Below are positions 1-64,000 of a stretch of 64,000 bases of DNA, one piece after another; positions within the stretch are counted from its first letter, which is position 1; every line of letters begins with the position of its first letter. The stretch covers positions 2,703-66,702 of the forward strand of contig CAWHIM010000042.1 of the NCBI GenBank assembly GCA_963829245.1. The letters are read 5' to 3'. Position numbers and translations under genes: made by a program. Below the pieces are notes generated by a model. It made no database searches and was not told the origin of the DNA. It worked only from the letters and a program-made list of their open reading frames with translations. The DNA is from an uncultured bacterium. GTDB lineage: Bacteria; Desulfobacterota; Deferrimicrobia; Deferrimicrobiales; Deferrimicrobiaceae.

Positions 1-2045
1 GCATCGTGGTGCTGGCCGCCATCCCCTTCGCGCTGGCCTTTTCCTTCCTGGCGATGGAATATATCGACATCTCCGCCAACCTCATGTCCCTCGGGGGGCT
101 GGCGATCGCCCTCGGCCTCCTGGTGGACGGCGCGGTGGTCATCGTCGAGAACGTCGATCGGACACTCCGGGAGGAAGACCCGGGGGAACCCCTTCCCAAT
201 GTGATTCTCCGGGCGTGCGCGGAGGTGGCGCGCCCCATCGTCCTCTCGCTGCTCATCATCGTGATCGTATTCCTGCCCCTGTTCACCCTGCAGGGAGTGG
301 AGGGGAAGACATTTCGTCCGCTGGCGCAGACGATGGCGCTGGGGATGTTCGGTTCTCTGTTGTTTGCCGTCTTCCTGACGCCGGTCCTTGCCAGCCTTCT
401 TATGCGCAGACCGCGGCACGCGTCCGGGGAGCAGCACAAGGAGTTCATCGTCGTCCGGTGGATGCAGGCGGCGTACCGGCCGCTGGTGACCTTTTTCGTC
501 CGCAAGCCGCATGCCGCCATGGGAATGGCCTTGGGCCTCCTGGTGGTCGGAGGACTCCTGTTTACCCGCCTGGGTTCGGAATTCGTCCCGCGGCTGAACG
601 AGGGGGATCTCCTGGTCCGGGCCACGATGGCGCCATCGATCTCTCTGGAGGAGTCCAGGGACACGATGCTCCGGTTCGAGCGCCGGCTCATGGCGAAGTT
701 CCCGGAAGTGACCACGGTGGTGACCCGCGTGGGCCGCGGCGAAGTGGGAGCCCACGCCGATCCGGTCAATTCCGCAGAGGCATTCGTCGCCCTGAAAGCG
801 CAGGACCAGTGGAAGACCGCGAAAACCCCCGAGGAACTCTTCGACAAAATGAGCGACGAGTTCAGGATATTTCCCGGGGCTGCGTTCAACTTCACGCAAC
901 CGATCGCCGCGGCGGTGGACGAGTTGATCAGCGGCAGCAAGGCGGACCTGGCGATCAAGATCTTCGGCCGGGACATGGAAGTGTTGAAACAGAAGGCGGC
1001 GGAGGTGGAGGCGGTGATCCGGACCGTGCCCGGCGCGGACGATGTCCAGAAGGACCAGGTGACCGGGACGCCCCAGCTCCGCATCACGGTGGACCGGCAG
1101 GCCATCGCACGCCACGGGATCAACGTTGAGAACGTCCAGAGCATTCTCCAGACCGCCGTGGGGGGCGAGAAGGCGGGTCAGATTTTCGAGGGGATTCCCC
1201 GCTTCGACATTGTCGTCCGGTACGCCCACGGGAGCAGAAGCACGGCGGAGGCGATCAGCCGGATCCTGGTGACCGCGCCGGGCGGGCAGAAGGTGCCGCT
1301 GTCCGATCTGGCGAGGATCGAGGAAATCGTGGGTCCCCGGCAGATCACCCGGGAGGACAACCAGCGGTTCATCACGGTGCAATGCAACGTACGCGGCCGG
1401 GACATCGGATCGTTCGTCCTGGACGGCCAGAAGGCGATCGAGGAGAAGGTCAAGATGCCCCCTGGATACCTGGTGAACTGGGGAGGGCAGTTCAAACTAC
1501 AGCAGGAAGCCAACAAGCGCCTGGCATTGGTCGTTCCCGTCACGCTCCTGATCGTGTTCCTTCTGCTCTTCTCGGCATTCAACTCGTTGAAGAACTCCCT
1601 GCTGATCCTCCTGAACATTCCTCTGGCTCTGGTGGGGGGAGTGGCAGGGTTGTGGATTACCGGTCAAAATCTGTCGGTCCCCGCGTCGGTGGGTTTCATC
1701 GCCCTCTTCGGGATCGCCCTCGCCAACGGGATGGTGCTGGTGACCTACCTGAACCAGTTGCTGCGGGAGGGAGTCCCCATGGAGGAGACGTGCATTCGCG
1801 GGGCATGCCTCCGGTTGCGCCCGGTCCTCATGACGGCGTTGGCGGCGGGTCTGGGCCTGGTGCCGATGGTTCTGTCGCATGGGACGGGGAGCGAGGTGCA
1901 GCGGCCGCTTGCGACCGTGGTCATCGGGGGACTAATCACGTCCACCATCCTGACCTTGCTGGTCATCCCGGCGGTTTACAGGTGGTTCGCCGCCGACGTG
2001 GAGAAGGAGAACAATTTTAAGTCCCGAATGGAGGGAAGCCGATGA
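1..2045 (+). CDS. heavy-metal efflux RND permease (CzcA/CusA family), 5'-truncated at window edge
   Basis: 679-aa ORF open to window start; C-terminal half of a 12-TM RND pump with HME-type periplasmic/TM sequence pattern. Confidence 0.85.
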   Translation, partial: IVVLAAIPFALAFSFLAMEYIDISANLMSLGGLAIALGLLVDGAVVIVENVDRTLREEDPGEPLPNVILRACAEVARPIVLSLLIIVIVFLPLFTLQGVEGKTFRPLAQTMALGMFGSLLFAVFLTPVLASLLMRRPRHASGEQHKEFIVVRWMQAAYRPLVTFFVRKPHAAMGMALGLLVVGGLLFTRLGSEFVPRLNEGDLLVRATMAPSISLEESRDTMLRFERRLMAKFPEVTTVVTRVGRGEVGAHADPVNSAEAFVALKAQDQWKTAKTPEELFDKMSDEFRIFPGAAFNFTQPIAAAVDELISGSKADLAIKIFGRDMEVLKQKAAEVEAVIRTVPGADDVQKDQVTGTPQLRITVDRQAIARHGINVENVQSILQTAVGGEKAGQIFEGIPRFDIVVRYAHGSRSTAEAISRILVTAPGGQKVPLSDLARIEEIVGPRQITREDNQRFITVQCNVRGRDIGSFVLDGQKAIEEKVKMPPGYLVNWGGQFKLQQEANKRLALVVPVTLLIVFLLLFSAFNSLKNSLLILLNIPLALVGGVAGLWITGQNLSVPASVGFIALFGIALANGMVLVTYLNQLLREGVPMEETCIRGACLRLRPVLMTALAAGLGLVPMVLSHGTGSEVQRPLATVVIGGLITSTILTLLVIPAVYRWFAADVEKENNFKSRMEGSR

Positions 2046-2383
2046 AGGAAATCAAGGCGTACATCAAGCCGCACATGCTTTCGAAAGTCACCAGGGCCTT
2101 ACAGAAGATCGAAGGGCTCACCGGGATGAGCGTCGTCGACGTCCGGGGGTTCGGGCGGGGGAGGGCGAAAGGGGCACCTCGCGGGACCGACGAAGATCTC
2201 CTGGATTACTCGCTGTGCATGAAGATCGAGATCATCTGCAAGGATGAAAGAGTGGAAGAAATCGTGTCCCTGATCGAGAAGACGGCCCATACGGGTCTTC
2301 GGGGCGACGGCAAGATCTTCGTCGCTCCGGTGGAGATGGCGGTCCGCATCAGCACGGGGGAGCGCGGCGAGAAGGCTATATGA
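2042..2383 (+). CDS. P-II (GlnB-like) family signal transduction protein
   Basis: 113 aa; GlnB-like motifs (GMSVVDVRGFGRG..., GDGKIFV); ATGA overlap with upstream RND stop. Confidence 0.8.
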   Translation: MKEIKAYIKPHMLSKVTRALQKIEGLTGMSVVDVRGFGRGRAKGAPRGTDEDLLDYSLCMKIEIICKDERVEEIVSLIEKTAHTGLRGDGKIFVAPVEMAVRISTGERGEKAI

Positions 2384-2424
2384 AAAACCGTTTTGGACAA
2401 TGAACCGCTTTCCGCCGAACCGCT

Positions 2425-3144
2425 TTACGCCAGACCGCCGATAAACGGTCTGATGATGAAGTAAACCCCGAGCCCCGCGATCGCCACGCCGGCGGCGCGA
2501 CGGACCCACTGCCCCCCCGATTGGAAACGGCTGTTTTCCAGGAGACGCCGGACCAGGGCGGTACTGGATCCGGCCACCGCGATCGGGATGCAGTGGCCGA
2601 TGCCGAACAACACGATGAACAGGATCCCTGTAGCGATCTTCTGTTGAATGGTGATGATGGCCAAGATCGGCGCGATAAAGCCGAAGGTGCACGATCCGGA
2701 CAATACCCCATAGGCCAGACCGAGGAAAAAGGCTCCGCCGATTCCCCGAACCCGCAGCCGCGCCATCAGGCCGCCGCCCCCGGACATGGAGCACGCCTGC
2801 ACGCCCAGCATCCCCAGGGCCACCCAGATCAAAACGGCCCCCACCAGGATCGTCCACCAGGACCCGACGTCCCCGAGCATGCGCCCCAGCAGCGAGCAGA
2901 CGATTCCCACCAAGGCGATGGTGATGAACAGGCCTCCGGTGAAGGCCGCCGCGTAGGTGGCCGCGCTTTTGGCTCTTACCCCCTGCTCCTGGCCGGCCAC
3001 ATAGCCGACGATCAGCGGAATGGAGGCCATGTGGCAAGGGCTCAACGCCACGCTGACCATCCCCCAGAGCAAACATCCGATGGCCGCAACGACCAACCCT
3101 CCGGTCATCCATTGGTTCACCGTCAGCAGAAATTGGTCCACCAT
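2425..3144 (-). CDS. ccdA: cytochrome c biogenesis protein CcdA / DsbD transmembrane domain
   Basis: Multi-TM protein with conserved Cys in TM helices; start chosen at MVDQF with AAAGGAGAA RBS; upstream part of the long ORF is low-complexity. Confidence 0.75.
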   Translation of the reverse strand: MVDQFLLTVNQWMTGGLVVAAIGCLLWGMVSVALSPCHMASIPLIVGYVAGQEQGVRAKSAATYAAAFTGGLFITIALVGIVCSLLGRMLGDVGSWWTILVGAVLIWVALGMLGVQACSMSGGGGLMARLRVRGIGGAFFLGLAYGVLSGSCTFGFIAPILAIITIQQKIATGILFIVLFGIGHCIPIAVAGSSTALVRRLLENSRFQSGGQWVRRAAGVAIAGLGVYFIIRPFIGGLA

Positions 3145-3160
3145 ATCGATTTGTTCTCCT

Positions 3161-3589
3161 TTAGGAGACGCCAAGCTTGGACAGGATGTCGACGATCCGT
3201 TGTTTGTCCATAAACCCGATATGTCGGAAAACCTCCTTGCCTTTTTCATCAAAGAATATCTGGGTGGGAATCGTTTGTATTCCGTATACTTTCGCTTGTG
3301 CCGGATCTTTCCACACATCGATAAACAAGATATCGGCTTTTCCGGCATACTGGATTTTCAACTCCGCGAGAATGGGCGCCATCATCTTGCAGGGGATGCA
3401 TTCGGTCGCTCCCAGATCGATCATGGTGACTCTACCGGTACCGGGTGAAGGCAGCGGGGTGCTTTGCGCCTGCAGGCCGACAGTTCCTGACGGATTGGTC
3501 CCGGGACGGGATTCCGTCACGGCGTAAACAACCACCACGGCGATAAAGGCAAGCACTCCGATCATCCACCATTTCCTGTTCCGCTTCAT
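3161..3589 (-). CDS. membrane-anchored thioredoxin-like protein (TlpA/ResA family, CxxC)
   Basis: N-terminal TM anchor, thioredoxin fold with CIPC active site; directly upstream of ccdA in the same operon. Confidence 0.8.
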   Translation of the reverse strand: MKRNRKWWMIGVLAFIAVVVVYAVTESRPGTNPSGTVGLQAQSTPLPSPGTGRVTMIDLGATECIPCKMMAPILAELKIQYAGKADILFIDVWKDPAQAKVYGIQTIPTQIFFDEKGKEVFRHIGFMDKQRIVDILSKLGVS

Positions 3590-3662
3590 TCATGGCGACT
3601 CCCATTCGAGTGAGTTATGAGGCAGGAAACTCCCCCCTGGCGGTTCCCCGCCGGACGCCTTC

Positions 3663-3690
3663 ATGTATATCGTCAAATAGGAATATAGCG
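3663..3690. promoter_or_regulatory. degenerate copy of the ATATCGTCAAATA... operator-like motif, in the promoter region of the tlpA-ccdA operon
   Basis: atgtatatcgtcaaataggaatatag resembles the motif found upstream of arsR, the PIG-L gene and arsD. Confidence 0.3.
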
Positions 3691-3890
3691 TAGTGACGCC
3701 ATCCTGTCAAAGACATTTGCGGATTACGGGCGTTCGCATCACCCATGCCGGGTTGCGATTTCCTTACCCCTTCAACTTGCGGTACAGGGGAGAGAGCCTC
3801 GAACGGTAGATCTCCCGGATGGTTTCCTCATCGTCCACCTCTTTTCAAGAAAACCGCCCTCTTCGGTCGTCGGCGGTGAATTCCGGGGGA

Positions 3891-4842
3891 TCACCGGAGG
3901 ATCCCCCGGACGACGACATCCACCGCTTCCTCTTCCGTCAGTCCCCGGGCCATCAGCGTCTCGACCTGCTTCTTGTCCACGCTCCCGATGGCCGCCTCGT
4001 GCGTCAGTTTGGCGCGGTCGTCGGTCACGAGGAGCCTCGGGACGGCGCTGACGCGCGCATCCTTCCCCTTCACGATCTCCACGCAGTCGACGTGGCCCCT
4101 CGCACCCGGCGCGTTCCCGACCGCTTCCCCGACGACCTCGCTCACGCAATGGTCGGAGGCGACGATCCGGCTCTTCGCCAGTCCTCTCGCCTTCTCCCCG
4201 TTCAGGAACAGGGACTCCTTGACGCGGATCGCATCATTCTTTTTCCCGTAGACCCGGGCGTCCAGCTCGCAAGTGGCGTCCTTTCCGATGTCGGCCTCGT
4301 AGTCGATCCGCAGCTCCCCGGCCGCTCCCTGGACGAGTTTGAACAGGCTTCGGTAGGACCCTCCCTCGTCGATGGTGATCCTCGCCGTGGGCAACACCTC
4401 GACTCCGCCCTCTTCGCCGTGGTAATGCGTTTCCGAATATTCGAGAGCGGCATGTTTCCCCACGTGGATCCGCGCGTCCATCACGTGGCGGACCTTCACG
4501 GCGTTCGGGAACATGCAATGCGCGAGAAAGCTTGCTTTCGCGCCTTCCCCCACGAGGAATTCCGAGACGATCTCCTGCGTGCCTTCCTTCGGGAGGACGC
4601 CGAAGCACAGGTGGACCGGGTGCTCGACGTGGACCCCGGGATCGACCGTGATCTTCGCCCTGACGCCGGTCGGGGTCTCCTCTCCCTCGATGTGGACTCC
4701 GGGGGCGTCGTTGCTGCGAAGGATCCTCCGATGGCTCACCATCAGCCCGGCGATTTTTCCGTCGGAGAGTGACGGCCGGGTCGCCGCCGCTCGCCTCGTA
4801 CGCCTTGGACATCGCCAGGAATTCCTTCGTAGAGTCACTCAT
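3891..4842 (-). CDS. SufB/SufD family Fe-S cluster assembly protein (one apparent frameshift near 4750)
   Basis: SufBD-family sequence. N-terminus MSDSTKEFLAMSKAYEASGGDPAVTL overlaps the sufC stop (ATGA-type coupling), then the reading frame shifts. Confidence 0.7.
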
Positions 4843-5584
4843 GGAGCAGGACCTCCCCGGGAGGCGTGCTCCCATGGGGGCACTCCCGGCAATGGTTCTG
4901 GAAAAAGCGGCCGATGGCGAGGGGATCGCCGGTCTTCAGGATGGTGCCACCGCACAAGGAGGAAGCCCGGTCCGCCGATGCGGCGATTTCGTTCTGGTGG
5001 GTGATCAGGAGCACGGAGGCCCCGTTCTTCGCAAGGATTCGCACGGCGTCCAGAATCCGGTTCAGGGAGAGCGCGTCGATGCCGGAGTCCGGTTCGTCCA
5101 GGATGGAGAGCCTGGGGCCCATCGAGAGGATGGATGCCAGCTCTACGCGTTTCCGCTCCCCGCCGCTCAAGGTGGCGTCGACGGTTCGCTGGAGATACCT
5201 GTCCGGCGGAAGGCCCACCATGACGAGGCATTCGCCCGGAGAAGGGCCGCTGCCAGGAGAGCCGTGCCTTCCCAGTTCCAGGTATTCCCGGACCGTCAGG
5301 CCCTCGAACCGGGCGGGTTCCTGCCAGGCAAGGGTGATGCCTCGTTTCGCCCGATCCGAGATGGGCAAGGCGGTGATCTCCTCGCCCCAGAAGAAGACTT
5401 TCCCGGACGTCGGGGAAAACCCGGATAGGCCCATGATGACCGAGGAAAGGGTCGACTTGCCGGACCCGTTCATCCCGAGGATCGCGTGGATTTCCCCGGG
5501 GAGCACGTGCAGGTTGAGATCGTGAAGGATCGGTTTGCCCCCGACGGACATTCCGACGTCGATAAGGTCCAGCACGGAGATCAC
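4835..5584 (-). CDS. sufC: Fe-S cluster assembly ATPase SufC
   Basis: ABC ATPase with Walker A GMNGSGKST, signature LSGGERKR and D-loop ILDEPDSG; SufC-type N-terminus. Confidence 0.85.
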   Translation of the reverse strand: MISVLDLIDVGMSVGGKPILHDLNLHVLPGEIHAILGMNGSGKSTLSSVIMGLSGFSPTSGKVFFWGEEITALPISDRAKRGITLAWQEPARFEGLTVREYLELGRHGSPGSGPSPGECLVMVGLPPDRYLQRTVDATLSGGERKRVELASILSMGPRLSILDEPDSGIDALSLNRILDAVRILAKNGASVLLITHQNEIAASADRASSLCGGTILKTGDPLAIGRFFQNHCRECPHGSTPPGEVLLHE

Positions 5585-5634
5585 CGCCCCTCGGCGCTTC
5601 GGGAAATGGGATTCCCGTCAGCGGTTACTCGCCT

Positions 5635-5919
5635 TCAACCCTTCATCGCCTGCCGTGCGATCCGCTCCTTGATGAACGCCGAGAAAGCGGCCTCGTCGGG
5701 GAAGCGGATGGCACCTTCCGGGCACAGTTTTCCGCAGGTGCTGCACTCCACGACGCAGTTGTAAGGGTTTTTCACCCGGGACTTCCCGGCGGCTTCATCG
5801 AGCTCCAGGACGTCGTTCTTGCAGAAATCGACGCAGGTCCGGCACCCCGTGCACTGGTCCGGGTCGATCGTCGGGTACCATGGGATCTCCTCTCTCGGGA
5901 TCCCGCGCCAGGTCTTCAT
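5635..5919 (-). CDS. 2x[4Fe-4S] ferredoxin
   Basis: Two CxxCxxC..CP motifs (CTGCRTCVDFC, CVVECSTCGKLCP); 94 aa. Confidence 0.75.
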   Translation of the reverse strand: MKTWRGIPREEIPWYPTIDPDQCTGCRTCVDFCKNDVLELDEAAGKSRVKNPYNCVVECSTCGKLCPEGAIRFPDEAAFSAFIKERIARQAMKG

Positions 5920-5931
5920 GGCTGCCTCCGG

Positions 5932-6291
5932 TCAGGCGGCATTGGCGACCATCCCCTTGATCGCCTCGACGGCCTCTTCCGTGGTCTTGTTCCGGATGTC
6001 GAGAGGCACCATCCGGGACTTGTCGAACCCCGCGGCATCGAGCGCATCCCGGAACATCTTCTCCTGCATCCGCGGGTCGCACGCGGCGATGTACAGCCTG
6101 TCCGTATCCTTCCCCGCCAGCAGGACCTTGAGGAATTCCTCGCCGTCCCCGACGCAGAGCTGCGGGTGCAGGCACACGTAATCGAAGATCTTCTCCCTGC
6201 GGATATCGGAGAGCACATTCATGATGTCCATCTTCTTGAAGCTCGGGCAGGTCCCCTGGCAGTTGCAAAGAATGAATCCCTTCTTTCCCAT
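5932..6291 (-). CDS. small Cys-rich putative iron-sulfur protein (MvhD/FlpD-like?)
   Basis: 119 aa with FILCNCQGTCP and later Cys motifs loosely resembling the hydrogenase delta-subunit family; assignment tentative. Confidence 0.4.
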   Translation of the reverse strand: MGKKGFILCNCQGTCPSFKKMDIMNVLSDIRREKIFDYVCLHPQLCVGDGEEFLKVLLAGKDTDRLYIAACDPRMQEKMFRDALDAAGFDKSRMVPLDIRNKTTEEAVEAIKGMVANAA

Positions 6292-6463
6292 GGCGAACTC
6301 CTTTCTGCCCCATCAAACGTTATATCTGCATCCGTAGATATGATGCACGGGAAAGCGGAAAAGATCAACAATAATGCGACACGGAGTAATAGCGATGAGG
6401 CCCGAGGTAAGACGGAGGATTAGCGGGAATAAGTGTCTGAAAGGATTGGAGGAATATCGTCCG

Positions 6464-6934
6464 TTATCTTTCGTCCCCGTGGCCGAAGAGGACCTTCAGG
6501 CGGCGGTGGAGTTCGTCGCGGACGGATCGGAACGCATTGAGGCGGGTTTCTTCTGTTCCGGTGACGCACGCCGGGTCGGGAAGCCCCCAGTGGACACGGT
6601 GCGCCTTCCCGAGGAATACGGGGCAGACCTCCTCGGCGCAGAGGGTGATCACGGCGTCGACGGACCCGGCGTCGATGGAATCCAGCCCCTTGGATCGGTG
6701 ACCTGAGATGTCGATGCCGATCTCCTTGAGGACCTGGATCGCCTGCGGGCGGACAGGGGAGGGGGACGATCCGGCGGAAGAGACCGTTACCCCTTGAGAA
6801 GCGAGAGAGCGGGCGATCCCCTCGGCCATCTGGCTCCTCGCGGAGTTGGCGACGCAAAGGAACAGGATGTGTCGCGGCCGTTTCGCCTGGAGTTCCGCGG
6901 CCTCGGTCCTCCAGTCCGCGGGTCGAGCACTCAT
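6464..6934 (-). CDS. arsC: arsenate reductase, LMW protein-tyrosine-phosphatase (thioredoxin-coupled) type
   Basis: P-loop CVANSARS plus downstream Cys residues; start MSARP overlaps the arsR stop (ATGA); the long upstream ORF extension is an artefact. Confidence 0.85.
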   Translation of the reverse strand: MSARPADWRTEAAELQAKRPRHILFLCVANSARSQMAEGIARSLASQGVTVSSAGSSPSPVRPQAIQVLKEIGIDISGHRSKGLDSIDAGSVDAVITLCAEEVCPVFLGKAHRVHWGLPDPACVTGTEETRLNAFRSVRDELHRRLKVLFGHGDER

Positions 6935-7332
6935 CGCTTTGCCGCCGGACGCCGCCGGCCGGGCAGGGTCATCTTTCGCTCGCAGATCGCCATTGGGCCG
7001 ATCGACCTCGCCATTGCCGCCCGCTCCCGGTCTTTCGCGACGACCGGATCGTCGTTCAGCCAACTCCGGAGGTTCCGCAGCATACGTGTGGCATACGGGG
7101 AGTCGTTCCCGCGGTCCAACGAATAGTGGACCCATTTCCTGTCCCGCCGGTCCTTGATGAGTCCCGCTGCCCGGAGCAGGAAGAGGTGCTTCGACACGGT
7201 GGACTGCCCGAGGGAGAGGATCGCGATGACCTGGCAGACGCACATCTCCCCGCCTTCGAGGATCTTGAGGATCCGGACCCGGGTAGGGTCCGCGACGGCC
7301 TTCAAAACGGTCTCGTAATCGCGCAGTCCCAT
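6931..7332 (-). CDS. arsR: ArsR/SmtB family metalloregulator
   Basis: wHTH with metal-binding-site-like EMCVCQV; first gene of the arsR-arsC pair. Confidence 0.85.
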   Translation of the reverse strand: MGLRDYETVLKAVADPTRVRILKILEGGEMCVCQVIAILSLGQSTVSKHLFLLRAAGLIKDRRDRKWVHYSLDRGNDSPYATRMLRNLRSWLNDDPVVAKDRERAAMARSIGPMAICERKMTLPGRRRPAAKR

Positions 7333-7343
7333 CTGTCGTCTCC

Positions 7344-7369
7344 CATATCGTCAATGACCGAATTGAAAG
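7344..7369. promoter_or_regulatory. putative ArsR operator/promoter motif (copy upstream of arsR itself)
   Basis: catatcgtcaatgaccgaattgaaag: inverted repeat GTCAA-N8-TTGAA related to the other copies. Confidence 0.45.
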
Positions 7370-7439
7370 ATCGTCCCGCCGGAGCGACTATCCTTCACGA
7401 CTATCTTACACGTTCCCTTATTCGCCGGGCAAGGAGGCA

Positions 7440-7553
7440 GATACGGCCGTAGTCGGACCGCCGGAGGAAGGAAATGGCCGCGAAGGCGACACCCGGTTCG
7501 CGCCTTCCCGACACGGCCGCGAGAGGCGCCAAGCCCACCGTTACGATGACCAT
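7440..7553 (-). pseudogene. remnant 5' end of a TauE/SafE-like gene (duplicate of 12091-12474)
   Basis: Encodes ..TMVIVTVGLAPLAAVSG.., matching METIIVVTAGL.. of the full copy; homology is lost after ~35 codons. Confidence 0.45.
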
Positions 7554-7578
7554 GGTATCCACGGCATCCTCATCCCTT

Positions 7579-7633
7579 TGACATATCGTCATTTAACGAA
7601 TTGACATTATAGGGCGCGGGATAAATAATATCC
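7579..7633 (+). promoter_or_regulatory. operator/promoter cassette copy 1 (TTGACA -35 at 7601-7606, AT-rich -10)
   Basis: tgacatatcgtcatttaacgaattgacattatagggcgcgggataaataatat, near-identical to the copies at 12493 and 13629. Confidence 0.5.
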
Positions 7634-7754
7634 ACCAGCCTGATATTTCTTGAAACGGTAATTCGGGCGCCCTGAGAATCGGAATGTGTTTGCACCTGCC
7701 CACTCGTCCTGGAATCCGGAAGATCCGCCGGGATTCCGGTATGAAACGTAAGGT

Positions 7755-7900
7755 GTGACCCTCGCGCCCCACAGGATTCTTGCGATATTTGCTCATCCGG
7801 ACGACGAAACATTCATGGCCGGAGTGTCCCTGACGAAGTATGCGGATGCCGGTTGGGAGTATCCGTGCTTTGCGCGACGCACGGCGAGGCCGGACGTCGA
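7755..7900 (+). pseudogene. truncated, frameshifted 5' fragment of a PIG-L family deacetylase gene (duplicate of 12678-13385)
   Basis: RILAIFAHPDDETFMAG..LTKYADAGWE matches the intact paralog; a 1-nt deletion then shifts frame and homology ends by ~7900. Confidence 0.55.
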
Positions 7901-8012
7901 GGAGACTCCAACCGTGCAGGGGAGAACATCTTCCGTGTCCCATTGGTGTCCACATTTCTCATATGGAAGTTGTTCGGGGGAAAGACAGGCAAAACAATAA
8001 TTATAGTATATA

Positions 8013-8024
8013 CAGCATATGCTG
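8013..8024. promoter_or_regulatory. perfect 12-bp palindrome CAGCATATGCTG in an AT-rich island upstream of the Cys-rich AbrB-like gene
   Basis: Self-complementary 12-mer inside a ~70-bp AT-rich tract (7990-8045) in an otherwise ~68% GC window. Confidence 0.4.
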
Positions 8025-8073
8025 ATGTTTCAGCAATAGGTGCACAGCATGATTACGGGGGAGGGGAGGAGAG

Positions 8074-8358
8074 ATGGACAAGAAGACAAAAAGCGTTTCC
8101 TGCTGCGGACCGACGGGGAAAAGCTTCGCAGGCTGCCGGGTCGAATCCCTTATTGCGGTCGACGACCGTGGGCAGATGGTGCTTCCCAAGGACCTGCGGG
8201 TCAAGGCAAACATCAAGGGGGGCGACAAACTTGCTGTGATCACCTGGGAGAAGGAGGGGAAGGTGTGCTGCCTCTCGCTGATCAAGGCCGAGGAGTTCGG
8301 CGGAATGATCAAGGGACTGATCGGGCCGTTGATGGGTGACGTGCTCAAGAATATCTGA
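8074..8358 (+). CDS. AbrB/MazE/SpoVT-type DNA-binding protein with Cys-rich N-terminal extension (vicinal CC pairs)
   Basis: C-terminal swapped-hairpin motif DDRGQMVLPKDLRVKANIKGGDKLAV; N-terminus SCCGPTGKSFAGC plus a later VCC pair; GGGAGG RBS; ends 14 nt before arsM. Confidence 0.6.
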   Translation: MDKKTKSVSCCGPTGKSFAGCRVESLIAVDDRGQMVLPKDLRVKANIKGGDKLAVITWEKEGKVCCLSLIKAEEFGGMIKGLIGPLMGDVLKNI

Positions 8359-8371
8359 AGGAGGGATGGAG

Positions 8372-9199
8372 ATGAAAGCTGAAGATATTTTGAAATACGT
8401 GAGGGATCGATATGCCGGCATCGCGAAACAGGAAGGGTCCTGCTGCGGCCCATCCGCATGCTGCGGCGCCCCCGAGGCGGCGGAAGAAGCGAGTGGCCGG
8501 ATCGGTTATACGGAAGGGGAAATGAAATCGGCACCCCGGGAGTCCAACTTGGGACTCGGCTGCGGCAACCCGACAGCGCTTGCTTCCCTGCGGGCAGGGG
8601 AGACCGTTCTGGACCTGGGCTCGGGAGCGGGCTTCGACTGCTTCCTGGCGGCGGGACAGGTCGGTCACGGAGGGAAAGTCATTGGCGTCGACATGACCGC
8701 GGAGATGATTCAAAAGGCCCGCGAGAACGCCCGAAAGGGCAACCATGAAAACGTCGAATTCCGGTTGGGGGAGATCGAGCATCTGCCGGCTGCCAATGAC
8801 TCCGTGGACATCGTCATCTCCAACTGCGTCATCAACCTTTCTCCGGCCAAGGACAAGGTTTTCGCCGAGGCCTACCGGGTTCTCAAGCGGGGAGGCAGGG
8901 CAATGATCTCGGACATCGTCCTTTCCGGGGATCTGCCGGAAGCTGTTGCCGGTTCCCTGGCCGCTTATGCCGGATGCATCGCCGGGGCGATCCGGGAGGA
9001 AAAATACCTTTGCCTTATGGAAGCAGCGGGGTTCCAAGACGTCCATGTCGTCCAGGAGAGCCGATTTGAAATCGCGGAAATCGAGATTGACGCGTATGCC
9101 TCGAGCATTGCAGGGAATTTCAACATCCTTCCGGAAGCGGTCCGGGAAGCAGCCAGGTCAGTTTTGAGTGTGCAAGTCTTCGGGAGAAAGCCGTCGTAG
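8372..9199 (+). CDS. arsM: arsenite S-adenosylmethionine methyltransferase
   Basis: N-terminal Cys cluster CCGPSACCG, class I SAM-MTase motif LDLGSGAG, downstream conserved Cys residues; AAGGAGGG RBS. Confidence 0.85.
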   Translation: MKAEDILKYVRDRYAGIAKQEGSCCGPSACCGAPEAAEEASGRIGYTEGEMKSAPRESNLGLGCGNPTALASLRAGETVLDLGSGAGFDCFLAAGQVGHGGKVIGVDMTAEMIQKARENARKGNHENVEFRLGEIEHLPAANDSVDIVISNCVINLSPAKDKVFAEAYRVLKRGGRAMISDIVLSGDLPEAVAGSLAAYAGCIAGAIREEKYLCLMEAAGFQDVHVVQESRFEIAEIEIDAYASSIAGNFNILPEAVREAARSVLSVQVFGRKPS

Positions 9200-9209
9200 G
9201 AGGATGCCT

Positions 9210-9600
9210 TGATGTACGGCAAGAGATCTTTCCAGGAGAACTACGAGAGGTACCAGCCGGGGATCCTTTGATTCCTGTCTCGCCTTGTGGGCGAGGAGGA
9301 GACCGGAGACGTGGCTCTCCGGGTGGATCGGGGGCCTGAATATGGTCCTGTGGCGCCGTCCAGGCGAAGTCATCCATCATTCCGACCAAGGGTGCCAGTA
9401 CCTCGGGTCGGCGCGGAAGCCGCGGCGTGGCTGGAAAGGGAAGCCAGGAGTTTCACCGAGTTCCTCTTCCTGCACCGGGCGGTGCCCGCGGAAGTGGGAG
9501 CCACCCTGGCGGACGGAGGGATTCATGCCGAGGGAATCATGGAGACGATGGATGGAGAGATCCTGCAGATCGCGGTCCGGAAATATTTTCGCTGACGTCA
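9210..9600 (+). mobile_element. degenerate IS3-family transposase (OrfB/rve) remnant, multiply frameshifted
   Basis: Fragments VIHHSDQGCQY (DDE-integrase HSDRGSQY motif) and MET..GEILQIAVRKYFR (MESFFGTLK..RKYF-like C-terminus) lie in different frames. Confidence 0.55.
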
Positions 9601-9622
9601 GAACATACGGGAGGAAAGAGAG

Positions 9623-10521
9623 ATGGGCATCAACAGACGGAACTTCCTGAAGGTCGCGGGGGCGGCCGGCAGCATGCTGCTCGCGGGGGGGGCCAAGTCG
9701 GCCTGGACCGCGCAGACCCCGGGAGGAAGTGTCGAGTTCTACGGGATCCTCATCGATACGACCAAGTGCATCGGCTGCCGCGCTTGCGAGGAGGCGTGCA
9801 ACGCACAGAACAGTCTGCCCAAGCCGGAAGTTTCCTTTTCCAGCGAGAGCGTGTTCGAGAAGAAAAGGGAGACGACCCCGGACGCCTTCGTTGTCGTCAA
9901 TCGGTTCCCGAACGGGAAGAGCCCGGAGAAGCCGATCTTCGTCCGGAGACAGTGCATGCATTGCACCGAGCCTTCCTGCGCCTCGGCCTGCCTGTGCAAG
10001 GCGATGGAGAAGATGCCCGAAGGACCGACCGTCTACCACAAGGACCGCTGCATGGGATGCCGATATTGCATGATTTCGTGCCCCTTCGATATCCCGAAGT
10101 TCGAATACAACAGCCCTACCCCGTACGTGAAGAAGTGCATCGGATGCCCCGATCGCGTGGCGAAGGGTGAACAGACCGCGTGCGCGGAAGCCTGTCCCGA
10201 GGGTGCGACCCTGTTCGGAAAGCGGAGGGATCTGATCGAGGAAGCCAAGAAAAGGATCTACCAGAACCCGGAACGGTACTACCCGCACATCTACGGCGAA
10301 CATGAAGTCGGGGGAACGGGCTACATGTACCTCTCGGCCGTCCCGTTCGAAAAGTCGGCTTCCGGACCGACCTGGGGACGAAGAATTACCCGGAACTGAC
10401 GTCCGGATTCCTGTCCTCCGTTCCTCTCGTGGACATCCTCTGGCCGGCGGTCCTGTTCGGCTTCAGCTACCTCATTTCCGACAAGGAAGAAGACGGGAAG
10501 GAGAACAACCATGAAAAGTAA
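9623..10521 (+). CDS. Tat-secreted 4Fe-4S ferredoxin-type subunit (NrfC/HybA/DsrO-like), one frameshift near 10375
   Basis: RRNFLK twin-arginine signal, four Cys clusters; C-terminal TM anchor (..ILWPAVLFGFSYLISDKEE..) only in the +1 frame; ATGA-type overlap with next gene. Confidence 0.8.
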
Positions 10522-11818
10522 CATCAAGCCGATGCCCATCCCCGGCATGCCGGACGCGATGGACACGGGTACCCTGAAGGGGTTCCTGCGGTTCCTCTGG
10601 CAGGAGCTGAAACCAAAGGGGAAGGTCCTGACGCCGTTCAATATCATCACCGGGATCATCATCCTGGGCGGGATCATCCTCATCGGCATCCGGCTCGTCA
10701 AGGGGCTCGGCGCCGTGACGAACCTCTCCCAGACGTATCCCTGGGGGATCTGGATCGGCTTCGACGTCGTGACGGGCGTCGCCTTCGCCGGAGGCGCGTA
10801 CATCCTGACCTTTGCCGTACACATCCTGAAGGTCAAGAAGTACGAGCCGATCGTGCGGGCAACCGTGCTGAACGGTTTTCTGGCCTACGTCTTCTACAGC
10901 GGCGCCCTCCTGCTCGACCTGGGACGCCCCTGGAACGTCGTCAACCCCATCATCGGGAACGCCTTCGGGTACGGGTCGGTGCTCTTCCTGGTCGCCTGGC
11001 ATTTCCTCCTGTACACACTGTGCCTGTTCGTCGAGGTCTCCCCCGCGATCGCCGAGTGGCTGAAATGGGTCAAGGCGCGGCGGATCATCGAGAAGATGAC
11101 CACCGCCACCGTCATCCTGGGCGTGACGCTGTCGACGCTGCACCAGGCGGGGCTGGGCGCCTTGTTCCTCACGGCGCCATCCAAGATCCATCCCCTCTGG
11201 TACTCGAGCAACATCCCGGTCCTGTTCTTCATCTCGAGCATGTTCGCGGGGTTTTCGTTGATCATCATCGAGAGCATGTTCACGCACAAGATCTTCTCCG
11301 ACCGGCTCGACGAATCCCATCGGGCGTCGCACAACAAGATCCTCCTCGGCCTCGCGAAGGGGTCGGCCAGCGTCATGGCCGCCTACCTGTTCCTGAAAGT
11401 GATCGACCTGACGCACGGCCATCATCTGGGGTTGCTCCTCACCCCGATGGGGCTCTGGTATCTGGTCGAGGTCGCCGGGTTCACCCTGCTCCCTCTCGTT
11501 CTTTACGTCGTCGCCATCCGGCAGCAAAGCGTAAGGCTCGTCCAGATCACCGCGTTCCTCACGGCCTTCGGCGTGATCCTGAACCGGATGAACATCTCCG
11601 TGATCGCGTTCAAGTGGTACGAGGCGGTTCGGTATTACCCGTCCTGGATGGAGATCTGGATCACGCTCGCGGTCATCAGCATGGAACTCTGGGTGTTCCA
11701 GTGGGTCATCAACCGGATGCCGATCCTCGGAGCGGACCCGGCCTTCAAGTCGGAAGAGAAAACCGTAAACAACCTTAATGATGGGGAGGTAGTGCAATGG
11801 AAGGTTTCAGACACATAG
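10511..11818 (+). CDS. NrfD/PsrC/HybB-family polytopic membrane subunit
   Basis: 435 aa, ~10 TM helices, NrfD-family pattern; translationally coupled to the upstream FeS subunit. Confidence 0.85.
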   Translation: MKSNIKPMPIPGMPDAMDTGTLKGFLRFLWQELKPKGKVLTPFNIITGIIILGGIILIGIRLVKGLGAVTNLSQTYPWGIWIGFDVVTGVAFAGGAYILTFAVHILKVKKYEPIVRATVLNGFLAYVFYSGALLLDLGRPWNVVNPIIGNAFGYGSVLFLVAWHFLLYTLCLFVEVSPAIAEWLKWVKARRIIEKMTTATVILGVTLSTLHQAGLGALFLTAPSKIHPLWYSSNIPVLFFISSMFAGFSLIIIESMFTHKIFSDRLDESHRASHNKILLGLAKGSASVMAAYLFLKVIDLTHGHHLGLLLTPMGLWYLVEVAGFTLLPLVLYVVAIRQQSVRLVQITAFLTAFGVILNRMNISVIAFKWYEAVRYYPSWMEIWITLAVISMELWVFQWVINRMPILGADPAFKSEEKTVNNLNDGEVVQWKVSDT

Positions 11819-11939
11819 ACACTTACATGGGCAGGTCCCTTCGCCGAAAGTATTTAAGCTGGGCCCATGCAGGAGGATTGCCGTTTTTGCCGTCCGCAAC
11901 GCGATGATGGAAGGGGGCTTTCAAGTTTTCTTATATCGC

Positions 11940-12052
11940 CAATTCTCGAAACGGGCCACATGGCCGAGAGTGGGGCCATGGTCGCCATGCGGAAGTTTAC
12001 CGAGGATATAATGTCGAACCAACCGGCGAATGAAACCAATGATGGAGATTGA
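11940..12052 (+). pseudogene. 3' fragment of an AhpD-like carboxymuconolactone-decarboxylase-family gene (duplicate of the 13422-13631 3' end)
   Basis: ETGHMAESGAMVAMRKFTEDIMS matches ETGHMVEKGAMAAMRKFTDDVLS of the intact copy; the N-terminal part is absent. Confidence 0.5.
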
Positions 12053-12090
12053 GCGGCAATCTGAATGTCTTGATCATGCCGCAGGCCGGT

Positions 12091-12474
12091 TTACCGCAAG
12101 AGGGTCCATATTTTGTATAAGGTCATGATGACGATGAGGACGCCGAACAGCTGCTTGATCCGTGCGCTCGGCATGTAAAGGCTGGTGATGCGGGCGCCGG
12201 CGAACGAGCCGGCCGCTCCGGCGACCAGGAGCACCACCGTCAGGGTCGGATCGAAGTGCGCGGTCGCCACGTGGGGAATGAGGGAAGCCAAACACCGAGA
12301 AAAGGGCGGTTACGCCATTCAGGAGAAGGCTCAGGGGCTGCACCTGGTGCACCAGGTCGGGGAGGAAACAGTCCGAGGAAGGGAATGGCCGCGAAGGCGA
12401 CCCCCAGCCCGAGCATGCCGGATACGACGGCAGAACAGGGTCAAGCCGGCCGTGACAACGATGATCGTTTCCAT
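12091..12474 (-). CDS. TauE/SafE (DUF81)-like small membrane protein, apparently frameshifted
   Basis: N-terminus METIIVVTAGL.. and C-terminal TM region ..AGAAGSFAGARITSLYMP..LFGVLIVIMTLY lie in different frames. Confidence 0.5.
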
Positions 12475-12830
12475 GGCGTCCTCCCGCTACGTTGATCATA
12501 TCGCTCAAATAACGAATTGACATTATAGCGCGTCGGATAAATAATATCCACCAGCTTGAATTTGTATGAAACAGGAAACCGGGAGCAGGGAGGATCGGAA
12601 TGCGTTTGCGCCTGACCACTCGTCCTGGAATCCCGGAGATCCTCCGGGATTCCAATATGAAGCGGAAAGTGTGACCCGTGTCTTACAGGATTCTTGCGAT
12701 ATTCGCGCATCCAGACGATGAGACGTTCCTTGCCGGAGGAACCTTGACGAAGTATGCGGATGCCGGGTGGGAGGTGTCCGTGCTTTGCGCGACGCGCGGC
12801 GAGGCCGGACGGCGGGGAGAATACGGAAAG
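12371..12830. repeat. segmental duplication copy B (intact side)
   Basis: Pairs with 7456-7900. Confidence 0.6.
12493..12550 (+). promoter_or_regulatory. operator/promoter cassette copy 2 driving the PIG-L / AhpD-like genes
   Basis: tgatcatatcgctcaaataacgaattgacattatagcgcgtcggataaataatat; TTGACA at 12517-12522. Confidence 0.5.
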
Positions 12831-13385
12831 GATAATATTTCCGCCGGGGAATTCGCACTGGTACGACAGCGGGAGATGGAGGATGCCTGCCGTGTCCTCG
12901 GTGTGGGAAAACCGCTCTTCCTGAAATGCGCCGACGGGGGAGTCGCGAAGGATTGCCGGGACTCCGCGACGACGGAAATTGTCCGGTTCCTCCGCAAATG
13001 GAAGCCGGACGTGGTCATCACGTTCGGCCCGGATGGCGTCTCGGGCCACACCGATCACGTGGCGATCGGCGGGATCGCGACCGTTGCGGCACGGGAAGCC
13101 GGGGTCCGTTCCTTGTACTATGTGTTGCGGTCCGAATCGCTGTCGACGTGCTGCAAACCCGAGGTTCCGGTTTCATCTCCTCCCGTGACGACGGTGATCG
13201 ACGTGAGCGGTTTTGGAGAGCGCAAACTCCGGGCCATGCGCTGTTACAGAAGCCAGAAGCACCTGCTGTCGGAGGACCCGGCCGTGATCAGGGACACGGT
13301 AAACGGGCGGGAGCACTTCCACCGTGCGCTTCCGGCCGGATTCACCGCGGGACGCGAAGATCATCTGTTCGTTCCGTTTTCCTGA
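12678..13385 (+). CDS. PIG-L/LmbE family N-acetylglucosaminyl deacetylase (MshB/BshB-like)
   Basis: AHPDDE zinc-binding motif, HxDH motif (GHTDHVA); 235 aa intact. Confidence 0.8.
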   Translation: MSYRILAIFAHPDDETFLAGGTLTKYADAGWEVSVLCATRGEAGRRGEYGKDNISAGEFALVRQREMEDACRVLGVGKPLFLKCADGGVAKDCRDSATTEIVRFLRKWKPDVVITFGPDGVSGHTDHVAIGGIATVAAREAGVRSLYYVLRSESLSTCCKPEVPVSSPPVTTVIDVSGFGERKLRAMRCYRSQKHLLSEDPAVIRDTVNGREHFHRALPAGFTAGREDHLFVPFS

Positions 13386-13421
13386 GCGCAAGGAACAGAA
13401 CGGGAAAGGAAGGTAATACAT

Positions 13422-13631
13422 ATGGATGAACGCACCAAAGAACTGATCGCAATCGGCGCATCCGTGGGCGCCCACTGCCAGCCGTGCCTCACCTGGCATA
13501 TGAAGAAAGCGCGTGAACTGGGGATCGACGACGAGACGATCCGGGCCGCGATCGAAACGGGCCACATGGTCGAGAAAGGCGCCATGGCCGCCATGCGGAA
13601 GTTTACCGACGATGTCTTGTCCGGTAAATGA
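13422..13631 (+). CDS. carboxymuconolactone decarboxylase (AhpD-like) family protein with CxxC
   Basis: 69 aa; AhpD-core signature AHCQPCLTWH. Confidence 0.7.
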   Translation: MDERTKELIAIGASVGAHCQPCLTWHMKKARELGIDDETIRAAIETGHMVEKGAMAAMRKFTDDVLSGK

Positions 13632-13680
13632 CATATCGTCAAATAACGAATTGACAAATACGCATCGAAGGAACGATAAT
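13629..13680 (+). promoter_or_regulatory. operator/promoter cassette copy 3 upstream of arsD (TTGACA 13651-13656, GATAAT 13675-13680, 18-nt spacer)
   Basis: tgacatatcgtcaaataacgaattgacaaatacgcatcgaaggaacgataat; inverted repeat GTCAA-N8-TTGAC overlapping the -35. Confidence 0.55.
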
Positions 13681-13738
13681 ACGCTTTGCGTATATCTTAT
13701 GAGTACTTATCCGGATTCTCCGGGCAAGGAGGCAGATC

Positions 13739-14038
13739 TTGAGGAAGCTGGAAATCTACGAGCCGCCGTTGTGCTGTCCCACCGGGGTGTGCGGGCCGGC
13801 GCCCGATCCCGCCCTGGCGAAGCTCCAGGAGGACATCCTTCGGTGGAAGAAGGCGGGCGTCGTCGTCGAGCGGCTTGCGATCAACCAGGTCCCGCAGCGG
13901 TTCATGTCGAATCCGGCGGTGGTCGACCTGCTGACCCGCGAGGGGCAGGAGGTCCTGCCGATCGCCCTGCTCGACGGGAAAGTCGTCTGCAAGGGGAAAT
14001 ACCCGACGTACGACCAGGTCACCCGGGAGGGGATGTAG
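13739..14038 (+). CDS. arsD: arsenical metallochaperone/repressor ArsD
   Basis: PPLCCPTGVCG motif and ..LDGKVV..GKYPT ArsD fold; TTG start 6 nt after AGGAGG. Confidence 0.85.
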   Translation: MRKLEIYEPPLCCPTGVCGPAPDPALAKLQEDILRWKKAGVVVERLAINQVPQRFMSNPAVVDLLTREGQEVLPIALLDGKVVCKGKYPTYDQVTREGM

Positions 14039-14266
14039 ATGCCGACCTACGCATACCTGTGCCGCGCCTGCGGCCGTCCGTTCGAGATGCGGATGTCCAT
14101 CCGGGAGAAAGAACGTGGAAGCCCCGCTGTCCGGTGTGCGGCAGCGCGAAGGTGGAGCAGCAGCTCTTCGGCTTCTCCTTCGGTGGGGCGGGGGCGGAGC
14201 ACCCGCCCCGGGCGGGTGATGCCCCCCCGGCCGCGGCGGTCGCTGCGGGTGAAAAGCCGGTGGTGA
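14039..14266 (+). CDS. FmdB-family zinc-ribbon protein (frameshifted, end uncertain)
   Basis: MPTYAYLCRACGRPFEMRMSIREKE, then in the +1 frame ..CPVCGSAKVEQQLFGFSFGG; two CxxC knuckles typical of the FmdB zinc ribbon. Confidence 0.5.
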   Translation: MPTYAYLCRACGRPFEMRMSIREKERGSPAVRCAAARRWSSSSSASPSVGRGRSTRPGRVMPPRPRRSLRVKSRW

Positions 14267-14305
14267 GGACGGCGGATCCCGGATGGATGGGGGGTAAGGC
14301 GGTTC

Positions 14306-16168
14306 ATGCACAAATACACGTTCTTTTCCGGCAAGGGCGGGGTGGGAAAAACCACCCTTGCGGCGGCCACGGCCGTGCGCACGGCGCAGGCGGGGAAACG
14401 GACCCTGATCGTCTCCACGGACCCGGCCAGCAACCTGGCCGACGTCTTCGAACGCCCCATCGGGCCCCGGGTCACGGAGATCGCGCCGAACCTGTTCGCA
14501 CTCGAGATCGATCCGGATACCGCCACAAAGGAGTACGGGGAGCGCGCGCTGGCGCCCTTGCGCGCCGTGCTTCCTCCGGACGCCATGAAGGTTCTCGAGG
14601 AACAGTTCCGAAGCGCCTGCACGGTCGAGATCGCCTCGTTCGACCGGTTCACCGACTTTCTCGGCGATACGGAGTTCGACCACGTGGTCTTCGACACCGC
14701 GCCCACGGGTCACACGCTCCGACTGCTCGAGCTCCCGGTGGACTGGTCCCGCCATATCGAGGAAGCCGCGCAGGGGAACGGCCAGACGTGCATCGGGCCG
14801 GTCGCCTCCCTGCAGGGGGCAAAGGCGAAATACGACCACGCCATCGCCGCGCTCCGGGACCCCGGTGAGACGGAGTTCACGCTGGTCTGCCGTCCGGAGC
14901 GGACCTCCGTGGACGAGCTGCTCCGGGCCCGCGAAGAGCTGCGGATGCTCGGGATCGGAAACTTCCGGATCGTGGTGAACGGGGTGATCCCGGTCGGGGC
15001 GGGGGGGCCGTTCGCGAACCAGTCCTCTTCCCAGCGGGAGCAGGTCCGCCGTCTTTCCGGGAAGGATCGACCGACCCTGCATCGAGGTGCCCCTCCAGGC
15101 AGGGGAAGTGAAGGGGCTTTCCGCCCTGGGGCGGTTCGCCGCCATCGCCTTCGACGGAAAGGAAGATTCCCTCCACGACGGATTCACGGGAACCCGCGCC
15201 TACACGGGGTTTTCTCCTCCGTACGCCCTGAGGAGGATGGTGACCGGCGATGGTCGGAGCAGGACGGTCGTCCTGACCGGCAAGGGAGGGGTCGGGAAAA
15301 CCGTCGCTGCATGCGCCCTGGCGGCTCGCCTCGCGCGGGAGGGGAAACGGATCCTCCTGGCGACCACCGACCCGGCGGCCCACATCGGGTCGGTCCTTTC
15401 GGCGGAGGTGTCGAGCGAAGTGCGTCCCGTTCCGGACTACCCCGGGCTCTTCGCCGTCCGGATCGACCAGAAGGAGAGCGTCGAGGCGTACAAGGCGAAG
15501 ATCCTCTCCCAGGCGGCCGCGTCCGGCCACACCGGCGAGATGCTCGCCGTGGTGAAGGAGGAGCTGGAATCCCCCTGCACGGAGGAGATGGCGGTCTTCG
15601 AGGAGTTCTCCGGCCTGGTGGAGCGGGACGATTTCGACGTTGTGGTCCTCGACACCGCACCCACGGGGCACACCTTGCGGCTTCTCGAACTGCCGTACGA
15701 CTACGCCCGGCAGGTCGAGATGATGGTGGCCGTCCGGAAGGACGACGCCGGGGCGACCGGCGCCAAGGGGAAGCTCGACGCGCTCGTCCGTCGTCTGAAG
15801 GATCCCCGGGCGACGACCTTCCTCCTCGTGATCTACCCGGAATACACCCCGATCTTCGAGGCGAAACGGGCCGCGGAAGACCTGAAGGAGTCCGGCATCG
15901 AGGTGCAGGGCGTCATCGCCAATTTTATTCTCGAAGAGGACGACTGTTCGTCTCCGTTCTCCATGTCGCGATTCCTCATGCAGCAGCACTATCTCAAGGT
16001 GGCGGAGGAGACGTTCCGGCTGCCGATCTTCAAGGTGCCCATGCTGCCGTCGGAGCCCGCGGGCAAGGATGCCCTGGACCGGGTGGGCAGGGAGTTGCTC
16101 GGGAACGGAAAACATCGCATTCGCCGTTCCGGAAGCGGCGGCGGGAATCGAAGGAGGGGGCAACATGA
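14306..16168 (+). CDS. arsA: arsenite-transporting ATPase ArsA (two P-loop halves), with frameshift(s)
   Basis: Two GKGGVGKT Walker A motifs, DTAPTGHTLRLLELP signature in both halves, metalloid-binding Cys residues. Frame changes near 15060-15090; the 3' end near 16100-16168 is ambiguous. Confidence 0.8.
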   Translation: MHKYTFFSGKGGVGKTTLAAATAVRTAQAGKRTLIVSTDPASNLADVFERPIGPRVTEIAPNLFALEIDPDTATKEYGERALAPLRAVLPPDAMKVLEEQFRSACTVEIASFDRFTDFLGDTEFDHVVFDTAPTGHTLRLLELPVDWSRHIEEAAQGNGQTCIGPVASLQGAKAKYDHAIAALRDPGETEFTLVCRPERTSVDELLRAREELRMLGIGNFRIVVNGVIPVGAGGPFANQSSSQREQVRRLSGKDRPTLHRGAPPGRGSEGAFRPGAVRRHRLRRKGRFPPRRIHGNPRLHGVFSSVRPEEDGDRRWSEQDGRPDRQGRGRENRRCMRPGGSPRAGGETDPPGDHRPGGPHRVGPFGGGVERSASRSGLPRALRRPDRPEGERRGVQGEDPLPGGRVRPHRRDARRGEGGAGIPLHGGDGGLRGVLRPGGAGRFRRCGPRHRTHGAHLAASRTAVRLRPAGRDDGGRPEGRRRGDRRQGEARRARPSSEGSPGDDLPPRDLPGIHPDLRGETGRGRPEGVRHRGAGRHRQFYSRRGRLFVSVLHVAIPHAAALSQGGGGDVPAADLQGAHAAVGARGQGCPGPGGQGVARERKTSHSPFRKRRRESKEGAT

Positions 16169-16392
16169 ACGTGAAAGAGTTCGCGGAGCAGTTCAAGGCG
16201 CTTTCGAAGGAAGATCAGATGGCCGTGATCCGGCAGATCATGCCCGGGTTCTGCGAGAGCATGATGAGCGACCCGAAGGGGATCCTGGAGATGTTCTCCC
16301 TGATGACGGAGGAGTGCGGGGAGCCGATGGCGAACATGGTCTCCATGATGGGGATGATGATGGGCCGCAAGGGCGGGGGCTGCTGCGGATGA
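16165..16392 (+). CDS. small Met-rich protein ending in GGGCCG (putative metal(loid)-binding)
   Basis: 75 aa; strong AAGGAGG RBS; Met clusters MVSMMGMMMG and C-terminal vicinal Cys pair; between arsA and acr3. Confidence 0.5.
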   Translation: MNVKEFAEQFKALSKEDQMAVIRQIMPGFCESMMSDPKGILEMFSLMTEECGEPMANMVSMMGMMMGRKGGGCCG

Positions 16393-16407
16393 GCGGTTCT
16401 CCGTCCT

Positions 16408-17487
<1,080 letters not shown>

Positions 17488-17508
17488 GGGGCAAGAAGAA
17501 AAGCCGGC

Positions 17509-18604
17509 GTGCTGTTCCGGGGCGGGGGGTGCGGGGAGACCGCGGTCGACGTCGCCTCCGCCATCCCGTCGCCCGGCGCGCAGGCCGGGGCGTGGCGGTA
17601 CCTCCTCGCCGGCGGGCTCCTTCTCGCGGCCTGGTGGGCGCTCTACCTCAGCCTGCCGCCGTTTTCGGTGGTTCACGTATTCACTGTTTCCGCTCGCTCC
17701 CGACACGCGGCTCGGCACGGCTGTCGAGTTCTTCGTCTACGATGGTCCCAAGGTCCTCCTCCTCCTTACCCTCGTGGTCTTCGGCGTGGGCATCGTGCGC
17801 TCTTACTTCACCCCGGAGCGGGCCCGGAGGATCCTCGCGGGGAAACGGGAGGCGGTTGGGAACGTGATGGCGGCCCTCCTTGGCATCGTAACGCCCTTCT
17901 GTTCCTGCTCGGCGGTGCCGCTGTTCATCGGGTTCGTCACCTCGGGCGTCCCGCTCGGCGTGACGTTCTCCTTCCTCGTGTCCGCGCCGATGGTCAACGA
18001 AATCGCGCTGGTCCTTCTCTTCGGCCTGTTCGGCTGGAAGATCGCCGCGCTCTATCTCGGGACGGGGCTCGTGATCGCGATGGTGTCCGGCTGGGTGATC
18101 GGGCGTCTCGGGATGGAGCGGTACGTCGAGGAGTGGGTCTACGCGATCCCCTCCGGCGGGGACGGCGCACCTGGGGAGGAGCGTCTCTCGTTGCGCGACC
18201 GGGTCCGGTACGGCTTCGACGCCGTCCGGGACATCGTCGGAAAGGTGTGGCCGTACGTGCTGGCCGGGATCGGGGTGGGGGCGGCGATCCACGGGTACGT
18301 GCCGGAGAACTTCATGGCCGGGATCATGGGGGCGCAGGCCTGGTGGTCGGTCCCGCTGGCGGTCCTGATCGGCATCCCGATGTATTCGAACGCCGCGGGG
18401 ATCATCCCCATCGTTCAGGCGCTTCTCGGCAAGGGGGCGGCGCTCGGCACGGTGCTCGCCTTCATGATGTCGGTGATCGGGCTCTCGTTCCCCGAGATGG
18501 TCATCCTGCGGAAGGTGCTGAAAGTCCGCCTGATCGCGACCTTCGCGGCCGTGGTGGGGATCGGAATCCTCCTCGTCGGCTACCTGTTCAACCTGGTCGT
18601 ATAA
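17509..18604 (+). CDS. arsP: ArsP (DUF318) organoarsenical efflux permease, N-terminal frameshift, start uncertain
   Basis: Conserved TPFCSCS and MVNEIALVLLFG motifs; N-terminal helix (..WRYLLAGGLLLAAWWALYLS..) is in another frame. Confidence 0.7.
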
Positions 18605-18630
18605 GGCCACCCTCGGGGCGCCCTGGATCC

Positions 18631-19069
18631 TCAGACGTCGAGAACGACGATGGCGTGCCATCCATCGGGGGTCCTCTCGACCACGAGACGGTGCAGGGTC
18701 ACCGCCTTGACGTCCGCGAGGAGGCAGTGCCTGTCGGGATCGATCGTCTCGCCGATCGCCTCAGCGTGGAGGCGATACCCCGATCCGGCCTCCTCGATCC
18801 GCAGATCGCGTACCCGCAGCAGGAGCCGCTCGGCGTCCTTGTAGATAGACGAGCTCCTGAAGGAGCTCGAAGAGGAGGAGGTCGAGGGCATCGGCGGCAA
18901 TGGAGATCTCTCGATGCTCCCTTGGAGCGACCGTCCCGATCTCCTCCACCATCGTGTTCAGCGTCGCGTCGGCCGCGGCGAGAAACGTCTCCTCCTTTGT
19001 TGCGCCCCACGCCTCGAACGCCACGTCCGCCGTGGCGATCTCTCCGAGGTATCGGTACGGCGAGGTCAT
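18631..19069 (-). CDS. archease (RtcB activator), one frameshift
   Basis: N-terminus MTSPYRYLGEIATADVAFEAWG.. and C-terminus ..YRLHAEAIGE..HRLVVERTPDGWHAIVVLDV lie in two frames; ATGA overlap with the rtcB stop. Confidence 0.7.
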
Positions 19070-20524
19070 CCCTTCACGTTGCCCACCGGGAGCAGGCGGA
19101 CCACCCGCCGGCTGAGCCCCGCGCGCTCCGTGGCCGAGACGACGTCGTCGACGTTCTTGTAGGCGGGGCCCGCCTCCTCGGCGAGGCCGGACCAGCTCGC
19201 CGTCCGTACGTAGATCCCCCGTGCCTCCATCTGCTCCTGGAGCTGGCGCCCGCGGTACCGTTTTCTGGCCGCCGTCCGGCTCATCGCCCGCCCGCTGCCG
19301 TGCGCGGTGGTGAAAAACGTGCAATCGCCGGTGTCGACTCCCGCCAGCAGGTACGATCCGGTCTCCATGCTTCCGCCGAGGATCACCGGCTGGCCCGTCT
19401 TCCGATAGATATCGGGAAGCCCCGGCATCCCGGGACCGAACGCCCGGGTCGCCCCCTTCCGGTGGACGAGCAGTTCCCGCGGTTTCCCCTCGAAGACGTG
19501 CCTCTCGAGCTTGGCCGTGTTGTGCGAGACGTCGTAGACCTGGCGCATCCCGAGGTCCTTCGGATCTTTCCCGAACACCTCGGAGAATACCTCGCGGATC
19601 CGGTGGAGGATGACCTGCCGGTTGGCGAAGGACATGTTGACGGCGCACTTCATCGCGGCGAAGTAGTCCTGCCCCTCAGGAGAGAGGAAAGGGGCGCACG
19701 CCAGCTCCCGATCGGGGACATGGATGCCGTACTTGCCCCGCATCGCCGCGACGAAGACCCGGAGGTAATCGGTCGCCACCTGATGGCCGAACCCCCGGCT
19801 GCCGCAGTGGAACATCACGACCACCTGGTCGGGGAGGACGATGCCGAAGATTCCCGCGGTTTCCCGATCGAATACGTTTTCGGCCCTGGCGACCTGGATC
19901 TCCAGGTAGTGGTTTCCCGACCCCAAGGTGCCGATCTGCCGGTACCCCCGGTCGACCGCTTTCTCGCTCACCCGCGATGCGTCGGCGCCGGGAAGGCACC
20001 CCCCTTCCTCGGTGCGCTCGAGATCCTCCTTCCAGCCGATACCCGCGCTTCACCGCCCACCGGGCCCCCTGTTCCACGGCATCGCGGAACTCGTCCCGGG
20101 AGAGCCGTACGGTTCCCTCGGCGCCCACGCCGGCGGGAACGCGCCCGGCCACGCGGTCCACGAGGTTCCGGAGGCGCGGCTGGACCTCCCCGTACGTCAG
20201 GTTCGTGAGGCAGAGCCGCATCCCGCAGTTGATGTCGAAGCCGATTCCGCCGGGGGAGATCACCCCGTGATCGGGGTCCATCGCGGCGAGGCCGCCGATG
20301 GGGAAACCGTATCCCCAGTGGCCATCGGGCATGCAGCAGGCGTACCCCACGATGCCGGGGAGGGTGGCGACGTTCGTGATCTGTTCGAAGACGCCGTCGT
20401 CGAACTCCGAAAGGAGCGGCTCCGTGGCGAAGATGCGGGCCGGTACGAGCATTCCCGCCTTGTGGGAGACGGGGATCTCCCAGACCGTATCGGAAATCCG
20501 CCGGATATCCTTCGGCACGGTCAC
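19066..20524 (-). CDS. rtcB: RNA-splicing ligase RtcB, frameshift(s) between ~19680-19970
   Basis: RtcB motifs (..GYACCMPDGHWGYGFPIGG.., ..GSRGFGHQVATDYL.., ..HNTAKLE..); GTG start after GGGGGAGG. Confidence 0.8.
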
Positions 20525-20571
20525 GGCGCGCCTCCCCCCGTCGGTATCTCCCTTGATTATATCGCGAGGCG

Positions 20572-21465
20572 TTACGCGACGGGTTCCCTCCGCAGCAGCT
20601 CCTTCCCGACCCAGTGGCCGGCGAACTGGTAAGCGATGCGGCCGCTCCGGTCCCCCTTCCGCTGGGACCACAGGATCGCCTCGTCCCGCGCGTCCTTGGT
20701 CCACGGGAGGCGTGCGCCGTGTTTTTCGCACATCTTCTCCACCCAGCGCCGGACCACCTCGACGTACAGGTCCTGCGAGAACGGGTGGAAGGCGACCCAG
20801 ATTCCGAACCGTCCCGAGAGGGAGATCTTCTCCTCCACGGCCTCCCCGTGGTGGATCTCCCCATCTGCCATCATCGCGCCGCGGTTGTCGCTCTCGTACT
20901 CGGGGACCAGGTGCCTTCGGTTGGAGGTCACATAGATCAGGACGTTTTCCGGCGGCGCGTACACCGAGCCGTCGAGGGCGCTCTTCAGCATCTTGTAGCT
21001 CGACTCCCCCGTTTCGAAGGAGAGGTCGTCGGAGAAGAGGAGGAATTTGTAGGGGAGCCCCTTCACTTCGTCCACGATGGAGGGAAGGTGGACGAGGTCG
21101 TCCTTGTCCACCTGTATGATCCGAAGCCCCCGGGGGGCGTACGCATGGAGGAGCGCCCGCACGAGCGACGATTTCCCGGTGCCGCGCGAACCCCAAAGGA
21201 GGATGTTGTTCGCGGGGAGGCCGGCGAGGAATTGCCGGGTGTTCTCCTCCACCACCCTTTTCTGGTCCTCGATGCCGAGCAGATCCTCCAGGTGAAGGTT
21301 CTCGACGTCTCCGATCGGCTCGAGGTACCCCGAGAAGGAGCGCTTCCGCCAGTTCGCGGCGACGCACTCCTCCCAGTCGATCCGGGGCACGGGGCGCGGC
21401 AGCAACGTCTCAAGGGAGGAAAGCACCCGTTTCAGCTGCGCGGTCAGTTCCGGGTCCAGTTCCAT
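20572..21465 (-). CDS. DUF815-type P-loop ATPase
   Basis: Walker A GSRGTGKSS; AAGGAGAT RBS; directly upstream of rtcB. Confidence 0.7.
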   Translation of the reverse strand: MELDPELTAQLKRVLSSLETLLPRPVPRIDWEECVAANWRKRSFSGYLEPIGDVENLHLEDLLGIEDQKRVVEENTRQFLAGLPANNILLWGSRGTGKSSLVRALLHAYAPRGLRIIQVDKDDLVHLPSIVDEVKGLPYKFLLFSDDLSFETGESSYKMLKSALDGSVYAPPENVLIYVTSNRRHLVPEYESDNRGAMMADGEIHHGEAVEEKISLSGRFGIWVAFHPFSQDLYVEVVRRWVEKMCEKHGARLPWTKDARDEAILWSQRKGDRSGRIAYQFAGHWVGKELLRREPVA

Positions 21466-21494
21466 GTCATCTCCTTATAGGGTCCTCCCGCCAC

Positions 21495-21590
21495 GTCGCC
21501 TCGGAGGGCGGGGCTCCGTTCGTGGCTCGCCGTGCGATGAACCTGCACGGCTGCGCTTTACCTCACTGCGCCCCCCCTCCTGCGGCGACT
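21495..21590. repeat. ~100-bp structured element, copy A (inverted copy at 60108-60199)
   Basis: Near-identical to the reverse complement of 60108-60199; contains hairpins CCGTGC-N9-GCACGG and CGGAG-N7-CTCCG. Confidence 0.6.
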
Positions 21591-21656
21591 CCGCTGAATC
21601 CTCCCGTCGCGTGCGCCTTCCGTGCTGTCTTGCCGATATGCTACCGTATTTATGAA

Positions 21657-22532
21657 TTATGACCCCGTGAACAGGGGCGATTTCCGGACGAGGTCTCCGG
21701 CGAGGGAGTGAAGTTCCTCACGGAGGCTCCCATCGAGCGCCTGCAGCCACCTTTGCGGGATCGCGGCGAGCCCGTACCTGGCGCCCGCGATCGCGCCGGC
21801 GATGGACCCCGTCGTGTCCGCGTCGCCCCCCCGGTTCACCGTTTTCACGATGCAATCCTCGAAGTTGTCCGTGGAGAAGAAGGCGTCGAATACCGTCCGA
21901 AGCGTGTCCACCACGTAGGCGGACGAATTGCCCTCATACCCCTCGAAGCGGAACTCCGGGTGCCGGGAGGCCAATTCTTCCGCCGCCGCCCGCAGCTCGC
22001 GCAGCGGCGCGCCGAGAAGGCCCCGCTGGATCAACGTTCCCACCGACGCGCACGCCGCATCGGACAGAGGGTGGTGGTGGGTGATGCGCGCCTGCTCGAT
22101 CGCGAGGCGGGAGAGAAGTTTCTCGTTCCCGAGCGTGTAGAGCGCGACCGGAGCGACCCGCATCGCCGCGCCGTTTCCCGCCCCCCGCTCGTCGAGGGGC
22201 GCTTCAAGCCGCCCTTTTTCCATGTACTCCTCGATCCCCCGACGGCAGGTGGCCCCCACGTCGGCGGGATCCCCCGACAGCCAATGGGCAAACCGTTCCG
22301 CGATCGGCGCGAGATCCCACCGTTCCGATCGGACGATCCCCCTGGCGATGCAAAGCGTCATTTCCGTGTCGTCGGTGACCTGTCCCGGCGGCAACTTCAA
22401 CCAGCCCCCGCCGACGATCTCCCGGAGGACGCCGAACCGGTCCCGGATCTGCGCCGGCGTCATGAACTCGGTCGTGGCGCCCAGTGCGTCCCCCACGGCG
22501 CCGCCCAGAAGGGCGGCGCGCGCCCGGTCCAC
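21657..22532 (-). CDS. draG: ADP-ribosyl-[dinitrogen reductase] glycohydrolase DraG
   Basis: DraG-specific blocks GATCRRGIEEYME..GAGNGAAMR, ARITHHHPLSDAAC, VNRGGDADTTGSIAGAIAGARYG. Confidence 0.8.
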   Translation of the reverse strand: MDRARAALLGGAVGDALGATTEFMTPAQIRDRFGVLREIVGGGWLKLPPGQVTDDTEMTLCIARGIVRSERWDLAPIAERFAHWLSGDPADVGATCRRGIEEYMEKGRLEAPLDERGAGNGAAMRVAPVALYTLGNEKLLSRLAIEQARITHHHPLSDAACASVGTLIQRGLLGAPLRELRAAAEELASRHPEFRFEGYEGNSSAYVVDTLRTVFDAFFSTDNFEDCIVKTVNRGGDADTTGSIAGAIAGARYGLAAIPQRWLQALDGSLREELHSLAGDLVRKSPLFTGS

Positions 22533-22569
22533 GATCCCGGCCGCGCCGGGGGGGCTTTCCTTCGCGGAT

Positions 22570-23365
22570 TCAATAGCTCCTCACGGTCACTTCGAAATCC
22601 CCGCCGATCACCATCGCCTCCTCCTCGCCCCTGGGAAGGACGCCCGGGAGGAGGTCCGAGCGGAAGAAGATCTTGGCGGCGGGGACGTCGGCATCGAAGA
22701 CGTTATCCCCCGAACTGCCACGCGTGCTCGATCCGGGAAGAGAAGGAGTTGAGGTTGTTCAACCGGACCACGGCGCGGTTCCCTCCGGGGTTCTCGAGAA
22801 CCCGATAATCCGCGAGGTTGCGGACTCCCCGGTACAAGGTGAAGGAGAGGACTCCCGGATGCCGCCGTCGCAGTTCGTCCTGGACGAACTCGTAGAGAAG
22901 GTCGAACTGCGCCTCCACGGCGTTCGTCCGAGCGCTTTCCCGCATCCGCTCGGCGAGGTAGAGGAGGTACTCCCTCGAATCGATCCCCTCGATCCGGCCG
23001 GCATGGAAGACCGGGGGAAGGCCGAAGCGGCTCTCCACCCATCCTTTCAGCACCGCCCCCTCCGCCGAACTCGCGTCGAGCATCCATCCGCGGAGGAACC
23101 GGAGGTAACTGTTCCGGAGCGACCGGCGGCCGAGGGGGGTCGTTTCCCGCCGCCATTTTTCGGTTTGAAAGACCAGGTCGATGTAGTCCCGGAAGCACCG
23201 TTGCCGCCCCGCGGGGTCGGCGAGGCGTTCAAGACGGGAGAAAAAGGATTGGTGGGCGCGTCGGACCCCCTGGATCTCGAGAGGGAGGGGGTGCCGGTTG
23301 AAGCGGGACGACGCGATCACCCAGGGGGGTTGGTCGCAACGGTTTACCGGAAGGGTATCGGTGCC
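22570..23365 (-). CDS. draT: NAD+--dinitrogen-reductase ADP-ribosyltransferase DraT (frameshift near 22700)
   Basis: DraT blocks RSLRNSYLRFLRGW, VEGAVLKGWVESRFGL, LYEFVQDELRRRHP, LNNLNSFSS; C-terminal ~45 aa (..EEEAMVIGGDFEVTVRSY) continue in another frame. Confidence 0.75.
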
Positions 23366-23496
23366 CATCCGCTCATGATACCACCGGGAACGGAGGACCT
23401 TGTTTGCATCGTTCCGGCGGTTCGGTGCGGCCCTTGGACCTTTGGTATTCATGTATATTGATTCCTGGCGGCAATACCGGCGGGACGGTGATTTCG

Positions 23497-24750
23497 ATGC
23501 GCCCTGTTCTTCCCACGATCCTGCGGGTGGTTCTGCTCTCCTTCCTGCTCCTGTCCTCGGGAGCGATCCTCTACGTGACCGCGTTCAATGCGCAAACGGT
23601 CCGTTCCCTCGCCGAACGGTCTCTCGAAAGCACGGCGCTGGCGATTTCCGCTTCCGCGGAAAGCGCCCTCCGGACGGGTGGAGATCGCCTCGATCCCCGG
23701 ATCCGCGAAATCCTGTCCGACCGGGTTGTCGCCTACGCGTTGATCGCCCGGGGGGACGGGACGGTCCTGTTCCACACCAACACCAGGCTGGTCGGCCGCG
23801 TCCTGAAGGAAGACGGACTGCAGTCCTGGATGCGGAGCGGCCGGCCGTACGGGCGAAGGTTGACGCTGGGAACCGGATTGCCGGCCTACGAGTACAATTA
23901 CATCCTTCACCGCCCTGACGGCGGGGCGGAACTTCTTCGACTGGTGATTCATACGGCGAAGGCGGATCTCCTTCTTGAGGGTGTTCGGCGGATGTGGTGG
24001 ACGGTCGGGGTGGTTGTCGTTTTTCTGTGGAGCGTCGGTGTCGCCCTGGAACGGACCCTGACCCGCCATGTACGGCTCCAGGAGGAGGCGGGCCGGCGGG
24101 AGCGGTTGGCGCTCATAGGGCAGATGACCGCCACGTTGTCGCACGAGATCCGGAATGCTCTCGGAAGCGTCAAGGGGTACACCCAGTGGGTGGATGAAAA
24201 GTTCGATCCTTCGGATCCCAGGAAACAGGGGCTTGCGTTCGCCTTGAAGGGGACGGAGCGGATCGAGTCCCTTGTGAACGAGCTTCTTCTTTATGCCCGG
24301 CAGGAAAGCTTCGACATCGAACCGGTGGACCCTCCTCGGCTGATCGAGCCCCTGGTCAGGGAGGAAACCTCCGGGTGGGCCGGAACCGTCGAAACGGATT
24401 TCGGAGATACCGGCCGCGTGATGGCCGATCCGGAGAAGCTGCGACGGGTCCTGTCCAACGGCATACGGAACGCGATACAGGCGATGGGAGGGGGAGGCGC
24501 CTTGAAGATTTCCGCAAGCACCGATGGGCGGACCGTCCGGATCCGGATCGAGGACACGGGCCCGGGGATCCCCGAGTCGGAGCGGGAGCGCCTGTTCAGC
24601 CCGTTCCACACGACCAAGACCGATGGAACGGGCTTGGGGTTGGCTTATTCGCGAAAGGTGATTGAAGGGTTGCACGGCCGTATCGAACTCCGCAACCGGG
24701 AGGGCCGGAGCGGAGCCGTTCTTGAAATCCTCCTCCCGAAGGAAAGGTGA
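23497..24750 (+). CDS. sensor histidine kinase (two TM helices, HisKA + HATPase)
   Basis: H-box LSHEIRNAL, G-boxes DTGPGI and GTGLGL. Confidence 0.8.
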   Translation: MRPVLPTILRVVLLSFLLLSSGAILYVTAFNAQTVRSLAERSLESTALAISASAESALRTGGDRLDPRIREILSDRVVAYALIARGDGTVLFHTNTRLVGRVLKEDGLQSWMRSGRPYGRRLTLGTGLPAYEYNYILHRPDGGAELLRLVIHTAKADLLLEGVRRMWWTVGVVVVFLWSVGVALERTLTRHVRLQEEAGRRERLALIGQMTATLSHEIRNALGSVKGYTQWVDEKFDPSDPRKQGLAFALKGTERIESLVNELLLYARQESFDIEPVDPPRLIEPLVREETSGWAGTVETDFGDTGRVMADPEKLRRVLSNGIRNAIQAMGGGGALKISASTDGRTVRIRIEDTGPGIPESERERLFSPFHTTKTDGTGLGLAYSRKVIEGLHGRIELRNREGRSGAVLEILLPKER

Positions 24751-24757
24751 CGCCGCC

Positions 24758-26086
24758 ATGCCGAAAACCATCCTGGTCGTAGACGACGACGAGATGATGC
24801 GCTCGTTCCTCTCCACCATTCTCAGGGAGGAGGGATACGTGGTGGAGGAGGCGGGGAGCGGGAAGCAGGCGCTGGAGAACCTCCATCGCTCGGAGTTCGA
24901 CCTGGTCGTCACGGACCTCCGGATGCCGGACCTCTCCGGAGTGGAAGTGATCCGTGAAGGCCGGAAGGTACGCCCCGATGCCCGATGGATCATCGTGACG
25001 GCGTACGGTTCGATCGGCAGTGCGGTGGAAGCGATGCAGGGCGGCGCATCCGATTATCTGACGAAACCGTTCCGGGACCCCGATGAGTTGCGCCACGTCG
25101 TTCGACGTGTGTTGAGGGAAGCCGAAGCGGAAACGAGGATCTCGCTCCTCTCGGAGGAAATCGGAAGTCGGTTCCCTCCGGTCGAGATGATTTTTCTCGG
25201 GGAGGGAATGGCGGAGGTCCACCGGTTGGTCCGGGAAGTCGCCCCGACGACCGCCACCGTCCTCGTTACGGGCCAAAGCGGTACGGGAAAGGAGTTGGTC
25301 GCCCGGGTGATCCACGCCCTCAGCCCAAGGAAGGAGAAGCCGTTTGTGGCGATCCACTGCTCCGCGTTGGCGGAAGCCCTTCTTGAGAGCGAACTGTTCG
25401 GTCATGAACGAGGGGCTTTTACCGGCGCCGCCGGGACCAGGAAAGGCAGGTTTGAGCTTGGGGATGGCGGAACGATCTTCCTGGACGAGATCGGTGACAT
25501 CTCCCCCGTGGTGCAGGTGAAACTCCTGCGAGTGCTCCAGGAAAGGTGCTTCGAGCGTGTCGGAGGGGCGCGGTCCATTGCAGTGGATGTCCGCATCGTG
25601 GCGGCGACCCACCGGAACCTCAAGGCGGAAGTCGCCGCCGGGCGTTTCCGGGAGGATCTGTATTACCGGCTCAATGTGTTCCCGGTCGAACTCCCGCCGC
25701 TCTCCGAACGCAGGGAGACCATCGTACTGCTGGCGGAGTTTTTCGCCGGGAAGTTCGCCGCTGCTTTCGGGAAGAAGGTCACGGGGTTCTCCCCGGATGC
25801 GACCCGTGCCCTCCGCCAATACGCATGGCCGGGAAACGTCCGGGAACTGCAGAACGTGATCGAGCGGGCTGTGATCCTGGCTTCCGGGGAGATCGACCTC
25901 CGGCATCTGAAACTGGATCTTGCCGTGGAAACCCCCGTCGAGGGTGAAGGGACATTGCGGACGAACGAGCGGGAGACGATCCGGAAGGTTCTTGCGGACA
26001 CCGCCGGAAACCGCACGCAGGCAGCCCGGATCCTCGGCATTTCACTTCGAACCCTCCAGTATCGGATCAAGGAATACGGCCTGTAG
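24758..26086 (+). CDS. sigma54-dependent response regulator (NtrC family)
   Basis: Receiver domain (VVDDDE..D), AAA+ sigma54-activator domain with GAFTGA motif, C-terminal Fis-type HTH. Confidence 0.9.
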   Translation: MPKTILVVDDDEMMRSFLSTILREEGYVVEEAGSGKQALENLHRSEFDLVVTDLRMPDLSGVEVIREGRKVRPDARWIIVTAYGSIGSAVEAMQGGASDYLTKPFRDPDELRHVVRRVLREAEAETRISLLSEEIGSRFPPVEMIFLGEGMAEVHRLVREVAPTTATVLVTGQSGTGKELVARVIHALSPRKEKPFVAIHCSALAEALLESELFGHERGAFTGAAGTRKGRFELGDGGTIFLDEIGDISPVVQVKLLRVLQERCFERVGGARSIAVDVRIVAATHRNLKAEVAAGRFREDLYYRLNVFPVELPPLSERRETIVLLAEFFAGKFAAAFGKKVTGFSPDATRALRQYAWPGNVRELQNVIERAVILASGEIDLRHLKLDLAVETPVEGEGTLRTNERETIRKVLADTAGNRTQAARILGISLRTLQYRIKEYGL

Positions 26087-26200
26087 AGGGTGCACGTTTT
26101 GCGCGGCGGCACGCAACGGCTGCGCATCCGGGCGTCGAAGGATCGCAGTACATGATTTGTAAGTCCTTGCATCTAGAGGTGTTCATGAAGTGAAAAGAAA

Positions 26201-26216
26201 TGGCATCGTCCTTGCT
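26201..26216 (+). promoter_or_regulatory. sigma54 (-24/-12) promoter TGGCAT-N5-TTGCT
   Basis: GG at 26202-26203 and GC at 26214-26215 with canonical spacing, ~40 nt upstream of the RBS/start of the secreted-protein gene at 26259. Confidence 0.6.
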
Positions 26217-26258
26217 CCTTCCTCGGGCAGCAGTCAACATTCGAAGGAGGTAAGGAAG

Positions 26259-26570
26259 ATGAAGACAAAGCTTGGCGCGGCGATTCTGACGGGGGTGTTT
26301 CTGGTCACTTCGGCGATCACGGTCATGGCCGCGGGGCCGGCAGGCAGAGGCAGCATGAGTGGGACGGCGCTCCGGACAGGAAGCCGGTCCCAGACCATGA
26401 ACGGGGTCCAGATGCGGCAGCGGCTGCGCGACGGGTCTTGCCTCGACCCGTCGAAGGCAGGCGCCGCTGGAAAAACGATGAAGAGGGGGAACACCTATGG
26501 CCCTGGCGATGGAACGGGACCGTATCTTCCGAAGGACGGGACCGGATTCGGTGCTCCTTCGAACCGGTGA
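26259..26570 (+). CDS. small secreted protein of unknown function
   Basis: AGGAGG RBS, signal peptide MKTKLGAAILTGVFLVTSAITVMA, Gly/Arg-rich mature part. Confidence 0.5.
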   Translation: MKTKLGAAILTGVFLVTSAITVMAAGPAGRGSMSGTALRTGSRSQTMNGVQMRQRLRDGSCLDPSKAGAAGKTMKRGNTYGPGDGTGPYLPKDGTGFGAPSNR

Positions 26571-26577
26571 AACGGGT

Positions 26578-27129
26578 GTGGCGGGAAGGAGCGGGGCGGC
26601 GGGAGCCGTCCTGCTCCTGTTCCTCGCGGCCCTGGTGTCGTTCTCTTACTTTCCGGCGGCGGCGCACGCCGCGGAATCCGGGACGATCCTGGAAGGAAGC
26701 GGGATCCATTACCCGGGGGGTTTCGACCCCAACACTACCGGCGAGATCCGGGGGAGGGCATCCGGGCTTACCATTCCGAAGGAGGGGCCTGTACGCTTCC
26801 GACTGGACACCGGGCAGGAGAATTACACCGTCCTCGCATCCCCTCCTTGGTATTGGAAGGACCTTGGGATCAATCTTCCCGACGGATCCGAGGTTCTGGT
26901 CCGTGGCTCGAAGACTCTCGGCAAGGATATGAATCTCTACGTCATCGCACAGGAAATTCGCCTCCTTTCCTCGAGAAAATCCTGGACCCTGCGGGACGAG
27001 GATGGGTTTCCGCACTGGAAAGGGCAGGGGGGTGCGGGGAGCGGGAACGGCACGGGGGGAATCTCCCCCATGCGGCGCGGCGGAGGCGGCGGGGGCGGCG
27101 GAACGGGCGGCGGCGGTCGGCGGAGGTAA
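26578..27129 (+). CDS. secreted protein with Gly-rich C-terminus (start uncertain)
   Basis: Signal-peptide-like LLLFLAALVSFSYFPAAAHA then a globular part; GTG start inferred. Confidence 0.4.
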   Translation: MAGRSGAAGAVLLLFLAALVSFSYFPAAAHAAESGTILEGSGIHYPGGFDPNTTGEIRGRASGLTIPKEGPVRFRLDTGQENYTVLASPPWYWKDLGINLPDGSEVLVRGSKTLGKDMNLYVIAQEIRLLSSRKSWTLRDEDGFPHWKGQGGAGSGNGTGGISPMRRGGGGGGGGTGGGGRRR

Positions 27130-27163
27130 GGCGACATCGGAATACGATCAAGGAGCTCCCAGG

Positions 27164-28036
27164 ATGCGAAGATCTTTGTCTTTCATCATACGGGTGTTAG
27201 CGGGGACGGCTCTTCTTTCGCCCGGGAATGTTTCCGCCGGATGGGAAACCGGGGCGAAGGCGGGGTTCGAAACGAACGTCAATCGATCGGTCGTCGACGG
27301 GGAGAGCGATACCTACCTTCTTGGGTACGGAGCGTATCTCCGGCGGGGGGATGGCGAGCATCGGCTGGACTGGACGTTTTCGGCCGTGTTCGAAGGGGTT
27401 GCGTACGCCAAGGCGGACGGCATGGATTACGGCTCGGTGTCGTTGGCGCCGGGTGCGATCTACGTCGTACGCCCCGGGTGGACCGTCAACATCTCACCGT
27501 TTCTTCAGGCGAAAACGGTGCGAGACACGGATCAGTCTTCCTGGGCGTTCGGAGCCAGGGCGGATCTCCGGCAGGAATTCCTGGAGAAACTGTATCTGGG
27601 CGAATTCCTCTCCTATACCGACAGCCGGGCCAATGCGGATACCTATTCCTACAGGGAAGTCGCAACCGGGGCCCTCTTCGGAGTGAACTGGACCTCGGCA
27701 ACGTTCACCGAAATCGGATATCGGTATTCCCATGGGGATTCCTTCCTTTCCGTGGGGACCGATTCATCCTCTTCGGGGGGCGGCGGCGGGGGCGGTGCGG
27801 GTTCCGGCGGCGGGGGCCCCGGGTTCCAGGGTGGGACGGACCGCCGCTATTCATCGACGTTCGGGAACGAGGTCGTGAAGGATCTCGTGGACACCCATTC
27901 GGTTGAGATCTCGGCGGGGATCGACTGGACCCGCTCGGTTTTTTCCGTCGCGAGCTTCGCCTGGCAGGCAACGCGAGGAGACGTCGGGACAGCGAGGAGC
28001 CGGTCCGGATATGCGGGAATAGGGTACCGTTTCTGA
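27164..28036 (+). CDS. putative outer-membrane beta-barrel protein
   Basis: Signal peptide, alternating amphipathic beta-strand pattern, terminal ..IGYRF; internal Gly-rich loop. Confidence 0.5.
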   Translation: MRRSLSFIIRVLAGTALLSPGNVSAGWETGAKAGFETNVNRSVVDGESDTYLLGYGAYLRRGDGEHRLDWTFSAVFEGVAYAKADGMDYGSVSLAPGAIYVVRPGWTVNISPFLQAKTVRDTDQSSWAFGARADLRQEFLEKLYLGEFLSYTDSRANADTYSYREVATGALFGVNWTSATFTEIGYRYSHGDSFLSVGTDSSSSGGGGGGGAGSGGGGPGFQGGTDRRYSSTFGNEVVKDLVDTHSVEISAGIDWTRSVFSVASFAWQATRGDVGTARSRSGYAGIGYRF

Positions 28037-28074
28037 CGGATCGCCCGCGGGGTTCCCGGTGACCGGGGCGCGGC

Positions 28075-28918
28075 CTACTTCACCGCTCCCATCGTGAAGC
28101 CGGCGACGAACCGGTCCAGGAAGAAGGTGTAGACCACGGCCACCGGGAGGCTGGCGATCAGCGCCCCGGCCATGAGCGGCCCCCACTGGAACACGTCGCC
28201 GCGGACAAGTTCCTCCGGGACTCCGATGGATACGGTCTTCTTCAACGACATGGAAATGAAGGTCAGCGCGTAGATGAACTCGTGCATCGAGAGGGTGAAG
28301 GCGAACACCACGACCGTCAGGATCCCCGAGATCGAAAGCGGCAGTACGACCTTCCACATCGCCCCGAACCGGCTCAATCCGTCGATCATCGCCTGCTCCT
28401 CGATGTCCTTCGGGATCGTCTTGAAGAACCCCATCAGCAGCCACGTGCAGAAGGGGATCGTGAAGGTCGGGTAGACGAGGATCAGGGACCAGAGCGACTC
28501 CTGAAGCCCCAGGAAGGCGGTGAAGCGCGACAGAGGGATGAACAGGATCGTCGGAGGAACGAGGTACGTGAGGAAGATCCCGATCCCGAGCATCTCTCCC
28601 CAACCCCGCGCCCACCGGGCCAGGGCGTACGCCGCCGGCACGGCGACGATCAGCGTGATGACGACGACCACGAGGCCGACCGCCAGCGTGTTCCAGAGGT
28701 ACGTGAGGTAGTGGGTCTGGAAGAGGAGCAGTCTTCAGGTGGTCCAGCGTGGCCGGTTCGTTGAAGAGGAACGGGTTGTTCAACGGGGTGAAGAGGTCGT
28801 GATCCGTCTTGAACGTCGCGATCACCATCCAGTAGAAGGGGAAGGCGCAGAAGAAGACGAACATCCCCAGCAGCGTGTACAGCCCTCCGCGGCTTGCGAG
28901 CTTCCTGATGTTCGGCAT
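28075..28918 (-). CDS. carbohydrate ABC transporter permease (MalG/UgpE-like), frameshifted
   Basis: EAA-loop region and 6-TM pattern; N-terminus MPNIRKLASRGGLYTLLGMF.. is in a different frame. Confidence 0.7.
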
Positions 28919-29860
28919 CAGACCACCTCCGTCCTTCGTGCCATCCGAAGAATGAGGATCGCGACCGCGGCGAGCACCGGGAACATGAAGAGGGAGATCG
29001 CCGCCCCCTCCGCCAGGTTCCCGCCCTCGATCCCCCGGAAGAAGGTCCAGGTGGAGAGCACCTGGGTGGTGTTCACGGGCCCCCCCCGGGTCAGGACGTA
29101 GACGACGACCAGGTCGGTGAAGGTGAAGACGACCCCGAAGAGAAAGGCGATGCTCGTGATGGGAAGGGTGAGCGGGATCGTGATCTTCAGGGTCCGGCGC
29201 CACGGGGTGGCCCCGTCCACCTCGGCGGCCTCCAGGAGGTCCTTGGGGATGGAGCTCAATCCCGCCAGCTGGATCACCGTCGCCAGGGGCAGGATCCGCC
29301 AGACGTCGACGAGGATGACCGAGGAGATCGCCAGCCCGGGGACCCCCAGGTAGTAGAGGTTCGTCCCCGCTCCAAGGAGGGCGCCCGGGGCGCCGAGCAG
29401 TCCGACGTAGCGCAGGACCCAGTCGATGGGGCTGAAGATCGAGTCGAACATCCAGAGCCAGCCGATCACCCCGAGGGAGATCGGCGCGGTCCACGGGAGC
29501 ATGATGAGGAACCGGACGAGCCACTTCCCGCGGAACTGTCTTGAGCAGGGCGGTGGCGAGCAGCCGGGACAGAAGGACGACGATGCACTGGGAAATCAGC
29601 GTGAAGAAGACGGTGTTCCACAGGGAAAGCCGGAAGACGGGATCTCTCCAGCGCCGCGGCGAAGTTCCGCAGGCCGACGATATGGATGGAGGGGTCCCCG
29701 GTGGTGGCGTCGCTCAGGGAGTACAGGATCGCCAGGACGAAGGGGACGCCGATCATCGCCACGATGTAGAGGATCGCGGGGGCGATCATCAGCTTCGCGA
29801 GGGCGCCTTCCCGGTCCAGGATCCCCGCCGCGCGGCGCCGTCGGCCGCCGGGATCGAAAC
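28918..29860 (-). CDS. carbohydrate ABC transporter permease (MalF/UgpA-like), frameshifted, start approximate
   Basis: N-terminus ..LMIAPAILYIVAMIGVPF.. and C-terminal permease domain are in two frames. Confidence 0.6.
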
Positions 29861-29871
29861 CGGCGGCCCGC

Positions 29872-30906
29872 TCAAGACGGCCCCCCTTCCTTCTTGCAGA
29901 GCCCGCTCTTCTTGTCGAAGCGGCGCAGATCCCTCAAGGCCACCGCGAAGGGGTACGTCTTTCCCGCCTCCAGCGGCAGGGTGAGGGATCCCGGAAGGCG
30001 GGAGACGACGTGGCGGGCGTGGGACTTCTCCCCGACCGTGCCGTACACGAGCCGCTCGGCTCCAAGGTACTCGAGGTACGTCACCTCGAAGGGGTAGGTC
30101 ACGACCCCCTCCGACCCCTCGACGGCGTCGGCGGGAAGGAACGTCTCCGGGCGGAAGCCCAGGAGGGTGTCACCCTGGTCGAGGAGGTTCATCGGGGGGG
30201 ACCCGACGAAGGTCGCCACGAAGGTATCCGCGGGCCACAGGTAGATATCCATCGGCGTGCCGATCTGCCGGATCTTCCCCTGGCTCATCACCACGATCCG
30301 GTCTCCCAGCCCCATCGCCTCGACCTGGTCGTGGGTGACGTAGATGGTGGTGACCCCGACCCGCCGCTGGAACTGCCGAAGCTCCTCCCGTGCCGAGGTG
30401 CGCAGGAGGGCGTCAAGGTTGGACAGCGGCTCGTCGAGCAGGAAAACGCTGGGCTCCCGGACCATGGCGCGGGCCAGCGCCACGCGCTGCCGCTCCCCCC
30501 CGAGAGTTCGCGCGGCTTCCGGTCGAGCAGGCGCCCGATCTTGAACATTCCCGCCGCCCACTCGACCTTTTTCCGGACCGCCTCCTTTTCCACTCCCCGG
30601 GCGCGCAGCGGAAAGGCGATGTTCTTGTACACCGTCATGTGGGGATAGAGGGCGTAGCTCTGGAAGACCATGGCGATGTCCCGCATCCGGGGCGGCAGGT
30701 GCGTGACCACCCGACCGTCGATGACCATCTCCCCTTCGGTCGGCTCCTCGATCCCGGCGATCATCCGCAGGAGGGTGGTCTTCCCGCACCCCGAGGGGCC
30801 GAGGAGGACCAGGAACTCTCCCTCGTTGGTCGCGAGGTCGACGTGGTCGACCGCCCGCGATGTTCCCGAACAGTTTCGATATGCCACGGATTTCCACACA
30901 CCCCAT
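29872..30906 (-). CDS. ABC transporter ATP-binding protein (MalK/UgpC-like), multiple frameshifts
   Basis: Walker [10 protein letters not shown], signature [14 protein letters not shown], Walker [12 protein letters not shown]-terminal TOBE domain; N-terminus switches frame twice. Confidence 0.75.
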
Positions 30907-31004
30907 GGTCGCCGCTGCCTTCCGTGATTTATTGAAGTGTGCCCGGGAGGGCGGCGGGATCCCGCCGCCCTCCCGGGCCGAAGCGAACTAGTCTTTGCCC
31001 CCGA

Positions 31005-32411
31005 TCAGTTTCTTCTTGCGCCACTGGCGAAGATGGTCTTGGCCAGGAGCGTGGCCTGTTCCACCGCCTTCTCGGGCGTCATGCCGCGAGCGGCGTTGGC
31101 GAACATGTTGGGGAGGACGAAGGTCGCGAAGACCTCTCCCTCCGCCGGGTTCGCCGGGCCGGGGTATCCGAGGTTGGTGCTCCATTTCTCCGCGTCTTTC
31201 AGGAGGGCGAGCTTCCCCTTGTCCTCCCCGGGGAGGGCGAAGGGATCGTTCGAGAACCAGGCGTTGTGGAGGTCCCGCATCTTCTTCGCGCCCGAAACGG
31301 CGGGATAGCCCCGGTCCCCGGACGGGATGGGGGTGTCGAAGAAGGCGGGGGAGTTGTAGAGCTCGCTCGCGTACATCGCCTGGTCGTAGTTGCCGACCAG
31401 GTCGAGAAGGAACTTCTTCGCGTTGTCGACGTTCTTCGAGTACTTCGGGACGATGTAGCAGTAGATCACGTGCTCGCAGCTGTAACTGCGTGCCGCGGGG
31501 TCCCTTCAGGGCGGGGGTGAAGTAGATGTCCTTGGCGATCTCGGGGACCTGTTTCTGCGCGGAGCGGTACGCCGAGATGGAGTTGAGGATGTAGGTCGCC
31601 CGGCCGGCGATGAGCGCCTGGTTGTTGGAAACGGCGCTCCAGGCGAACACCTCGGGGGTCATCGCTTCCTTGAACAGCCGCGCCATGTATTCCGCGGCCT
31701 CCACCGAGTCTTGGGTTGTTCAGGACCACGTTCTCCTTCGCGTCCTGTACGCTGGAGTCGTACGACCACAGCAGCGCACGGCCCGCCATGTTCGAGTCGA
31801 GTTCCTGCGACAGGCCGATGCCGAGCTGGATCCCCTGGTCCTTCTTGATCTTCCCGCCGTACGTGACCAGGTCCTCCCACGTCTCGGGCCCGCCGCCTTT
31901 CCCTGCCTTCTCCCAGAGGCTCTTCCGGTAGTTGCCGGGGTCGATCGTCCACCCCGGGACGAAGGAGTAGAACTTCTTCGTGTTCGGGTTGTAGGAGCTC
32001 CTGCGGCACAGGGGGTGCTGCTTCCCGAACTTCTTCTCGGCCTCCTTGACGACGTCGGACAAGGTCGAGCACGCTCGGCTCGAACTGCGACGGCGGCGCG
32101 ATCCACTCGATCAGGTCGTGCCCCTGGCCCGCGGCGATTTCAGCGGCGGTCCGGGATGGGATCTCCGCGAGGCCGATGTGGTCCACCGTCACGGCGATAC
32201 CGTTGGTTTCGCCCCATTTCTTCGCGAAGTTGTCGTAGAAGTCCTTGTCGAACCGGGGAACGAAGTGCGACCAGACGAGGATCTTCAGCTCCTTCGAGGC
32301 GCCTCGGGCCTGCCTCGGGATGAAGATCGTCGGAGCGACCCCCATCGTTACCGCGCCGATCCCCGCCGCCTTGATGAAATCGCGACGGGTCAGTAAACTC
32401 CGTTTTGCCAT
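31005..32411 (-). CDS. extracellular solute-binding protein (family 1) with Tat-type signal, multiple frameshifts
   Basis: MAKRSLLTRRDFIKAAGIG signal, SBP_bac_1-like blocks spread over 4 ORF fragments. Confidence 0.6.
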
Positions 32412-32593
32412 TTTCCGCTCCCCCCTTCCCCGGTGCGCGGTGCCCGCGTCGCCGGATCGTCCGGTTGGATCCCTGAAAACACGCTCCATGCAGTGTTTCC
32501 CCGATCAAACGCCAGAAATATCGTTGGGATGCGTACGGCAGAGAAATATTTAATCACCGGAGCAATGGATGGTCAAGAACCCAATAAATTATA

Positions 32594-32603
32594 AAACCGG
32601 TTT
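32594..32603. promoter_or_regulatory. perfect palindrome AAACCGGTTT in an AT-rich tract upstream of the OsmC-like gene
   Basis: Self-complementary 10-mer flanked by ATA/TAT. Confidence 0.3.
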
Positions 32604-32653
32604 ATACTTGGGATGCCCCGGATGTTCAACGCGGGAAAGGAAAGGAGAGGCCG

Positions 32654-33124
32654 ATGGGAACGATCGTGCACACGTCGCGGATCTCGATCGTGCGGGAGAA
32701 GGGGCCCACCCGGATCGCGCGGATCGAGGGATTTCCGGAGCCCGTATATTACGGGGTCCACGGGGGGATCAAGAATTTCTACAAGGTCGAGCCCGAGAAG
32801 GAGCACGCGGCCACGCTCGACCACATCGTGGGCGCCGTCTCGGCCTGAATGATGGGAACACTGGCCACGGTGCTGGCCGGCAAAAAGATTCCGACCTTCG
32901 GCGATCGCTTTCGCGCGGACGTGGAAGGGGACATCGAGGACGTGGACGGGGTGCTGCGGATCACGCGGATCCGCGTGCGGTACACATTGAAAGCGCCTGC
33001 GGGGAAAACGGCGGACGCCCGCGAGGCGATGGAGACGTATATTACCCGATGCCCGGGGGCGATGAGCGTGCGCGGGTGCATCGCCATCGAGGACACGCTG
33101 GACGTCTCGGAACTCGCGGAATAG
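32654..33124 (+). CDS. OsmC/Ohr-family peroxiredoxin-like protein with in-frame UGA at the catalytic Cys position (candidate selenoprotein)
   Basis: Two adjacent ORFs separated only by TGA at 32846-32848. Joined, ..VGAVSA[U]MMGTLATVL.. aligns to the OsmC ..AHAACFSMALSLML.. motif and the second Cys TRCPG is present. A 5-bp hairpin with GGU-containing loop lies 14 nt downstream. Confidence 0.6.
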
Positions 33125-33132
33125 GGGCGGCG

Positions 33133-33646
33133 ATGCTTATCACGCACCAAGGGGATCACCCCCCGCCTTCATCCGTCCGTGTACGTCGCGGCGGGGGCGC
33201 GGATCATCGGGGACGTTGAGATCGGGCAGGATTCGAGCGTCTGGTTCAACACGGTGATCCGGGGGGATATCCTTCCGATCCGGATCGGAAGGCGAACCAA
33301 CATCCAGGATGGCTGCATCCTGCACACCAAGGACGGGTTCCCGCTCTCGGTGGGGGACGAGGTGACCTTCGGCCACGGCGTGGCGGCCCACGGCTGCGCG
33401 ATCGGGGATCTGTGTCTCCTCGGGATCGGCTGCGTCGTCCTCGACGGAGCGGTGATCGGGAAGGGGAGCGTGATCGGCTCCGGCGCCGTGATCCCGCCTG
33501 ATACGATCATCCCGCCGCACTCGCTCGTGATGGGCGTGCCGGGAAAGGTGGTGAAGGATCTCGGGGCGGGATCCGCGGAGAAGAACCGGGTGTTTTCCGA
33601 CAGCTACGTCAGGTACGCGCTCTCGTATCTCGAGAGGGGGGAGTGA
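33133..33646 (+). CDS. gamma-carbonic-anhydrase / hexapeptide-repeat (PaaY/CaiE-like) protein, frameshift in C-run
   Basis: Left-handed beta-helix repeats, His ligands; the N-terminal 10 codons are in another frame across the homopolymer at 33158-33163. Confidence 0.7.
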
Positions 33647-34068
33647 TGGACAGGGTGCAGGAGATCTTCCAGGGGGACCGGCTGATCCAGGACTTCGGGA
33701 TGAAACTGCTCGAGGGGCGCGAAGGGTACGCGAAGGTGTCCGTGGTCGTCGAGGACCGGTTCCTGAACGCACACTCGATCGGCCACGGCGTGCTGCTGTT
33801 CGCCGTCGCGGACGCCGCCTTCGCCCTTTCGGTCAACGCGGTCGTCGACGCGGTCGGCGTGCAGTGGAGCCTGAACGTCTTCCGGGCGGCGAAGCCCGGC
33901 GAGACGGTGATCGGCGAATCCCGCATCATCCACAAGGGGCGGCAGTCGATGGTATGCGAGCTCACCGTGACCGCCGGCGACGGCCGGGTGCTGGCGAAGG
34001 GGCAGTCCACCGCGCTGCCGGTATCGCGCGAGGCGTTCGCCGCCGGCAGCGGGAAGAAGGGCGGATGA
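33643..34068 (+). CDS. PaaI-family hotdog-fold thioesterase
   Basis: 141 aa, HGG-like motif ..HSIGHGVL..; ATGA overlap with the upstream gene. Confidence 0.7.
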   Translation: MMDRVQEIFQGDRLIQDFGMKLLEGREGYAKVSVVVEDRFLNAHSIGHGVLLFAVADAAFALSVNAVVDAVGVQWSLNVFRAAKPGETVIGESRIIHKGRQSMVCELTVTAGDGRVLAKGQSTALPVSREAFAAGSGKKGG

Positions 34069-34107
34069 TCACGCCCCCGGCGCCGGTGGTTTCCGCCATG
34101 CTCCTCC

Positions 34108-35694
34108 TCAATGCACCGAAATCGGGGCCGTCTGGTGCGCCGGCCGGCGGATCAGGAACAGGAGCGGCAGGACGCACGCCATCATCACCGACAGGACGTA
34201 GAAGGCGTCGTTGAATCCCATCATCGTCGCCTGCCGGATCAGCTCCCCGTAGATCCTCCCGAGCGTGACGTTCCCCGCCATCGCCTCGGGCACGCCGCGG
34301 GACGGCAGCAGCGCCTGCCCCTTCGCGATGGCGGCTCGCAGCCCCTCGTCCATGGAGGTCAGGTGCTCCACCATGCGGCTCTGGTGGACCTGCGCGCGGT
34401 GGGCGAACATGGTGGCGGAGAAGGAAACGCCGATCGATCCGCCGAGATTCCGCAGCAGGTTGTAGATGGAGGTCGCGTTTCCCATCTGAGGCTTCGGGAT
34501 CGAGGAGAGGGTGAGCGTCGTCAAGGGGATGAAAAGGAGCCCCATCCCGATCCCGAGGTAGATCCGGGGCCAGAGCAGGGCGTTGAAGTCGGCGGTCAGG
34601 GAGAAGTTCGACATCGTCCAGGTGGCGAGGGCGCACACCGCGATTCCGAGGAAGAGCGGGTACTTCGGGTTGTGCCGCCCGATGAACCTCCCCACCAGCG
34701 GCATCACGACGAGCGTGGCGATCCCGCCGGGGGAAAGGACGAGCCCCGCGAGCGTCGCCGTGTACCCGAGAAGAAGCTGGGCGTAGAGGGGGAGCAGGAC
34801 GATGCTTCCGAGCAGGTTGAAGAAGGCGACGAACATCACGATGTTTCCGGTGGTGAACGAGATGTTTTTAAACGCCCGCAGGTCGACGACCGGGTATTCC
34901 GCGACGAACAACTCCACGATCACGAAGAGGAGAAGGGCGAGCGCCGCGACGGCCGACAGGACGAGGATGAAGTCGGAGTGGAACCAGTCTTCCCGCTGCC
35001 CCTTGTCCACCACGATCTGGAGCGCTCCGACCCAGACGGTGAGAAGGGCGATCCCCCAGACGTCCACTTTCACCCCGCCCTGCCGTTTCATGTACGGCGG
35101 GTCGTGGATGAACATCGAGACCATGAAGACGGCGAACAGCCCGATCGGGATGTTGACGTAGAAGATCCACCGCCACGAGAGGGTGTCCGTGATGTACCCG
35201 CCCATCAGGGGGCCGGCGATGGGGCCGAACATGGCGCCGATGCCGAAGATGGCCATCGCCATCCCGTGCTCCTTCGGCGGGAACGTCTCGAGCAGGATCG
35301 CCTGGGAGAGCGGCTGGAGAGCCCCGCCCCCGATTCCCTGCAGGACGCGGAAGAAGACGAGCATCCCGAGGCTCGTGGAGGAGCCGCACAGCAGGGAGGC
35401 GAAGGTGAACAGGAGGACGGAGAAGGTGAGATACCGCTTTCGCCCGAAGGTGCGGGCGAGCCACCCCGTCATCGGGATGACGACCGCGTTGGAGACGAGG
35501 TAGGACGTAAGCACCCACGCCGACTCGTCGATCCCGGACGAAAGGGACCCGCGGATGTGGTCGAGGGCGACGTTCGCGACGCTCGTGTCGATGATCTCGA
35601 TCAGCGTCGGCAGCATCACCGTGATCGCGACGATCCACTTGCTCGCGCCGATCGCGCCGACCGCGTTCCCGAACCGCCCCCCCGCCCCGTTCAT
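34108..35694 (-). CDS. MFS multidrug efflux transporter, DHA2 (EmrB/QacA) family, 14 TM
   Basis: 528 aa intact; MFS motif A G(R)xxDRxGRK-like, 14 predicted helices. Confidence 0.85.
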   Translation of the reverse strand: MNGAGGRFGNAVGAIGASKWIVAITVMLPTLIEIIDTSVANVALDHIRGSLSSGIDESAWVLTSYLVSNAVVIPMTGWLARTFGRKRYLTFSVLLFTFASLLCGSSTSLGMLVFFRVLQGIGGGALQPLSQAILLETFPPKEHGMAMAIFGIGAMFGPIAGPLMGGYITDTLSWRWIFYVNIPIGLFAVFMVSMFIHDPPYMKRQGGVKVDVWGIALLTVWVGALQIVVDKGQREDWFHSDFILVLSAVAALALLLFVIVELFVAEYPVVDLRAFKNISFTTGNIVMFVAFFNLLGSIVLLPLYAQLLLGYTATLAGLVLSPGGIATLVVMPLVGRFIGRHNPKYPLFLGIAVCALATWTMSNFSLTADFNALLWPRIYLGIGMGLLFIPLTTLTLSSIPKPQMGNATSIYNLLRNLGGSIGVSFSATMFAHRAQVHQSRMVEHLTSMDEGLRAAIAKGQALLPSRGVPEAMAGNVTLGRIYGELIRQATMMGFNDAFYVLSVMMACVLPLLFLIRRPAHQTAPISVH

Positions 35695-35704
35695 CGGGCG
35701 TCCG

Positions 35705-36900
35705 TCAGCGGACGAGGATCGTGGGGACGACGGACATTCCGATCCGCAGGATGTGGCCCGGATCCTCGCCAGGGGAAAGGAGGATCTTCACCGGGACGCG
35801 CTGCACGACCTTCACGTAGTTCCCCGAGGCGTTCTCCGGCGGAAAGAGGGCGAAGGCGGAGCCGGTCCCCGCCATGATGCTGTCGACCGTTCCCTTGAAT
35901 TTCTTTCCCTTGAACGTGTCCACGCGGATCTCCACTTCCTGCCCCGGGCGGATCCGCTCGATGTCCGTTTCCTTGAAGTTCGCCAGCACCCACACGTTGT
36001 CCAGCGCCGCGATGGCCAGGAGCGACTGGCCGGGGGAGACGACCTGGCCCGCCTCGACGCTTTTTCTGGTGACGTACCCGTCCACGGGGGAGAGGACCGT
36101 GGTGTAGCGGTGGAGCAGCTTCGCCTCCGCCAGGGCGGACTCCCGCTGCTGAACCTGCGCCTCCATCTGCCGGATGCGGGCTTCGCGCTGGGTCGCCACG
36201 GATTGCCGCTGGGAGATGACCGCCCCCTTCTGCGCGATGATCGCCTCCTGCGTCGGAAGAGCCGCCTCCGCGAGCCGCAGTTCCTCCTTCGCCACGTCGT
36301 CCTGCGCCTTCGCGACCTCCGCGTCGGTCTGGGACTTCTCGAACGCCTCCCGGCTGATCACCTGCCGCTCGAAGAGCTGCTTCATCCGCGCGGCGTCCCG
36401 GGACGCCTGGGACCTCCGTGCCGCGGCGAGGGAGGTCCTGGCGCGCGCCGCCTCGATGCCGGCCGAAAGCTGCGCGAGCTGCGCCTTCGCCCCTTCCAGG
36501 TCCTTGATCGCGGCCGTTACGTCCGACCGCGCGGCGACGAGGTCGGCCCGGGCGGCGGCCACATCCCCCGCTCCGGCGGCGACGGCGGAAGCGGCCCCGG
36601 ACTCCCGCACGGCGAACGGCTCCGGGTCGATCCGGAGGAGGGGATCCCCCGCCCTGACGGGCTGGTTGTCCCGGACCCGCACCTCGACCACCTTCCCCTG
36701 GATGCGCGCGGAGACCAGGTGGATCCTCCCGTCGATATAGGCGTCGTCGGTGCTCACGTGGGTCTGCCGGTACCGCCAGTACGCGAACCCGGCGATCACC
36801 GTCGCGGCGAGGACGAGGAGAAACAGGCCGATCGCTTTCCGTTTCCGGCCGTTCCCGGGCGCCGGGCTGTCCACCGGGGGTGTCGAGGGTGCGTCGGCCA
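35705..36900 (-). CDS. HlyD/EmrA-family membrane fusion protein
   Basis: N-terminal TM anchor, long coiled-coil (Ala/Gln/Arg-rich), C-terminal beta-barrel ..GQEVEIRVDTFKGKKFKGTVDSI.. Confidence 0.8.
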
Positions 36901-36912
36901 TCTTCTCCCCCC

Positions 36913-38193
36913 TCAGCGGCCCATCGCCCGCAGGAGCGAGGCGTGGGACACGGCGAAGTCGAACGCCGTATTGATGGTATCGGTTTCGGAGCGGACCATC
37001 TGCGCCTGCGCGTCGGTCATCTCGATGATGTCCCCCGCGCCGACCTCGTACCGGGCCGTGGCGAGGCGGAGATTCTCCTCGGAGGCATCCCGCTGCTTCT
37101 TCCGCGCCGAAAGCCGCTCCTGCGCTTCCTGGACGCCGTACGCGGACACCTCCACCTCGAGCCGGACGCGGCGCTTCGCCTCGATGAACTCGTACTGGGT
37201 GGAGGAAATCGTGGCCAACGCCTCCTTGGCCTGCTCCCGGGTCAGGAACCCCGAGAAGAGCGGGTAGTTCAGCGTGACGGAGAGCCCGTAGTTCTGCTGG
37301 AGGGGGACCTCCTCCGCTCCGTAGCCGTACCCGGCGGTTCCCACGAGGAACGGGAGGTACCCCGCCCTCGCGAGCCGGAGCGACTCGGTCGCGGCCCGCT
37401 CCTTCTCGACCAGCGCGCGAAGTTCCGGCCGGTTCCGCTCCGCCTCGGCGACCCAGTCCTGGAGGGTGCCGGGAAGCGAATTCTCGGGAAGAGCGCCGGC
37501 GAGCTGGAACCCCGCGGGGCCGTCGACACCGATCCGCTGCAGCAGCGTGATCCGCGCGACCCGGAGTCCGTTCTCCGCCTGGCTCAGCTGGGCGCGCGCG
37601 TCGTACAGGTTCGCCTCGGCCCTGACCACGTCGATCTTCGCCCGGACGCCGGCCTCGTAGAAGGCGGACGCCTGCCTGTAGAGCGATTCCTGCTGCCGGA
37701 GGTTCTCCCTCTGGAACTCCAGCGTCTTTTCCGCCCGCAGGACGTTGTAGAAGGCGACCGTCGCCACGAAGACCACGTCCTCCCGCGTCGTGGCGGCGTT
37801 CTCGCGACTGATCGCGGCGTTCGCGTCGGCGCGGTCGACCGAGGCGCCGGTCCGCCCGAAGTCGTACAGCATCCAGTTGAGGTCTCCCCGGGCGAACTCG
37901 TTCGGCGTGGTGACGTTCTGGTTCGACGTGGTGCTTAAGGTCCGCTCGCGGGCGTAGCCGGTGGACAGATTGACCGATGGATACCAGGCCGACCGTGCCT
38001 GCCCCTTTCTCGCCACCGCCGCGGCGACGTCCGCCTCGGACTGCCGGATCAGCGGGTGGTTCTTGAGGGCCATCGACGTCACGTCTGCGAGCGACCACGT
38101 CGCGCTCCCTGCGAGGGAGGGCGCGGGCGGGACGGCCGCGTTGTCGGTCGCGCCGGCGGAGGCCCCGATCACGACCAGGGCGAACAGCGGCAC
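36913..38193 (-). CDS. TolC-family outer-membrane efflux protein
   Basis: Signal peptide plus two tandem OEP repeats; forms an OMF-MFP-MFS operon with the two downstream genes. Confidence 0.8.
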   Translation of the reverse strand: MPLFALVVIGASAGATDNAAVPPAPSLAGSATWSLADVTSMALKNHPLIRQSEADVAAAVARKGQARSAWYPSVNLSTGYARERTLSTTSNQNVTTPNEFARGDLNWMLYDFGRTGASVDRADANAAISRENAATTREDVVFVATVAFYNVLRAEKTLEFQRENLRQQESLYRQASAFYEAGVRAKIDVVRAEANLYDARAQLSQAENGLRVARITLLQRIGVDGPAGFQLAGALPENSLPGTLQDWVAEAERNRPELRALVEKERAATESLRLARAGYLPFLVGTAGYGYGAEEVPLQQNYGLSVTLNYPLFSGFLTREQAKEALATISSTQYEFIEAKRRVRLEVEVSAYGVQEAQERLSARKKQRDASEENLRLATARYEVGAGDIIEMTDAQAQMVRSETDTINTAFDFAVSHASLLRAMGR

Positions 38194-38427
38194 GGCGAAT
38201 CCGAATCAAGGCGCGTGGGATCACGGCGTCCTCCCGGGAAATGATGCCGAGTGGGCACTCCGTCGGCATCGCCCCATCGTAGGGGGACCGCCGCGCCGCT
38301 GTCAAGGGTCGGAACGTTTCGCTCAATTCGCATCACGCGCAATTCACATCCTTGATATCGCGACGCATCATTCCATAAGATGATACGATATTCACTTTAT
38401 AGACATATTGTTCATGTTCGGAGGCCG

Positions 38428-39054
38428 GCGATGGAAGACAGGGGGCTCCCCAGGCGCGAAAGGGAGAAGCTGACGCAACGGAAGGAGATGCTGTCCGCCG
38501 CGCTCGATCTGTTTTCGGAGAAGGGTTACCACAGCGTTTCCATGCAGGAGATCGCGGAGAAGGCCGAGTTCGCCGTGGGAACGCTTTACAAGTTCTTCAG
38601 GAGCAAGGAGGACCTCTACAAGGCTCTTCTCATGGAGATGGCCGAGATGTTCCATGATGCGCTCACGACCGCGATCGAGGAGCCCGATCTGGAGATCGGA
38701 AAACTGCGCAATTACGTCAAGGTCAAGGGCGAGCTTTTCCGTTCCAATGTGCCCGTGATCCGTCTCTACTATGCCGAGACCGAGGGAGCGAGCTTCGATA
38801 TCAAGGCAGGACTTGATTCCAGGATCCGGGAACGATATGGGAATTTCCTGAAAAAGCTTGCCTCCGTCTTTGAGAGCGGGATGAAAAGGAAACGGTTCCG
38901 GAGGATCGCCGACCCGTATTCCCTGGCCGTTGCCCTCGGCAGCATCACCAGCGCCTTTCTTCTTTTGTGGCTTGAAGATCCCGAACGTCATCCGTACCCG
39001 GAAGACCCGGACGCAATATTGAACATTCTCTTCAAAGGGCTGGTGGATCCGTAA
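38428..39054 (+). CDS. TetR/AcrR-family transcriptional regulator
   Basis: N-terminal HTH ..MLSAALDLFSEKGYHSVSMQEIAEKAEFAVGTLYKFF.. Confidence 0.8.
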   Translation, partial: AMEDRGLPRREREKLTQRKEMLSAALDLFSEKGYHSVSMQEIAEKAEFAVGTLYKFFRSKEDLYKALLMEMAEMFHDALTTAIEEPDLEIGKLRNYVKVKGELFRSNVPVIRLYYAETEGASFDIKAGLDSRIRERYGNFLKKLASVFESGMKRKRFRRIADPYSLAVALGSITSAFLLLWLEDPERHPYPEDPDAILNILFKGLVDP

Positions 39055-39077
39055 CCTGGACAATTCGGAGGCTTCGA

Positions 39078-40285
39078 ATGAAACGGAAGGGAATCTGTAA
39101 AGGGCCACTGGAATTCCTCGCGGTAGCAATGGTTCTGTCGGTCGGTCTTTCGACAGGCGGCTGCGGCGGCCGGGAAAAATCCCCGCCGCCTCCCCCCGTC
39201 CCGGAAGTGGCTGCGGTGACGATCCGGCCGCAGCAGGTCGTGCTGACCACCGAATTGCCGGGGCGCACGTCCGCTTACCTCGTCGCGGAAATCCGGCCGC
39301 AGGTCAACGGCATCATCCAGAAGCGGCTGTTCACTGAAGGGGCCGACGTCAAGGCCGGCCAAGTGCTCTACCAGATCGATCCGGCCCCCTTCCAGGCGGC
39401 GCTCGCCAATGCCAAGGCCGCCCTTTCCAGGGCGGAGGCCAATCTGCCGGCGGTCCGGTCGAGGGTCGAACGGTACAAGGACCTGCTTCCCGACAAGGCG
39501 GTCAGCCAGCAGGACTACGACGATGCCGCGGCCGCATTGAAGCAGGCCGAGGCCGATGTAGAGGTCGACAAGGCGGTCGTCGAGACGGCCCGCATCAATC
39601 TGGGCTACACCAAGATCACCGCGCCCATTTCCGGCCGCATCGGCAGATCCAGCGTGACGGAGGGCGCCATCGTGACGGCGTATCAGCCCGTGCCCCTGGC
39701 CACCATTCAGCAACTGGATCCCGATCTACGTGGACGTGCCCCAATCCACCGCCGAACTGCTGCGATTGAAGCGCAGCCTGGCAGACGGCCGCCTCGACGG
39801 AACGGAACGAACCAGAAGAAGGTCAAGCTCATCCTGGAAGACGGCACGGCGTATCCGCAGGAAGGGACGCTCCAGTTCCGCGACGTCACGGTGGACCCGA
39901 CGACCGGCGTCGGTCATCCTGCGGATCGTCGTTTCCGAATCCCAAGGGCGTTCTCCTGCCGGGCATGTTCGTCCGGGCGGTGGTGAAGGAAGGCGTCAAC
40001 GAGCAGGCCATCCTGATTCCCCAGCAGGCCGTGTCGCGCGATCCGAAGGGGAATCCGTTCGCCCTGGTCGTGGACGCCGGCGGAAAGGTGCAGCCGCGGA
40101 TGCTCACGCTCGATCGAGCCATCGGCGACAAATGGCTCGTCTCGTCGGGCCTTGCCGCCGGCGATCGGGTGATCGTCGAGGGACTGCAGAAAGTGCGCCC
40201 CGGCGCTGTCCGTGAAGGCCGTTCCGTTTCGAAGCCGCGGCGAAACCTGGCCGCAGACGACGCCCTGAACGCGCAGGCGCGATAG
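39078..40285 (+). CDS. RND efflux membrane fusion protein (AcrA/MexA-like lipoprotein), multiple frameshifts
   Basis: Lipobox LSTGGC, coiled-coil and beta-barrel blocks spread over >=3 frames. Confidence 0.65.
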
Positions 40286-40293
40286 AGATCGCG

Positions 40294-43200
40294 ATGCTAT
40301 CGAGATTCTTTCTGGACCGGCCGGTCTTCGCCTGGGTCATCGCCATCATCCTGATGGTGCTGGGCGGGCTGGCGATCTACAACCTGCCCATCTCCCAGTA
40401 TCCGCCGATCGCCCCGCCGTCCATCGCCATCGACTCCTTCTATCCCGGGCGCCTCGGCGGAGACGGTGGAAAACAGCGTGACCCAGATCATCGAGCAGAA
40501 GATGACCGGCTTCGACGACATGCTGTATCTCTCCGGCACGAGCGATTCGGCCGGCGCGTCCCGCATCGAGTTGACCTTCAAGCCGGGCACCGATCCGGAC
40601 CTGGCCTGGGCCAAGGTGCAGAACAAGCTGCAGCTCGCCATGGCCAGCCTGCCCGGAAGTGGTCCAGCGCTCCGGCGTCACGGTCAGCAAATCCACGCGG
40701 AATTACCTGATCATCGTGGGCCTGGTCTCGGAAGACGGCAGCATGGACGGCAACGACTTGCGGGACTACGCCCAATCCAACCTGGAGAAGGTCCTGGCGC
40801 GCGTCCCGGGCGTCGGCGAGGTCGTCGAATTTCGGCTCGCAGTATGCCATGCGCGTCTGGCTGAACCCCGACAAGCTCACCGATTACCACCTGACCGTGG
40901 ACGACGTGATCGCGGCGCTGCAGGCCTACAACGTGGAAGTCTCCGCCGGCCAGTTCGGCGGGGCGCCGGCGGTGAAGGGCCAGCGCCTGAACGCCTCCAT
41001 CATCGTCCAGAACCTGCTCAAGACTCCCGAGGAGTTCGCCGCCATTCCCGATTCGCACCAATCCGGACGGCTCCGTCGTGCGGATCAGGGACGTGGGACG
41101 GACGGAACTGGGGACCGAGTCCTACGATATCGAGGCCTTCTACAACGGCAAGCCCGACCGCCGGCCTGGCCATCCGGCAGGCGCCCGGCGCCAACGCGCT
41201 GGACACCGCCAATGCCGTCAAGAAGAAACTGGAGGAGATGAGCCGCTACTTCCCGCACGGGATGAAGGTCGTCTATCCCTACGACACCACGCCCTTCGTC
41301 CGGGTGGCCATCGACGAAGTGGTGAAGACCCTGTTCGAGGCGATCGTGCTGGTCTTCCTGGTGATGTGGCTGTTCATGGGCAACATCCGCGCCACGCTGA
41401 TTCCCGACCATCGCCGTGCCGGTGGTCCTCCTGGGCACCTTCGCCGTGCTGGGGCTGTTCGGGTTTTCCATCAACATGCTGACCATGTTCGCCATGGTGC
41501 TGGCCATCGGGCTGCTGGTGGACGACGCCATCGTGGTGGTGGAAAACGTGGAACGCATCATGGCCGAGGAAGGGCTTTCGCCGCGCGAGGCCACGGCCAA
41601 GTCCATGGACCAGATCACCAGCGCCCTGATCGGCATCGGCCTGGTGCTCTCGGCGGTCTTCGGCCCGATGGCGTTCTTCCCCGGCTCGACCGGCGTCATC
41701 TACCGCCAGTTCTCCGTCACCATCATCGCCTCCATGCTGCTGTCGGTGGTGGTGGCCTTGATCCTGACGCCGGTGCTGTGCGCGTCGCTCCTGCAAGCCG
41801 GTGCCCAAGGGACACGAGCCGGCCGAGAACGCCTTCTTCCTTTCTGCGCCCGTTCTTCCGCTGGTTCGACCGCGATCTTCTTCTGGATCCGAGACCGCTA
41901 CGTGGGATTGGTCGGACACTCGCTGGCCAAGGAAACTGCGCTACCTGGTCGTCTATGTTCTGCTCGTCGGCGCGGTCGGCTTCCTGTTCTTGCGGCTGCC
42001 CACGCGCCTATCTCCCGGACGAGGACCAAGGGATCCTTCTCTGCCCAGATCCTCATGCCGACCGGCACCACGCTGGAGCAGACCCAGGCGGTCGCGGACG
42101 AGGTCCAGCGCTATTTCCAGGAGGACGAAAAAGAGGCGGTCGAATCCTGCCTGACGATCTCCGGCATCGGCTTCTCCGGGACGAGCGCAGAACAACGGCA
42201 TGGTGTTCGTCAAGTTGAAGGATTGGAAGCTGCGCGATCGGCCGGATCTGAAGGCACAGGCCGTTGCCGGCCGGGCCATGGGGGCGTTTTCCAAGTATCC
42301 GCAACGCCATGGTCTTCGCCTTCCCGCCGCCCGCCGTCGTCGAGTTGGGCAACGCCCGGGGCGTCGATTTCCAGTTGATGGACCGCGGCGGCCTCGGTCA
42401 CGCGGCCCTGATGAACGCCCGCAACCAACTTCTCGGCATGGCGGCGCAGGACCCGCGGTTGGCGAACGTCCGGCCCAACGGCATGGAAGACGTGCCCGAA
42501 TACCGCGTCGACGTGGACTGGGAGAAGGCGGGCGCCCTCGGAGTGCCCATCACCTCCATCCACGACACGATCTCGGCGGCCTTCGGCAGCGCCTACGTCA
42601 ACGACTTCATCCAGGCCGGGCGCGTCAAGCGGGTGTACGTCCAGGCCGACGCCCCCTACCGCATGTTGCCGAAGGACCTGGAAAAGCTCTACGTGCGCAA
42701 CACGGCGGGCAAGATGGTGCCCTTCGCCTCGTTCGCCTCCACCCGCTGGACGACCGGTTCCCCGCGGCTGGAGCGCTTCAACGGCTTCCCGTCCATGAAC
42801 ATCTGGGGCGAGCCGGCGCCGGGCAAAAGTTCCGGCGAGGCCATGCAGGCCATGGAAGAGATCGTCGCGAAGCTGCCCCAGGGGATCGGCTACGACTGGA
42901 CCGGGCTTTCCTACCAGGAGCGGATGGCGACGGCCCAGGGACCGATCCTCTACGCCTTCTCCATCCTGGTGATCTTCCTCTGCGTGGCGGCGCTTGTACG
43001 AAAGCTGGACCATCCCCTTCGTCAACCTGTTGATGTTGCCGCTGGGGGTGTTCGGCGCCGTGCTGGCGACCACCTCGCTGCGGGATCTGCCCAACGACGT
43101 CTATTTCCAGATCGGATTCCTCACGACGCTGGGGCTTTCGACCAAGAACGCCATCCTGATCATCCAGTTCATCAAGGAACAGCTGCGGCAAGGGATGGGA

Positions 43201-43491
43201 CTGATCGAGGCCACCCTCGCGGCCGTGAAGATCCGGTTCCGCCCGGTCATCATGACCTCGCTGGCCTTCTTCTTCGGCACGCTGCCGCTGGCCATCGCCA
43301 CCGGCGCCGGCGCCGGCGCCATGAACGCCATCGGCACCGCCGTCACCGGCGGGATGCTCTCGGCCACGTTCATCGACCTGATCTTCATCCCGTTGTTCTT
43401 CGTCGTCATCTCCCGGCTGTTCGAGAAAAAGCGGCCCCGGCTCGTTCCCGCGCCATCTTCCCCTTCCACCGACGCCCCGGAGGTGAGCTGA
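40294..43491 (+). CDS. RND multidrug efflux permease (AcrB/MexB-like, HAE1), many frameshifts
   Basis: AcrB-like blocks throughout ([18 protein letters not shown].., ..[21 protein letters not shown].., C-terminal ..ISRLFEKK), fragmented into >=8 ORF pieces. Confidence 0.75.
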
Positions 43492-43493
43492 AC

Positions 43494-44924
43494 ATGAAAA
43501 GGATGAAGACGGTCCTGTGCCTTCCTCTGGGAGTGTTCCTTTGCCTGAGCGGTTGCTCCATGGCCCCGAAGTATACGAGGCCCGAAGCCCCGGTCCCCGC
43601 CGCCTGGCCGAGCGGTTCCGCATACGATAACGCACAGGCTTCGCCCGGCGCGCCGCCGGCGGCCGAGCTCACGTGGCGGGAATTCTTTACCGATGAACGG
43701 CTTCGGCGGATCATCGAGACGGCGTTGAACAACAACCGGGACCTTCGGGTCGCCGCCCTGAATATCGAAAGAGCGCGCGCGTTGTACGGCATCCAGCGGG
43801 CCGAGCTTCTTCCGACGGTCGATGCGGCCGGCAGCGGAGGCAAACAGCATGTGCCCGCCGATCTTTCGACCACCGGGGAAGCGGCGACGTTCAGCCAATA
43901 TGGCGTCAACCTTGGGGTCGCTTCCTGGGAGATCGACTTCTTCGGCCGCATCCGGAGCCTGAAAGATGCCGCGCTGCAGGAGTACCTCGCCACCGAGCAG
44001 GCCCGCAGCAGCGCGCAGATCCTTCTGGTGTCCGAAATCGCCAACGCGTATCTGACCTTTGCCGCGGACCGGGAAACCCTCAAGCTGGCCCGATCCACCC
44101 TGGATGCGCAACGGTCCTCCTTCGACATGATCCGGAGGCGTTACGACGTCGGGCTTTCGACCGAACTGGATCTTCGCCAGGCGCAGACGAGAGTGGATGC
44201 GGCCCGGGTGGATGTGGCCGTCTACTCCCGATCGGCGGCTCAGGACGAAAACGCCTTGACCCTTCTGGTCGGATCGAAGGTGCCGGCCGGGCTGCTGCCG
44301 GACGACTTGAGCCTCGTACGACCTGTCCGGGAGATTTCCCCCGGAATGTCGTCCGAGGTGCTCCTTCTTCGCCCCGACATCCTGCAGGCGGAAAATCTGC
44401 TCAAGGCCGCCAACGCCAACATCGGCGCGGCCCGCGCGGCCCTCTTCCCCCGCATTTCACTGACGGCGGCGGCCGGAACCGCCAGCAGCGAGCTGTCGGG
44501 GCTGTTCAAGCCCGGTTCGGGCGCCTGGAACTACTCGTCGCAGATCGTTTTACCGGTTTTCGACGCCCGCGCATGGTCGGCGCTGCAGGCGATCAAGGTG
44601 GAAAGGGAAATCGCCCTGGCCCAGTACGAGAAGGCCATCCAGACGGCTTTCAGGGAAGTTGCCGATTCCCTTGCGGTGCGGGGCACGGTGGACGAACAGC
44701 TGGCGGCGCAAACCTCTTTTACCGATGCCGTCGAGGAAACGTACCGTCTCTCGAATGCGCGGTACATGAAGGGAATCGACAGCTTCCTTGGCGTCCTTGA
44801 TGCGCAACGCACCCTCTATGCGGCGCAGCAGGGGCTGATCGCCGTCCGCCTGACGAAGTTCGCCAACCAGGTGAGGCTGTACGCGATATTGGGCGGAGGC
44901 GGCGGCCAGGCCGTGCCGCGATGA
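43494..44924 (+). CDS. RND efflux outer-membrane lipoprotein (NodT/OprM family)
   Basis: Lipobox LSGCS, two OEP repeats, intact 476 aa. Confidence 0.85.
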   Translation: MKRMKTVLCLPLGVFLCLSGCSMAPKYTRPEAPVPAAWPSGSAYDNAQASPGAPPAAELTWREFFTDERLRRIIETALNNNRDLRVAALNIERARALYGIQRAELLPTVDAAGSGGKQHVPADLSTTGEAATFSQYGVNLGVASWEIDFFGRIRSLKDAALQEYLATEQARSSAQILLVSEIANAYLTFAADRETLKLARSTLDAQRSSFDMIRRRYDVGLSTELDLRQAQTRVDAARVDVAVYSRSAAQDENALTLLVGSKVPAGLLPDDLSLVRPVREISPGMSSEVLLLRPDILQAENLLKAANANIGAARAALFPRISLTAAAGTASSELSGLFKPGSGAWNYSSQIVLPVFDARAWSALQAIKVEREIALAQYEKAIQTAFREVADSLAVRGTVDEQLAAQTSFTDAVEETYRLSNARYMKGIDSFLGVLDAQRTLYAAQQGLIAVRLTKFANQVRLYAILGGGGGQAVPR

Positions 44925-44936
44925 CCTTTCCGGGAT

Positions 44937-46238
44937 TTACATGTCGAATCCGTCGTTGCCCCGGCCGGTTTCCGGCACCGAGGTCTCGACGCTCAGGAGC
45001 TTCGGCCCCTGCTTGATCCGGAACTTGCCGCCGACCGTCTCCCAGATCCAGCCGGAGTAGCCGTAGCCTCCCACCGCTCTCGTCACGAAGGCGCCCCGCC
45101 AGGACTCGCCGCGGGTCTGGTTCAGGGCGATCGTGCCGAACTTCCCGAAGGTGTAGGCCGGCACCGGGTGGCAGTACGGCTTGCCCGCAAGCTCCCCGGC
45201 CGCCTCTTCCGCCTCCTTTCCCCCGAAAATGGCGGCACGTAACCCGTACTTGTGGTCCTTCGCGCGCCGGACGACTTCCTCCTTCGTGTCGAAGGGCGTG
45301 GTGAATGCCACGGGGCCGAAGACCTCCTCTCGCATTCCGAGCATGTCATCCGTTGCGTCCCGGACGATCGTGGGGTAGATCAGGTTTCCCATGATCGTCC
45401 CGCCGCAGACGACCTTCGCCCCCATCTCGGCCGCCTCCTTGAGCTGCTCCCGGATCCGGGCCACCGCGAGCATGCTCGCCACGGGGGAGATGTCGGACCG
45501 GACGTCCTCCGGGGTCCCGACCACAAGCTTGCGGACCCGCTCCTCGAATCGCGCGAGAAACTCGTCGTAGATCGAGCGGTGGACGAGAATCCGCTTGGGG
45601 GCGATGCACGTCTGGCCGGAATAGGCGAACTTCGAGGCCACGAGATCTTTCATGGCGAGTTCGAGATCCGCGTCGGGGAAAACGATGAAGGGGTCCTGCC
45701 CGGGCCCTTCAAAGACCAGTTTCTTCCCCGCCCAAGCGGAAGGCCTTCTCGTACGGGAGGATGTTGTCGTCCGAGCCGAAGGCCACCAGGGCAGAGACAT
45801 CGGGATCCTTCAACGAGCGCTTCCATGAACGCTCTTTCCTCCCTCCCGGGTGAAGCGGATGTCGTCGCCGAAAATCGGTTTGTAGATGGACTCGGTGAGG
45901 ACGGAAAGGCCGGATCCTTTCGAGGAGAACTTCACGTTCACGCGGTTTCCCACCATATAGAGGGAGGTGATCGCGGTGTTGAGCCATGAACTGCCGTTGT
46001 AGGAGAGCATGAGGGAAACGAAGGAACCCTCTCCCCCGAGGGGCCGCCTTCCTTCCAGGATCGGCCTTGCCTCGGCGAACATCTTGAGCCGGTCGATCGA
46101 GATGTTGACCTCCGCTTCGCTGTCCTTGACGGTGAATTTGAGGTCGCGGACCGCCTCCCGGACGATCCGCATCCGGTGTTTTCCAAGGCTCTCCGCAAGG
46201 TCCAGCAACTTCCGGTACCGCTCGTCGTACGGTGTCAT
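44937..46238 (-). CDS. aldehyde dehydrogenase family protein (frameshift near 45800)
   Basis: Catalytic Cys context YSGQTCIAPKRILV, Rossmann GxGxxG; AGGGAG RBS. Confidence 0.6.
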
Positions 46239-47684
46239 GAGTGTCTCCCTTCGCTTCGCGCCGCTGTGAGAACCGTTCCCGCCGAAGCCAACAGGCCGGC
46301 CGCGATGAACCCGAGATGGATCGCTTTGAAGACCCGTTCCGGGGGGATCCCGTGAGCGGACCGACCTCCGGCGACGCTGGCGAGGATCGCTCCCGCCAGG
46401 CTGACGCCCGTGGCCATCCCCAGCAGTCGCGACGTGGCGAGGACTCCCGAAGCGATGCCCTTCCGTCCCGGCGGCGCCGCCCCGAGCATCGCGGTATTGT
46501 TGGGCGTGACGAAGATCGCCATCCCCACTCCCGTCACCACCAGGGCGATCACCGTGAGATGGAGAGGGGACTCCCCGTTCATGGCGGAAAGGATGAAAAG
46601 TCCCACCGCCAGAATCGCCATGCCCATCGTGGCGGGACCACGGGAGCCGACGCGATCCGCGATCCTCCCGCTGATGGGAGCCATCACGACCATGGAAAGA
46701 AACTGTGCCGTCATGAAGATGCCCGCCTTCGCCGCCGAAAAGCCTCGTCCCTGGATGAGGTAAAAGGGGACCAGGAAGAGCACGCTTGCCATGCAGATGT
46801 AATTCACCAGGGCGCTCCCCACCGAAAAGGAGAAAAGGCGATCCCCGAAGAGGGCCAGGTGCAGCATGGGATGTTTCACGGTTTTTTCCTGCCGCAGGAA
46901 CAGGAATGCAAGAGCGGCGCTCCCGGCGAAGACGCCGAGGGTCGGCTCCGAGATCCACCCCCAGTCGTTCCCGCGACTCAATGCGACCTGCAACGCGAGA
47001 AATGCCGCGAGGAAAAGCAGGGCCCCGACCCAATCGAACGTCTCTTCCCGCGGCCGCAAGTCTTTCTCTTCGGGGATGTGCAGGAGCCCGATCGCGAAGG
47101 CAGCCACGCCGACGGGAACGTTCATGAAGAAGATCGTTCGCCATCCCCATTGGTCCGTGAGCCACCCGCCCAGGGAAGGACCCAGGGCGAGTCCGATGGA
47201 TGTCATGGCGGCCTGGAGTCCCAGCGCCTGCCCGATCCGCGAAGGGTGCACGCTTCCGATGAGGATGGCGGGCGCGTTGGAGACCACGATGGCGGCCCCG
47301 ATGCCCTGGAGGACGCGGGCGGCGATCAGCATCTCCACCGAAGGGGAGATCCCGCACAAGACGGACGCCGGGACAAAGACCACGAGCCCGGCAAGATAAA
47401 AGCGCTTATGTCCCCGGAGGTCCCCCAGACGCCCGAACGTGAGAAGCAGCGATCCCATGACCAGCAGGTAGGATCGTCGACACCCACTGGATCACCTCGA
47501 CGGGGACACGGTACCCCGCCTGGATCACGGGAAGCACGGTGTTGACCACGCTTGCGTCGAGGGCGGACATGAAGGTCCCGAGACCCACGGACAGAAGCAC
47601 CCGGATGCCGACGGCATCCGGGCCGCTATTCCGCGGCGGGTCGATTCCCCGCCGCCGTCGGCTCCATGTCTCCCGCCGGCTCAT
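46235..47684 (-). CDS. MFS transporter (frameshift near 47450)
   Basis: 12-14 TM MFS pattern; N-terminal 90 aa in another frame; ATGA overlap with marR. Confidence 0.65.
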
Positions 47685-48112
47685 GCGAGCGCCTTGCGAA
47701 GCTTGGTGAGGATCTTCAACAGGATCTCCTTCTCCAGGTCCGTCAGGGGCGAGAAGTACTTCGAAATCCTTTTTATGTGCTTCGCAAGCCTCGGCTCGAC
47801 GAACTCCTTTCCCCCTTCGGTCAGGATCACGAGCTGGCAACGCCGGTCTTTTCGGTCCCCTTCCCTCCGCAGGAGACCCTGTTTCTCCATCTTCGAGAGC
47901 ATCAGGGATACGCTTCCCTTGGTGGTGAGGAGCCGTTTATTGAGTTCCGCCTGGGTGAGGGGCCGGTCGGAGAGGAAGAGCTGTGTCAACGTATCGAATT
48001 CGGACTGTTTCAGGCCATATTCCCGAAAGAGCTCCGGAGGGTCGATCTCCCTGAAAAGAATTAGGATATTAGCCCATATCCACGCTTCAACCGCCAGTTC
48101 CCTTGTCGCCAT
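47681..48112 (-). CDS. MarR-family transcriptional regulator
   Basis: wHTH ..LTQAELNKRLLTTKGSVSLMLSKMEKQGLLRREGDRKDRR.. Confidence 0.8.
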   Translation of the reverse strand: MATRELAVEAWIWANILILFREIDPPELFREYGLKQSEFDTLTQLFLSDRPLTQAELNKRLLTTKGSVSLMLSKMEKQGLLRREGDRKDRRCQLVILTEGGKEFVEPRLAKHIKRISKYFSPLTDLEKEILLKILTKLRKALA

Positions 48113-48174
48113 AATCGTTTAAATATAAACAATAAGTTCCCCCTCGTCAAGGAAATCTTAACCCGGCTCCGCCG

Positions 48175-49344
48175 TCAGCGCTCTCCCCCGGCCTTCCAGG
48201 GCAGCGGGAGGAGCAGGGCGAGCAGGAGGCCGATCGCGGGGAGGACGTTGATCAGGTTCATTGCGGCCGGGACGCCGTACCGGTCGGCGACCGCCCCGAT
48301 CAGGGTGACGCCGACCCCGCCCGTGCCGATGGCGAACCCGGCGATGGCGCCCGAGGCCGTGGCCATCCGCTTCGGGAACAGTTCCTGGGCCATCACGATC
48401 GTGATCGAGAAGGTCGAGACGATCGTCCCGCCCAGGAGCGCGGCCGATGCGAAGACCATCCATCCCGACGATCGCAGGAACAGGAAGATCAGGGGAATCT
48501 GCAGGGCGACGGAGAAAAAGAGGAGCCGCCGGTGCCCGAACCGGTCCGCCAGCGGCCCCCCGATCACCGTGCCCACGGTGCCCGCCCCGAGGAAGAAGAA
48601 GAGGAGGGTCGCCACGAAGGCCGGGTCGCTCTCCAACTGCGCCTGGTAGAGGAAGGGGATGTAGGTGGCAAGCCCCAGCTGCGTCCAGGAACGCAGCACG
48701 ACGATCAGGATGATGAGCGACACGGCGTAGACGGGATGCTCCACGCCGCTCATCGCGCTCTTCCGCGGAGCGGAGGATGCCGATTCGATCCGTCTCCGGA
48801 TGGTGGGCATGGCGGGGAGGAGCAGGAGCGCGGCGACGCCGGCCGGCAGGAGGAGAACGGACGCCCCCGGGAGCCCGTACCTGGAGACGAGGAAGATCGC
48901 CGCCGGTGAGCCGATGGCGAACCCGAGGTTCCCACCCACGGAGAAGAAGGACATCCCCGTCGCGCGCCGCTCCGACGCGATGCAGGCGGTCGCCTTGAAC
49001 CCCTCCGGGTGGAACGCCGCGGTGCCCAGTCCCGTGATCGTGACGATCGCCATCAGCCAGCCGAAGGACGGGGAGTACGGAAGCAGCGCGATCCCGACGC
49101 CGGAGATCGCGCACCCCAGCGGCAGCAGGATCGGGAAGGGGCGCCGGTCCGTGACGTAGCCGAACAGCGGCTGGATCACGGACGAGGTGAGGTACGCCAC
49201 CATGAGAAGCGTTCCCGCGGCGGCGTACGACAGGTCGAACCGCTCCTTGAGGAACGGGAGCAGCGCCGGCAGTGCCCCCTGCGCGATGTCATTGCACATG
49301 TGCGCGAAGGAAAGGAGGAAGAGCAGGACGGCGGAGGAGTTCAC
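48175..49344 (-). CDS. MFS transporter (Fsr/fosmidomycin-resistance-like), GTG start overlapping the epmA stop
   Basis: ..LLFLLSFAHMCNDIAQGALPALLPFLK.. typical Fsr-family N-terminus; 12 TM. Confidence 0.6.
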   Translation of the reverse strand: MNSSAVLLFLLSFAHMCNDIAQGALPALLPFLKERFDLSYAAAGTLLMVAYLTSSVIQPLFGYVTDRRPFPILLPLGCAISGVGIALLPYSPSFGWLMAIVTITGLGTAAFHPEGFKATACIASERRATGMSFFSVGGNLGFAIGSPAAIFLVSRYGLPGASVLLLPAGVAALLLLPAMPTIRRRIESASSAPRKSAMSGVEHPVYAVSLIILIVVLRSWTQLGLATYIPFLYQAQLESDPAFVATLLFFFLGAGTVGTVIGGPLADRFGHRRLLFFSVALQIPLIFLFLRSSGWMVFASAALLGGTIVSTFSITIVMAQELFPKRMATASGAIAGFAIGTGGVGVTLIGAVADRYGVPAAMNLINVLPAIGLLLALLLPLPWKAGGER

Positions 49345-50357
49345 CGGTACATCCCGTCCGCGATGTCGGTCTTCCCCAGCAGGAGCATGACGAGCCGGTC
49401 GACCCCAAGCGCGGCACCCGCGCAGGGGGGGAGGCCGCGGCGCAGCGCGTCGAGAAACCCCGGGTCCACGGGAAGCGTCTCTCCGGTCGATCGCCGGTGA
49501 TGTTCGGCCAGCGCAAGCAGGCGGGCCTCCTGCTCCGCGGGGTCGGTCAACTCCTCGTACCCGTTGACCAGCTCGACGCCGGCCACGAACCCCTCGAACC
49601 GCTCCGACACCTCGAGGCGTCCGGGGCGGCGGCGCGCCATCGCCCCGAGGGCCGCGGGGTAGCCCGTGAGGAAACAGGCGCCGCGTTCGACGAGCGCAGG
49701 CTCCACCACGTCGAGGCAGGCCCGGTGGAAGAGGTCCTCCCACGATTCGTCCGCTCCCGGACGCAACCCCCTGCGGTCGAGCGCGTCGCGCAACTCCTTC
49801 TCCGCCGTCATCCCGACACCGAGGAGATCCCGGAACGCGTCGTCGAGTTCCCACCGGGGCCACGGCCCGTCGACCGGGATCTTCCTCCCGCCGCCGTGAA
49901 CGACCGTCCCGAAGGCGTTCGCTCGGGCCAGCGTCCGGAGCAACTCCTCGACGTCCCGCATCACGGCGTTTGCGTCACCGCCCACCCGGTACCATTCGAG
50001 CATCGTGAACTCGGGGGAGTGGAGGGGCGACCCTTCGCGATCCCGGAACACCTTCCCGAGAAAGAAGATGTCGCCCGATCCGGCGGCGAGAAGCTTTTTC
50101 ATCGCGAGTTCGGGAGAGGTGTGCAGGTAGAACAGCGCCCCCTTGCCGGAGGCGTCGGCGATCCTCACCGGGAAGATGTTCGGGTCGATGTTCGGGTACG
50201 CCTGCGCGATCGGCGGGTCCACCTCGAGGAACCCACGGTCCAGGAAGAATGCCCGGATCGCCTCGAGGACCCGGGACCGCGCCCGAAACGCCTCCCACGA
50301 CAGTTCACCGCTCACGAGCCGGCGCCACGTCTCCCGTTCTGTTCCTTCCCGAGGCAT
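49341..50357 (-). CDS. epmA: elongation factor P--(R)-beta-lysine ligase (EpmA/PoxA)
   Basis: Truncated class II LysRS-like catalytic core, motifs 1-3 (..FRDREGSPLHSPEFTMLEWY.., ..GAALGVDRLVMLL..). Confidence 0.8.
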   Translation of the reverse strand: MPREGTERETWRRLVSGELSWEAFRARSRVLEAIRAFFLDRGFLEVDPPIAQAYPNIDPNIFPVRIADASGKGALFYLHTSPELAMKKLLAAGSGDIFFLGKVFRDREGSPLHSPEFTMLEWYRVGGDANAVMRDVEELLRTLARANAFGTVVHGGGRKIPVDGPWPRWELDDAFRDLLGVGMTAEKELRDALDRRGLRPGADESWEDLFHRACLDVVEPALVERGACFLTGYPAALGAMARRRPGRLEVSERFEGFVAGVELVNGYEELTDPAEQEARLLALAEHHRRSTGETLPVDPGFLDALRRGLPPCAGAALGVDRLVMLLLGKTDIADGMYR

Positions 50358-50644
50358 CCGTACTGTTTACCCCTGTTCCTCCCCGGCGTAAAGCCTCATA
50401 AACGGTTACGGCAAGAGACCTCCGGGGGGGACCGTTGCACAGGTCGAGCCCTCCCCGAACTGCAGATCCCGGTCGATCTCCTGATTCTGCCGCATCGTGC
50501 GGATCCGTGAGCGGACGCACCCCCCGAAATGGTATAAGTGGTAGTGGGTGAAGTATCGGAGGGCGGGATGAGTCGCACGGCGGAAAAGATCGCGCATCTC
50601 CGGATGACCACGGTCGGGCATAAGGAAGGGATCGAGAGGGGGAA

Positions 50645-52038
50645 ATGAGCCGCCTCCCCGGAGACGACGCGAAGGGCGGAGACGCCCATCCCGTCCTGCG
50701 GTACGATGGACGCCGATTGGCGCATGCCCGCCATCTCCCCGTGCGGGAGGTCCCCGTCGCCCTCGCGGTAAACGGCGTTGCCCTCGTGACGCTGATCGCC
50801 TCGCCCCACGACCTGCATTTCCTGGTGGCCGGTTTTCTCCGGATGCAGGGGTTGGTCCAATCCGCCGGCGACCTCCTTACTTTGAGCGTGTGCGACGATT
50901 TCGGATCGGCCTCGGTGCGGATCCGGGGGGAAGTGCCGGACCGCATCACGCCGACCTTCACCTCGGGGTGCGGCGCCGGGATCAGCTTCCACGTTCCCGC
51001 ATCCGGGGGGCGCCAGGTCCAGCTCCCCTCCACGGGGCCGTTCCTTTCCCCGGAATCGCTTTTTTCCGCGATGGACGCGCTGGCGCGGGCGTCCGAGGCG
51101 TACCGCGGGAGCGGAGGAATCCACTCCGCCGGCGCATGGGACGGCGAGCGCCTCCTCCTTTTTTCCGAGGATATCGGGCGGCACAACACGATCGACCGGA
51201 TCGCGGGGCAGGCGCTCCTGGGAGGGATCGACCTCTCGGGCAGGATCCTCGTCGCCTCGGGGCGCATTTCTTCCGAGATGGCGGCGAAGGCGGGTTCCCT
51301 CGGGATCTCCGTGATCGCTTCCCGCACCTCTCCCACCGACCTCGCCGTCAGGATCTGCGGGGAGCTGGGGATCACCCTCGTCGGGTACGTGCGAGGCCGC
51401 AGGTTCAACGTCTACACCCATCCGACGCGGATCGCCGCCGCGGTCGAGGAGAGGATCCCCGGGGTCACTGGGGTAATCCTCGCGGGGGGGGGCTCCGGCC
51501 GGATGGGAAGCGACAAGGCGCTCCTGCCGTACCATGGCGGGCGGTTCATCGAGGCGATCCACCGATGCATGGAGGAGCTGTTCGACGAGGTGATCGTCGC
51601 CACCGGGGAAACGTCCCGGTACGATTTCCTCCCGTGCCGCCGGGTGACGGACCTCTACCCCGGGATGGGCGCGTTGGGGGGATCCACGCGGCGTTGCGGG
51701 CGAGCGCTTCGGAGAAGGTCTTCGTCGTGGCGTGCGACATGCCGCACTTCTCGCCGGATCTCATCCGGCACCTGTGCTCCCTGGCGGAGGAGGTGGACGT
51801 GGTGGTTCCCGAGGGGGAAGGGGGGCTGGAGCCGCTACACGCCGTGTACCGGAAGCGCGTCCTTCCCGCCGTGGAAGATGCGCTGCGGGACGGGCAGTGC
51901 CGCGTGGTCTCCTTCTTCGACCGGGTGCGGATCCGCCGCGTTCCACTCGCGGAGGTGGAGCGGTTCGACCCCGACCGGTGCGCCTTCCGGAACATCAACA
52001 CCCCAGAGGAGTATTTCCGCTTTCGCGACGGGGAGTAA
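50645..52038 (+). CDS. FdhD sulfurtransferase fused to MobA molybdenum-cofactor guanylyltransferase (frameshift near 51680)
   Basis: FdhD core with catalytic Cys region ..FTSGCGAGISF.. continues without a stop into MobA (..GVILAGGGSGRMGSDKALL.., ..VVACDMPHF..). Confidence 0.7.
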
Positions 52039-52055
52039 CCGACAGGGAGGGAATA

Positions 52056-52342
52056 TGGAAGGACCGAAGAAGCCGATGGAGATCCAGGTAACGTTCCCGG
52101 ACCACCTCAAGGGCGGCGCCTACTCCAACAACATGACCGTGACCCACACCCGCGAGGAGTTCGTACTGGATTTCCTGATGGTCGCGCCCCCCGCAGGCTC
52201 CGTCACCGCGAGGGTCATCCTCTCTCCCGGCCACGCCAAACGGGTCCTCGCGGCGCTTTCGGAAAATATCAGGAAATACGAGGAGGCGAACGGAACGATA
52301 TTGACGGCCGAGGAGCCGCAGGGGAATATCGGCTACAATTGA
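52056..52342 (+). CDS. DUF3467-like small protein
   Basis: 95 aa; GGGAGGG RBS; ..YSNNMTVTHTREEFVLDFLMVAPP.. Confidence 0.5.
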
Positions 52343-52360
52343 GGGGGAACGTGCCCCCGG

Positions 52361-53146
52361 CTATCTTCCCTCGAACCGGGCGGGTCGTTTCTCCAGGAAC
52401 GCCCGGATCCCCTCCCGGAAATCCCTGCTCCCCGCGCACAGGGAGATGTTCTGCCGCTCCTCCTCGAGCTGGGCTTCCAGGGGATGGGAAAGCGCCCGGT
52501 TGTACAGTTCCTTCGCCTTGGAGTAGGCGAGCGTGGGGCCGGAGGCGAGCCGGTCCGCCAGCGCATCGACCCCGGAGGGGAACTCCGCGTCCGGGAAGAT
52601 CTCCTGTACCAGCCCCCACTCGGCGGCCCGGGCCGCCGGGAGAACCCTCGAAAAGAGCGTCAACTCCATCGCCCGCTGCGTCCCCACCGCGCGGGCGAGA
52701 AAAAAGGTCATCCCCCCGTCGGGGGAGAGCCCGATGTTCTGGTATCCGAGCGTGAAGCGGGCGGACGAGGCGGCCACGGCGACATCGCACGCCAGCGCCA
52801 TCGAGAATCCGGCCCCGGCGGCCACACCGTTGACCGCCGCGATGACCGGTTTCGGGGCGCGCCGCAGTGTCGCGATCAGAGCATGCAGGCCGATGGCCAG
52901 CCCCATGAACTTCCCGGGCCCCTCATTCTCGAACGCCGCGAACGACTCCACGTCGCCGCCGGCGGAGAATGCCTTCCCGGTTCCTGTGAGGACCACACAT
53001 CGGACCGACGGGTCCCCCGAGACTTCCGAAACCGCCGAGAGGAGCGCCTCTCCCATCTCCTGGTTGTAGGCGTTCAACCGCTCCGGCCGGTTCATCCGGA
53101 CCGTCGCGACCCCACCGTTCCGCCCCACCTGGACGATTTCGCTCAT
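52361..53146 (-). CDS. enoyl-CoA hydratase/isomerase (crotonase) family protein
   Basis: Crotonase fold, oxyanion-hole region ..AVNGVAAGAGFSMALACD.. Confidence 0.75.
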   Translation of the reverse strand: MSEIVQVGRNGGVATVRMNRPERLNAYNQEMGEALLSAVSEVSGDPSVRCVVLTGTGKAFSAGGDVESFAAFENEGPGKFMGLAIGLHALIATLRRAPKPVIAAVNGVAAGAGFSMALACDVAVAASSARFTLGYQNIGLSPDGGMTFFLARAVGTQRAMELTLFSRVLPAARAAEWGLVQEIFPDAEFPSGVDALADRLASGPTLAYSKAKELYNRALSHPLEAQLEEERQNISLCAGSRDFREGIRAFLEKRPARFEGR

Positions 53147-53313
53147 TTCCGCCCCCTCTCCCACCTCGTCGGCCGAACAGGTATCGCCGCCGGTTCGTTC
53201 CATTGGCGGCACCGTAACAATATAATAGATAAACAGCGGCGGCTTACCATTTCGTCGCCGCCTTGTTATTCTTCCACTGTTTCCCGGCCCGTGGAGCGGG
53301 CGAAAGGAGAATC

Positions 53314-54717
53314 ATGCCGACGCTGTTCGAAAAGATCCTGGACCGTCACGTCGTGACGGCGCGGGGGGATGGGGACGTCCTCCTCTATATCGATCGCCAG
53401 CTGATCCACGAGGTGACGAGCCCCCAGGCGTTCGAGGGGCTGCGGCTCGCGGGCCGTTCCGTGCGCCGGCCCGGCGCGATGCTGGCCGTGCCGGATCATA
53501 ACGTTCCTACCACGCCCGACCGGGCGGAACGGATCGACGACCGCGAAAGCCTCGCGCAGATCGAGGAGTTGAGGAAAAACGCCCTCGGCGCGGGGGTCGC
53601 CCTGTTCGACATCACCGACCCGAGGCAGGGGATCGTGCACATCATCGGCCCCGAGTCGGGGCTTGTCCTGCCGGGGATCACGATCGTCTGCGGGGACTCG
53701 CACACCGGAACGCTGGGAGCGTTCGGGACGATCGCATTCGGCGTCGGCACTTCGGAGGTCGAACACGTCCTCGCCACGCAGACCTTGTGGCAGAGGATGC
53801 CACGGCGCATGCGCGTCATGGTGAACGGCGCGCTTCGCCCGCTGGTCACGCCGAAGGACGTTATCCTCGCGGTGATCGCGAAGATCGGCGCCTCCGGGGG
53901 AACCGGGTACGCGATCGAGTTCGCCGGAGAGACGATCCGGAAGATGTCGATGGAGGGGCGGATGACGGTGTGCAACATGACGATCGAGGCGGGGGCCCGC
54001 TTCGGCCTGATCGCCCCCGACGAGATCACCTTCACGTACCTGAAGGGGAGGCCGCTGGCCCCTCCCCCTTCCCTGTGGGACGCCGCGGTGGCGGACTGGA
54101 AAACGCTCCCGTCCGATCCGGACGCTACGTGGGACCGGGAGGTCGAGCTCGACGCGTCGAACCTCGATCCGCATGTCACTTGGGGGACGAGCCCGCAAGA
54201 CGCCCTCCCGGTGGGCGGAGTCGTTCCGGACCCGGAGGCGCAGCCGGATCCTTCGGAGCGGGCGAGGATGCGGCGGGCGCTTGAATACATGGCTCTTGTC
54301 CCGGGAACGCGGCTGACCGCCATCCCCGTGGACAAGGTCTTTATCGGTTCCTGCACGAACTCGCGGATCGAGGATCTGCGCGCGGCCGCCGCGGTCGCGA
54401 AGGGGCGCAAGGTCCACGCCAACGTGACGGCGCTGGTCGTTCCGGGGTCGGGGCTGGTGAAGAAGCAGGCGGAGGAGGAGGGGCTCGACCGGGTGTTCGT
54501 CGAGGCCGGGTTCCAGTGGCGGCTCCCGGGATGCTCCATGTGCCTCGGGATGAACCCGGACCGGCTGAAGCCCGGCGAACGGTGCGCCTCGACGTCGAAC
54601 CGGAATTTCGAGGGGCGGCAGGGGCCGGGGGGGCGGACGCACCTGATGAGCCCCGCGATGGCGGCCGCGGCGGCGGTTTCCGGCCGCATCGCCGACGTGC
54701 GGGAGGTGGCGCGATGA
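53314..54717 (+). CDS. leuC: 3-isopropylmalate dehydratase large subunit
   Basis: Aconitase-family blocks, Fe-S ligands (..GSCTNSR.., ..CSMCLGMN..). Confidence 0.9.
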
Positions 54718-55340
54718 TCGAAAAGTTCGTCCCGTTGAACACCGTGGGCGTTCCCCTGGACCGGGGGAACGTCGACACCGACGCCATCATACCGGCGCGG
54801 TACCTGAAGACGCTGAAGCGGACGGGGCTGGGCGTCGGGCTCTTCTTCGCCTGGCGGTACGACGAGGGAGGGGCGGAACGCCCCGACTTCCCGCTGAACC
54901 GGCCTTCGTTCCGGGGCGGCCGGGTTCTGGTCGCGGGCGAGAACTTCGGCTGCGGCTCCTCGCGCGAGCACGCCGTGTGGGCATTGATGGACTACGGTTT
55001 CCGCGCGGTGATCGCCCCGTCGTTCAGCGATATCTTCCACAGCAACTGCCTGAAGAACGGGATGCTCCCCGTGACGCTCCCCGCGGAGGAAGTGCGGTCG
55101 ATGATCGACGCCCTTCTTGCCGTGGAGGGCGGCAAGGTCGAGGTGGATCTGGCGGCGCAGACGGTCAGGGGGCCGAACGGCGACGTCCACCGGTTCACCA
55201 TCGATCCGTTCGCGAAGAAGTGCCTCCTCGAGGGGCTGGACGAGATCGGCCTGACCCTCACGAGCGCGGCGGAGATCGATCGGTACGAGCGGGAGAGGAA
55301 GAAGACGACGCCGTGGCTGTTCCTGGATCTCGCCGGATGA
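54714..55340 (+). CDS. leuD: 3-isopropylmalate dehydratase small subunit
   Basis: Aconitase swivel domain; ATGA overlap with leuC. Confidence 0.85.
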
Positions 55341-56344
55341 GCGTGGGGCCGCCCACGCCATCCGTGGCTTCCGGTCCCTCCCGCCCGTCCGCGGGTGTCG
55401 CGCCACTTGGCCGTCCCTGGTCCTCGCCGGGGGGGGGGAGCGGGAAGTTCGCGGTCGGCCTCGTCCAGATGGCGATGGGGACGGACCCGCGGGAGAACCT
55501 CGAAAAGGGCGTGGACCGGGTCCGCGAGGCGGCTCGCGGGGGGGCGCGGGTGGTGTGCCTGCCCGAACTGTTCCGCACCCGGTACTTCTGCCAGGCCGAG
55601 GAGACGGTCTTCTTCGACCTTGCGGAGCCGATTCCGGGGCCGACCACGGATGCCCTCGCCGCGGCGGCCCGGGATGCCGGCGTCGTCGTGATCGCACCGG
55701 TCTTCGAGCGTCGCGCCCCGGGGGTATGCCATAACAGCGCCGCGGTGATCGACGCCGATGGAACGATCGCCGGCATCTACCGGAAGATGCACATCCCTGA
55801 CGACCCGGGGTTCTACGAGAAGTTCTACTTCACCCCCGGGGACCTCGGCTTTCGGGCCTTCGACACCCGCGCGGGAAGGATCGGCACGCTCATCTGCTGG
55901 GACCAGTGGTATCCCGAGGGGGCACGCCTGACGGCCCTCGCCGGGGCGAGCATCCTCTTTTACCCGACGGCGATCGGCTGGCATCCCCGTGAAAAGCGGG
56001 AGCACGGAGAGCGGCAGCGCGACGCCTGGCGCACCGTGCAGCGGGGACACGCCGTCGCGAACGGCGTCTACCTGGCGGCGATCAACCGGGTTGGAAAAGA
56101 GGTCCCGGGGGGCGGCGGCGAAGGGATCGAATTCTGGGGTTCCTCGTTCCTGTGCGGACCGCAGGGCGAGATCTTGACCGAGGCGTCCGCGGAACGGGAG
56201 GAGATCCTTTTCGCCGAGGTCGATCTTGCCCGCATCGAGGAGGTGCGCCGGAACTGGCCGTTCCTGAGGGACCGGCGGATCGACGCCTACGGGGGAATCA
56301 CGAGCCGCGTCCTCGACGACGAGCCGTGGGGGAAGGGGCGTTGA
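55337..56344 (+). CDS. aguB: N-carbamoylputrescine amidase (CN-hydrolase family); start uncertain
   Basis: Nitrilase-superfamily catalytic triad context (..KFAVGLVQMAMG.., ..LICWDQWYPE..); possible low-complexity N-terminal extension across a G10 homopolymer. Confidence 0.7.
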   Translation: MSVGPPTPSVASGPSRPSAGVAPLGRPWSSPGGGSGKFAVGLVQMAMGTDPRENLEKGVDRVREAARGGARVVCLPELFRTRYFCQAEETVFFDLAEPIPGPTTDALAAAARDAGVVVIAPVFERRAPGVCHNSAAVIDADGTIAGIYRKMHIPDDPGFYEKFYFTPGDLGFRAFDTRAGRIGTLICWDQWYPEGARLTALAGASILFYPTAIGWHPREKREHGERQRDAWRTVQRGHAVANGVYLAAINRVGKEVPGGGGEGIEFWGSSFLCGPQGEILTEASAEREEILFAEVDLARIEEVRRNWPFLRDRRIDAYGGITSRVLDDEPWGKGR

Positions 56345-57453
56345 CCCATGCGGCAGGGACGCCGGAGCTCCGTGGTTTCCGTATGCCCGCGGAGTGGGAG
56401 CCGCACGAGGCGACCTGGATCGGTTGGCCGCACAACCGCTCCGACTGGCCCGGGAAGTTCGCGGCCATCCCCTGGGTCTACGGCGAGATCGCTCAGAGGA
56501 TCGCCGCCGGCGAGATCGTCCGGATCATTGTCGAGTCGAAGGCGCACGAGTCGAAAGCGATCCGTCTCCTCGCCCATGTCGGGGTGGATCCATCCCGCGT
56601 GGCTTTCTTCCGTTTTCCGACCGATCGCGGCTGGACGCGCGACTTCGGTCCGATCTTCGTCCGCAGGGAGCGCCCGAAACTCGAAGTGGGCGTCGCCGGG
56701 TTCGGGTTCAACGCGTGGGCCCGGTATCCGAACTGGCGAAAGGACGCGGGCGTCGCCGCGCGGGCCGCGAAGGCGCTCGGAGTGAAGTTCCTGCCGGTCC
56801 GGTTCCACGGAAAGCGCGTTGTTCTGGAGGGGGGAGCGATCGAAGTCAACGGGCGGGGGACGCTGATCGCGACGGAGGAGTGCCTGCTCGACCCGGAAAT
56901 CCAGGTCCGCAACCCGGGGATGGCCCGGAAAGGGATGGAGGAGGTTTTTCGCGCGTTCCTCGGCGTCACGAACGTGATCTGGCTGGGGAAGGGGATCACC
57001 GGGGACGACACGCACGGCCATGTGGACGACCTGTGCCGCTTCACGGGACCCCGCACGGTGGTGCTGTGCCGGGAGAAGGACCCGACGGACGAAAATCATC
57101 GCCGGCTCGAGGAGAACCGGGAGCGGCTTGCATTCGCCCGGCTGGAAGACGGTTCCCGCCCCGAGGTGGTCGCGCTTCCGATGCCCGCGCCGCTGCGCTT
57201 CGACGGGATCCGCGTACCGGCCAGCTACGCCAACTTCTACGTCTGCAACGCGGCGGTGCTCGTCCCCACCTTCAACGACCCGAAGGATCGGATCGCGCTC
57301 GGGATCCTCTCCGAGCTGTTCCGGGACCGGCCGGTGGTCGGGATCCACGCCGTGGATCTCGTGTGGGGGTTCGGCACGCTCCACTGTCTGACGCAGCAGC
57401 AACCTGCGGTGACGCCGCTCAGGGAAAAAGGATTTGCCGCACTCTCTTCGTGA
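56341..57453 (+). CDS. aguA: agmatine deiminase
   Basis: ..GFRMPAEWEPHEATWIGWP.. N-terminus and C-terminal ..GFGTLHCLTQQQP catalytic Cys; TTG start overlapping the aguB stop. Confidence 0.8.
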   Translation: MTHAAGTPELRGFRMPAEWEPHEATWIGWPHNRSDWPGKFAAIPWVYGEIAQRIAAGEIVRIIVESKAHESKAIRLLAHVGVDPSRVAFFRFPTDRGWTRDFGPIFVRRERPKLEVGVAGFGFNAWARYPNWRKDAGVAARAAKALGVKFLPVRFHGKRVVLEGGAIEVNGRGTLIATEECLLDPEIQVRNPGMARKGMEEVFRAFLGVTNVIWLGKGITGDDTHGHVDDLCRFTGPRTVVLCREKDPTDENHRRLEENRERLAFARLEDGSRPEVVALPMPAPLRFDGIRVPASYANFYVCNAAVLVPTFNDPKDRIALGILSELFRDRPVVGIHAVDLVWGFGTLHCLTQQQPAVTPLREKGFAALSS

Positions 57454-57814
57454 TCTGCTTCTGGGTGAACGGTTTCCCGATGCACTCCCTGTGCTTTCCG
57501 AGGATCCCCTCGTTCACGACCGCTTCCTCGGCGTACGCGGTCATGAAAAGGATGCGCATGCCGGGACGCTCCCGCTCGAGCCGGTCGGCGAGTTCCACAC
57601 CGCTCATCTCCGGCATGACGATGTCGGTCAGAAGGAGGTCGATCAACGCGTCTCCCCGGCGAACCAGCGCAAGCGCCTCCTCCCCGCCGGAGGCTTGGAG
57701 AACGGTGAGACCGACGCTCTCCAGCATAAAGGCGACCACGTCGCGGACCACGTCCGAATCCTCGACCAGCAGGACCGTTCCGCTCCGCCCGTCCTTGTCC
57801 CCCGCTGACTCCAT
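57419..57814 (-). CDS. single-domain response regulator (CheY-like receiver)
   Basis: ..VLLVEDSDVV.., ..LLLTDIVMPEMSG.., ..KPF.. receiver motifs; 131 aa. Confidence 0.75.
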   Translation of the reverse strand: MESAGDKDGRSGTVLLVEDSDVVRDVVAFMLESVGLTVLQASGGEEALALVRRGDALIDLLLTDIVMPEMSGVELADRLERERPGMRILFMTAYAEEAVVNEGILGKHRECIGKPFTQKQITKRVRQILFP

Positions 57815-57970
57815 CGTGCCCGGCCCGTCCTTTCCGGGGGTGTCCCGGCAAATCCTGTCTTACGGAGAATACGATATCTTATCGTGGATGCGCACGAGGG
57901 GGTCTTCCCGCATCTCCCGCGATACGCGGTAAGATGAAAAAGTCAAGACGTCCGCTTGAGGAGATGGAGA

Positions 57971-58288
57971 ATGCCCGCGAAAAGCATCGTGTCCTTCCTC
58001 GTTGCGGTCTTCGCCCTGGGGCTGTTCCTCGGGCCGGTCTCCGCGGAGGAGCGGACAATTGTCGGGACGATCGTCAGGCTGGATCCCGGGGGAGGCGTAC
58101 TCGTCATCCGGGACGCCGCGGGAGCGTCCTGGAGCTACAAGGTCGAGGCCGACGCCGGGATCGACCTGTCGGCGTTCCGCCAGGGGGACCGGGTCAAGGT
58201 ATCGATCGGGCGCGCGACTCCGCTCAACATGATCACGGCGGCGGACCTGTTGCGCAAGGGGGACCGGGTCGAGAAGTCCCGGTATTGA
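57971..58288 (+). CDS. small secreted protein of unknown function
   Basis: GAGGAG RBS, signal peptide MPAKSIVSFLVAVFALGLFLGPVSA. Confidence 0.5.
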   Translation: MPAKSIVSFLVAVFALGLFLGPVSAEERTIVGTIVRLDPGGGVLVIRDAAGASWSYKVEADAGIDLSAFRQGDRVKVSIGRATPLNMITAADLLRKGDRVEKSRY

Positions 58289-58324
58289 TCGATCGGTCGG
58301 CGCAACCCGAAAGGAGGCGGTTTC

Positions 58325-58453
58325 GTGAGCAAATGGGTCGTCCTCTGCCCCGAGTGCGGGGAGGAGTTCAAGGTCGACGAGGAGGAGGTCCCGGAGCGTT
58401 GCCCTCATTGCAAGCACGAGGGGAACTTCGAGATCGTGGACGTGGACGACTGA
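58325..58453 (+). CDS. 42-aa zinc-ribbon protein (CPxCG...CPHC), absent from the supplied ORF track
   Basis: GTG start 7 nt after AAGGAGG; VLCPECGEEFKVDEEEVPERCPHCKHEGNFEIVDVDD*. Confidence 0.45.
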   Translation: MSKWVVLCPECGEEFKVDEEEVPERCPHCKHEGNFEIVDVDD

Positions 58454-58473
58454 TGTCCACGGCCGGTTGAGAC

Positions 58474-60125
58474 ATGGCCGGTCCGGACCTCCTGCTGATT
58501 CACCCTCCCGCCGCCCGGGCCGCGGAACCGCCGCTGGGGACGGCGGTGCTCCTGTCCCACTTGCGCCGGGGAGGTGCGACGGCGGAAGCGATCGACGCAA
58601 ACCTCGAGGCGCACCTTTACATGCTGGACGGGGATCGGCTGGCGGCCGCCATCGGCCCCGCGCCGACGACCGCTCTCCACCGGGCCATGAAGAACGTCCC
58701 CAGGGCGCTCTCCTTCCTCCGGTCCCCCGCTGCGGGAAGATCGTTTCTCCGGTACACCACCGCCGCGCGCCACCTGAATACGGCGTTGTCCGCATATCGC
58801 GGCGAAAGCGGGCGCGAACGATGGACGCTCGGCGATTACGTCCACGGGGATCTCTCCGAGTTTTCGTCCCTGGACCTCTCCCTCGCGGCGTCCGGGAACA
58901 GGGAAACCGTCTTCTCCGGCTACTTCCGGGACGCCCTCCTCCCCCGCGTCGACCGGATGCGTCCACGCGGTGTCGCGATCTCCGTGAACTACCGGCACCA
59001 GGTCCTCCCCGCCTTTGAACTTGCGGGGTTGCTGCGCCGCCGCCTGCCCGGCGTCCCCGTCTACGGCGGCGGGGGGATGTTCACCTCCTGGAGGAGTTCA
59101 CTTCGCGGTATGGGGCTTGCGTTCCTCCCCTTCGACCGGGTCGGGTTCGGTCCCGGGGAGCGTGCCCTGGCGGCGGTGGCCGGGGGTGATTCCAGGAAGG
59201 GCGGCCGCTTTTTTCAGGACGGGGATGCGGTGGAGTTCCTCCCCGATTTCGGGTTCGCGCCGCTCGGGGAGTATCTGTCCCCGGAGCCCGTCCTCCCCGT
59301 CGCCGCGACGCGGGGATGCTACTGGAGGAGATGCCGGTTCTGCCCCGAGGCGGTTGCCCCCATCCATCCGTACCGCGTGACGGACGCGGGGACGTTTCCC
59401 GCGCTCCTGCGGGAGCTGTCCGATCGGTACGGCGTCCGGCGGTTTCACCTGACGGACAACGCGATCCCGGTCGCCATTCTCCGGTCGATGGCGGACGGGG
59501 GGAGCGCGTTGCGCGGCCTTTCGTGGCACGGGTTCGCCCGCTTCGAGCGGGAACTGCTCGATCCGGAGTTCGCCTCGTCGCTGGCCGCGGCGGGTTGCAC
59601 GATGCTTCAGACTGGGGCTGGAGAGCGGCTCGCAGCCGCTTCTCGATCGAATGGGGAAGGGTACGCGCGTCGTCGACGCCTCGGCGATCCTGTCGAACCT
59701 TTCTCGAGCGGGGATCGCCGCCTACGTGTACGTGATGCTCGGCGTCCCGGGAGAGACGGAGACCGACGCGGAGCGGACGCGATCGTTCCTCGCGGAGCAT
59801 GCGGGTGAGATCGGGTTCCTGAACCTGTCGATCCTCAACATGCCCCGCGAGGCGTCCTGGCCGGGGATCGCCGGAGGGGAGCGCACCCGGGAAGGACGGG
59901 TTCCCCGACGAGGACGAGCCGCTCGGCCTGTACCGGCGGGTCGCCCGCGAGCGACGGCTGGGGGAGGGCGCAGGCCCGGCGGTTCCTGCAAAAGCGGATC
60001 CTGGGCGACCCGGCGATCCGCGCCATCGCGGCCCGAACCCCGCCCTGGTTCGGCGACAGCCACGCCTTCTTCTTCCGCGGAACGACCGGGTCCGGCGGAG
60101 TCGCCGCAGGAGGGAGGGCGAAGTG
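58474..60125 (+). CDS. B12-binding-domain radical SAM protein (>=2 frameshifts)
   Basis: N-terminal ..LLLIHPP.. B12-binding-like domain; radical-SAM cluster motif ..TRGCYWRRCRFCPE..; C-terminal part in other frames. Confidence 0.6.
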
Positions 60126-60199
60126 AGGTAAAGCGCAGCCGTGCAGGTTCATCGCACGGCGAGCCACGAACGGAGCCCCGCCCTCCGAGGCGACGCAGC
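60108..60199. repeat. ~100-bp structured element, copy B (inverted relative to 21495-21590)
   Basis: ggagtcgccgcaggagg...gtgaggtaaagcgcagccgtgcaggttcatcgcacggcgagccacgaacggagccccgccctccgaggcgac; overlaps the last codons and stop of the rSAM gene. Confidence 0.6.
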
Positions 60200-60221
60200 C
60201 GAATGGGGGAGTCCCGGAGTT

Positions 60222-62237
60222 CTAGGCCCGCAGCACCACCCGGGCGTCCGCGATCGACAGCCCCCGGGCGTGGACGATGACCGGGTTGAGGTCCATCTCC
60301 TCGATCTCCGGGTGCGACGCGAGGAACGCCGAGAGTCGCAGCAGGAGGACCCGCAGGGCGTCGAGGTCCCCGGCGGGCTTCCCGCGCAGCCCCGTGAGCG
60401 CCCTGTATCCCCGGATCTCCCGGATCATCCCACGGCGTCCTTCTCCGAGAGCGGCGTAACGCGGAACGAGACGTCCTTCATCACCTCGACGAAGATCCCC
60501 CCGAGACCGAACATCACGGCGTGGCCGAACTGCGGATCCTTCGTCACGCCGACGATCACCTCGTGCCCGGCGGGCGCCATCGCGCAGACGAGCGCGCCTC
60601 CGGCCCGCGCGCCGAGCCGCCGCTTCGGCCTGCCCGGATCGCCCGGAACGCCGCGCGGACGCCGGCGTCGTCGGCCACGTTCAGGAAGACGCCCCCGGCG
60701 TCGCTCTTGTGCGTGACGTCGGGAGAGTTCATCTTCACCGCGACGGGGAAGCCGATCCCGCGCGCCGCGGCGACCGCCTCGTCCTCGGTCCCGGCGCGCC
60801 GGAAGCGGGTCAACGGGAACCCGGCGCGAGCGAGGAACTCCATCGAGTCGGCGGGAGTCATCCCCTTCCCCGGCGTCGCCTCCCCGTGCCCCGCCCCTTC
60901 CATCGGAGAGCGGGAAGAGGTCGCGGTGGAACCGGACGTGGCAGGAGAGGGCTTTCACGGCCCGCTCCGGCGTGGGGAAGACGGCGATCTTCTTCTCGTG
61001 GAACAGCAGCCGTTCCGCGCGCTCCACGTCGGCGCCGCCGAGGTAGGCACACCAGCTCGCACCGCCCGGGGCGGATCACTTCGGAGGCCCCGGGGATCGG
61101 GTCGCCGAAGATCGTCATCACCACGTCGAACTCCCCCTCGGCCGCGTCGAGCACGTTCCGGTAGCGGGCGGCGTCGGTGTCCCCGGTGAGATCGAGGGGG
61201 TTGCCGACGATGCAGTGGGAGGGGAGGATCTCCCGGAGCTTCCCGGAGAGTCCGGTGGAAAGCGGGGTGACGCGCAGCCCTTCCTCCTCGGCCACGTCGG
61301 TGGCGATGATCGCGGACCCGCCGGAGCTCGTGACGATCAGCATCCGCGGACCCTTGGGAGGCGGGACGTAGGCGAGGGCCTTCGCGAAGTCGTACAATTC
61401 CTCGAGCGTGGCGGCGCGATGCACGCCGTTCTGGCGGAACACGGCGTCGTAGATCTCGTCGCGCCCCGCGAGCGACCGGGTGTGCGACTCCGCCGCCTTG
61501 CGTCCCCGCTCGGTCCGCCCGGCCTTGAAGATCACGACCGGCTTCGGGCAGGCGCGGACGGCGGAGAGGAACTTCGGGGCGTCCTTCACCCCTTCGATGT
61601 AGAGGGCGATCACCTTCGTGTGCGGGTCCTCCGCGAAGAAACCGATCAGGTCCGCCTCGTCGACGTCCGAACGGTTCCCCATGCTGACGAAGGCGGAGAA
61701 CCCGAGCCGCTCCTCCGACGCCCAGTCGATCAGCGCGGCGCCGACGGTGCCGCTTTGCGAGACGATCGCGATCTCCCCCCGCCGGGTGATCAGGGGCCAC
61801 GAGGCGCACACGCCGTGGTACGGGTAGTTCACGCCCTGGCAGTTGGGCCCGACCACGCGGATGCCCGCCGCCTTCGCCGCCTCCGCCATCTCCGCCTGGA
61901 GCGCCGCACCCGGCGCGCCGGACTCGGCGAACCCCCCCGTGATCACGATCGCCGATTTCACCTTCCGTCCCCCCAGCTCCCGCATCGTCCCGGGGACGAG
62001 CTTCGCCGGGATGATCACGACCGCGAGGTCGGTCCCCTCGGGGAGTTCGGCGGCGGATTTTATGGAGGGGACGCCCAGGATCACCTCCCCCTTCGGGTTC
62101 ACGGGGACGATCTCGCCGGCGTAGCCGGCCTCCTTGATGTTGCGGAAGATCTGGAACCCCATCTTGTCGGGGTTCGAGGATGCGCCGATCACGGCGATCC
62201 GGGAGGGACGAAACAGGGGAGACAGGGGAGAGGTCAT
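60222..62237 (-). CDS. acetyl-CoA synthetase (ADP-forming), fused alpha/beta; several frameshifts
   Basis: N-terminal CoA-binding/succinyl-CoA-synthetase-like domains (..[14 protein letters not shown].., ..GPNCQG..) and a C-terminal ATP-grasp part fragmented over 4 ORFs. Confidence 0.75.
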
Positions 62238-62278
62238 CCGCGCGCTCCTCGCTTCCAGGGGGTTCCCGTCACGGTCCC

Positions 62279-63472
62279 TCAGTAGACGAGGCGGGCTCGG
62301 ACCGTGTGGGGGATTTTCCGGAGTTCCTCAACGATCCCGAGGCCGCATCCCTGCGCCACGTCGATCAGCGCATACCCCAGGGAGCCGCGCGTCTCAAGCT
62401 GCTGCCCTACGATGTTGATGCCATACCGCGCGAAGAGGTCGTTGATCTTCGCCAGCATCCCGGGGAGGTTCTCATGGACGTGTGCGAACCGGTGGCGCTG
62501 GGGAGTCGAGGAGGGAGAAAGGTCCGGAAAGTTCACGCTCGTCGACGTGCTCCCCTTGGACAGGTAGTCGAGAATGCGCGTCGCCACGAATCCTCCGATC
62601 CCCTGCTGCGCCTCCTCGGTCGAGCCGCCGATGTGGGGGGTCAGGATCACGTTCGGGAGCCCCTGCAGCGGCGAGGTGAAGGGGTCCTTGTTGGCCCTGG
62701 GCTCCACCGGGAACACGTCCACCGCCGCGCCTCGGACCTTCCCGCCCCGCACGTTCCGCGCGAGCGCTTCAACGTCCACCACGAAACCGCGGCTCAGGTT
62801 GAGGAAGATCACCCCGTCCTTCATCGCCGCGAATTCCCGCTCCCCGACGAGGCCCCGGTTCTCTTCCCGCCCGTCGACGTGGACAGTGACGATGTCCGAG
62901 ACCTGCAGAAGTTCCTCCAGGGAGCACTTCCGGGCGTTCCCCAGCGAAAGCTTCTCCACGATGTCGTGGTAGTTCACCTCCATCCCCATCGCTTCCGCGA
63001 GGATGGAGAGTTGGGAGCCGATGCTCCCGTACCCGATGATCCCGAGCTTCTTCCCGCGGATCTCGTGGAACCCCTCCGAGGACTTCCCCCAGATCCCCCG
63101 GTGGAGGTTCGTGCTGCGGTCGAACACGCCGCGCAGGAGCAGGATCATCTCGCCCATGGCAAGTTCGACCACGCTGCGGGTGTTGCTGTACGGGGCGTTG
63201 AAGACCGCCACCCCGCGCCGGCTGCACGCCTCGAGGTCGACATGTTCGGTCCCGATGCAGAACGCGCCGATGGCCAGAAGATCCGGGGCGCGCTCCAGAA
63301 GGTCGGCGGTCACGCGGGTTTTCGAGCGGATGCCGAGAACGGAGATGTCCCCGATCTCTTGGGCGAGCACCTTCCGGGGAGGGCTGTGCGGCACCCGCTC
63401 CACGGCATGCCCGGCCGCCGCGAAGGCCGCCCCCGCGTCGGGGTGAATGTTCTCCAGCAACAGGGTCTTCAT
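62279..63472 (-). CDS. serA: D-3-phosphoglycerate dehydrogenase
   Basis: 2-hydroxyacid DH catalytic and NAD-binding domains (GIIGYGSIGS), C-terminal ACT domain. Confidence 0.85.
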   Translation of the reverse strand: MKTLLLENIHPDAGAAFAAAGHAVERVPHSPPRKVLAQEIGDISVLGIRSKTRVTADLLERAPDLLAIGAFCIGTEHVDLEACSRRGVAVFNAPYSNTRSVVELAMGEMILLLRGVFDRSTNLHRGIWGKSSEGFHEIRGKKLGIIGYGSIGSQLSILAEAMGMEVNYHDIVEKLSLGNARKCSLEELLQVSDIVTVHVDGREENRGLVGEREFAAMKDGVIFLNLSRGFVVDVEALARNVRGGKVRGAAVDVFPVEPRANKDPFTSPLQGLPNVILTPHIGGSTEEAQQGIGGFVATRILDYLSKGSTSTSVNFPDLSPSSTPQRHRFAHVHENLPGMLAKINDLFARYGINIVGQQLETRGSLGYALIDVAQGCGLGIVEELRKIPHTVRARLVY

Positions 63473-63494
63473 CGGGGTCTCCAGGGTGTGAATG

Positions 63495-64000
63495 TCAGGA
63501 TCGGCAGACAGGGCAGGATGGGGATCCCTCTTCTTCCGCCCGGCGGCGGTCCTCAGCGTCCTGGTACTGCGGAGTGTCGTGGCGGGGCGTCCGGTCGTCC
63601 CCTTCCGCGAAGGCCTTCGCTTTCCATTCCTCGTCCCCCGACCAGCGGAACGGAAGCTCCTTCATGGAGCCGGGAGCCGTCATCGTCTCCAAGGACGAGA
63701 GCGCTTCGACGAGGATCCGGCGCTGCAGATCGGGCTCGTGCGGTTTGCCGGTCGTGTGCCCGAGGGGGAAGTCGAGGAACGCCGCCCGGGGAGGATTGAC
63801 CGCCCGCGTGATGTCCCGCGCGCTGGTCATGCAGAGCGTCGGGATTCCGGCGGCCTCCGAGTGCCTTGCGACCAGTCCCACGGACTGGTGGCAGACGGGT
63901 CAAACCGGAACGAACAGCACAACGTCGACACCGTCCTCGAGGAACCGGGCGGTCAGACGCGGGGCCAGATCCTCGGCAACGCGGCGGGAGGAGTAGATCC
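63495..64000 (-). CDS. GrdB/PrdB (selenoprotein B) family protein, 5'-truncated at window edge, with in-frame UGA in a U-P-V-C motif
   Basis: Upstream frame continues ..GVDVVLFVPV[TGA]PVCHQSVGLVARHSEAAGIPTLCMTSARDITRAVNPPRAAFLDFPLGHTTGKP.., the AAGIPT...FPLG(N/H)P pattern of the selenoprotein B family. TGA at 63900-63902 (minus). A 7-bp stem hairpin CCAGUCC-GUG-GGACUGG lies 11 nt downstream. Confidence 0.5.

Follow-up and report, generated by a model that had tools for sequence, protein, structure and literature searches.

Within the 64-kb window (the whole stretch of DNA analyzed here), a repeated cassette was found that is likely the operator-promoter unit belonging to ArsR in this lineage, represented by an uncultured, Deferrimicrobiaceae-type sediment bacterium, with the site-by-site scheme given below. 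The in silico evidence gives good support to an ArsR-controlled island that includes both a PIG-L deacetylase and an AhpD-like protein. The regulator and its predicted sites are as follows.

6464 to 6934, minus strand: arsC, LMW-PTP-type arsenate reductase (Pfam LMWPc; TIGR02691 at E=3e-34, below cutoff)
6931 to 7332, minus strand: arsR, 133 aa, ArsR/SmtB winged helix-turn-helix repressor with an EMCVCQV motif
7345 to 7368, plus strand: site A, the arsR-proximal operator ATATCGTCAATGACCGAATTGAAA
7403 to 7432, minus strand: possible arsR promoter, TTGCCC (7432-7427), 18 nt, TAAGAT (7408-7403)
7583 to 7629, plus strand: copy 1, with operator 7583-7606, -35 TTGACA 7601-7606 and -10 AATAAT 7624-7629
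12498 to 12545, plus strand: copy 2, with operator 12498-12522, -35 12517-12522 and -10 12540-12545
13633 to 13738, plus strand: copy 3, with operator 13633-13656, -35 13651-13656 and -10 GATAAT 13675-13680

With at most one mismatch, GTCAA-N8-TTGAC occurs six times in the 64-kb window against 0.89 expected, four of them at the places given in the first-pass annotation, and the 24-mer ATATCGTCAAATAACGAATTGACA has two matches at up to three mismatches, with 0 expected. The repeated motif is real and far above chance. A position weight matrix (PWM) derived from the operator sites of ArsR orthologs scored 45.2 bits at 13633, 44.1 bits at 7583, and 36.2 bits at 7345, the last bearing out the related copy that had been placed upstream of arsR at 7344-7369; across the 64-kb window, the next unrelated position stayed below 10 bits, and nothing reached 10 bits elsewhere. 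The consensus -35 TTGACA with an AT-rich -10 17 to 18 nt downstream, as first described, was recovered at three copies, where sigma70-like promoters matching 11 of 12 consensus positions start at 7601, 12517, and 13651 (TTGACA-17-AATAAT twice, TTGACA-18-GATAAT once). The description of three near-identical cassettes of ~55 bp fits copies 1 and 2, which are 86% identical, but not copy 3, which is only 70 to 74% identical to them and has a 28-nt core in common. A literature search on the motif sequence returned no relevant paper.

The GTCAA-N8-TTGAC inverted repeat is probably mis-registered. The operator dyad common to all ArsR orthologs is a 20-bp imperfect palindrome, with ATATCGTCAA as its left half and TTnACGAATT as its right half, centered 4.5 nt to the left of the center of that repeat; its right end overlaps the -35 TTGACA, and the -10 lies a further 17 to 18 nt on. 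In the 20-bp register, about 6.5 of 10 pairs are symmetric in close and distant ArsR groups alike, whereas in the GTCAA-N8-TTGAC register the distant group is down to 2.25 of 5 pairs. The latter repeat takes part of its sequence from the -35 and is for that reason restricted to the close lineage.

The same arrangement was found around related regulators. In 15 ArsR-ortholog loci of Deferrimicrobiaceae-type MAGs (ArsR identity, 75 to 94%), the 24-mer ATATCGTCAATTAACGAATTGACA followed by N17-GATAAT adjoins the arsR ribosome-binding site, ~8 to 17 nt from the start codon, and is directed at divergent arsD-arsA genes in 7 loci and at acr3 in the other 8. As seen in alignment A1, the motif and -10 columns are invariant and the spacers variable, and the originally proposed layout, in which a repressor operator and a sigma70-type promoter are fused, thereby gains comparative support across the ortholog loci. 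At the corresponding position, ArsR orthologs of 62 to 70% identity have a variant of the 20-bp palindrome, ATATTGACAGTTGACGATAT; therefore, regulator and site vary together. A different regulator from the neighboring ArsR might instead bind the motif, such as an ArsR/SmtB paralog or the AbrB-type HgcC-like protein, given that binding of the motif by ArsR is predicted, that the distant ars clusters L039 and L041 contain several HTH_5 genes, and that an AbrB-type gene lies inside the island. We regard this as very improbable, since the motif adjoins arsR in every ortholog locus with upstream sequence, whether other regulators are near or not, and its variant follows ArsR divergence; moreover, most motif-bearing loci are without an HgcC-like gene, and the palindrome upstream of that gene is a different one, CAGCATATGCTG.

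The idea of a dispersed repeat unrelated to ars genes was also tested on the window and on related loci and did not hold there. The window has no further sites of at least 10 bits, and in ~1.18 Mb from related loci, covering arsR or PIG-L with flanks of about 10 kb, sites of at least 31 bits are confined to three ars intergenic positions and one position upstream of a Trx-like gene (L001). The next-highest scores there were 25 bits, at arsR-proximal variants in L013 and L016, and otherwise ~23 bits.

The regulator itself matches Pfam HTH_5 (PF01022) at 59.6 bits (cutoff, 22) and NF033788 at 84.1 bits (cutoff, 55), and its EMCVCQV motif, at residues 29 to 35, supplies at the sequence level the CVC motif, expected in helix 3, of an As(III) site. 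As(III) binding by this motif is established for R773-type ArsR, and in ArsR/SmtB repressors an operator-bound dimer blocks transcription until arsenite releases it. By analogy with these repressors, an ArsR dimer would occupy the palindrome and block RNA polymerase without arsenite, and arsenite on the CVC cysteines would release the dimer. The start of arsC overlaps the stop of arsR (ATGA). Site A is likely a relic of an ancestral divergent arsR-arsD promoter and probably serves autoregulation. 3' of it lies a weakened arsD-type promoter, TTGAAA-17-GACTAT, followed by a leader relic up to 7440 (alignment A1), and its position and sequence are identical in L034, L035, L038, L043, and L045. 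A promoter for arsR at 7403 to 7432 is possible; both of its hexamers lie in A1 columns that are conserved, also in acr3-type loci without an arsD ribosome-binding site, and it has only 8 of 12 consensus matches and is not among the promoter-scan results.

A comparison of island layouts suggests how the sites multiplied. Relatives L001, L002, L004, L006 to L008, and L025 have an ArsR 86 to 93% identical to that of the window, the same 24-mer, and the same downstream arsD-arsA; in them, arsR and arsD share one ~110-bp intergenic region with one site, whereas the window, L034 to L038, and L042 to L045 have extra modules with extra sites between the two genes. Island growth would have involved modules, each with its own cassette copy, inserted between arsR and arsD. 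The three-site layout that includes the PIG-L site recurs in L034, L035, L038, L042, L043, L044, and L045; L046 also has the PIG-L site, and eight other contigs in all keep a site upstream of PIG-L. Because close relatives are 85 to 90% identical over the whole region, this conservation partly reflects mere shared ancestry.

The segment between arsR and arsD contains the following duplicated and inserted features.

7457 to 7905, no strand assigned: diverged duplicate comprising a TauE' 5' fragment (minus strand), copy 1 and a PIG-L' 5' fragment (7755-7905); direct repeats D1, D2, D4 and D5
7906 to 11945, plus strand: inserted block with no counterpart at this position in L034, L035 and L038
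8074 to 8358, 8336 to 9199 and 9200 to 9620, plus strand: HgcC-like protein, arsM and an unassigned stretch (Pfam, NCBIfam)
9623 to 10399 and 10511 to 11818, plus strand: TAT Fer4_11 protein (frameshifted) and NrfD/HmcC-like protein (Pfam, NCBIfam)
11946 to 12015, plus strand: CMD' 3' fragment, repeat D3, 87% identical to 13552-13621
12074 to 12474, minus strand: remnant of a TauE/SafE-like gene, with three frameshifts and 360 bp deleted internally

Copies 1 and 2 sit inside a ~450-bp duplicated segment (7457-7905 versus 12368-12820, 80% identity) that runs from the 5' end of TauE through the intergenic region into the 5' end of PIG-L. Its 7457-7905 copy is colinear with an L034-type arsR/PIG-L junction (window 3841-7905 corresponds to L034 4085-8161 at 86%). 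The gene after copy 1 is a PIG-L remnant of only 150 bp, a truncated pseudogene whose Pfam PIG-L match spans model positions 1 to 28 only, and a minus-strand promoter, TGGATA-17-TATAAT (7634-7606), faces the copy. Copy 1 would be part of a second, diverged TauE/PIG-L junction whose PIG-L was cut after 150 bp by the inserted HgcC-like/arsM/Fer4/NrfD block, and at best it may read into arsM. The CMD' fragment that follows the block corresponds to the 3' end of CMD in L034, L035, and L038. A peptide at ~9345-9400, VIHHSDQGCQY, which we take to be reminiscent of a DDE transposase, was considered as a candidate insertion sequence remnant; it has no Pfam rve match and no match in a plasmid collection.

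In copy 2, the left half-site is interrupted at 12504 by an additional C, which is specific to the window, the relatives being without that base; the copy scores 13 bits as sequenced and 45.2 bits without the C. The extra base may be real or may be a sequencing error, the latter because the window has many single-base indels. At this copy, TTGACATTATAG is invariant across all five PIG-L sites in alignment A2, and a minus-strand promoter, TGGATA-17-TATAAT (12550-12522), faces it and is directed at TauE. Copy 2 would act as a bidirectional unit, with the PIG-L and AhpD-like genes one way and the now-decayed TauE the other. The divergent arrangement first assigned to it stands as far as the PIG-L site is concerned, which is kept in eight other contigs, but its TauE partner is decayed: an intact gene of ~250 aa matching over the whole TauE/SafE model was sought for the window gene and not found, the stitched 127-aa product covers only the C-terminal half of PF01925 (model positions 129 to 236), and the deletion is the counterpart of L038 7182-7541, relatives keeping an intact 246-aa gene. 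The wider claim of a putative ArsR regulon fares alike, supported by the motif beside arsR in 15 ortholog loci and weakened by the truncated target of copy 1 and the decayed TauE.

Such decay raises the question of whether the repeats are duplication or recombination scars, with copies 1 and 2 and perhaps site A nonregulatory and copy 3 the sole working ArsR promoter. The shared 450-bp duplicated segment, the truncation of PIG-L after copy 1, the decayed TauE, the weakened hexamers of site A (TTGAAA and GACTAT), the extra base in copy 2, and the abundance of fragments in the window (CMD', PIG-L', and TauE') all point that way. However, the PIG-L site, with an intact TTGACA and -10, is kept beside intact PIG-L genes in eight other contigs, the sequence of site A is unchanged in five others, and the duplicated segments of the window are 20% diverged, yet their 24-mers differ by only two substitutions and one extra base. 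We consider scars an improbable explanation and favor operator-promoter units.

Leader elements were also considered downstream of copy 2. A 24-codon upstream open reading frame (12601-12675) was rejected as a leader peptide; despite a good ribosome-binding site, its frame and length differ in relatives, and in L035 the region is called simply as the PIG-L N terminus. A 13-bp hairpin at 12626-12654 is present, but a conserved structure is unsupported. An Rfam search of the whole window gave no match at the gathering score, and fold z-scores of the leaders were -1.65, -0.65, and +0.63, the PIG-L and arsD leaders being no better than shuffles.

Further sites and genes discussed below are these.

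3667 to 3710, no strand assigned: possible weak site, a perfect half-site ATATCGTCAA at 3667-3676 (8.9 bits)
12678 to 13385, plus strand: PIG-L/LmbE-family zinc deacetylase, 235 aa (Pfam PIG-L, PF02585, 118 bits)
13422 to 13631, plus strand: AhpD/CMD-family small protein, 69 aa, HCQPC (Pfam CMD)
13739 to 18604, plus strand: arsD (13739-14038), an FmdB-type Zn-ribbon gene and arsA from 14306 (Pfam ArsD, ArsA_ATPase); within the same span, a 75-aa open reading frame, acr3 (16408-17487; Pfam SBF) and arsP (~17491-18604)

Copy 3 would drive arsD-arsA-acr3-arsP, as first stated, and in ortholog loci the same 24-mer is directed at arsD or acr3. Its leader contains CCGGATTCTCCGGG and a ribosome-binding site. 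The span 13739 to 18604, in which several genes bear single-base frameshifts, is colinear at 91% with L034, L035, and L038, where ArsD, Zn_ribbon_8, ArsA, SBF, and ArsP_1 are annotated. The degenerate copy reported at 3663-3690 proved to be just the perfect half-site and was rejected as a full regulon member. It overlaps the -10/+1 of a minus-strand promoter, TTGACA-17-TATATT (3710-3682), of a thioredoxin gene (3161-3589). Its conservation in L035 and L038 is barely informative, because sequence conservation there is 89% over the entire region; in L001, a full site of 38.5 bits precedes a Trx-like gene.

Comparative sequence evidence indicates that the PIG-L and AhpD-like proteins are genuine, recurrent members of such arsenic clusters. 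PIG-L homologs with at least 50% identity are ars-linked in 10 of 11 loci (loci of at least 5 kb), those below 50% in 9 of 31, and the linkage extends well beyond this lineage. Only two of the homolog loci compared depart from the zinc-ligand residues H11, D14, and H127. The protein has seven cysteines, including the vicinal pair C158-C159, whose region is predicted with a pLDDT of 55 to 65, and four extra cysteines (C84, C93, C158, and C159) are conserved in the ars-linked clade. The predicted fold is closest to MshB (TM 0.72), with MshB and Dac as the top Foldseek hits at a TM of about 0.7. Like MshB, Mca, and BshB1/2, the window PIG-L has this fold and the zinc motifs AHPDD and HxDH and is of comparable size; it differs in its extra conserved cysteines and in its neighbors, which are ars genes and not thiol biosynthesis genes. 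The AhpD-like protein matches PF02627 at 41 bits (cutoff, 23) and TIGR00778 at 40.5 bits (cutoff, 27.8) and aligns to positions 281 to 326, the AhpD part, of the ArsM-AhpD fusion model NF041537.

Both proteins had been described as not known to act on arsenic. For PIG-L, a literature search combining PIG-L or LmbE with arsenic found no paper, only thiol reviews. For the AhpD-like protein, the statement was too strong, since NCBIfam curates ArsM-AhpD fusions and an arsenosugar-associated peroxidase-like family. Members of NF041537 (ArsM/AhpD fusion selenoprotein) and TIGR04169 (arsenosugar-associated peroxidase-like) share with the window protein a CMD/AhpD core, a CxxC (CxxU) motif, and a location by arsenic genes, whereas the window protein is free-standing, 69 aa long, and below both cutoffs. 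Its gene adjoins PIG-L and arsD and is not fused to that of ArsM; its relative in L040 is fused to ArsD. To our knowledge, a PIG-L-like deacetylase with a small CxxC protein has no described role in arsenic handling.

Our best guess, from gene neighborhood, is that the pair handles arsenic-thiol conjugates or supplies low-molecular-weight thiols, with the CxxC protein as redox partner. We tentatively propose that the Cys-rich PIG-L clade and the small AhpD-like CxxC protein could form an undescribed arsenic-handling module, ArsR controlled in Deferrimicrobiaceae and distributed over the ars clusters of anaerobic bacteria from soil and sediment. In many genomes, the proposed module includes a cyclopropane-fatty-acid-synthase-like methyltransferase. 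It is also possible, if far from assured, that the two proteins are ArsR controlled but give general thiol or redox support (thiol synthesis or peroxide defense) under arsenic stress and do not act on arsenic. Among solved structures, the folds of MshB, BshB, and chitobiose deacetylases come closest, CMD/AhpD proteins are typically peroxidase related, a thioredoxin gene lies beside the island, and mycothiol, which depends on the PIG-L enzyme MshB for its synthesis, is a cofactor that supports arsenate reductases. However, no BshA/BshC or MshA/MshC-type partner genes were found in the clusters examined, and PIG-L scores 86, 82, 77, and 77 bits against BshB1, BshB2, MshB, and Mca, far below their equivalog cutoffs (195, 182, 224, and 277). 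The four extra cysteines of the ars-linked clade, vicinal pair included, and the fusion of AhpD to ArsM, and to ArsD in L040, which points to direct coupling with arsenic proteins, likewise argue against general support alone.

The predicted system resembles those of Pseudomonas putida ArsR1/ArsR2 (Pars1/Pars2) and Escherichia coli R773 ArsR in its small winged-helix repressor with a CVC As(III) site, its part-palindromic operator over a sigma70 core promoter, and a site at the repressor's own gene. In P. putida, the ArsR footprint extends from -39 to +14, and arsenite relieves repression (PMC7994332). The window operator, which is predicted, differs from both in that its half-site ATATCGTCAA matched nothing in the literature searched, that it overlaps the -35 and not the -10, and that four copies lie within 6.3 kb, built into divergent or bidirectional promoter units.

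Overall, these results provide a predicted ArsR operator for an abundant, uncultured iron- and sulfur-cycling lineage, which could help to predict regulons in MAGs and to design biosensors, and depict an arsenic island growing by module insertion, each module bringing its own operator-promoter unit. They also flag a Cys-rich PIG-L, an AhpD-like CxxC protein, and a CFA-synthase-like methyltransferase as recurrent, putatively co-regulated, uncharacterized members of arsenic clusters in anoxic environments. If the proposed role is true, the PIG-L module could, for example, act on conjugates of arsenic with thiols, or on organoarsenical ones, cleaving or remodeling them before Acr3 or ArsP exports the product. 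Since anoxic arsenic mobilization and methylation matter for rice paddies and groundwater, the flagged families are concrete targets.

The genes considered here are laid out in the window as follows.

Genes in the window
3161-3589, minus strand: thioredoxin gene
3891-6291, minus strand: SufBD-like, SufC-like ABC ATPase, small ferredoxin and 119-aa protein genes, downstream of arsR and arsC
6464-6934, minus strand: arsC, LMW-PTP
6931-7332, minus strand: arsR
8074-8358, plus strand: HgcC-type AbrB protein (NF040962, 116 bits, cutoff 70)
8336-9199, plus strand: arsM (NF008823, 341 bits, cutoff 263)
within 9623-11818, plus strand: TAT Fer4_11 protein and NrfD/HmcC-like protein
12074-12474, minus strand: TauE-like gene; three frame changes are needed for read-through, and the stitched product covers only the C-terminal half of PF01925
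12678-13385, plus strand: PIG-L (LmbE-family) deacetylase
13422-13631, plus strand: CMD, an AhpD-like protein of 69 aa with an HCQPC motif
following, plus strand: arsD, Zn-ribbon gene, arsA, acr3 and arsP

The first-pass annotation had read three near-identical cassettes of about 55 bp, each with a GTCAA-N8-TTGAC inverted repeat over a -35 element, as a putative ArsR regulon. A pattern scan of the window with up to one mismatch returned six matches to this repeat against 0.89 expected, four of them at the named places (7350, 7588, 12504 and 13638). The 24-mer ATATCGTCAAATAACGAATTGACA, expected nowhere by chance, was found exactly at 13633 and with two mismatches at 7583. A consensus scan bore out the promoters, with three plus-strand elements matching 11 of 12 consensus positions.

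Promoters from the consensus scan
7601, plus strand: TTGACA-17-AATAAT, 11 of 12 (copy 1)
12517, plus strand: TTGACA-17-AATAAT, 11 of 12 (copy 2)
13651, plus strand: TTGACA-18-GATAAT, 11 of 12 (copy 3)
3710, minus strand: TTGACA-17-TATATT

The repeated motif is therefore real, with corrections. Copies 1 and 2 are indeed near-identical (86% across 55 bp) and lie within a duplicated segment (7457-7905 versus 12368-12820, 80% identity) that runs from the 5' end of the TauE-like gene through the intergenic region into the first ~150 bp of PIG-L, whereas copy 3 is only 70-74% identical to them and has only a 28-nt core in common.

A matrix built from ortholog sites scored 45.2 bits at 13633, 44.1 at 7583 and 36.2 at 7345 (site A, the arsR-proximal operator), and no other site above 9 bits was found in the 64-kb window, barring shifted or reverse-strand matches overlapping the cassettes. 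In relatives, the scan covered about 626 kb flanking ArsR orthologs and about 554 kb flanking PIG-L homologs. Sites of at least 31 bits fell at three conserved ars intergenic positions, plus one in L001, a relative's locus (15087-15110, 38.5 bits, with TTGACA), which lies 5 kb from arsR, ahead of a thioredoxin-like gene; the next highest scores were 25 bits (arsR-proximal variant sites in L013 and L016) and otherwise about 23. Within the window and these ~1.18 Mb of ArsR and PIG-L flanks, the motif is thus not a dispersed repeat unrelated to ars genes. The L001 site suggests that the regulon extends to a thioredoxin in at least one relative; only a half-site precedes the thioredoxin gene of the window.

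An ArsR protein scan of species-representative genomes gave 33 loci, nearly all from Deferrimicrobiaceae or "Deltaproteobacteria" MAGs of sediments and soils. At 15 loci (ArsR identity 75-94%), the 24-mer ATATCGTCAATTAACGAATTGACA sits beside the ribosome-binding site of arsR, leaving about 8-17 nt to the start codon, with TTGACA-N17-GATAAT oriented away from arsR towards arsD-arsA (7 of 15) or acr3 (8 of 15). Aligning 23 sequences (alignment A1) left as invariant columns ATATCG.CA..., CG and TTGA, plus A..AT of the -10, with variation in the -35/-10 spacer and the part adjoining arsR, a pattern that reads as a phylogenetic footprint of a putative operator and its promoter. ArsR orthologs at 62-70% identity are accompanied by a different but related 20-bp palindrome, ATATTGACAGTTGACGATAT, also beside the arsR ribosome-binding site and with the -35 embedded in its arsR-proximal half; the site thus shifts along with the regulator, as expected for a cognate pair.

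We then considered which dyad would be recognized. The matrix matches its own reverse strand at offset 4, which puts the centre of symmetry between positions 10 and 11 (ATATCGTCAA to the left, TTnACGAATT to the right), and L008 carries the perfect core TCGTCAATTGACGA. Across 25 close-lineage and 12 distant sites, this 20-bp register matched 6.6 and 6.4 of 10 pairs, respectively, whereas the GTCAA/TTGAC arms proposed earlier matched 4.4 of 5 pairs in the close lineage, where they include the -35 hexamer, and 2.25 of 5 in distant sites. Since ATAT at the left edge is nearly invariant yet outside that repeat, we regard the 20-bp dyad as what is recognized and attribute the GTCAA/TTGAC repeat in part to the adjoining -35. 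From the sequence alone, both dyads could be in use. With the 20-bp dyad as with the shorter arms, the predicted operator overlaps the -35.

Observed here were the sites and their conservation, how they lie with respect to promoters and genes, the domain and cysteines of ArsR, and the gene neighbourhoods; from established ArsR/SmtB knowledge, an ArsR dimer would sit on the dyad and occlude the -35, and As(III) would release it. In P. putida, ArsR footprints from -39 to +14 and arsenite relieves repression (PMC7994332). More tentatively, the arsR transcript may start from a minus-strand TTGCCC-18-TAAGAT (7432-7403), both elements of which stay conserved in A1 at loci where an arsD ribosome-binding site cannot be the reason; with that start, the operator would work as a roadblock from within the arsR 5' leader.

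The closest PIG-L homologs (83-91% identity) were all found in the same kind of island, ordered arsC-arsR, site A, (CCG)-TauE, a second site, PIG-L, a CFA-synthase-like methyltransferase, CMD, a third site, arsD, Zn-ribbon, arsA, acr3, and arsP or Usp. The PIG-L site scored 31-41 bits in L034, L035, L038 and L042-L046, and AACGAATTGACATTATAG is invariant in the alignment of PIG-L upstream sites (A2). Its ATTATA is the complement of TATAAT and forms, with TGGATA 17 nt off, a minus-strand promoter facing TauE; together with the plus-strand promoter, copy 2 is therefore a predicted face-to-face bidirectional pair with one common operator. Conservation of this site is weak evidence by itself, since the close relatives are 85-90% identical throughout, and distant homologs provide the stronger argument. 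PIG-L proteins at 54-64% identity neighbour ArsA, Acr3, ArsP_1, CMD, Zn-ribbon, ArsR-family, SufBD/SufC and Usp proteins, and among metagenome loci of at least 5 kb a specific ars gene was present in the flanks of 10 of 11 at PIG-L identity of at least 50%, and of 9 of 31 below it. This ars-linked clade keeps the zinc ligands and has extra conserved cysteines (C84, C93 and vicinal C158-C159); its predicted fold is that of PIG-L/LmbE proteins, with MshB and chitobiose deacetylase the best structural matches, and its scores fall well short of the BshB1/2, MshB and Mca cutoffs. The claim that both genes are under arsenic control was retained in qualified form: the Cys-rich PIG-L deacetylase and the AhpD-like protein are recurrent genes and are probably under such control.

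The two had also been described as thiol-related enzymes not known to act on arsenic. For PIG-L this held, as a literature search for PIG-L, arsR and arsenic found no paper combining all three, and one for LmbE and arsenite found two thiol reviews only. The Corynebacterium arsenate reductases ArsC1 and ArsC2 use mycothiol as their cofactor, and the PIG-L-family amidase Mca cleaves thiol S-conjugates (PMC4360819), making a PIG-L-family link to arsenic detoxification plausible but indirect. Novelty is weaker for the AhpD-like protein: CMD aligns to the AhpD part of the NCBIfam ArsM/AhpD-domain fusion NF041537, an arsenosugar-associated peroxidase-like family is likewise curated there, and a predicted 225-aa protein of a relative with ArsD and CMD/AhpD domains (L040 4283-4960) ties the CxxC protein directly to an arsenic metallochaperone. 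The biochemical role proposed for PIG-L and CMD is a guess.

Several further features accompany these islands. The methyltransferase (448 aa) stands between PIG-L and CMD in most relatives and close to PIG-L in one locus of 60% identity (L034 8780-10126; L035 8865-10211; L038 8724-10070; L039 9632-10852), and is absent from the window, L043 and L045. The SufBD/SufC group, whose 119-aa protein weakly resembles the HdrA N-terminus, was also seen in L002, L034, L035, L038, L039 and L041, adjoins PIG-L again in distant ars clusters, and looks like an ars-linked Suf-like module. Membrane redox-complex parts occur as Fer4_11 and NrfD/HmcC-like genes in the window and, in relatives, as a GlpC/HdrD-like CCG-domain protein beside TauE (L035 5638-7038). 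Hairpins stand just before the ribosome-binding site in the leaders of PIG-L (12626-12654, 13-bp and perfect, UGGAAUCCCGGAG AUC CUCCGGGAUUCCA) and arsD (13711-13725, small, CCGGA-UUC-UCCGG; CCCGGA-UUC-UCCGGG in relatives, altered with G-U pairs kept in acr3-type relatives); overall, the leader folds were no better than shuffles.

Seven relatives have about 110 bp of shared intergenic DNA, holding a single site, between arsR and arsD. In the window, the sequence preceding arsD (13629-13738) has a copy of 67% identity at 7341-7440, which holds site A along with a weakened promoter and a leader with GGGCAAGGAGGCAG at its end; this indicates that about 6.2 kb was placed between two copies of one promoter unit. 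Colinearity with L034 extends over window 3841-7905; PIG-L runs on uninterrupted in L034 and breaks off at 7905 in the window. There follow an HgcC-like, arsM, Fer4_11 and NrfD block without counterpart in relatives, a 70-bp CMD 3' fragment, the TauE gene minus 360 internal bp, copy 2, a complete PIG-L gene, CMD (with no methyltransferase), copy 3 and arsD. Copy 1 therefore belongs to a second, diverged TauE/PIG-L junction allele, now before a pseudogene; transcription from it could continue into arsM, as the consensus scan found no terminator-like site in the interval. However, the HgcC-like/arsM pair is preceded by a perfect palindrome of its own, CAGCATATGCTG (8013-8024), 50 nt upstream of the HgcC-type gene, with a related CAGCATAT element upstream of the HgcC-like gene in L017 (2860-2910), and this palindrome may be a separate operator for the arsM module. 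The HgcC-type protein ("HgcAB-associated" in NCBIfam) has an N-terminal CC motif and overlaps the arsM start. In a stretch with no other assignment, between arsM and the Fer4_11 gene, the peptide VLWRRPGEVIHHSDQGCQY (9345-9400) resembles a DDE transposase core motif; neither Pfam nor a plasmid search confirmed a transposase remnant.

Many single-base indels were observed relative to relatives, mostly within conserved genes and most outside homopolymers.

Single-base indels
4773: SufBD/SufC junction
12369, 12432: TauE
14113: Zn-ribbon gene
15065, 15250, 15258, 16104: arsA
16156: between arsA and acr3
16725, 17434: acr3

The additional C of copy 2 (12504) falls in the same class. Such changes could be errors of assembly or genuine decay, which leaves pseudogene calls uncertain where frameshifts are their sole basis; this doubt does not extend to the truncations or to the 360-bp and ~1.4-kb deletions.

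Overall, the motif is a genuine, lineage-specific unit, a predicted ArsR operator joined to its promoter, that recurs across a rearranged arsenic island. Such a unit is ordinary in kind; a putative operator sequence is now defined for the ArsR of an uncultured lineage, and two recurrent ars-cluster genes stand out, one for a Cys-rich PIG-L deacetylase and one for an AhpD-like protein.

Follow-up and report, generated by a model that had tools for sequence, protein, structure and literature searches.

Two partial copies of a promoter-bearing module in an arsenic-resistance island: possible layers of duplication, decay, and refilling

How did 4.6 kb of additional DNA, with parts of a neighboring module repeated in it, come to lie between the arsR and arsD genes of an arsenic-resistance island? 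The window analyzed, a stretch of 64 kb, contains an arsenic-resistance gene cluster of a Deferrimicrobiaceae-like uncultured bacterium. Its backbone, in which arsD is the first gene in the order arsD, Zn-ribbon, arsA, acr3, and arsP, was shared with all relatives at 85-92% up to 7436-7442 and resumed at 12076. The extra DNA (7443 to ~12050) was found only in the window and in L001, an independent assembly from another sample that is 98.2% identical to the window and hence represents a different strain. Ten related contigs (L002-L011) formed the single-copy comparison set. The G+C content of the 7-14 kb region was 58-60%, lower than the surrounding 64-70%. The region is bordered by two backbone genes:

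6931-7332 (-): arsR, 133 aa, regulator at the left edge of the conserved backbone (Pfam HTH_5, E 2.8e-16; 87-91% identity to all relatives by alignment)
13739-14038 (+): arsD (Pfam ArsD, E 7.7e-31; 90-92% to relatives)

We give a roughly even probability (about 0.5) to a history of four rearrangement layers around one repeated regulatory element, in which tandem duplication, decay, and refilling would have led to promoter capture. The history of the island is one of ordinary genome tinkering.

All ten related contigs carried the module in a single copy between arsR and arsD. Its layout was (CCG protein)-TauE in one direction and PIG-L, a CFA-synthase-like methyltransferase of 448 aa, and CMD in the other, and the divergent promoter between them carried a conserved operator-like box. 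The complete module was found in L002, L003, L004, L007, L009, and L010, where TauE was already a stump in L002 and L003; the single-copy module of L008 had also lost the methyltransferase gene. The cargo between the arsR-side leader and the TauE 3' end was the CCG gene in L004 and L007, two unknown genes in L003, and a 125-aa ORF in L008, while L002 and L009 had none. On the arsR side, the window contains:

7341-7442 (+): operator-like box on the arsR side, decayed promoter, and orphan arsD leader/RBS (match to 13715-13737)

This leader copy adjoined arsR in L002, L003, L004, L007, L008, L009, L010, and L011, and its presence in every relative indicates that it is ancestral. It records an older, clade-wide event that is not specific to this genome. 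The first layer is this clade-ancestral module between the two backbone genes, with a copy of the box, promoter, and arsD leader on either side.

Self-BLAST of 6900-14100 against the whole window confirmed the repeats. The main repeat aligned 7464-7905 with 12375-12820 at 80.0% identity over 449 columns (E 6.5e-106). It had been described as 7456-7900 duplicating 12371-12830 with one 1-nt deletion; the repeat is real, but the alignment contains 10 gap columns. In the PIG-L coding part, a 1-nt deletion distinguishes the left GGTTGGGA-GTATCC at 7851-7864 from the right GGGTGGGAGGTGTCC at 12765-12779, and it is common to L001, itself 100% identical over 7443-7960. A further alignment of 106 nt linked 7344-7442 to 13632-13737 (70% identity, E 2e-4), and at its end the arsD leader copies ATTC[G/T]CCGGGCAAGGAGGCAGAT at 7420-7442 and 13715-13737 were equal at 22/23 positions, in agreement with the claim that the arsD leader/RBS is reproduced at 7425-7442. 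Similarly, the AhpD-like 3' fragment previously placed at 11940-12052, beside the TauE 3' end, was recovered as an ungapped BLAST match of 11946-12015 to 13552-13621 (87%, E 6e-18), which tblastn extended at the protein level back to 11915, and it lies ~70 nt from the TauE stop (12091-12093). No additional copies of any of these repeats were found by self-BLAST elsewhere in the 64 kb. The earlier note was right that two partial copies of one promoter-bearing unit are present, and they are in direct orientation.

The extra DNA is a degenerate second copy of the module whose interior was replaced by a patchwork. The left (upstream) copy includes:

7443-7463: probable relic of the TauE 3' flank, in the same leader register as in L002, L009, L010, and L011
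7464-7578 (-): TauE 5' stump, ~first 33 codons (tblastn, L004 TauE residues 1-33, 70%)
7579-7640: left operator-like box TGACATATCGTCATTTAACGAATTGACA with face-to-face divergent promoters, + TTGACA-17-AATAAT at 7601-7629 and - TGGATA-17-TATAAT at 7634-7606 (promoter scan, alignment)
7641-7754 (+): left PIG-L 5' untranslated region, with an imperfect hairpin at 7711-7737
7755-7940 (+): PIG-L/LmbE 5' stump with the 1-nt deletion inside 7851-7864 (nucleotide homology to 7905, protein trace to ~7937)
11915-12022 (+): AhpD-like CMD 3' stump, right end of the left copy (blastn 87%; tblastn, L004 CMD residues 49-84)
12023-12072: novel junction of ~50 nt joining the CMD stump to the TauE 3' flank

The putative relic at 7443-7463 matched L002 and L009 at 12/20 positions each in a fixed register, a weak signal with a binomial P of ~0.005-0.02. 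Local alignments of the junction (12023-12072) to the operator/leader copies and to the L004 spacer were no better than those of shuffles (p 0.06-0.86). The DNA replacing the left copy's interior, at ~7940-11914, is foreign.

The resident (downstream) copy is decayed too, with 360 nt missing from TauE and the methyltransferase gene gone:

12094-12500 (-): resident TauE pseudogene, with a 360-nt internal deletion at 12283 and small indels (alignment to the intact L004 TauE); tblastn pieces spread over three frames
12495-12556: right operator-like box with divergent promoters, + at 12517-12545 and - at 12550-12522 (promoter scan)
12678-13385 (+): resident PIG-L/LmbE-family deacetylase, 235 aa (Pfam PIG-L, E 4e-34), with homologs 83-98% identical
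13386-13421: scar where the relatives' methyltransferase gene is missing
13422-13631 (+): resident AhpD-like CMD protein, 69 aa, with a CxxC motif (Pfam CMD, E 1.9e-10; TIGR00778)
13629-13737 (+): arsD-side box (13629-13656), promoter TTGACA-18-GATAAT (13651-13680), and leader/RBS

At least three unrelated pieces make up the patchwork inserted in the left copy:

7985-8073 (+): arsM-unit upstream region (homology to L172 from 8002), with a -10-like TATAGT at 8002-8011, a weakened -35, and the palindrome CAGCATATGCTG at 8013-8024
8074-8358 (+): HgcC-family AbrB-type DNA-binding protein, 94 aa (NCBIfam NF040962, 115.9 bits, cut-off 70; weak Pfam MazE_antitoxin match; 937 homologs found)
8366-9199 (+): arsM, arsenite methyltransferase (NCBIfam NF008823, 340.9 bits, cut-off 263; Pfam Methyltransf_31)
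9227-9334 (+): ECF sigma-70 gene 5' stump with an in-frame stop (against the gene after arsM in L172: blastn 78% over 91 nt; tblastn 57.5% over 40 aa, E 2e-8)
9333-9403 (+): IS3-family transposase-like fragment GLNMVLWRRPGEVIHHSDQGCQY, ~70 nt and ~23 aa, a weak match (NCBIfam NF033516, E 0.0016, 17.7 bits, profile positions 264-288)
9404-9595 (+): GcvH-like gene 3' stump, last 63 codons (tblastn, L094 protein residues 163-225, 87%)
9623-10518 (+): nrfC-like 4Fe-4S protein with a TAT signal, split by a window-specific 1-nt deletion at ~10355
10511-11818 (+): nrfD-like membrane subunit (Pfam NrfD)

An AbrB/PrlF/MazE-like gene upstream of hgcA has been described as a putative regulator (PMC10349881), and the protein encoded here falls in the same NF040962 family as this HgcC regulator. 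Unlike known HgcC in its hgcAB setting, the HgcC-like gene lies directly upstream of arsM in the window, L001, and L172.

Homology of all nrfCD relatives began exactly at 9404, and homology to the native nrfCD loci stopped at 11821. The L094 counterpart of the GcvH-like stump matches Pfam GCV_H and its gene precedes nrfC in the native loci, while the nrfD region has 92-94% nucleotide identity to L092, L094, and L012. The nrfC-nrfD piece was copied from this conserved chromosomal redox-membrane locus of the Deferrimicrobiaceae.

The DNA between the arsM unit and the nrfCD piece had been read as an IS3 remnant at 9210-9600. A weak IS3 likeness was found, but only at 9333-9401, where the flanking sequences are the ECF sigma stump and the GcvH-like stump. 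The tblastn matches of the fragment were mostly annotated IS3 transposases with every E at least 2e-3, and a Pfam search of it returned nothing. IS-mediated gene capture with adjacent deletion is a known class of event in metal and arsenic resistance islands, including the IS3 family. As in such captures, two gene stumps, ECF sigma 5' and gcvH-like 3', abut the transposase-like fragment; here, however, the IS3-like part spans only ~70 nt or 23 aa. Since the arsM unit and the nrfCD piece meet at this remainder, an IS-associated deletion is the likely joiner, by which the HgcC-like-arsM-(sigma stump) unit may have been linked to the gcvH-stump-nrfC-nrfD piece. No terminal inverted repeats, target duplication, or second IS copy were found around the short fragment, so that the role of an IS is putative.

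A segment duplicated in tandem, of which one copy then decays, is a general pattern in bacterial genome evolution. The region resembles it in having two direct-orientation copies, one new end-to-start joint, and single-copy relatives, and in that one copy carries frameshifts, deletions, and roughly double the number of substitutions. The ancestral left joint survives in the left copy, where 4 nt separate the leader from the TauE flank in the register of L002 and L009, and the ancestral right joint, from CMD to box, leader, and arsD, survives in the right copy. With these outer joints kept, the sole new joint is that of unit end to unit start, as expected for a tandem duplication. Window positions 3841-7905 aligned to L002 in one BLAST alignment, and megablast stopped at 7442. 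In a neighbor-joining tree the left copy was sister to the right copy (72% bootstrap), with 38 lineage-specific changes in the left copy versus 20 in the right; in the 62-nt box/promoter core the counts were 4 and 3, the left core resembling orthologous copies. The 80% identity of the two copies falls within the 74-85% seen between separate lineages in this stretch, which evolves fast. The left copy exclusively shared four sites with the right copy and three with L009, so that the sisterhood of the copies is weakly supported.

In the second layer, the module would have been tandemly duplicated in the lineage of the window and L001, from an ancestor without the CCG gene, which would have created the joint of CMD 3' end and TauE 3' flank at 12023-12072. 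In the third, the upstream copy probably lost selection on its coding parts, its TauE was cut to 33 codons, and the stretch from PIG-L codon ~50-60 to mid-CMD was replaced by the patchwork, whose pieces are traced by their homologs. In the fourth, the downstream copy, which stayed in use, lost its methyltransferase gene entirely, along with the 360 nt of TauE. Unlike typical duplication and decay, the copies are old, and the decayed one, its promoter/operator core still intact, has taken up foreign genes. No intermediate genome, with either a duplicated module without the patchwork or a single module with it, was found among the fetched relatives.

A tentative and rather less probable account is import, where a different Deferrimicrobiaceae lineage gave rise to the left copy and patchwork, as one module disrupted by arsM/nrfCD, which then recombined in through the arsR-leader as homologous anchor and an illegitimate other joint, landing immediately upstream of the resident module. 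Homology-facilitated illegitimate recombination occurs in natural transformation, and the extra DNA likewise abuts the arsR-leader anchor on one side and lacks homology on the other, as expected for an illegitimate right end; a donor-type allele was not found among the 171 fetched loci. The left copy is about equally distant (72-80%) from every sampled lineage, the right copy included, but the surplus of unique changes in its coding stumps accounts for this distance without a foreign origin, and the tree favors the two copies as sisters. The low G+C of the region would suit import, but is equally low in the resident copy. The cargo beyond the TauE 3' end, which differs among relatives, also favors import, as it suggests a recurrent entry point.

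It is improbable that, as the earlier note proposed, an ancestral array of [promoter-PIG-L-AhpD-promoter] units received an arsM/NrfC-NrfD block at 7960-12370 between partial copies. It is true that the arsM/nrfCD DNA lies between direct-orientation copies and that a box with a promoter is found both before PIG-L and after CMD. Against this, none of the ten single-copy relatives has a tandem array, and the complete unit is larger, with TauE and the methyltransferase. Synteny with the relatives upheld that the arsM/nrfCD DNA, absent there, is a later addition, but it lies at ~7940-11914, inside the left copy, flanked by a PIG-L 5' stump and a CMD 3' stump, which indicates a replaced interior. 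Furthermore, 12076-12370 belongs to the resident TauE, and the block is composed of three pieces of different origin. The broader claim that recombination reshaped the island and left gene stumps stood, given the stumps and homology breaks relative to the relatives.

An assembly artefact, in which a chimeric or collapsed assembly of co-occurring strains produced the repeats and junctions, appears very unlikely, as L001 has every internal junction (7905-7985, 9199-9404, 11821-12072, 12283, and 13386-13421), the stumps end at real homology breaks common to both assemblies, and copies 20% apart cannot be collapsed or confused by an assembler; on the other side, the outer left junction 7442/7443 falls outside L001, which begins and ends precisely at the leader repeats, and window-specific 1-nt indels break arsA (two), acr3 (two), nrfC, and sufBD, marking the assembly as error-prone and fine-scale frame arguments as unsafe.

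Under tandem duplication and refilling, the functional outcome would be promoter capture. The region contained 11 promoter-like sites versus 2.2 expected, and the promoters at 7601-7629, 12517-12545, and 13651-13680 matched 11/12 consensus positions. The box, an imperfect dyad TATCGT-N6-ACGAAT that overlaps the -35 and is repeated before each transcription unit, was conserved across at least 8 genomes. Judged from sequence, this ~28-nt operator-like box overlaps a strong -35/-10 promoter, and the adjacent ArsR is presumed to bind it. No terminator-like sites were found on the + strand within 7200-14100; with the left core intact, read-through into the hgcC-like/arsM genes and nrfCD is possible. 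Transcription from 7601-7629 may be arsenite-responsive and, if the read-through is true, the captured genes would be under the island's regulator, which amounts to promoter capture. ArsR/SmtB-type repressors control ars operons via operators, as R773 ArsR does, and here likewise an HTH_5 arsR gene adjoins box-bearing promoters. To our knowledge, the box sequence differs from characterized ArsR operators and, unlike in ArsR/SmtB operons, the putative ArsR box also heads the accessory PIG-L/CMD module.

Ten related contigs (L002-L011) and a near-identical one (L001) were reached through close protein homologs of PIG-L. Each of the ten contained only one accessory module, a single-copy state. 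In L004 and L007, the order was arsC-arsR, a CCG protein, and an intact TauE (246 aa), which diverges across the box from PIG-L, a CFA-synthase-like methyltransferase (448 aa, PF02353), and CMD, followed by a box and leader and then arsD-Zn-ribbon-arsA-acr3. The content of the module varied among the contigs: the CCG gene was absent from L009, L010, and L011, TauE was a stump of 40-45 aa in L002 and L003, and the methyltransferase was missing in L008. The arsD leader was found twice in every relative, beside arsR and before arsD, and hence the leader at 7420-7442 of the window is ancestral to the clade; it marks the place where the accessory module was inserted long ago, between arsR and arsD. 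The conserved module spans L004:7638-12413, L007:7495-12272, and L009:9133-12347, with a reduced form at 12094-13631 of the window, and sits behind an operator-like box that is the same as that of arsD. Its parts are TauE, an LmbE/PIG-L deacetylase, a CFA-synthase-like SAM methyltransferase with DUF7884 (448 aa), an AhpD-like CxxC protein, and, in some contigs, a GlpC/CCG-like protein of 466 aa.

The relatives aligned with the window at 85-92% identity up to 7436-7442 and then again from 12076 on, while the DNA from 7443 to about 12050 was present only in the window and L001 among the related contigs compared. The genes of this region and its surroundings are as follows.

6464-6907, minus strand, arsC
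6931-7332, minus strand, arsR, an ArsR/SmtB-family regulator (HTH_5, E 2.8e-16)
8074-8358, HgcC-family AbrB protein
8366-9199, arsM (NF008823)
9623 onward, nrfC
10511-11818, nrfD
12678-13385, PIG-L/LmbE
13422-13631, AhpD-like CMD
13739-14038, arsD, followed by a Zn-ribbon gene, arsA, acr3, and arsP

A BLAST search of 6900-14100 against the whole window placed the repeats described in the earlier note far above chance. The longest pair, 7464-7905 and 12375-12820, shared 80.0% identity over 449 columns with 10 gap columns (E 6.5e-106), followed by 11946-12015 and 13552-13621 (87%, without gaps, E 6e-18) and by 7344-7442 and 13632-13737 (70%, E 2e-4). The leader repeat itself, 7420-7442 against 13715-13737, was identical at 22 of 23 positions. 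The two copies of the unit lie side by side as direct repeats that agree in strand and in the order of their parts, and no further copies were found elsewhere in the 64 kb by this search.

The extra DNA is a decayed second copy of the accessory module, which is presumably under the control of ArsR through the box; arsM and nrfCD DNA fills it as a patchwork. The left copy begins with a possible relic of 16-20 nt of the TauE 3' flank, in the same register with the leader as in L002 and L009 (P ~0.005-0.02), followed by a TauE 5' stump of 33 codons, a complete core of box and divergent promoter, and the PIG-L 5' UTR. A PIG-L 5' stump then ends at about 7905-7937; it carries a 1-nt deletion that is common to L001. 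The right end of the left copy is a CMD 3' stump at 11915-12022. Between these stumps lies first the hgcC-like-arsM unit together with the upstream region that belongs to it (~7985-9199); from 8002 on, this DNA is homologous to the locus L172. The ArsM assignment (NF008823, 340.9 bits against a cut-off of 263) and that of the HgcC-family protein (NF040962, 115.9 bits against a cut-off of 70) were both clear of their thresholds, and the hgcC-like gene lies immediately upstream of arsM in L001 and L172 as well as in the window. After arsM, the 5' stump of an ECF sigma gene (9227-9334) was found, and the same gene follows arsM in L172. The final 63 codons of a GcvH-like gene (9404-9595) precede nrfC-nrfD (9623-11821), which shared 92-94% identity with the native loci L092, L094, and L012, where the order is gcvH-like, gcvH-like, nrfC, nrfD, gcvH-like. 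Homology to every nrfCD relative started exactly at 9404 and ended at 11805-11821; relatives of the nrfD piece were labelled as Candidatus Deferrimicrobiaceae or Deltaproteobacteria MAGs.

The earlier note had placed an IS3-family transposase remnant at 9210-9600. Because the nrfCD homology starts exactly at 9404, most of this stretch consists of the stumps of two unrelated genes, and what survives of the claim is a weak IS3-like fragment of at most 70 nt. Specifically, 9333-9401 encodes GLNMVLWRRPGEVIHHSDQGCQY, whose likeness to IS3 transposases was weak (NF033516, E 0.0016, a 23-aa match scoring 17.7 bits where the cut-off is 160; best tblastn E 2e-3). The IS-like ORF had no match in Pfam, a repeat scan found no inverted repeat pair flanking 9200-9620, and the flanks of the fragment are the two gene stumps, without a target-site duplication. 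The earlier interpretation of a recombination that reshaped the arsenic island holds in spirit. The proposed unit (promoter-PIG-L-AhpD-promoter), the proposed boundaries of the insert (7960-12370), and most of the IS claim were incorrect.

For the origin of the left copy, a tandem duplication of the module in place is given a probability of about one half. Compared with the relatives, both outer joints are ancestral, the left one being retained by the left copy and the right one by the right copy. The sole new joint (12023-12072) is that of unit end to unit start, where the CMD 3' stump stands beside the TauE 3' flank. Such a pattern of junctions fits a tandem duplication. In a neighbor-joining tree of 456 shared columns, the left copy was sister to the right copy with 72% bootstrap and a long branch. 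Lineage-specific changes numbered 38 in the left copy and 20 in the right, with four and three, respectively, in the 62-nt box/promoter core; these counts fit a relaxed constraint on the stumps and a kept constraint on the promoter. Under the proposed course of events, the regulated module would have been duplicated, its coding parts would have decayed while promoter and operator were kept, and genes would have been patched in, in association with an IS.

In a serious rival reading, if a rather unlikely one, a relative would have supplied an allele that was disrupted beforehand, with the homology at the arsR leader as the anchor of its import. The sisterhood of the left and right copies in the tree argues against it, while several observations leave room for it: all lineages differ by 15-26% in the shared stretch, the sites shared exclusively by left and right number four against three shared by left and L009, too little signal to separate duplication from import, and about 50 nt of the new joint matched no tested source in local alignments. 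No donor or intermediate allele was found among 160 loci fetched with NrfD; the close NrfD matches all came from native gcvH-nrfCD loci that lack arsM. If leader copies had undergone unequal crossing-over, a decayed operator or leader would be expected at 12010-12076, and local alignments of this joint with such sequences were no better than shuffles. An L004-type CCG-TauE spacer fared no better at the same joint (p 0.06-0.86 over both comparisons), and an L004-like origin of the right TauE flank was dropped after the same shuffle comparison. A composite transposon was rejected, as there is a lone tiny IS-like fragment and no transposase-sized ORF in 7443-12050. An integron-like cassette array was likewise rejected, since the direct repeats are promoter and leader sequences that are not attC-like, and the Pfam-scanned genes of the ars cluster (6464-14038) were ArsC, ArsR, AbrB-like, ArsM, NrfC, NrfD, PIG-L, CMD, and ArsD, with no site-specific integrase among them. 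A search of a plasmid collection with the 6.3-kb block matched the arsM core alone (68-72%), and thus gave no evidence of a plasmid origin.

The earlier note had also asked whether the repeats could be assembly artefacts. The 6305-bp contig L001, which comes from a different sample, shares 98.2% identity with 7443-13737, and 100% with 7443-7960; it therefore confirmed all internal junctions independently and answers this concern everywhere but at the outer left joint. Look-ups of exact copies of the PIG-L, ArsD, and ArsR proteins of the window gave no match. The ends of L001 agree to the base with the leader repeats: its sequence opens at 7443, directly behind the left 23-nt repeat, and closes at 13737, where the right repeat finishes, without a terminal overlap. 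A coincidence of both ends with the leader repeats is very unlikely, which suggests that the 6.3-kb inter-leader block behaves as a discrete unit in the assembly graph of that sample. The block could be present or absent, excisable, or amplified in the population of L001, and such ends are as expected of a present/absent or excisable block; the assembler could also have broken the contig at the leader repeat.

Several genes of the window are split by 1-nt indels that are private to it in comparison with at least two relatives. They were found in arsA (~15062 and ~16104), acr3 (~16725 and ~17434), and sufBD (~4772), all intact in the relatives, and in nrfC (10355), intact in L001. These apparent pseudogenes of the backbone more likely reflect indels of an error-prone, probably long-read, assembly than mass pseudogenisation, and single-base frame arguments in the window are unsafe unless the change is common to L001. 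A set of annotation traps is corrected as well: the ORFs between 7400 and 12500 that resemble TauE, PIG-L, CMD, ECF sigma, and GcvH-like genes are stumps.

The resident copy has also decayed. Its TauE shows a 360-nt internal deletion at 12283 together with small indels, and the copy has no methyltransferase gene between 13385 and 13422. The methyltransferase is also gone from L008, with a different left endpoint, and its loss is therefore recurrent. The reduction of TauE is independent in L002, L003, and the left copy of the window; in our reading, the endpoints of the L003 deletion lie at similar short sequences in the 3' and 5' parts of TauE. Across Deferrimicrobiaceae-like genomes, repeated losses of TauE and the methyltransferase were observed.

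The box, TGACATATCGTCAnnTAACGAATTGACA (~28 nt), was found at 7579-7606, 12495-12522 (with one indel), and 13629-13656, with a weaker copy at 7341-7368. It carries an imperfect dyad, is kept in the relatives, and had no chance matches in 100 shuffles; all three strong copies overlap a TTGACA -35 element. Promoter-like sites in the region numbered 11 against 2.2 expected from shuffles, including the following.

7601-7629 and 12517-12545, TTGACA-17-AATAAT
13651-13680, TTGACA-18-GATAAT
7634-7606 and 12550-12522, TGGATA-17-TATAAT, divergent

The box is a putative operator, and control of the box-bearing units by ArsR is presumed. Since the left promoter copy retains 11 of 12 consensus positions and an intact box, and no plus-strand terminator-like site was found between it and nrfD, its transcription would read into hgcC-like/arsM and nrfCD, a promoter capture. 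We infer from this arrangement that arsM and nrfCD have come under the presumed ArsR control of the island; a -10 region and a weakened -35 also arrived with the arsM unit. It is predicted that arsM is arsenite-inducible via the captured promoter, a point of relevance to the methylation of arsenic in anoxic soils.

More broadly, the box-promoter-arsD-leader might serve as a portable homology anchor for the gain, loss, or amplification of blocks between arsR and arsD, a reading that we consider quite improbable. Two leaders bracket the accessory block in each relative and the cargo directly after the arsR-side leader differs among lineages, which is consistent with it, as are the ends of L001 at the leader repeats. 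If true, cassettes would be stacked onto promoter anchors as the ars islands of the family grow, and no dedicated recombinase would be needed. The history of this locus is a fresh example of familiar island evolution, an ordinary event of genome biology that would not surprise a specialist, and it provides a base-level account of how arsenite methylation and an NrfCD-type module were gained in an arsenic island of an uncultured soil/sediment lineage.

Additional observations were made within the island. The acr3 region (16395-17491) showed no nucleotide alignment with L002:15083-16202 and about 91% identity with L007, L008, and L009, while its flanks aligned with all four alike, suggesting an allele replacement within the island. 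No Rfam families were found in 7000-14200, and the PIG-L 5' UTR folded overall no better than shuffles (z -1 to -1.7). It includes a perfect 12-bp hairpin with a 3-nt loop, GGAATCCCGGAG-ATC-CTCCGGGATTCC at 12627-12653, to which RNA folding adds a G-U pair to give 13; the left counterpart (7711-7737) is imperfect.

The HgcC-family protein, of 94 aa, is encoded at 8074-8358 of the window, L001:632-916, and L172:8001-8285, and belongs to a large and well conserved family (937 matches). Vicinal cysteines (CC) stand close to the N-terminus and again near residue 65, with a single C ten residues after the first pair. No hgcAB, the genes with which the HgcC family is associated, was found in the region, where the neighbor of this protein is arsM. 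Between the -10-like box of the arsM unit and the start codon of the hgcC-like gene stands a perfect 12-nt palindrome, CAGCATATGCTG at 8013-8024, which may be an operator; L172 has no conserved counterpart.

At the native nrfCD locus L094:4668-8994, three membrane-anchored GcvH-like proteins of the lipoyl-carrier fold (225-236 aa) flank nrfC-nrfD, with no adjacent gene for a catalytic subunit; of these GcvH-like genes, the window at 9404-11840 retains the last 63 codons of one and a few codons from the start of a second. A second nrfCD locus (L093), 99.8% identical to L092, was found in the MAG MFD02199.bin.2.95. Its extra 0.9 kb between gcvH and nrfC (L093:5085-6022), considered as a candidate IS at the same spot, proved to be a duplicated gcvH-like gene with a direct repeat of about 50 nt on either side (GGAGATCCTGCAG...GACGTCGGAT at both ends of the extract), and is another small duplication in the nrfCD neighborhood.

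Follow-up and report, generated by a model that had tools for sequence, protein, structure and literature searches.

Described regulators and sensors

The hgcAB genes make neurotoxic methylmercury, but their abundance is a poor predictor of methylation. To our knowledge, only one hgcAB regulator has been tested so far, and it is ArsR-like. In P. mercurii ND132, an ArsR-like regulator unrelated to the family described here renders hgcAB arsenic-responsive and responds to S-adenosylhomocysteine too.

As(III) and Hg(II), the substrates of ArsM and HgcAB, are thiol-seeking, and CC and CC-xn-C motifs are typical of the sites that bind them (ArsR, ArsD, MerR, MerA) and atypical of Fe-S or zinc sites. 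ArsR/SmtB repressors have a winged helix-turn-helix fold, and one of them, CgArsR, uses an N-terminal vicinal cysteine pair plus a distant cysteine for As(III). ArsD, a thioredoxin-like protein that binds As(III) in a CC-x4-C cluster and delivers it to ArsA, was initially taken for a regulator before it proved to be a metallochaperone. MerR, a helix-turn-helix activator that distorts DNA, binds Hg(II) through three cysteines from two subunits. ArsD and MerR show how such cysteine clusters sense or carry soft metals. The DNA-binding proteins AbrB, SpoVT, Sso7c4 and MazE are controlled by partner proteins (AbbA, toxins) or via GAF domains rather than by metals, and we know of no AbrB-fold metal sensor described so far.

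Two studies have pointed to small putative regulators near hgcAB. Transcripts of one, encoded upstream of hgcAB, track hgcAB expression (McDaniel et al. 2020, PMC7438021); the other, a prlF/mazE/abrB-like gene for which a toxin-antitoxin origin was discussed, precedes hgcA in eight confirmed methylators, of which six are archaea (Zhang et al. 2023, PMC10349881). Both probably belong to the family catalogued as NCBIfam NF040962, 'HgcAB-associated protein HgcC'. In the literature searched, we found no report of arsM linkage, of cysteine clusters or of an operator for this family.

A HgcC-family gene directly upstream of arsM

The window (the whole stretch of DNA analysed, 64 kb) carries on its forward strand, at 8074-8358, a gene for a 94-aa protein (MDKKTKSVSCCGPTGKSFAGCRVES...KVCCLSLIK...) that, by its NF040962 score of 115.9 bits (cut-off 70; residues 21-88 aligned to model positions 2-69/70), is a member of the HgcC family and shares its small AbrB-like architecture. 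HgcC was named for adjacency to hgcA-hgcB, whereas the copy in the window adjoins arsM; hgcA is absent from the 64-kb window, in which we found no HgcA motif and no tblastn match.

A sequence-only reading of this stretch had proposed a SpoVT/AbrB domain, and several lines of evidence bear this out. The AbrB looped-hinge-helix model TIGR01439 matched at 33.8 bits (cut-off 28.3), Pfam PF04014 scored 21, slightly under its gathering score of 24.7, and a PDB profile search returned AbrB-family regulators and SpoVT with E-values of 5e-5 to 1e-3. In the AlphaFold monomer, pLDDT is 83-93 at residues 21-80 and below 50 over most of the N-terminal tail, which is predicted to be disordered. Foldseek with this monomer model alone gave SpoVT, AbrB, Sso7c4 and C68 (probability 0.9-1.0, target TM-score 0.5-0.7, with E-values of only 0.04-0.3) as best matches, together with MazE. 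Profiles and structure prediction together support an AbrB/SpoVT fold, laid out as a basic cysteine-rich tail (residues 1-21), a swapped-hairpin domain (22-71) and a C-terminal helix (72-92). The N-terminal extension described in the earlier reading is present, but it spans about 20 aa and not about 30, as the NCBIfam match and the well-predicted portion of the AlphaFold model both begin at residue 21-22; all other elements named in that reading are likewise present, with small corrections.

By profile and predicted fold, the DNA-binding domain matches that of AbrB, SpoVT, Sso7c4 and MazE, and it is followed, as in those proteins, by a C-terminal helix that may mediate oligomerisation; unlike the 94-aa protein, they have neither a cysteine-rich tail nor an internal CC pair. 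The swapped-hairpin beta-barrel predicted here differs from the winged helix-turn-helix of ArsR/SmtB proteins, from the thioredoxin-like fold of the chaperone ArsD and from the helix-turn-helix of the activator MerR. HTH_5 and NF033788 gave no match to the 94-aa protein, whereas both detect the ArsR encoded in the window; the ArsD family model did not match it either, and profile search and Foldseek revealed no relation to ArsD or MerR in sequence or fold.

The gene for arsenite S-adenosylmethionine methyltransferase, arsM, follows directly on the same strand at 8372-9199 (NF008823, 340 bits, cut-off 263). The immediate adjacency reported earlier stands, with a gap of 13 nt in place of 14 (stop codon ending at 8358, ATG at 8372). 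This gap holds a GGAGGG ribosome-binding site (8360-8365), a search for terminators gave none on the forward strand, and the two genes are probably co-transcribed, to judge from this arrangement.

The pair lies in an ars island. A canonical ArsR/SmtB repressor is encoded divergently 740 bp upstream (6931-7332, reverse strand; PF01022 59.6 bits, NF033788 84 bits), next to an ArsC-like arsenate reductase of the low-molecular-weight phosphatase type (6464-6904, reverse strand; PF01451 76 bits, TIGR02691 118 bits, under its cut-off), and ArsD is encoded at 13739-14038 (NF033727, 104.8 bits). Because this ArsR belongs to the same island, the 94-aa protein is not the only candidate arsenic sensor in the window. 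Between ArsR and the HgcC-like gene, a forward-strand segment at 7457-7905 is duplicated (77-87% identical to 12368-12820), and the region includes a sigma70-like promoter (7601-7629) and the truncated start of a PIG-L deacetylase (7755-8000). Since no forward-strand terminator was found, transcription from 7601-7629 could read through into the HgcC-like gene. Given the ArsR and this promoter, control of arsM here may not depend on the 94-aa protein alone. A possible IS or transposase remnant after arsM (9285-9650, with an HHSDQGCQY-like motif) was rejected, having no Pfam or NCBIfam support.

Conserved cysteine clusters

The sequence-only reading had drawn attention to vicinal cysteines in the N-terminus and a later VCC pair, and these are found as C10-C11 with C21, and as C65-C66. 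The N-terminal cluster (CC-x9-C, codons at 8101-8136 on the forward strand) lies within residues 9-21, SCCGPTGKSFAGC; the internal pair (codons at 8266-8271) is placed at the start of strand beta-4 by the AlphaFold model. Lack of conservation of the N-terminal cysteines had been named as grounds for refuting a sensor role, and we compared 327 relatives accordingly: about 90% of them retain the cysteine clusters. At least two N-terminal cysteines occur in 299 (91%) and at least three in 240, C21 is kept in 287 (88%) and the internal pair in 295 (90%), the last also being present in all of the best 80 of 391 genome loci. Occasional substitutions of C21 or C65 occur among the most distant relatives.

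With at least three cysteines, the protein could form an S3 site for As(III) by analogy with ArsR/SmtB proteins. Its clusters also recall the CC-x4-C cluster of ArsD, which in the window's own ArsD reads LCCPTGVCG. Neighbouring cysteines in one beta-strand face opposite sides, so C65 and C66 need not chelate jointly.

The cysteines do not distinguish proteins by the gene that follows. We found no partner-specific protein signature among arsM-linked and hgcA-linked members (mean N-terminal cysteines 3.35 versus 3.12), and in seven cases nearest neighbours differ in partner type.

One homolog (L041) has a single in-frame TGA at the second cysteine of the CC motif and may carry selenocysteine. 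A hairpin 3' of this TGA was not significant (z = -1.04), and Rfam gave no match.

Genomic partners across bacteria and archaea

Homologs number about 940 in all, and we examined the best 80 of 391 GTDB loci, ranked by match to an arsM-linked query. Absence of ars linkage among homologs had also been proposed as a refutation; in these best 80 of 391 loci, the gene lies immediately upstream of arsM in 47 (all 47 matching NF008823) and of hgcA in 25 (all 25 matching NF040863), a ratio that, given this choice of loci by an arsM-linked query, does not describe the family as a whole. Thus 72 of the best 80 of 391 loci, from many bacterial and archaeal lineages, have the gene first, immediately before arsM or hgcA, and never among these 80 was it downstream of its partner. 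The proposal thus withstood both of the refuting checks named in the earlier reading. Proteins up to 96% identical precede either arsM or hgcA. Within Deferrimicrobium genomes, 65-70%-identical relatives lie directly upstream of hgcA-hgcB. Because the family equally precedes hgcA, thiol-seeking metal(loids) in general may act as its signal, or the signal may be of another kind.

A conserved operator at a fixed promoter position

The promoter region of the HgcC-like gene is, as the earlier reading had it, an AT-rich island with a perfect 12-bp palindrome: GC content is 33-35% across 7960-8049, against about 55-68% in the flanks, and the palindrome CAGCATATGCTG lies at 8013-8024, its single occurrence in the 64-kb window. 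A perfect 12-bp palindrome is weak evidence by itself, since about 16 are expected per 64 kb; this one is meaningful because it is conserved in relatives. An identical core occurs in one of them, L001 (TTCAGCATATGCTGAA), and the palindrome equals the first two half-sites of a conserved operator, [T/A]CAG-N6-CTGA-N4/5-TCAG/CTGA, for which alignment of seven upstream regions, both arsM-linked and hgcA-linked, gave invariant columns CAG, CTGA and TC.G.

In the window, alignment and motif enrichment place the putative operator at 8012-8033, with three half-sites (ACAG-catatg-CTGA-tgtt-TCAG). Possible extra degenerate half-sites (ACAGcATGAt, 8044-8053) coincide with a weakly conserved TGAT block that lies 16-20 nt past the third half-site in the upstream alignment. 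Upstream, we read a -35-like hexamer AAGACA (7982-7987, forward strand) from its spacing to the operator, 30 nt from its start to the start of the first half-site; in the upstream alignment its aaGACA does not line up with the cTTGACA seen in relatives. A -10-like TAGTAT (8004-8009) would follow after a 16-nt spacer, a sequence reading guided by the position of TATAnT in relatives; a consensus promoter scanner did not call it. The ribosome-binding site, GGAGGGGAGG (8060-8069), ends 4 nt before the ATG.

Both forms of the motif are strongly enriched upstream of family members. Of 77 promoters, 54 contain the two-half-site form, CTGA-N4/5-(TCAG|CTGA), where dinucleotide shuffles predict 0.45; among background windows, 0.9% contain it. 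The three-half-site form occurs in 33 of the 77 promoters and in 2 of 11,694 background windows, and 200 shuffles gave none. Its position is also fixed. Of the 23 bacterial loci with both TTGAC and the three-half-site motif, 19 have the operator start 27-31 nt after the -35 TTGAC, an offset that puts it on top of the -10/start region. For archaea, the distance from the operator start to the TATA box that follows is exactly 18 nt in 16 of 19 loci, and an extra half-site beyond the TATA box means that the operator flanks it. Being common to bacterial and archaeal promoters, the operator is not a basal promoter element. Related sequences extend to remote members: one that is 36% identical and has neither arsM nor hgcA has TCAG repeats upstream, and a 33%-identical arsM-linked one has TCAG-N6-CTGA after TTGACA.

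The HgcC-like protein is the sole protein common to all these loci, and we infer that it is the factor binding the TCAG/CTGA operator, a short, well-defined half-site that contrasts with the degenerate sites of AbrB. Such comparison gives good, if indirect, support for DNA binding by the protein, and the suggestion that it acts as a regulator has gained strong comparative support, its palindrome being part of an operator that keeps both its sequence and its place in the promoter from bacteria to archaea. ArsR is an unlikely candidate for the operator-binding factor, being encoded within 6 kb in only 15 of the best 80 of 391 loci.

We found no sign of a wider regulon in the sequence searched. 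CTGA-N4/5-TCAG occurs just once in the 64-kb window, at 8022-8033, no further operator copies were found elsewhere in it, and the 6-kb flanks on either side of the best 80 of 391 loci yielded only two GC-rich chance matches, within coding sequence. A search for structured RNAs and riboswitches across 7300-9700 returned only one sub-threshold chance match.

A proposed switch and its alternatives

Comparison supports the fold and establishes the gene order, the conservation of the cysteines and an operator whose place in the promoter is fixed; from these we infer repression by the HgcC-like protein, with a metal(loid) as effector. On balance, we think it somewhat more likely than not that the product of 8074-8358 is an autoregulated AbrB-type repressor and comes off the DNA once its cysteines have bound a thiol-seeking metal(loid). 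In this model, a dimer or higher oligomer would occupy the operator ACAG-N6-CTGA-N4-TCAG (8012-8033), past the -10 box and ahead of the transcription start in the gene's own promoter, and so keep the bicistronic transcript with arsM off. The metal(loid), here As(III), would bind the flexible C10, C11 and C21, possibly with C65/C66, pulling the basic tail and strand beta-1 off the DNA and derepressing arsM; elsewhere, an identical switch and operator would govern hgcAB. As the first gene of an ars operon, putatively autoregulated and with an operator over its promoter, it would resemble the ArsR/SmtB repressors (R773 ArsR, AfArsR, CgArsR).

The operator and gene-order evidence would fit equally well if the same autoregulated repressor answered to a signal other than As(III) or Hg(II), such as thiol oxidation or disulfide stress, sulfide or polysulfide, a cysteine-bound Fe-S cluster or zinc, or a methyl-cycle metabolite. 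That proteins up to 96% identical serve two different metals suggests a shared signal of lower specificity, the hosts are strict anaerobes of sulfide-rich settings, the ArsR-like regulator of ND132 also answers to S-adenosylhomocysteine, and the possible selenocysteine in one homolog would suit redox chemistry. The protein, however, has no ligand-binding domain for a metabolite, its CC and CC-xn-C pattern is atypical for Fe-S or zinc, and the almost exclusive pairing with metal(loid) methyltransferases (72 of the best 80 of 391 loci, and remote members) points to their substrates as signals; we regard a different signal as unlikely. A further reading, distinctly unlikely in our judgement, makes the protein a metal(loid) chaperone whose tail captures As(III) or Hg(II) and passes it to ArsM or HgcAB, DNA binding being absent or secondary. 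Strict coupling to two enzymes that need a thiol-bound substrate speaks for it, as does the likeness of the predicted disordered CC-x7-9-C tail to the As(III) site of the ArsD in the window and to the N-terminal SCCGPSACC of the ArsM. It leaves unexplained both why the operator is conserved at a set place in the promoter and why the AbrB DNA-binding domain has been kept whole, and a remote member without a methyltransferase partner still has its TCAG repeats; moreover, 96%-identical proteins pair with the structurally unrelated ArsM or HgcA, which disfavours a specific docking interface. The chaperone and regulator roles are compatible with each other.

It is very improbable that the protein binds DNA without sensing anything, as a constitutive autoregulator, a chromatin-like AbrB protein comparable to Sso7c4 or a type II antitoxin of the MazE/PrlF kind. 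Some members are annotated by JGI as 'antitoxin PrlF', the structural matches include MazE and the histone-like Sso7c4, and a toxin-antitoxin origin has been discussed (PMC10349881); but the Pfam MazE_antitoxin match is under threshold, and the strong conservation of five cysteines, in a disordered tail and in beta-4, would be left unexplained. We rejected the toxin-antitoxin version, as no toxin gene adjoins and ArsM or HgcA is encoded downstream in 72 of the best 80 of 391 loci.

Significance for arsenic and mercury methylation

Among the best 80 of 391 loci, retrieved with an arsM-linked query, the 'HgcAB-associated' protein heads arsM operons at least as often as hgcAB operons; for most of these, being arsM-linked, the name 'HgcC' is a misnomer, and genome annotation would need to be corrected. 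The HgcC-like protein is probably a shared on/off switch of arsenic- and mercury-methylating genes, as its gene order and operator suggest. The model that emerges has one protein, one 22-bp site and five cysteines for arsenic and mercury methylation in anaerobes that include Methanothrix, Methanoregula, Syntrophia, Dehalococcoidia and Deferrimicrobium. More tentatively, and with rather less confidence than we place in the repressor at this locus, the family may constitute a new class of AbrB-fold, thiol-based metal(loid) sensors, an ancient switch shared by arsM and hgcAB through TCAG/CTGA sites in bacteria and archaea.

If metal sensing is confirmed, an AbrB-fold class would join the known metalloregulator families and provide a new biosensor scaffold, and the operator could serve to predict which methylators induce hgcAB or arsM upon exposure to arsenic or mercury. 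If the shared-switch reading is true, hgcAB in many methylators would be induced by the signal that induces arsM, and the native role and regulation of HgcAB would be tied to metalloid detoxification.

An AbrB-fold HgcC-family protein upstream of arsM

The open reading frame at 8074-8358 (+) proposed by the sequence-only reading is real, and it encodes a 94-aa protein (MDKKTKSVSCCGPTGKSFAGCRVESLIAVDDRGQMVLPKDLRVKANIKGGDKLAVITWEKEGKVCCLSLIKAEEFGGMIKGLIGPLMGDVLKNI) preceded by the RBS-region sequence GGAGGGGAGG (8060-8069, +). The product matches NF040962 of NCBIfam, 'HgcAB-associated protein HgcC' (115.9 bits, cut-off 70), and carries AbrB domain TIGR01439 (33.8 bits, cut-off 28.3), with a slightly sub-threshold match to Pfam MazE_antitoxin. 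A profile built from 49 diverse relatives matched AbrB-family regulators, Sso7c4 and SpoVT in the PDB. The AlphaFold model (pLDDT 83-93 over core residues 21-80, mostly <50 in the tail; C-terminal helix at 72-92) returned SpoVT, C68, Sso7c4, AbrB and MazE as top structural matches. The earlier AbrB/SpoVT assignment therefore holds, and the Cys-rich N-terminal extension is present, although it spans about 20 residues and not ~30.

The gene is followed on the same strand, after a short gap of 13 nt (not 14) containing GGAGGG, by arsM (8372-9199, +; arsenite methyltransferase model NF008823, 340 bits, cut-off 263), and no + strand terminator-like site was found between the two. The claimed AT-rich island and perfect palindrome were both recovered: GC content is 33-35% across 7960-8049 against a background of about 55-68%, and the palindrome CAGCATATGCTG (8013-8024) occurs once in the 64-kb window. 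With a canonical ArsR (6931-7332) and an ArsC-like reductase (6464-6904) upstream on the opposite strand, and an HmcB/HmcC-like pair, a PIG-L/BshB-like deacetylase, an AhpD-domain protein and ArsD downstream of arsM, the hgcC-like gene lies within a large ars island.

The island also contains a segmental duplication (7457-7905 and 12368-12820, 77-87% identical), in which a strong sigma70-like promoter (7601-7629, TTGACA-17-AATAAT) occurs together with the initial ~50 codons of a PIG-L/BshB-like deacetylase; the deacetylase copy at 7755-8000 is truncated. The hgcC-like/arsM/HmcBC-like block sits between the two copies, which suggests insertion or rearrangement. Further signs of rearrangement are two gene fragments at 11867-12052 and 12091-12291 (minus strand), one matching the AhpD-domain gene at 13422-13631 (a truncated copy with 87% identity over 70 nt) and the other the C-terminal 65 aa of a TauE/SafE exporter. 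ArsR and the duplicated upstream promoter may be additional influences on arsM expression here. A small 2x[4Fe-4S] ferredoxin (5635-5919, minus strand), adjoining an HdrA-like fragment and SufCD genes, has weak, sub-threshold matches to HgcB (38 bits, cut-off 99) and to an HgcAB-like fusion model, and is probably a generic ferredoxin.

Relatives precede arsM or hgcA

Homologs number 937 in a large protein database and 425 clusters in a 50%-identity library; nearly all of the best 120 of the 937 are 92-94 aa long, with both the CC...C tail and the VCC pair preserved. Gene context was taken from the best 80 of 391 loci in a scan of one genome per GTDB species, a sample skewed towards relatives of the arsM-linked query. 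The 80 loci come from bacteria (Deferrimicrobium and other Desulfobacterota, Syntrophia, Nitrospirota, Chloroflexota/Dehalococcoidia, Spirochaetota and Actinomycetota) and archaea (Methanothrix, Methanoregula and other Methanomicrobiales, Methanoperedens and Thermoplasmata).

The predicted co-occurrence with arsM was borne out, with arsM as the next gene on the same strand in 47/80 loci (NF008823 match in 47/47); in another 25 the next gene is hgcA (NF040863 match in 25/25). The contig ends after the hgcC-like gene in three loci, and the remaining five have a frameshifted arsM, arsM 1.5 kb downstream, arsM just upstream, other methyltransferases or an orphan copy. ArsR lies within 6 kb in only 15/80 loci. 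Protein phylogeny does not predict partner type: an arsM-linked and an hgcA-linked member (L005 and L007) share 96% core identity, and seven nearest-neighbour pairs cross partner type. Certain genomes hold a copy of each kind. Among remote members in the 33-38% identity range, two (L085, L086) have arsM next downstream and one (L087) a different SAM methyltransferase.

Several loci depart from these arrangements. In one Deferrimicrobium genome (L003:6001-6988), an orphan hgcC-like gene is followed directly by convergent msrA; in a relative (L004), hgcA-hgcB lies between the same two genes, suggesting that hgcAB was lost or gained here. Another remote member (L081, 4001-6719; 36% identity, 93 bits, above the HgcC cut-off), from a low-GC genome, has TCAGaatatTCAGaatatTCAG upstream (L081:3950-4000) and precedes uncharacterised proteins of 229 and 416 aa, neither arsM nor hgcA.

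Conserved cysteines

All 80 loci retain the Cys preceding [RK][VI]E (C21 here) and the internal CC (C65, C66). Among 327 relatives with full coverage, C21 is kept in 287 (88%), the internal CC in 295 (90%), at least three N-terminal Cys in 240 (73%) and at least two in 299 (91%). The cysteines are thus conserved, and the refuting condition that the sequence-only reading had set on them for its candidate As(III)-responsive regulator does not hold. N-terminal spacing is variable (CC-x7-9-C, C-x8-CC, C-x-C-x5-C), and Cys counts did not differ between arsM-linked and hgcA-linked copies. One homolog in a Dehalococcoidia MAG (CAZWIP010000139; L041:5974-6252) reads TGA in frame precisely where the second Cys belongs in the N-terminal CC motif (MINQDDNSLC-TGA-TPDNIPISGCKVES...), with operator-like TCAG repeats, an RBS and ATG upstream. 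Either a selenocysteine variant or a nonsense mutation could account for this; a hairpin downstream of the TGA was not significant.

A putative operator shared by bacteria and archaea

The chief new result is a putative operator. In most loci, palindromes of the CTGATTAATCAG, CAGAATATTCTG and CAGCATATGCTG type lie 40-70 nt upstream of the start codon, and marking CTGA and TCAG half-sites revealed a shared layout, [T/A]CAG-N6-CTGA-N4/5-(TCAG/CTGA). Its last two half-sites occur in 54/77 upstream regions (dinucleotide shuffles, 0.45, maximum 3; background windows, 0.9%), and all three in 33/77 (0 in 200 dinucleotide shuffles; 2/11,694 background windows), in arsM-linked and hgcA-linked loci alike. 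Within the operator, CAG, CTGA and TC.G are the invariant columns in an alignment of seven upstream regions. The window's putative operator, tACAGcatatgCTGAtgttTCAG (8012-8033), has the palindrome at 8013-8024 as its first two half-sites and includes the window's single CTGA-N4/5-TCAG (8022-8033). The promoter hexamers here are weak and were placed by their distance from the operator, following the pattern in relatives; the -35-like hexamer falls outside the columns of the relatives' TTGACA in the upstream alignment.

The operator keeps a fixed position in the promoter. In 19/23 bacterial loci with both elements, the first half-site begins 27-31 nt downstream of the first base of a conserved cTTGACA, placing the operator directly past the -10 box and over the transcription start. 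In 16/19 archaeal loci, the CTGA-N4/5-TCAG/CTGA unit begins exactly 18 nt before the TATA box, with an additional half-site past it. The layout varies among archaeal loci (L028, L033, L042, L055, L074 and others, some 20-75 nt upstream of the hgcC start): half-sites flank the TATA box in Methanothrix, Methanoperedens and Thermoplasmata (CTGA-N4-TCAG-N6-TTAAATA-N1-2-TCAG/CTGA), and Hg-linked Methanomicrobiales have direct repeats, CTGA-N5-CTGA, instead. In one MAG (CAZODI01), arsM and hgcA are each preceded by a paralog (L046 and L058); the half-site layouts of the two differ (TCAG-N5-TCAG-N6-CTGA versus TCAG-N6-CTGA-N5-CTGA), which may allow separate or cross-regulation.

Because bacterial and archaeal promoters share the motif, it is not a basal promoter element. 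The AbrB-like protein is the one protein that all these loci have in common, which makes it the most parsimonious candidate for binding the motif. Operator placement over the -10/start region or at the TATA box argues for repression.

Discussion

Comparison across loci places this AbrB-fold protein as the first gene of its operon. A conserved putative operator overlies the promoter of the gene, and conserved Cys clusters lie on beta-4 and on a basic tail predicted to be disordered. We propose that the protein would repress its own operon and leave the DNA when a thiol-seeking metal(loid) binds its cysteines, much as in the S3 sites that ArsR proteins evolved independently and in MerR with its tri-Cys site. 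For arsM operons the effector would be As(III); for hgcAB operons it might be Hg(II) or, again, As(III). Published reports fit such metal(loid)-released repression: hgcAB of strain ND132 is arsenic- and SAH-responsive through an unrelated ArsR-like regulator, a putative regulator located upstream of hgcAB in 112 genomes shows co-expression with these genes (PMC7438021), and hgcA in archaea is preceded by a prlF/mazE/abrB-like gene (PMC10349881).

Following the ArsD precedent, the protein could possibly be a chaperone, perhaps besides regulation, but that role leaves the operator unexplained and would require 96%-identical proteins to serve two unrelated enzymes. Alternatively, the protein may be a regulator that senses not As or Hg but redox, sulfide or a bound cofactor. 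An antitoxin role, or one without sensing, is unlikely given the absence of a toxin gene and the conservation of the cysteines.

Its sequence makes the protein a member of NCBIfam HgcC, but it falls outside that family's contextual definition because the window has no hgcAB. Although proposed to work similarly to ArsR, it is not an ArsR because its fold differs; AbrB, SpoVT and MazE share its AbrB fold but lack its family's Cys clusters and short defined half-site. We found no report of the arsM linkage, the cysteines or the operator in the searchable literature, subscription-only papers aside. There is a substantial chance that the protein is a metal(loid) sensor of a new structural class.

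Follow-up and report, generated by a model that had tools for sequence, protein, structure and literature searches.

A small methionine-rich protein of 75 amino acids, encoded between arsA and acr3 in an arsenic resistance island of an uncultured member of the Deferrimicrobiaceae, is the product of a real gene under selection. Comparative analysis suggests a probable role as a new helper in arsenite handling, paired with a zinc-ribbon protein of the same operon that is itself likely an unannotated selenoprotein. The two genes, referred to here as X and Z, lie within a 64,000-nucleotide (64-kb) stretch of one contig, hereafter the window.

The ars island of the window has a divergent regulatory end (6485..7332) on the minus strand, consisting of arsR (6931-7332, assigned by tblastn and Pfam) and an arsC of the LMW-PTPase type (6485-6934). 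On the plus strand, arsD (13739..14038; 99 aa; PF06953, E = 8e-31) carries the CCx4C motif as LCCPTGVC and is followed by Z (14039..14252) and by arsA (14306..16168), a two-domain ATPase located by tblastn, with Pfam ArsA_ATPase matches in both halves. Downstream of X (16165..16392) are acr3 (16389..17487), which by homology and Pfam encodes an SBF/Acr3 arsenite carrier containing the motif APCTAMV, and the ArsP_1 permease gene arsP (17490..18604; PF03773, E = 4e-73), the start of which is approximate because its N-terminal region is frameshifted. The window copies of arsA, acr3 and arsP are all frameshifted relative to their homologues, with breaks near 15085 and 16115 in arsA and near 16405, 16729 and 17434 in acr3. 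In addition, a +1 indel about 17 nt downstream of the ATGA at the X-acr3 junction shifts acr3 to a GTG at 16408. In all, some ten frameshifts, presumably errors of assembly, lie within 14.0-18.0 kb. Despite these many frameshifts in neighboring genes, the X reading frame is intact. Elsewhere in the window, a second CMD-like remnant (11867-12052) was checked for a UxxC motif, but it is a truncated fragment in which nothing could be interpreted.

Chance reading frames are frequent in the GC-rich DNA of the window (10 kb contains 72 that are 40 aa or longer), and therefore the presence of the X frame is by itself no proof of a gene. However, about 135 homologues of X, 73-78 aa long, were recovered with E-values as low as 1e-38, and the GC content of X by codon position is 49/37/93%, with a GC3 of 93%. 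A ribosome-binding site, GAAGGAGGGGG (16150..16160, plus strand), places its GGAGG core (16153-16157) 7 nt before the ATG, and GGAGG or GGAGGNG occurs at equal spacing upstream of X in all 16 loci compared. The median pairwise dN/dS is 0.39, although codon bias suppresses dS. Two competing frames were rejected, one on the opposite strand (16215-16595) and the other a 107-aa upstream extension (16069-16392), whose extra segment is the C-terminal tail of arsA put in frame by indels of the window. A reading made from the sequence alone had proposed a 75-aa frame with a strong ribosome-binding site, set within an arsD-arsA-acr3-arsP operon; both the frame (16165-16392, plus strand) and the setting stand, the flanking genes being those of ArsD, ArsA (in two halves), Acr3 (SBF family) and ArsP_1.

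The X product, MNVKEF...MVSMMGMMMGRKGGGCCG, ends at a TGA stop codon at 16390-16392 and is acidic (pI 4.8), with 14 methionines among its 75 residues (18.7%) and four cysteines (5%). Peptides within it include EFAEQFK and GILEMFSLMTEECGEPMANMVSMMGMMMGR. Across the X proteins the methionine content is 16-19%, with MxxM and MMxMMM runs. In alignments, C30, C73 and C74 are invariant, and C51, M58, M65, M66 and G75 are conserved at 90% or more; C30 sits in an MPxFC motif and C51 in an ECG motif. The invariant vicinal pair C73-C74, which the sequence-only reading had singled out as a terminal feature, belongs to a C-terminal arm, GGGCCG (residues 70-75, codons at 16372..16389). An RKGGGCCG ending is present in 94 of 161 homologue sequences, and the CC is kept in the variants. 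Four of 58 distinct X genes end in CC-TGA-TGA, with a stop in place of the final Gly codon, and none of the 58 has a TGA replacing the codon for C73 or C74 that would indicate a selenocysteine variant.

The AlphaFold2 model of X has four confident helices (residues 3-12, 15-35, 37-51 and 53-68) and a disordered GGGCCG tail, with pLDDT below 50 for residues 70-72. There is no hydrophobic stretch of transmembrane grade and no signal-like N-terminus (maximum 19-residue Kyte-Doolittle score, 0.47). Taken together, these features fit a soluble domain bearing a mobile arm. In profile scans at E <= 10, the sole Pfam matches were DUF6511 (0.012) and Etd1 (0.3), both unrelated and short of the cut-off, and NCBIfam yielded just a sub-threshold SRP54 match. 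No PDB sequence matched the profile with E under 0.16, and a Foldseek comparison of the model with the PDB gave 0 matches. A survey of the literature on small Met-rich ars proteins, zinc ribbons in ars operons and Deferrimicrobia arsenic genes yielded no description of X, and the MBNT15 genome paper gives the operon without the X frame. The earlier characterization of the protein as undescribed thus agrees with the Pfam, NCBIfam, PDB and literature searches.

X is found almost only in metagenome-assembled genomes (MAGs) of the MBNT15/Deferrimicrobia type, and all of its carriers are uncultured MAGs or metagenome contigs. It is present in 13 of 185,579 species genomes, and a family search gave 33 matches at E <= 1e-3 among 1.84 billion cluster representatives. 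Within this narrow range its position is highly regular, as judged from 65 non-redundant loci, 55 of which have sufficient downstream sequence. A full acr3 directly follows X on the same strand in 51 of these 55, arsA is upstream in 44/58, and more than 90% of loci have ars genes as the immediate neighbors of X. The arsA stop and X start overlap (ATGA) in 42 of 56 loci, and the X stop overlaps the start of the acr3 frame as ATGA (16389..16392 in the window) in 35 of 58 distinct X genes and as GTGA in three more (38/58 together). Such overlaps at both ends suggest that X is co-translated with its arsA and acr3 neighbors. X therefore holds a conserved place in ars clusters across diverged genomes, the operational definition of an ars operon component used here, and the conservation in related ars operons that the sequence-only reading had proposed to look for is strong.

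The closest partner of X is acr3 rather than arsA, because a full acr3 so consistently follows it and because X also occurs without arsA or arsD. Four loci (L009, L017, L081 and L082) have the order arsR-X-acr3-arsP, and in three others (L007, L012 and L068) arsA is reduced to remnants while X persists on the acr3 side. The location between arsA and acr3 that had been noted from the window is the common arrangement. A gene for ArsD is co-located with X in most loci. X proteins that are 92-95% identical accompany Acr3 clades that are only about 31% identical, and the second of these clades keeps X upstream although its own ribosome-binding site lies 40 nt downstream. Exceptions to the ars setting exist: in L013 (CP070783) X stands alone between a response regulator gene and fabI, and two X-family loci, P0167 and P0181, have no ars genes within 5 kb.

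Distant relatives of X bear other tails (GHKGCK, GHKGCCG, CCSSGTCC or none), but they too occur mostly in ars-type loci, with arsR, arsC, acr3, arsP or ArsD-like genes. For P0150 and P0151, the Desulfurispirillum-type sequences with the CCSSGTCC tail, membership in the family is tentative (E ~7e-4 to 8e-4). Some relatives have only one Cys. In P0130, P0131, P0141 and P0186 the CC tail is absent, and it is therefore the Met-rich helical domain that forms the conserved core of the family. Some relatives sit with arsP or without a nearby carrier, and the relatives' loci are rich in genes for Thioredoxin_3, Thioredoxin_2, DsbD_TM, CMD/AhpD-like, Glrx and LMWPc proteins. Three sequences that join a piece of ArsD or ArsA to the X C-terminus (P0127, P0135 and P0136) were rejected as evidence of fusion, as their junctions resemble deletions or misassemblies at short shared motifs. 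Distant relatives also adjoin an FmdB zinc-ribbon gene with a Cys-rich tail, again mostly in ars loci, and for this reason X and Z constitute a recurrent gene pair, which is probably ancestral.

Z encodes an FmdB-family zinc ribbon, MPTYAYLCRACG...RCPVCGS, whose two CxxC knuckles begin at the initiator Met and are spaced by about 17 residues; its Gly/Pro tail reads ...APAPGG-[UGA]-CPPGRGGRCG-stop. Two 1-nt indels disrupt the window copy, whose frame had been read as 14039-14266; the start at 14039 holds, whereas the end is an indel artifact and the homologous gene terminates at 14252. Because of this frameshifting, the profile was scored on the L001 orthologue, which with TGA read as Cys reaches 52.9 bits against TIGR02605 (cut-off 31.3). 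The in-frame TGA (14217..14219, plus strand) is a candidate selenocysteine codon. It is present in the window and 17 other loci and aligns with a Cys codon (TGC or TGT) in five more, and TAA or TAG never occurs at this position. The ten codons beyond it, CPPGRGGRCG-stop, are conserved in all TGA forms, and the Cys forms have the same tail. In the protein database, 56 Z clusters are short (59-62 aa or less) and 15 have the full length; roughly 50 of the short clusters stop exactly at ...PAPGG or a near variant of it.

Downstream of the TGA, folding and conservation reveal a SECIS-like hairpin, CCGCGGC-GGUC-GCUGCGG (14231..14248, plus strand). Numbered from the U of UGA, it spans nt 15-32, with a 7-bp stem (15-21/26-32) and the loop G22 G23 U24 C25, and it has no bulged U17. 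This geometry agrees with the description of the E. coli SECIS, which begins about 11 nt after the UGA and has G23/U24 in the apical loop (PMC8659212). All 18 TGA forms preserve the hairpin almost unchanged, even at synonymous sites, whereas its loop varies in three of the five Cys forms. Its folding z-score is not significant in the GC-rich context, and support for a SECIS therefore rests on the conserved synonymous sites. When 13000-17000 was searched against Rfam by E-value, neither a SECIS nor another RNA emerged above chance level, and ARAGORN, run on the 64-kb window in search of tRNA-Sec, found no tRNA genes of any kind. Given the alternation of TGA with Cys codons, the ten conserved codons beyond the TGA and the SECIS-like GGUC hairpin, Z is likely a selenoprotein, one that gene callers have cut at the probable Sec codon in about 50 of 71 informative database clusters.

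What X does must be read from these features. It may well be, although this is put forward tentatively, that X is a cytosolic carrier that uses its thiol arm to feed As(III) to Acr3 or ArsA. As envisaged, a soluble, Met-rich four-helix bundle with internal C30 and C51 and a flexible, Gly-rich arm ending in Cys-Cys would serve as an accessory As(III)/Sb(III)-binding “swinging-arm” chaperone or buffer of ArsD-ArsA-Acr3 efflux. The arm thiolates, together with C30 and/or C51 or with a Cys or Sec of a partner, would take up As(III) in S3 (or S2Se) coordination, and ligand exchange would then pass the metalloid to the conserved Cys of Acr3 (APCTAMV) or to a Cys site of ArsA. The presumptive partner is the Z product, with its own Gly/Pro arm bearing Sec-Cys...Cys. 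Metalloid binding, hand-off and physical contact between the proteins are the parts of this scheme that we infer. The chemistry has precedent: ArsD (C12, C13, C18) and several ArsR types bind As(III) through CC-plus-C triads, and in MerA and thioredoxin reductase a CC or CU arm at the C-terminus serves to carry soft metals or electrons. The pairing of nearly identical X proteins with divergent Acr3 clades also fits a carrier that needs no co-evolved interface.

Several observations weigh against the carrier role. ArsD is already present in most loci, and a second chaperone therefore seems redundant. To our knowledge thioethers have no role as As(III) ligands, so the extreme methionine content is unexplained by As(III) chemistry. 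The conserved core function of the family may not be As(III) thiol ligation, given the distant relatives that lack the CC tail or have one Cys, and X-family genes also occur away from ars genes, as at L013, P0167 and P0181. A more elaborate version of the carrier role, somewhat doubtful on present comparisons, is that X and the Sec/Cys-tailed Z would form a two-protein thiol/selenol “swinging-arm” relay taking As(III) to Acr3 and, with arsA between them, also linking the ArsA ATPase to an otherwise ATPase-independent Acr3.

Alternatively, X could be a structural adaptor or regulatory subunit that binds Acr3, and ArsA where present, and either couples the ATPase to the carrier or gates Acr3; its Met-rich helices would provide a plastic docking surface, and its cysteines would sense As(III) or redox state rather than carry the metalloid. 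Such a role accords with the ATGA coupling at both ends of X and with its retention beside acr3 when arsA decays. It also has precedents in the small CC-ended YbdD, which is needed with CstA for pyruvate uptake (PMC5847655), and in CstX, a proposed linker of ArsA-like ATPases to CstA, and whether and how ArsA drives Acr3 is still unsettled (PMC2963123). However, such a role is unlikely, since X is nearly unchanged beside Acr3 proteins of only about 31% identity, occurs without arsA, has relatives that adjoin arsP or no carrier at all, and lacks a membrane-binding segment.

It is less probable still that X and Z constitute a thiol/selenol redox relay, in which a vicinal disulfide in the CC arm and the candidate Sec-Cys pair of Z would shuttle reducing equivalents with Trx, DsbD, CMD or ArsC, keeping transporter or ArsA thiols reduced, or reducing As(V) or organoarsenicals, without carrying As(III). 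Terminal arms of the GCCG/GCUG type are indeed the redox arms of thioredoxin reductases, and the loci of the distant relatives are rich in thiol-redox genes such as those of the thioredoxin, DsbD and Glrx families. Nonetheless, X has neither a thioredoxin-like fold nor a CxxC motif, the Deferrimicrobia loci set it between arsA and acr3 and apart from redox genes, and some relatives have no CC tail.

Two further explanations seem very improbable. In one, the product would be irrelevant, and X a leader frame delivering ribosomes to acr3 or a lineage-specific hitchhiker; the ATGA overlap in most loci and the narrow range would be expected of it, but not the strong conservation of the protein, with Cys, Met and Gly positions that stay invariant among members of 50% identity, the confident fold prediction, the retention of X before an Acr3 clade with its own ribosome-binding site, or the homologues in other gene orders. 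In the other, X would handle a soft metal, Cu(I), Ag(I), Hg(II) or Cd(II), and its ars linkage would be secondary: Met-rich motifs typically ligate Cu(I)/Ag(I), X abounds in them, and L022 encodes SCO1 and a multicopper oxidase within a few kb, but the immediate neighbors are overwhelmingly ars genes and the regulators are of the ArsR type, adjoining arsC and acr3. Moreover, known Met-motif copper proteins such as CusF and CopC/PcoC are periplasmic, whereas X has no signal peptide and matches no HMA, CusF, CopC or other Pfam model.

The known set of ars operon genes continues to expand, and Acr3 is the most widespread arsenite carrier. In X, a conserved 228-nt gene apparently coupled in translation to arsA and acr3, there is a concrete candidate for the route of As(III) to that carrier. 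Should the two-protein relay prove true, X and Z would be the first dedicated accessory proteins for Acr3, and Z a selenoprotein dedicated to arsenite efflux.

Among the closest known systems, ArsD (PF06953) is a small cytosolic protein encoded beside arsA whose vicinal Cys-Cys and third Cys bind As(III) and hand it on. However, ArsD has a thioredoxin-like fold and an N-terminal CCx4C, whereas X is predicted to be all-helical, is rich in Met, has its CC at the extreme C-terminus, lacks any ArsD profile match, and tracks acr3 more closely than arsA. Metallothionein-like buffers typically exceed 15-30% Cys in CxC/CxxC clusters, unlike the sparse cysteines and predicted helical bundle of X. The flexible, Gly-flanked terminal Cys or Sec arms of MerA and of thioredoxin reductase (GCUG/GCCG) deliver soft metal and electrons, respectively, to a buried site and are reminiscent of the X tail, although they belong to large flavoenzymes and X is a stand-alone 8-kDa protein without a cofactor domain. 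Z, for its part, is a TIGR02605 member of a family that already includes selenoproteins (GOS study, PMC2398784; review, PMC13188914). In those proteins Sec lies within a zinc knuckle (CxxU/UxxU), whereas Z keeps its CxxC knuckles intact, has its TGA in the Gly/Pro tail (GG-U-C-PPGRGGRCG) and is ars-linked. A corrected Z would thus give FmdB selenoproteins a tail-Sec form and link selenium use with arsenic detoxification in anaerobes.

The remaining parallels concern small partners of transporters. CstX was proposed as an auxiliary protein coupling an ArsA-type ATPase and CstA (Castillo and Saier, 2010, PMC2963123), and X shares with it the trio of ATPase, secondary carrier and small protein; by description, however, CstX has about 90 aa and one TMS and belongs to a carbon-starvation system, whereas X has no TMS. 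The DUF466 proteins YbdD/YjiX end in Arg-Cys-Cys-COOH (Lys-Cys-Sec-COOH in Campylobacter) and are partners of the carriers CstA/BtsT, YbdD being needed for CstA-dependent transport (PMC5847655; DUF466 is also treated in the Haft preprint). X resembles them in architecture only: all are cytosolic, of ~65-75 aa, with two adjacent cysteines at the C-terminus and a gene next to that of a secondary carrier. The Pfam scan of X (E <= 10) gave no DUF466 match, and X lies upstream rather than downstream of its carrier, ends in CCG, is Met-rich and has an arsenic context. SaoC (NF040734) likewise has a CC or CU ending, and its gene adjoins those of transporters in what is a putative heavy-metal system; it has been described as “dark matter” without homologues outside its own neighborhood; it differs in being extracytoplasmic, with about 158 aa and a signal/lipoprotein peptide, whereas X has 75 aa, no hydrophobic N-terminus and no NCBIfam match. 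X thus adds to a recurring theme, exemplified by YbdD/YjiX and SaoC, in which a small protein with a CC or CU arm at its terminus is encoded beside a transporter.

The 75-aa, Met-rich ORF between arsA and acr3 (gene X; MNVKEFAEQFKALSKEDQMAVIRQIMPGFCESMMSDPKGILEMFSLMTEECGEPMANMVSMMGMMMGRKGGGCCG) lies on the plus strand at window positions 16165-16392, exactly where the sequence-only reading had placed it. An open frame by itself is weak evidence in this GC-rich window, since a single 10-kb stretch is overlapped by 72 ORFs of 40 aa or more. That X is a real gene is established by its GC content at codon positions 1, 2 and 3 (49, 37 and 93%), by 135 homologues among 5.8 billion proteins (nearly all 73-78 aa; best E-value 1e-38, identity as low as ~50%), by a conserved ribosome-binding site and by a median pairwise dN/dS of 0.39, in which dS is lowered by extreme codon bias. 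The ribosome-binding site, which had also been remarked on from the sequence, has a GGAGG core lying 7 nt upstream of the ATG (preceding sequence, GAAGGAGGGGG); the core recurs at the same spacing in 16/16 loci inspected. The X reading frame is intact end to end despite the frameshifted neighbours in the window.

In a 58-sequence alignment, C30, M65, G71, C73 and C74 are fully conserved, the last two being the terminal vicinal pair singled out by the sequence-only reading. At least 90% conservation is seen at Q18, R23, P27, F29, M33 and M43 in the first half of the protein and at C51, M55, N57, M58, M62, G63, M66 and G75 in the second. X contains 14 Met (18.7%; family mean 16%) and 4 Cys, has a pI of 4.8, and displays neither a TM-grade segment nor a signal-like N-terminus when scanned for hydrophobicity. 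The AlphaFold2 model based on the family alignment (mean pLDDT 81, and >90 across the first 30 residues) places helices at residues 3-12, 15-35, 37-51 and 53-68, followed by a disordered tail. X is thus predicted to be a soluble, acidic, helical, Met-rich domain with two conserved internal cysteines, the invariant C30 and the almost invariant C51, and a Gly-rich, mobile arm that ends in the invariant Cys pair.

Foldseek yielded no match to this model in the PDB, the best match of the X profile among all PDB sequences had E = 0.16, and Pfam and NCBIfam scans returned only sub-threshold, unrelated matches. When 1.84 billion cluster representatives were searched exhaustively with the profile, only 33 proteins were retrieved at E <= 1e-3. 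The range of X is taxonomically narrow: it is carried by 13 of 185,579 species genomes, which are 'Deltaproteobacteria bacterium' or Candidatus Deferrimicrobiaceae MAGs, except for one labelled Actinomycetota. Literature searches found X nowhere described, and a genome paper on the MBNT15 lineage lists arsD, arsR, arsC, arsA and ACR3, the X ORF being absent from its list. The earlier suggestion of novelty is upheld by these searches, and X is, to judge from its sequence, an undescribed protein family with a constant position within ars operons in an uncultured lineage.

The arsD-arsA-acr3-arsP operon in which X had been said to be embedded is confirmed by Pfam and by tblastn with proteins from a homologous locus. 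On the plus strand, arsD (13739-14038) and arsA (14306 to about 16168) precede X, and acr3 (ending at 17487) and arsP (ending at 18604) follow it; 6.4 kb upstream, on the opposite strand, are arsR and an arsC of the LMW-PTPase type. Compared with homologues, the window has about ten frameshifts in 4.5 kb of this region (about 14100-18000), with two in the zinc ribbon, two in arsA (~15085 and ~16115), three in acr3 (~16405, ~16729 and ~17434) and two in the arsP N-terminus. Related MAGs from a long-read survey (L010) have breaks of the same kind, and these are therefore read, most simply, as long-read assembly indel errors rather than as marks of pseudogenes. ORFs of 590 and 620 aa, and the ORF end at 14266 (14039-14266), are artefacts of these frameshifts.

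Between arsR/arsC and arsD are five genes (8336-9199, 9623-10399, 10511-11818, 12678-13385 and 13422-13631), for an ArsM-like methyltransferase with the motif SCCGPSACCG (by eye, from the translation), a 4Fe-4S protein whose leader is twin-arginine-like, a membrane subunit of the NrfD type, a PIG-L deacetylase and a CMD/AhpD-like CxxC protein of 69 aa. The last weakly matches selenoprotein-containing families in NCBIfam (GSU3128 family; ArsM/AhpD), and a second CMD-like piece at 11867-12052, comprising the C-terminal half only (...LETGHMAESGAMVAMRKFTEDIM), is an apparent remnant. On the minus strand, 18761-21367 holds, by eye, archease-like and then RtcB RNA ligase-like ORFs, the latter split by a frameshift.

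Exact-protein look-ups, species genomes and a metagenome scan provided 65 non-redundant X genes. Homologues near ars genes, which the sequence-only reading had proposed to look for, are the rule: a full acr3 comes next on the same strand in 51 of the 55 loci with at least 400 nt downstream (two of the other four have an acr3 remnant and two something else), making acr3 the most constant neighbour of X. The adjacent Acr3 proteins form two clades (39 and 12 loci). Among the 58 loci with upstream sequence, 44 have arsA there, 3 have an arsA remnant and 4 have a divergent arsR directly upstream; the order arsR-X-acr3-arsP, with neither arsD nor arsA, occurs in L009, L017, L081 and L082. The arsA stop and X start overlap as ATGA in 42/56 loci, and between X and acr3 the stop/start overlap is ATGA in 35 and GTGA in 3 of 58 distinct genes. 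These overlaps on both sides indicate translational coupling of X with arsA as well as acr3, a layout that suggests co-translation with ArsA and Acr3. In one complete MAG (L013), X stands alone between a response regulator gene and fabI. Three chimeric predicted proteins in which the C-terminal third of X follows an ArsD N-terminus or part of ArsA (P0127, P0135 and P0136) are either operon deletion variants or assembly chimeras and were left out of the evidence.

Gene Z, the FmdB zinc-ribbon gene that lies between arsD and arsA on the plus strand, starts at 14039, as the sequence-only reading had it, and ends at 14252 rather than at the frameshift-derived 14266. Because the window copy is frameshifted, the orthologue at homologous locus L001 was scored against TIGR02605, giving 52.9 bits (cut-off 31.3) with its TGA read through as Cys. 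The called gene ends at TGA, never TAA or TAG, in the window (14217-14219) and at 17 loci (L001:3882-4097, L004:3901-, L011:3876-, L035, L039, L040, L044, L052, L055, L057, L059, L062-L064, L076, L080 and L084), and five loci have TGC or TGT there; beyond this point the frame continues through ten conserved codons (...PAPGG-[U/C]-CPPGRGG[R/C]CG-stop). In the protein database, about 50 of the 56 short Z clusters (<=62 aa) stop exactly at the TGA site, with ...PAPGG or a near variant as their last residues, and the 15 full-length clusters have Cys at that position, or Phe in four. Gene callers cut Z short in about 50 of these 71 informative clusters, and none of the clusters is annotated as a selenoprotein.

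Eleven nucleotides past the UGA is a 7-bp hairpin (14231-14248; CCGCGGC-GGUC-GCUGCGG), whose apical loop includes G23 and U24 as in the E. coli SECIS geometry (PMC8659212). Across the 18 TGA forms it hardly changes, even at synonymous positions, and its rare changes preserve pairing (C18U, C27U, G19A), the exception being a single additional mismatch in L044; the 11-nt spacer differs in 8/18. Owing to loop C25, which varies in three of the five Cys forms, TGA forms always encode GGRCG and not GGCCG. Against the GC-rich background, fold-energy z-scores for the hairpin do not reach significance, and an Rfam search gave no match. Z is likely a selenoprotein whose tail contains a Sec-Cys pair. Known FmdB-family selenoproteins have Sec inside the zinc knuckle (CxxU/UxxU) (PMC2398784; PMC13188914), and so a form with Sec-Cys in the tail seems not to have been listed so far.

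Profile searches also retrieve distant relatives of X, most of them from ars-type loci in other anaerobes. These proteins (64-81 aa) share an LSxE[ED]Q...[IL]MPxFC...CG...M-rich architecture and differ at their C-termini, with tails of GHKGC[KQ] or GHKGCCG or, in P0130, P0131 and P0141, no C-terminal Cys. In the GHKGC clade, the gene directly downstream encodes an FmdB-like zinc ribbon of 64-69 aa whose tail is Cys-rich (GGCCGSGGGCCG, GCGGHCGNAHGCC), once each in L022, L023, L086 and L088 and as two tandem copies in L087, usually with a divergent arsR plus acr3, arsC, Trx or DsbD close by. Two other clades have the order X, ArsD-like protein (CGPxxxCC, 109-116 aa), zinc ribbon, in loci that also hold arsR, arsP, arsC or acr3, and the zinc ribbon lies between arsD and arsA in 24 of the 40 Deferrimicrobia loci with enough upstream sequence. 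This adjacency indicates that the two small ORFs recur together across diverged clades, and our reading is that they are probably an ancestral gene pair, later separated by arsA.

Downstream of the L087 tandem pairs (4282-4751 and 5001-5464) are genes for a hexapeptide-repeat transferase and a 4HBT thioesterase, as in L023 and L086; L022 has 4HBT alone. The ArsD-like proteins at L025:3425-3754 and L028:2729-3079, from loci without arsA, have no Pfam match on record and bear FPCGPxxxCC near the N-terminus, an ArsD-like Cys triad. A CCSSGTCC-tailed protein of Desulfurispirillum indicum is a tentative family member (E about 7e-4), its gene (L020/L021:6001-6243, from reads) being convergent with one for an SBF-family carrier; this cultured arsenate/selenate respirer is a possible experimental entry point to the family.

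Three thiolates constitute the As(III) ligand set, CC-plus-C triads arose repeatedly in ArsD and ArsR proteins, and terminal CC/CU arms in MerA and thioredoxin reductase are pick-up-and-deliver devices. Retained at this locus are the ArsA cysteines in SACTVEI, QTCIGP and SPCTEEM, which we take to be its three metalloid-site residues, and, presumably as acceptor sites, the CCx4C of ArsD and the APCTAMV Cys of Acr3. By analogy, X is a candidate As(III) carrier or buffer, whose thiol arm would pick up As(III) and pass it on to Acr3 and/or ArsA, probably in cooperation with Z, whose product has a mobile arm carrying Cys and probably Sec. Of the metalloid chaperone or buffer proposed from the sequence, the context and conservation are thus borne out; the function we favour only tentatively, at a little short of an even chance. 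A pure adaptor linking ArsA and Acr3 has attractive precedents in YbdD-CstA (PMC5847655) and the CstX linker proposal (PMC2963123), but X proteins 92-95% identical occur beside Acr3 clades that share only ~31% identity, which disfavours a tightly co-evolved docking interface and puts the adaptor in second place, as unlikely. A thiol/selenol redox relay involving X is slightly less probable still, and we give very little credence to X as a mere coupling ORF or, equally, as a Cu/Ag/Hg protein. As a carrier or buffer, X seems redundant with ArsD; its coupling to arsA and acr3 and its probably Sec-tailed partner are what make it noteworthy.

Among known systems, ArsD is the most similar to X in its working, as an ars chaperone with a vicinal Cys pair, the role of X being putative. 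YbdD/YjiX and SaoC are alike in architecture, each a small protein with a terminal CC and an adjacent transporter. Assessed for membership of each of the three, X falls outside ArsD, YbdD/YjiX and SaoC alike, and we rate it as a putative ars accessory or chaperone protein of a family not previously described.
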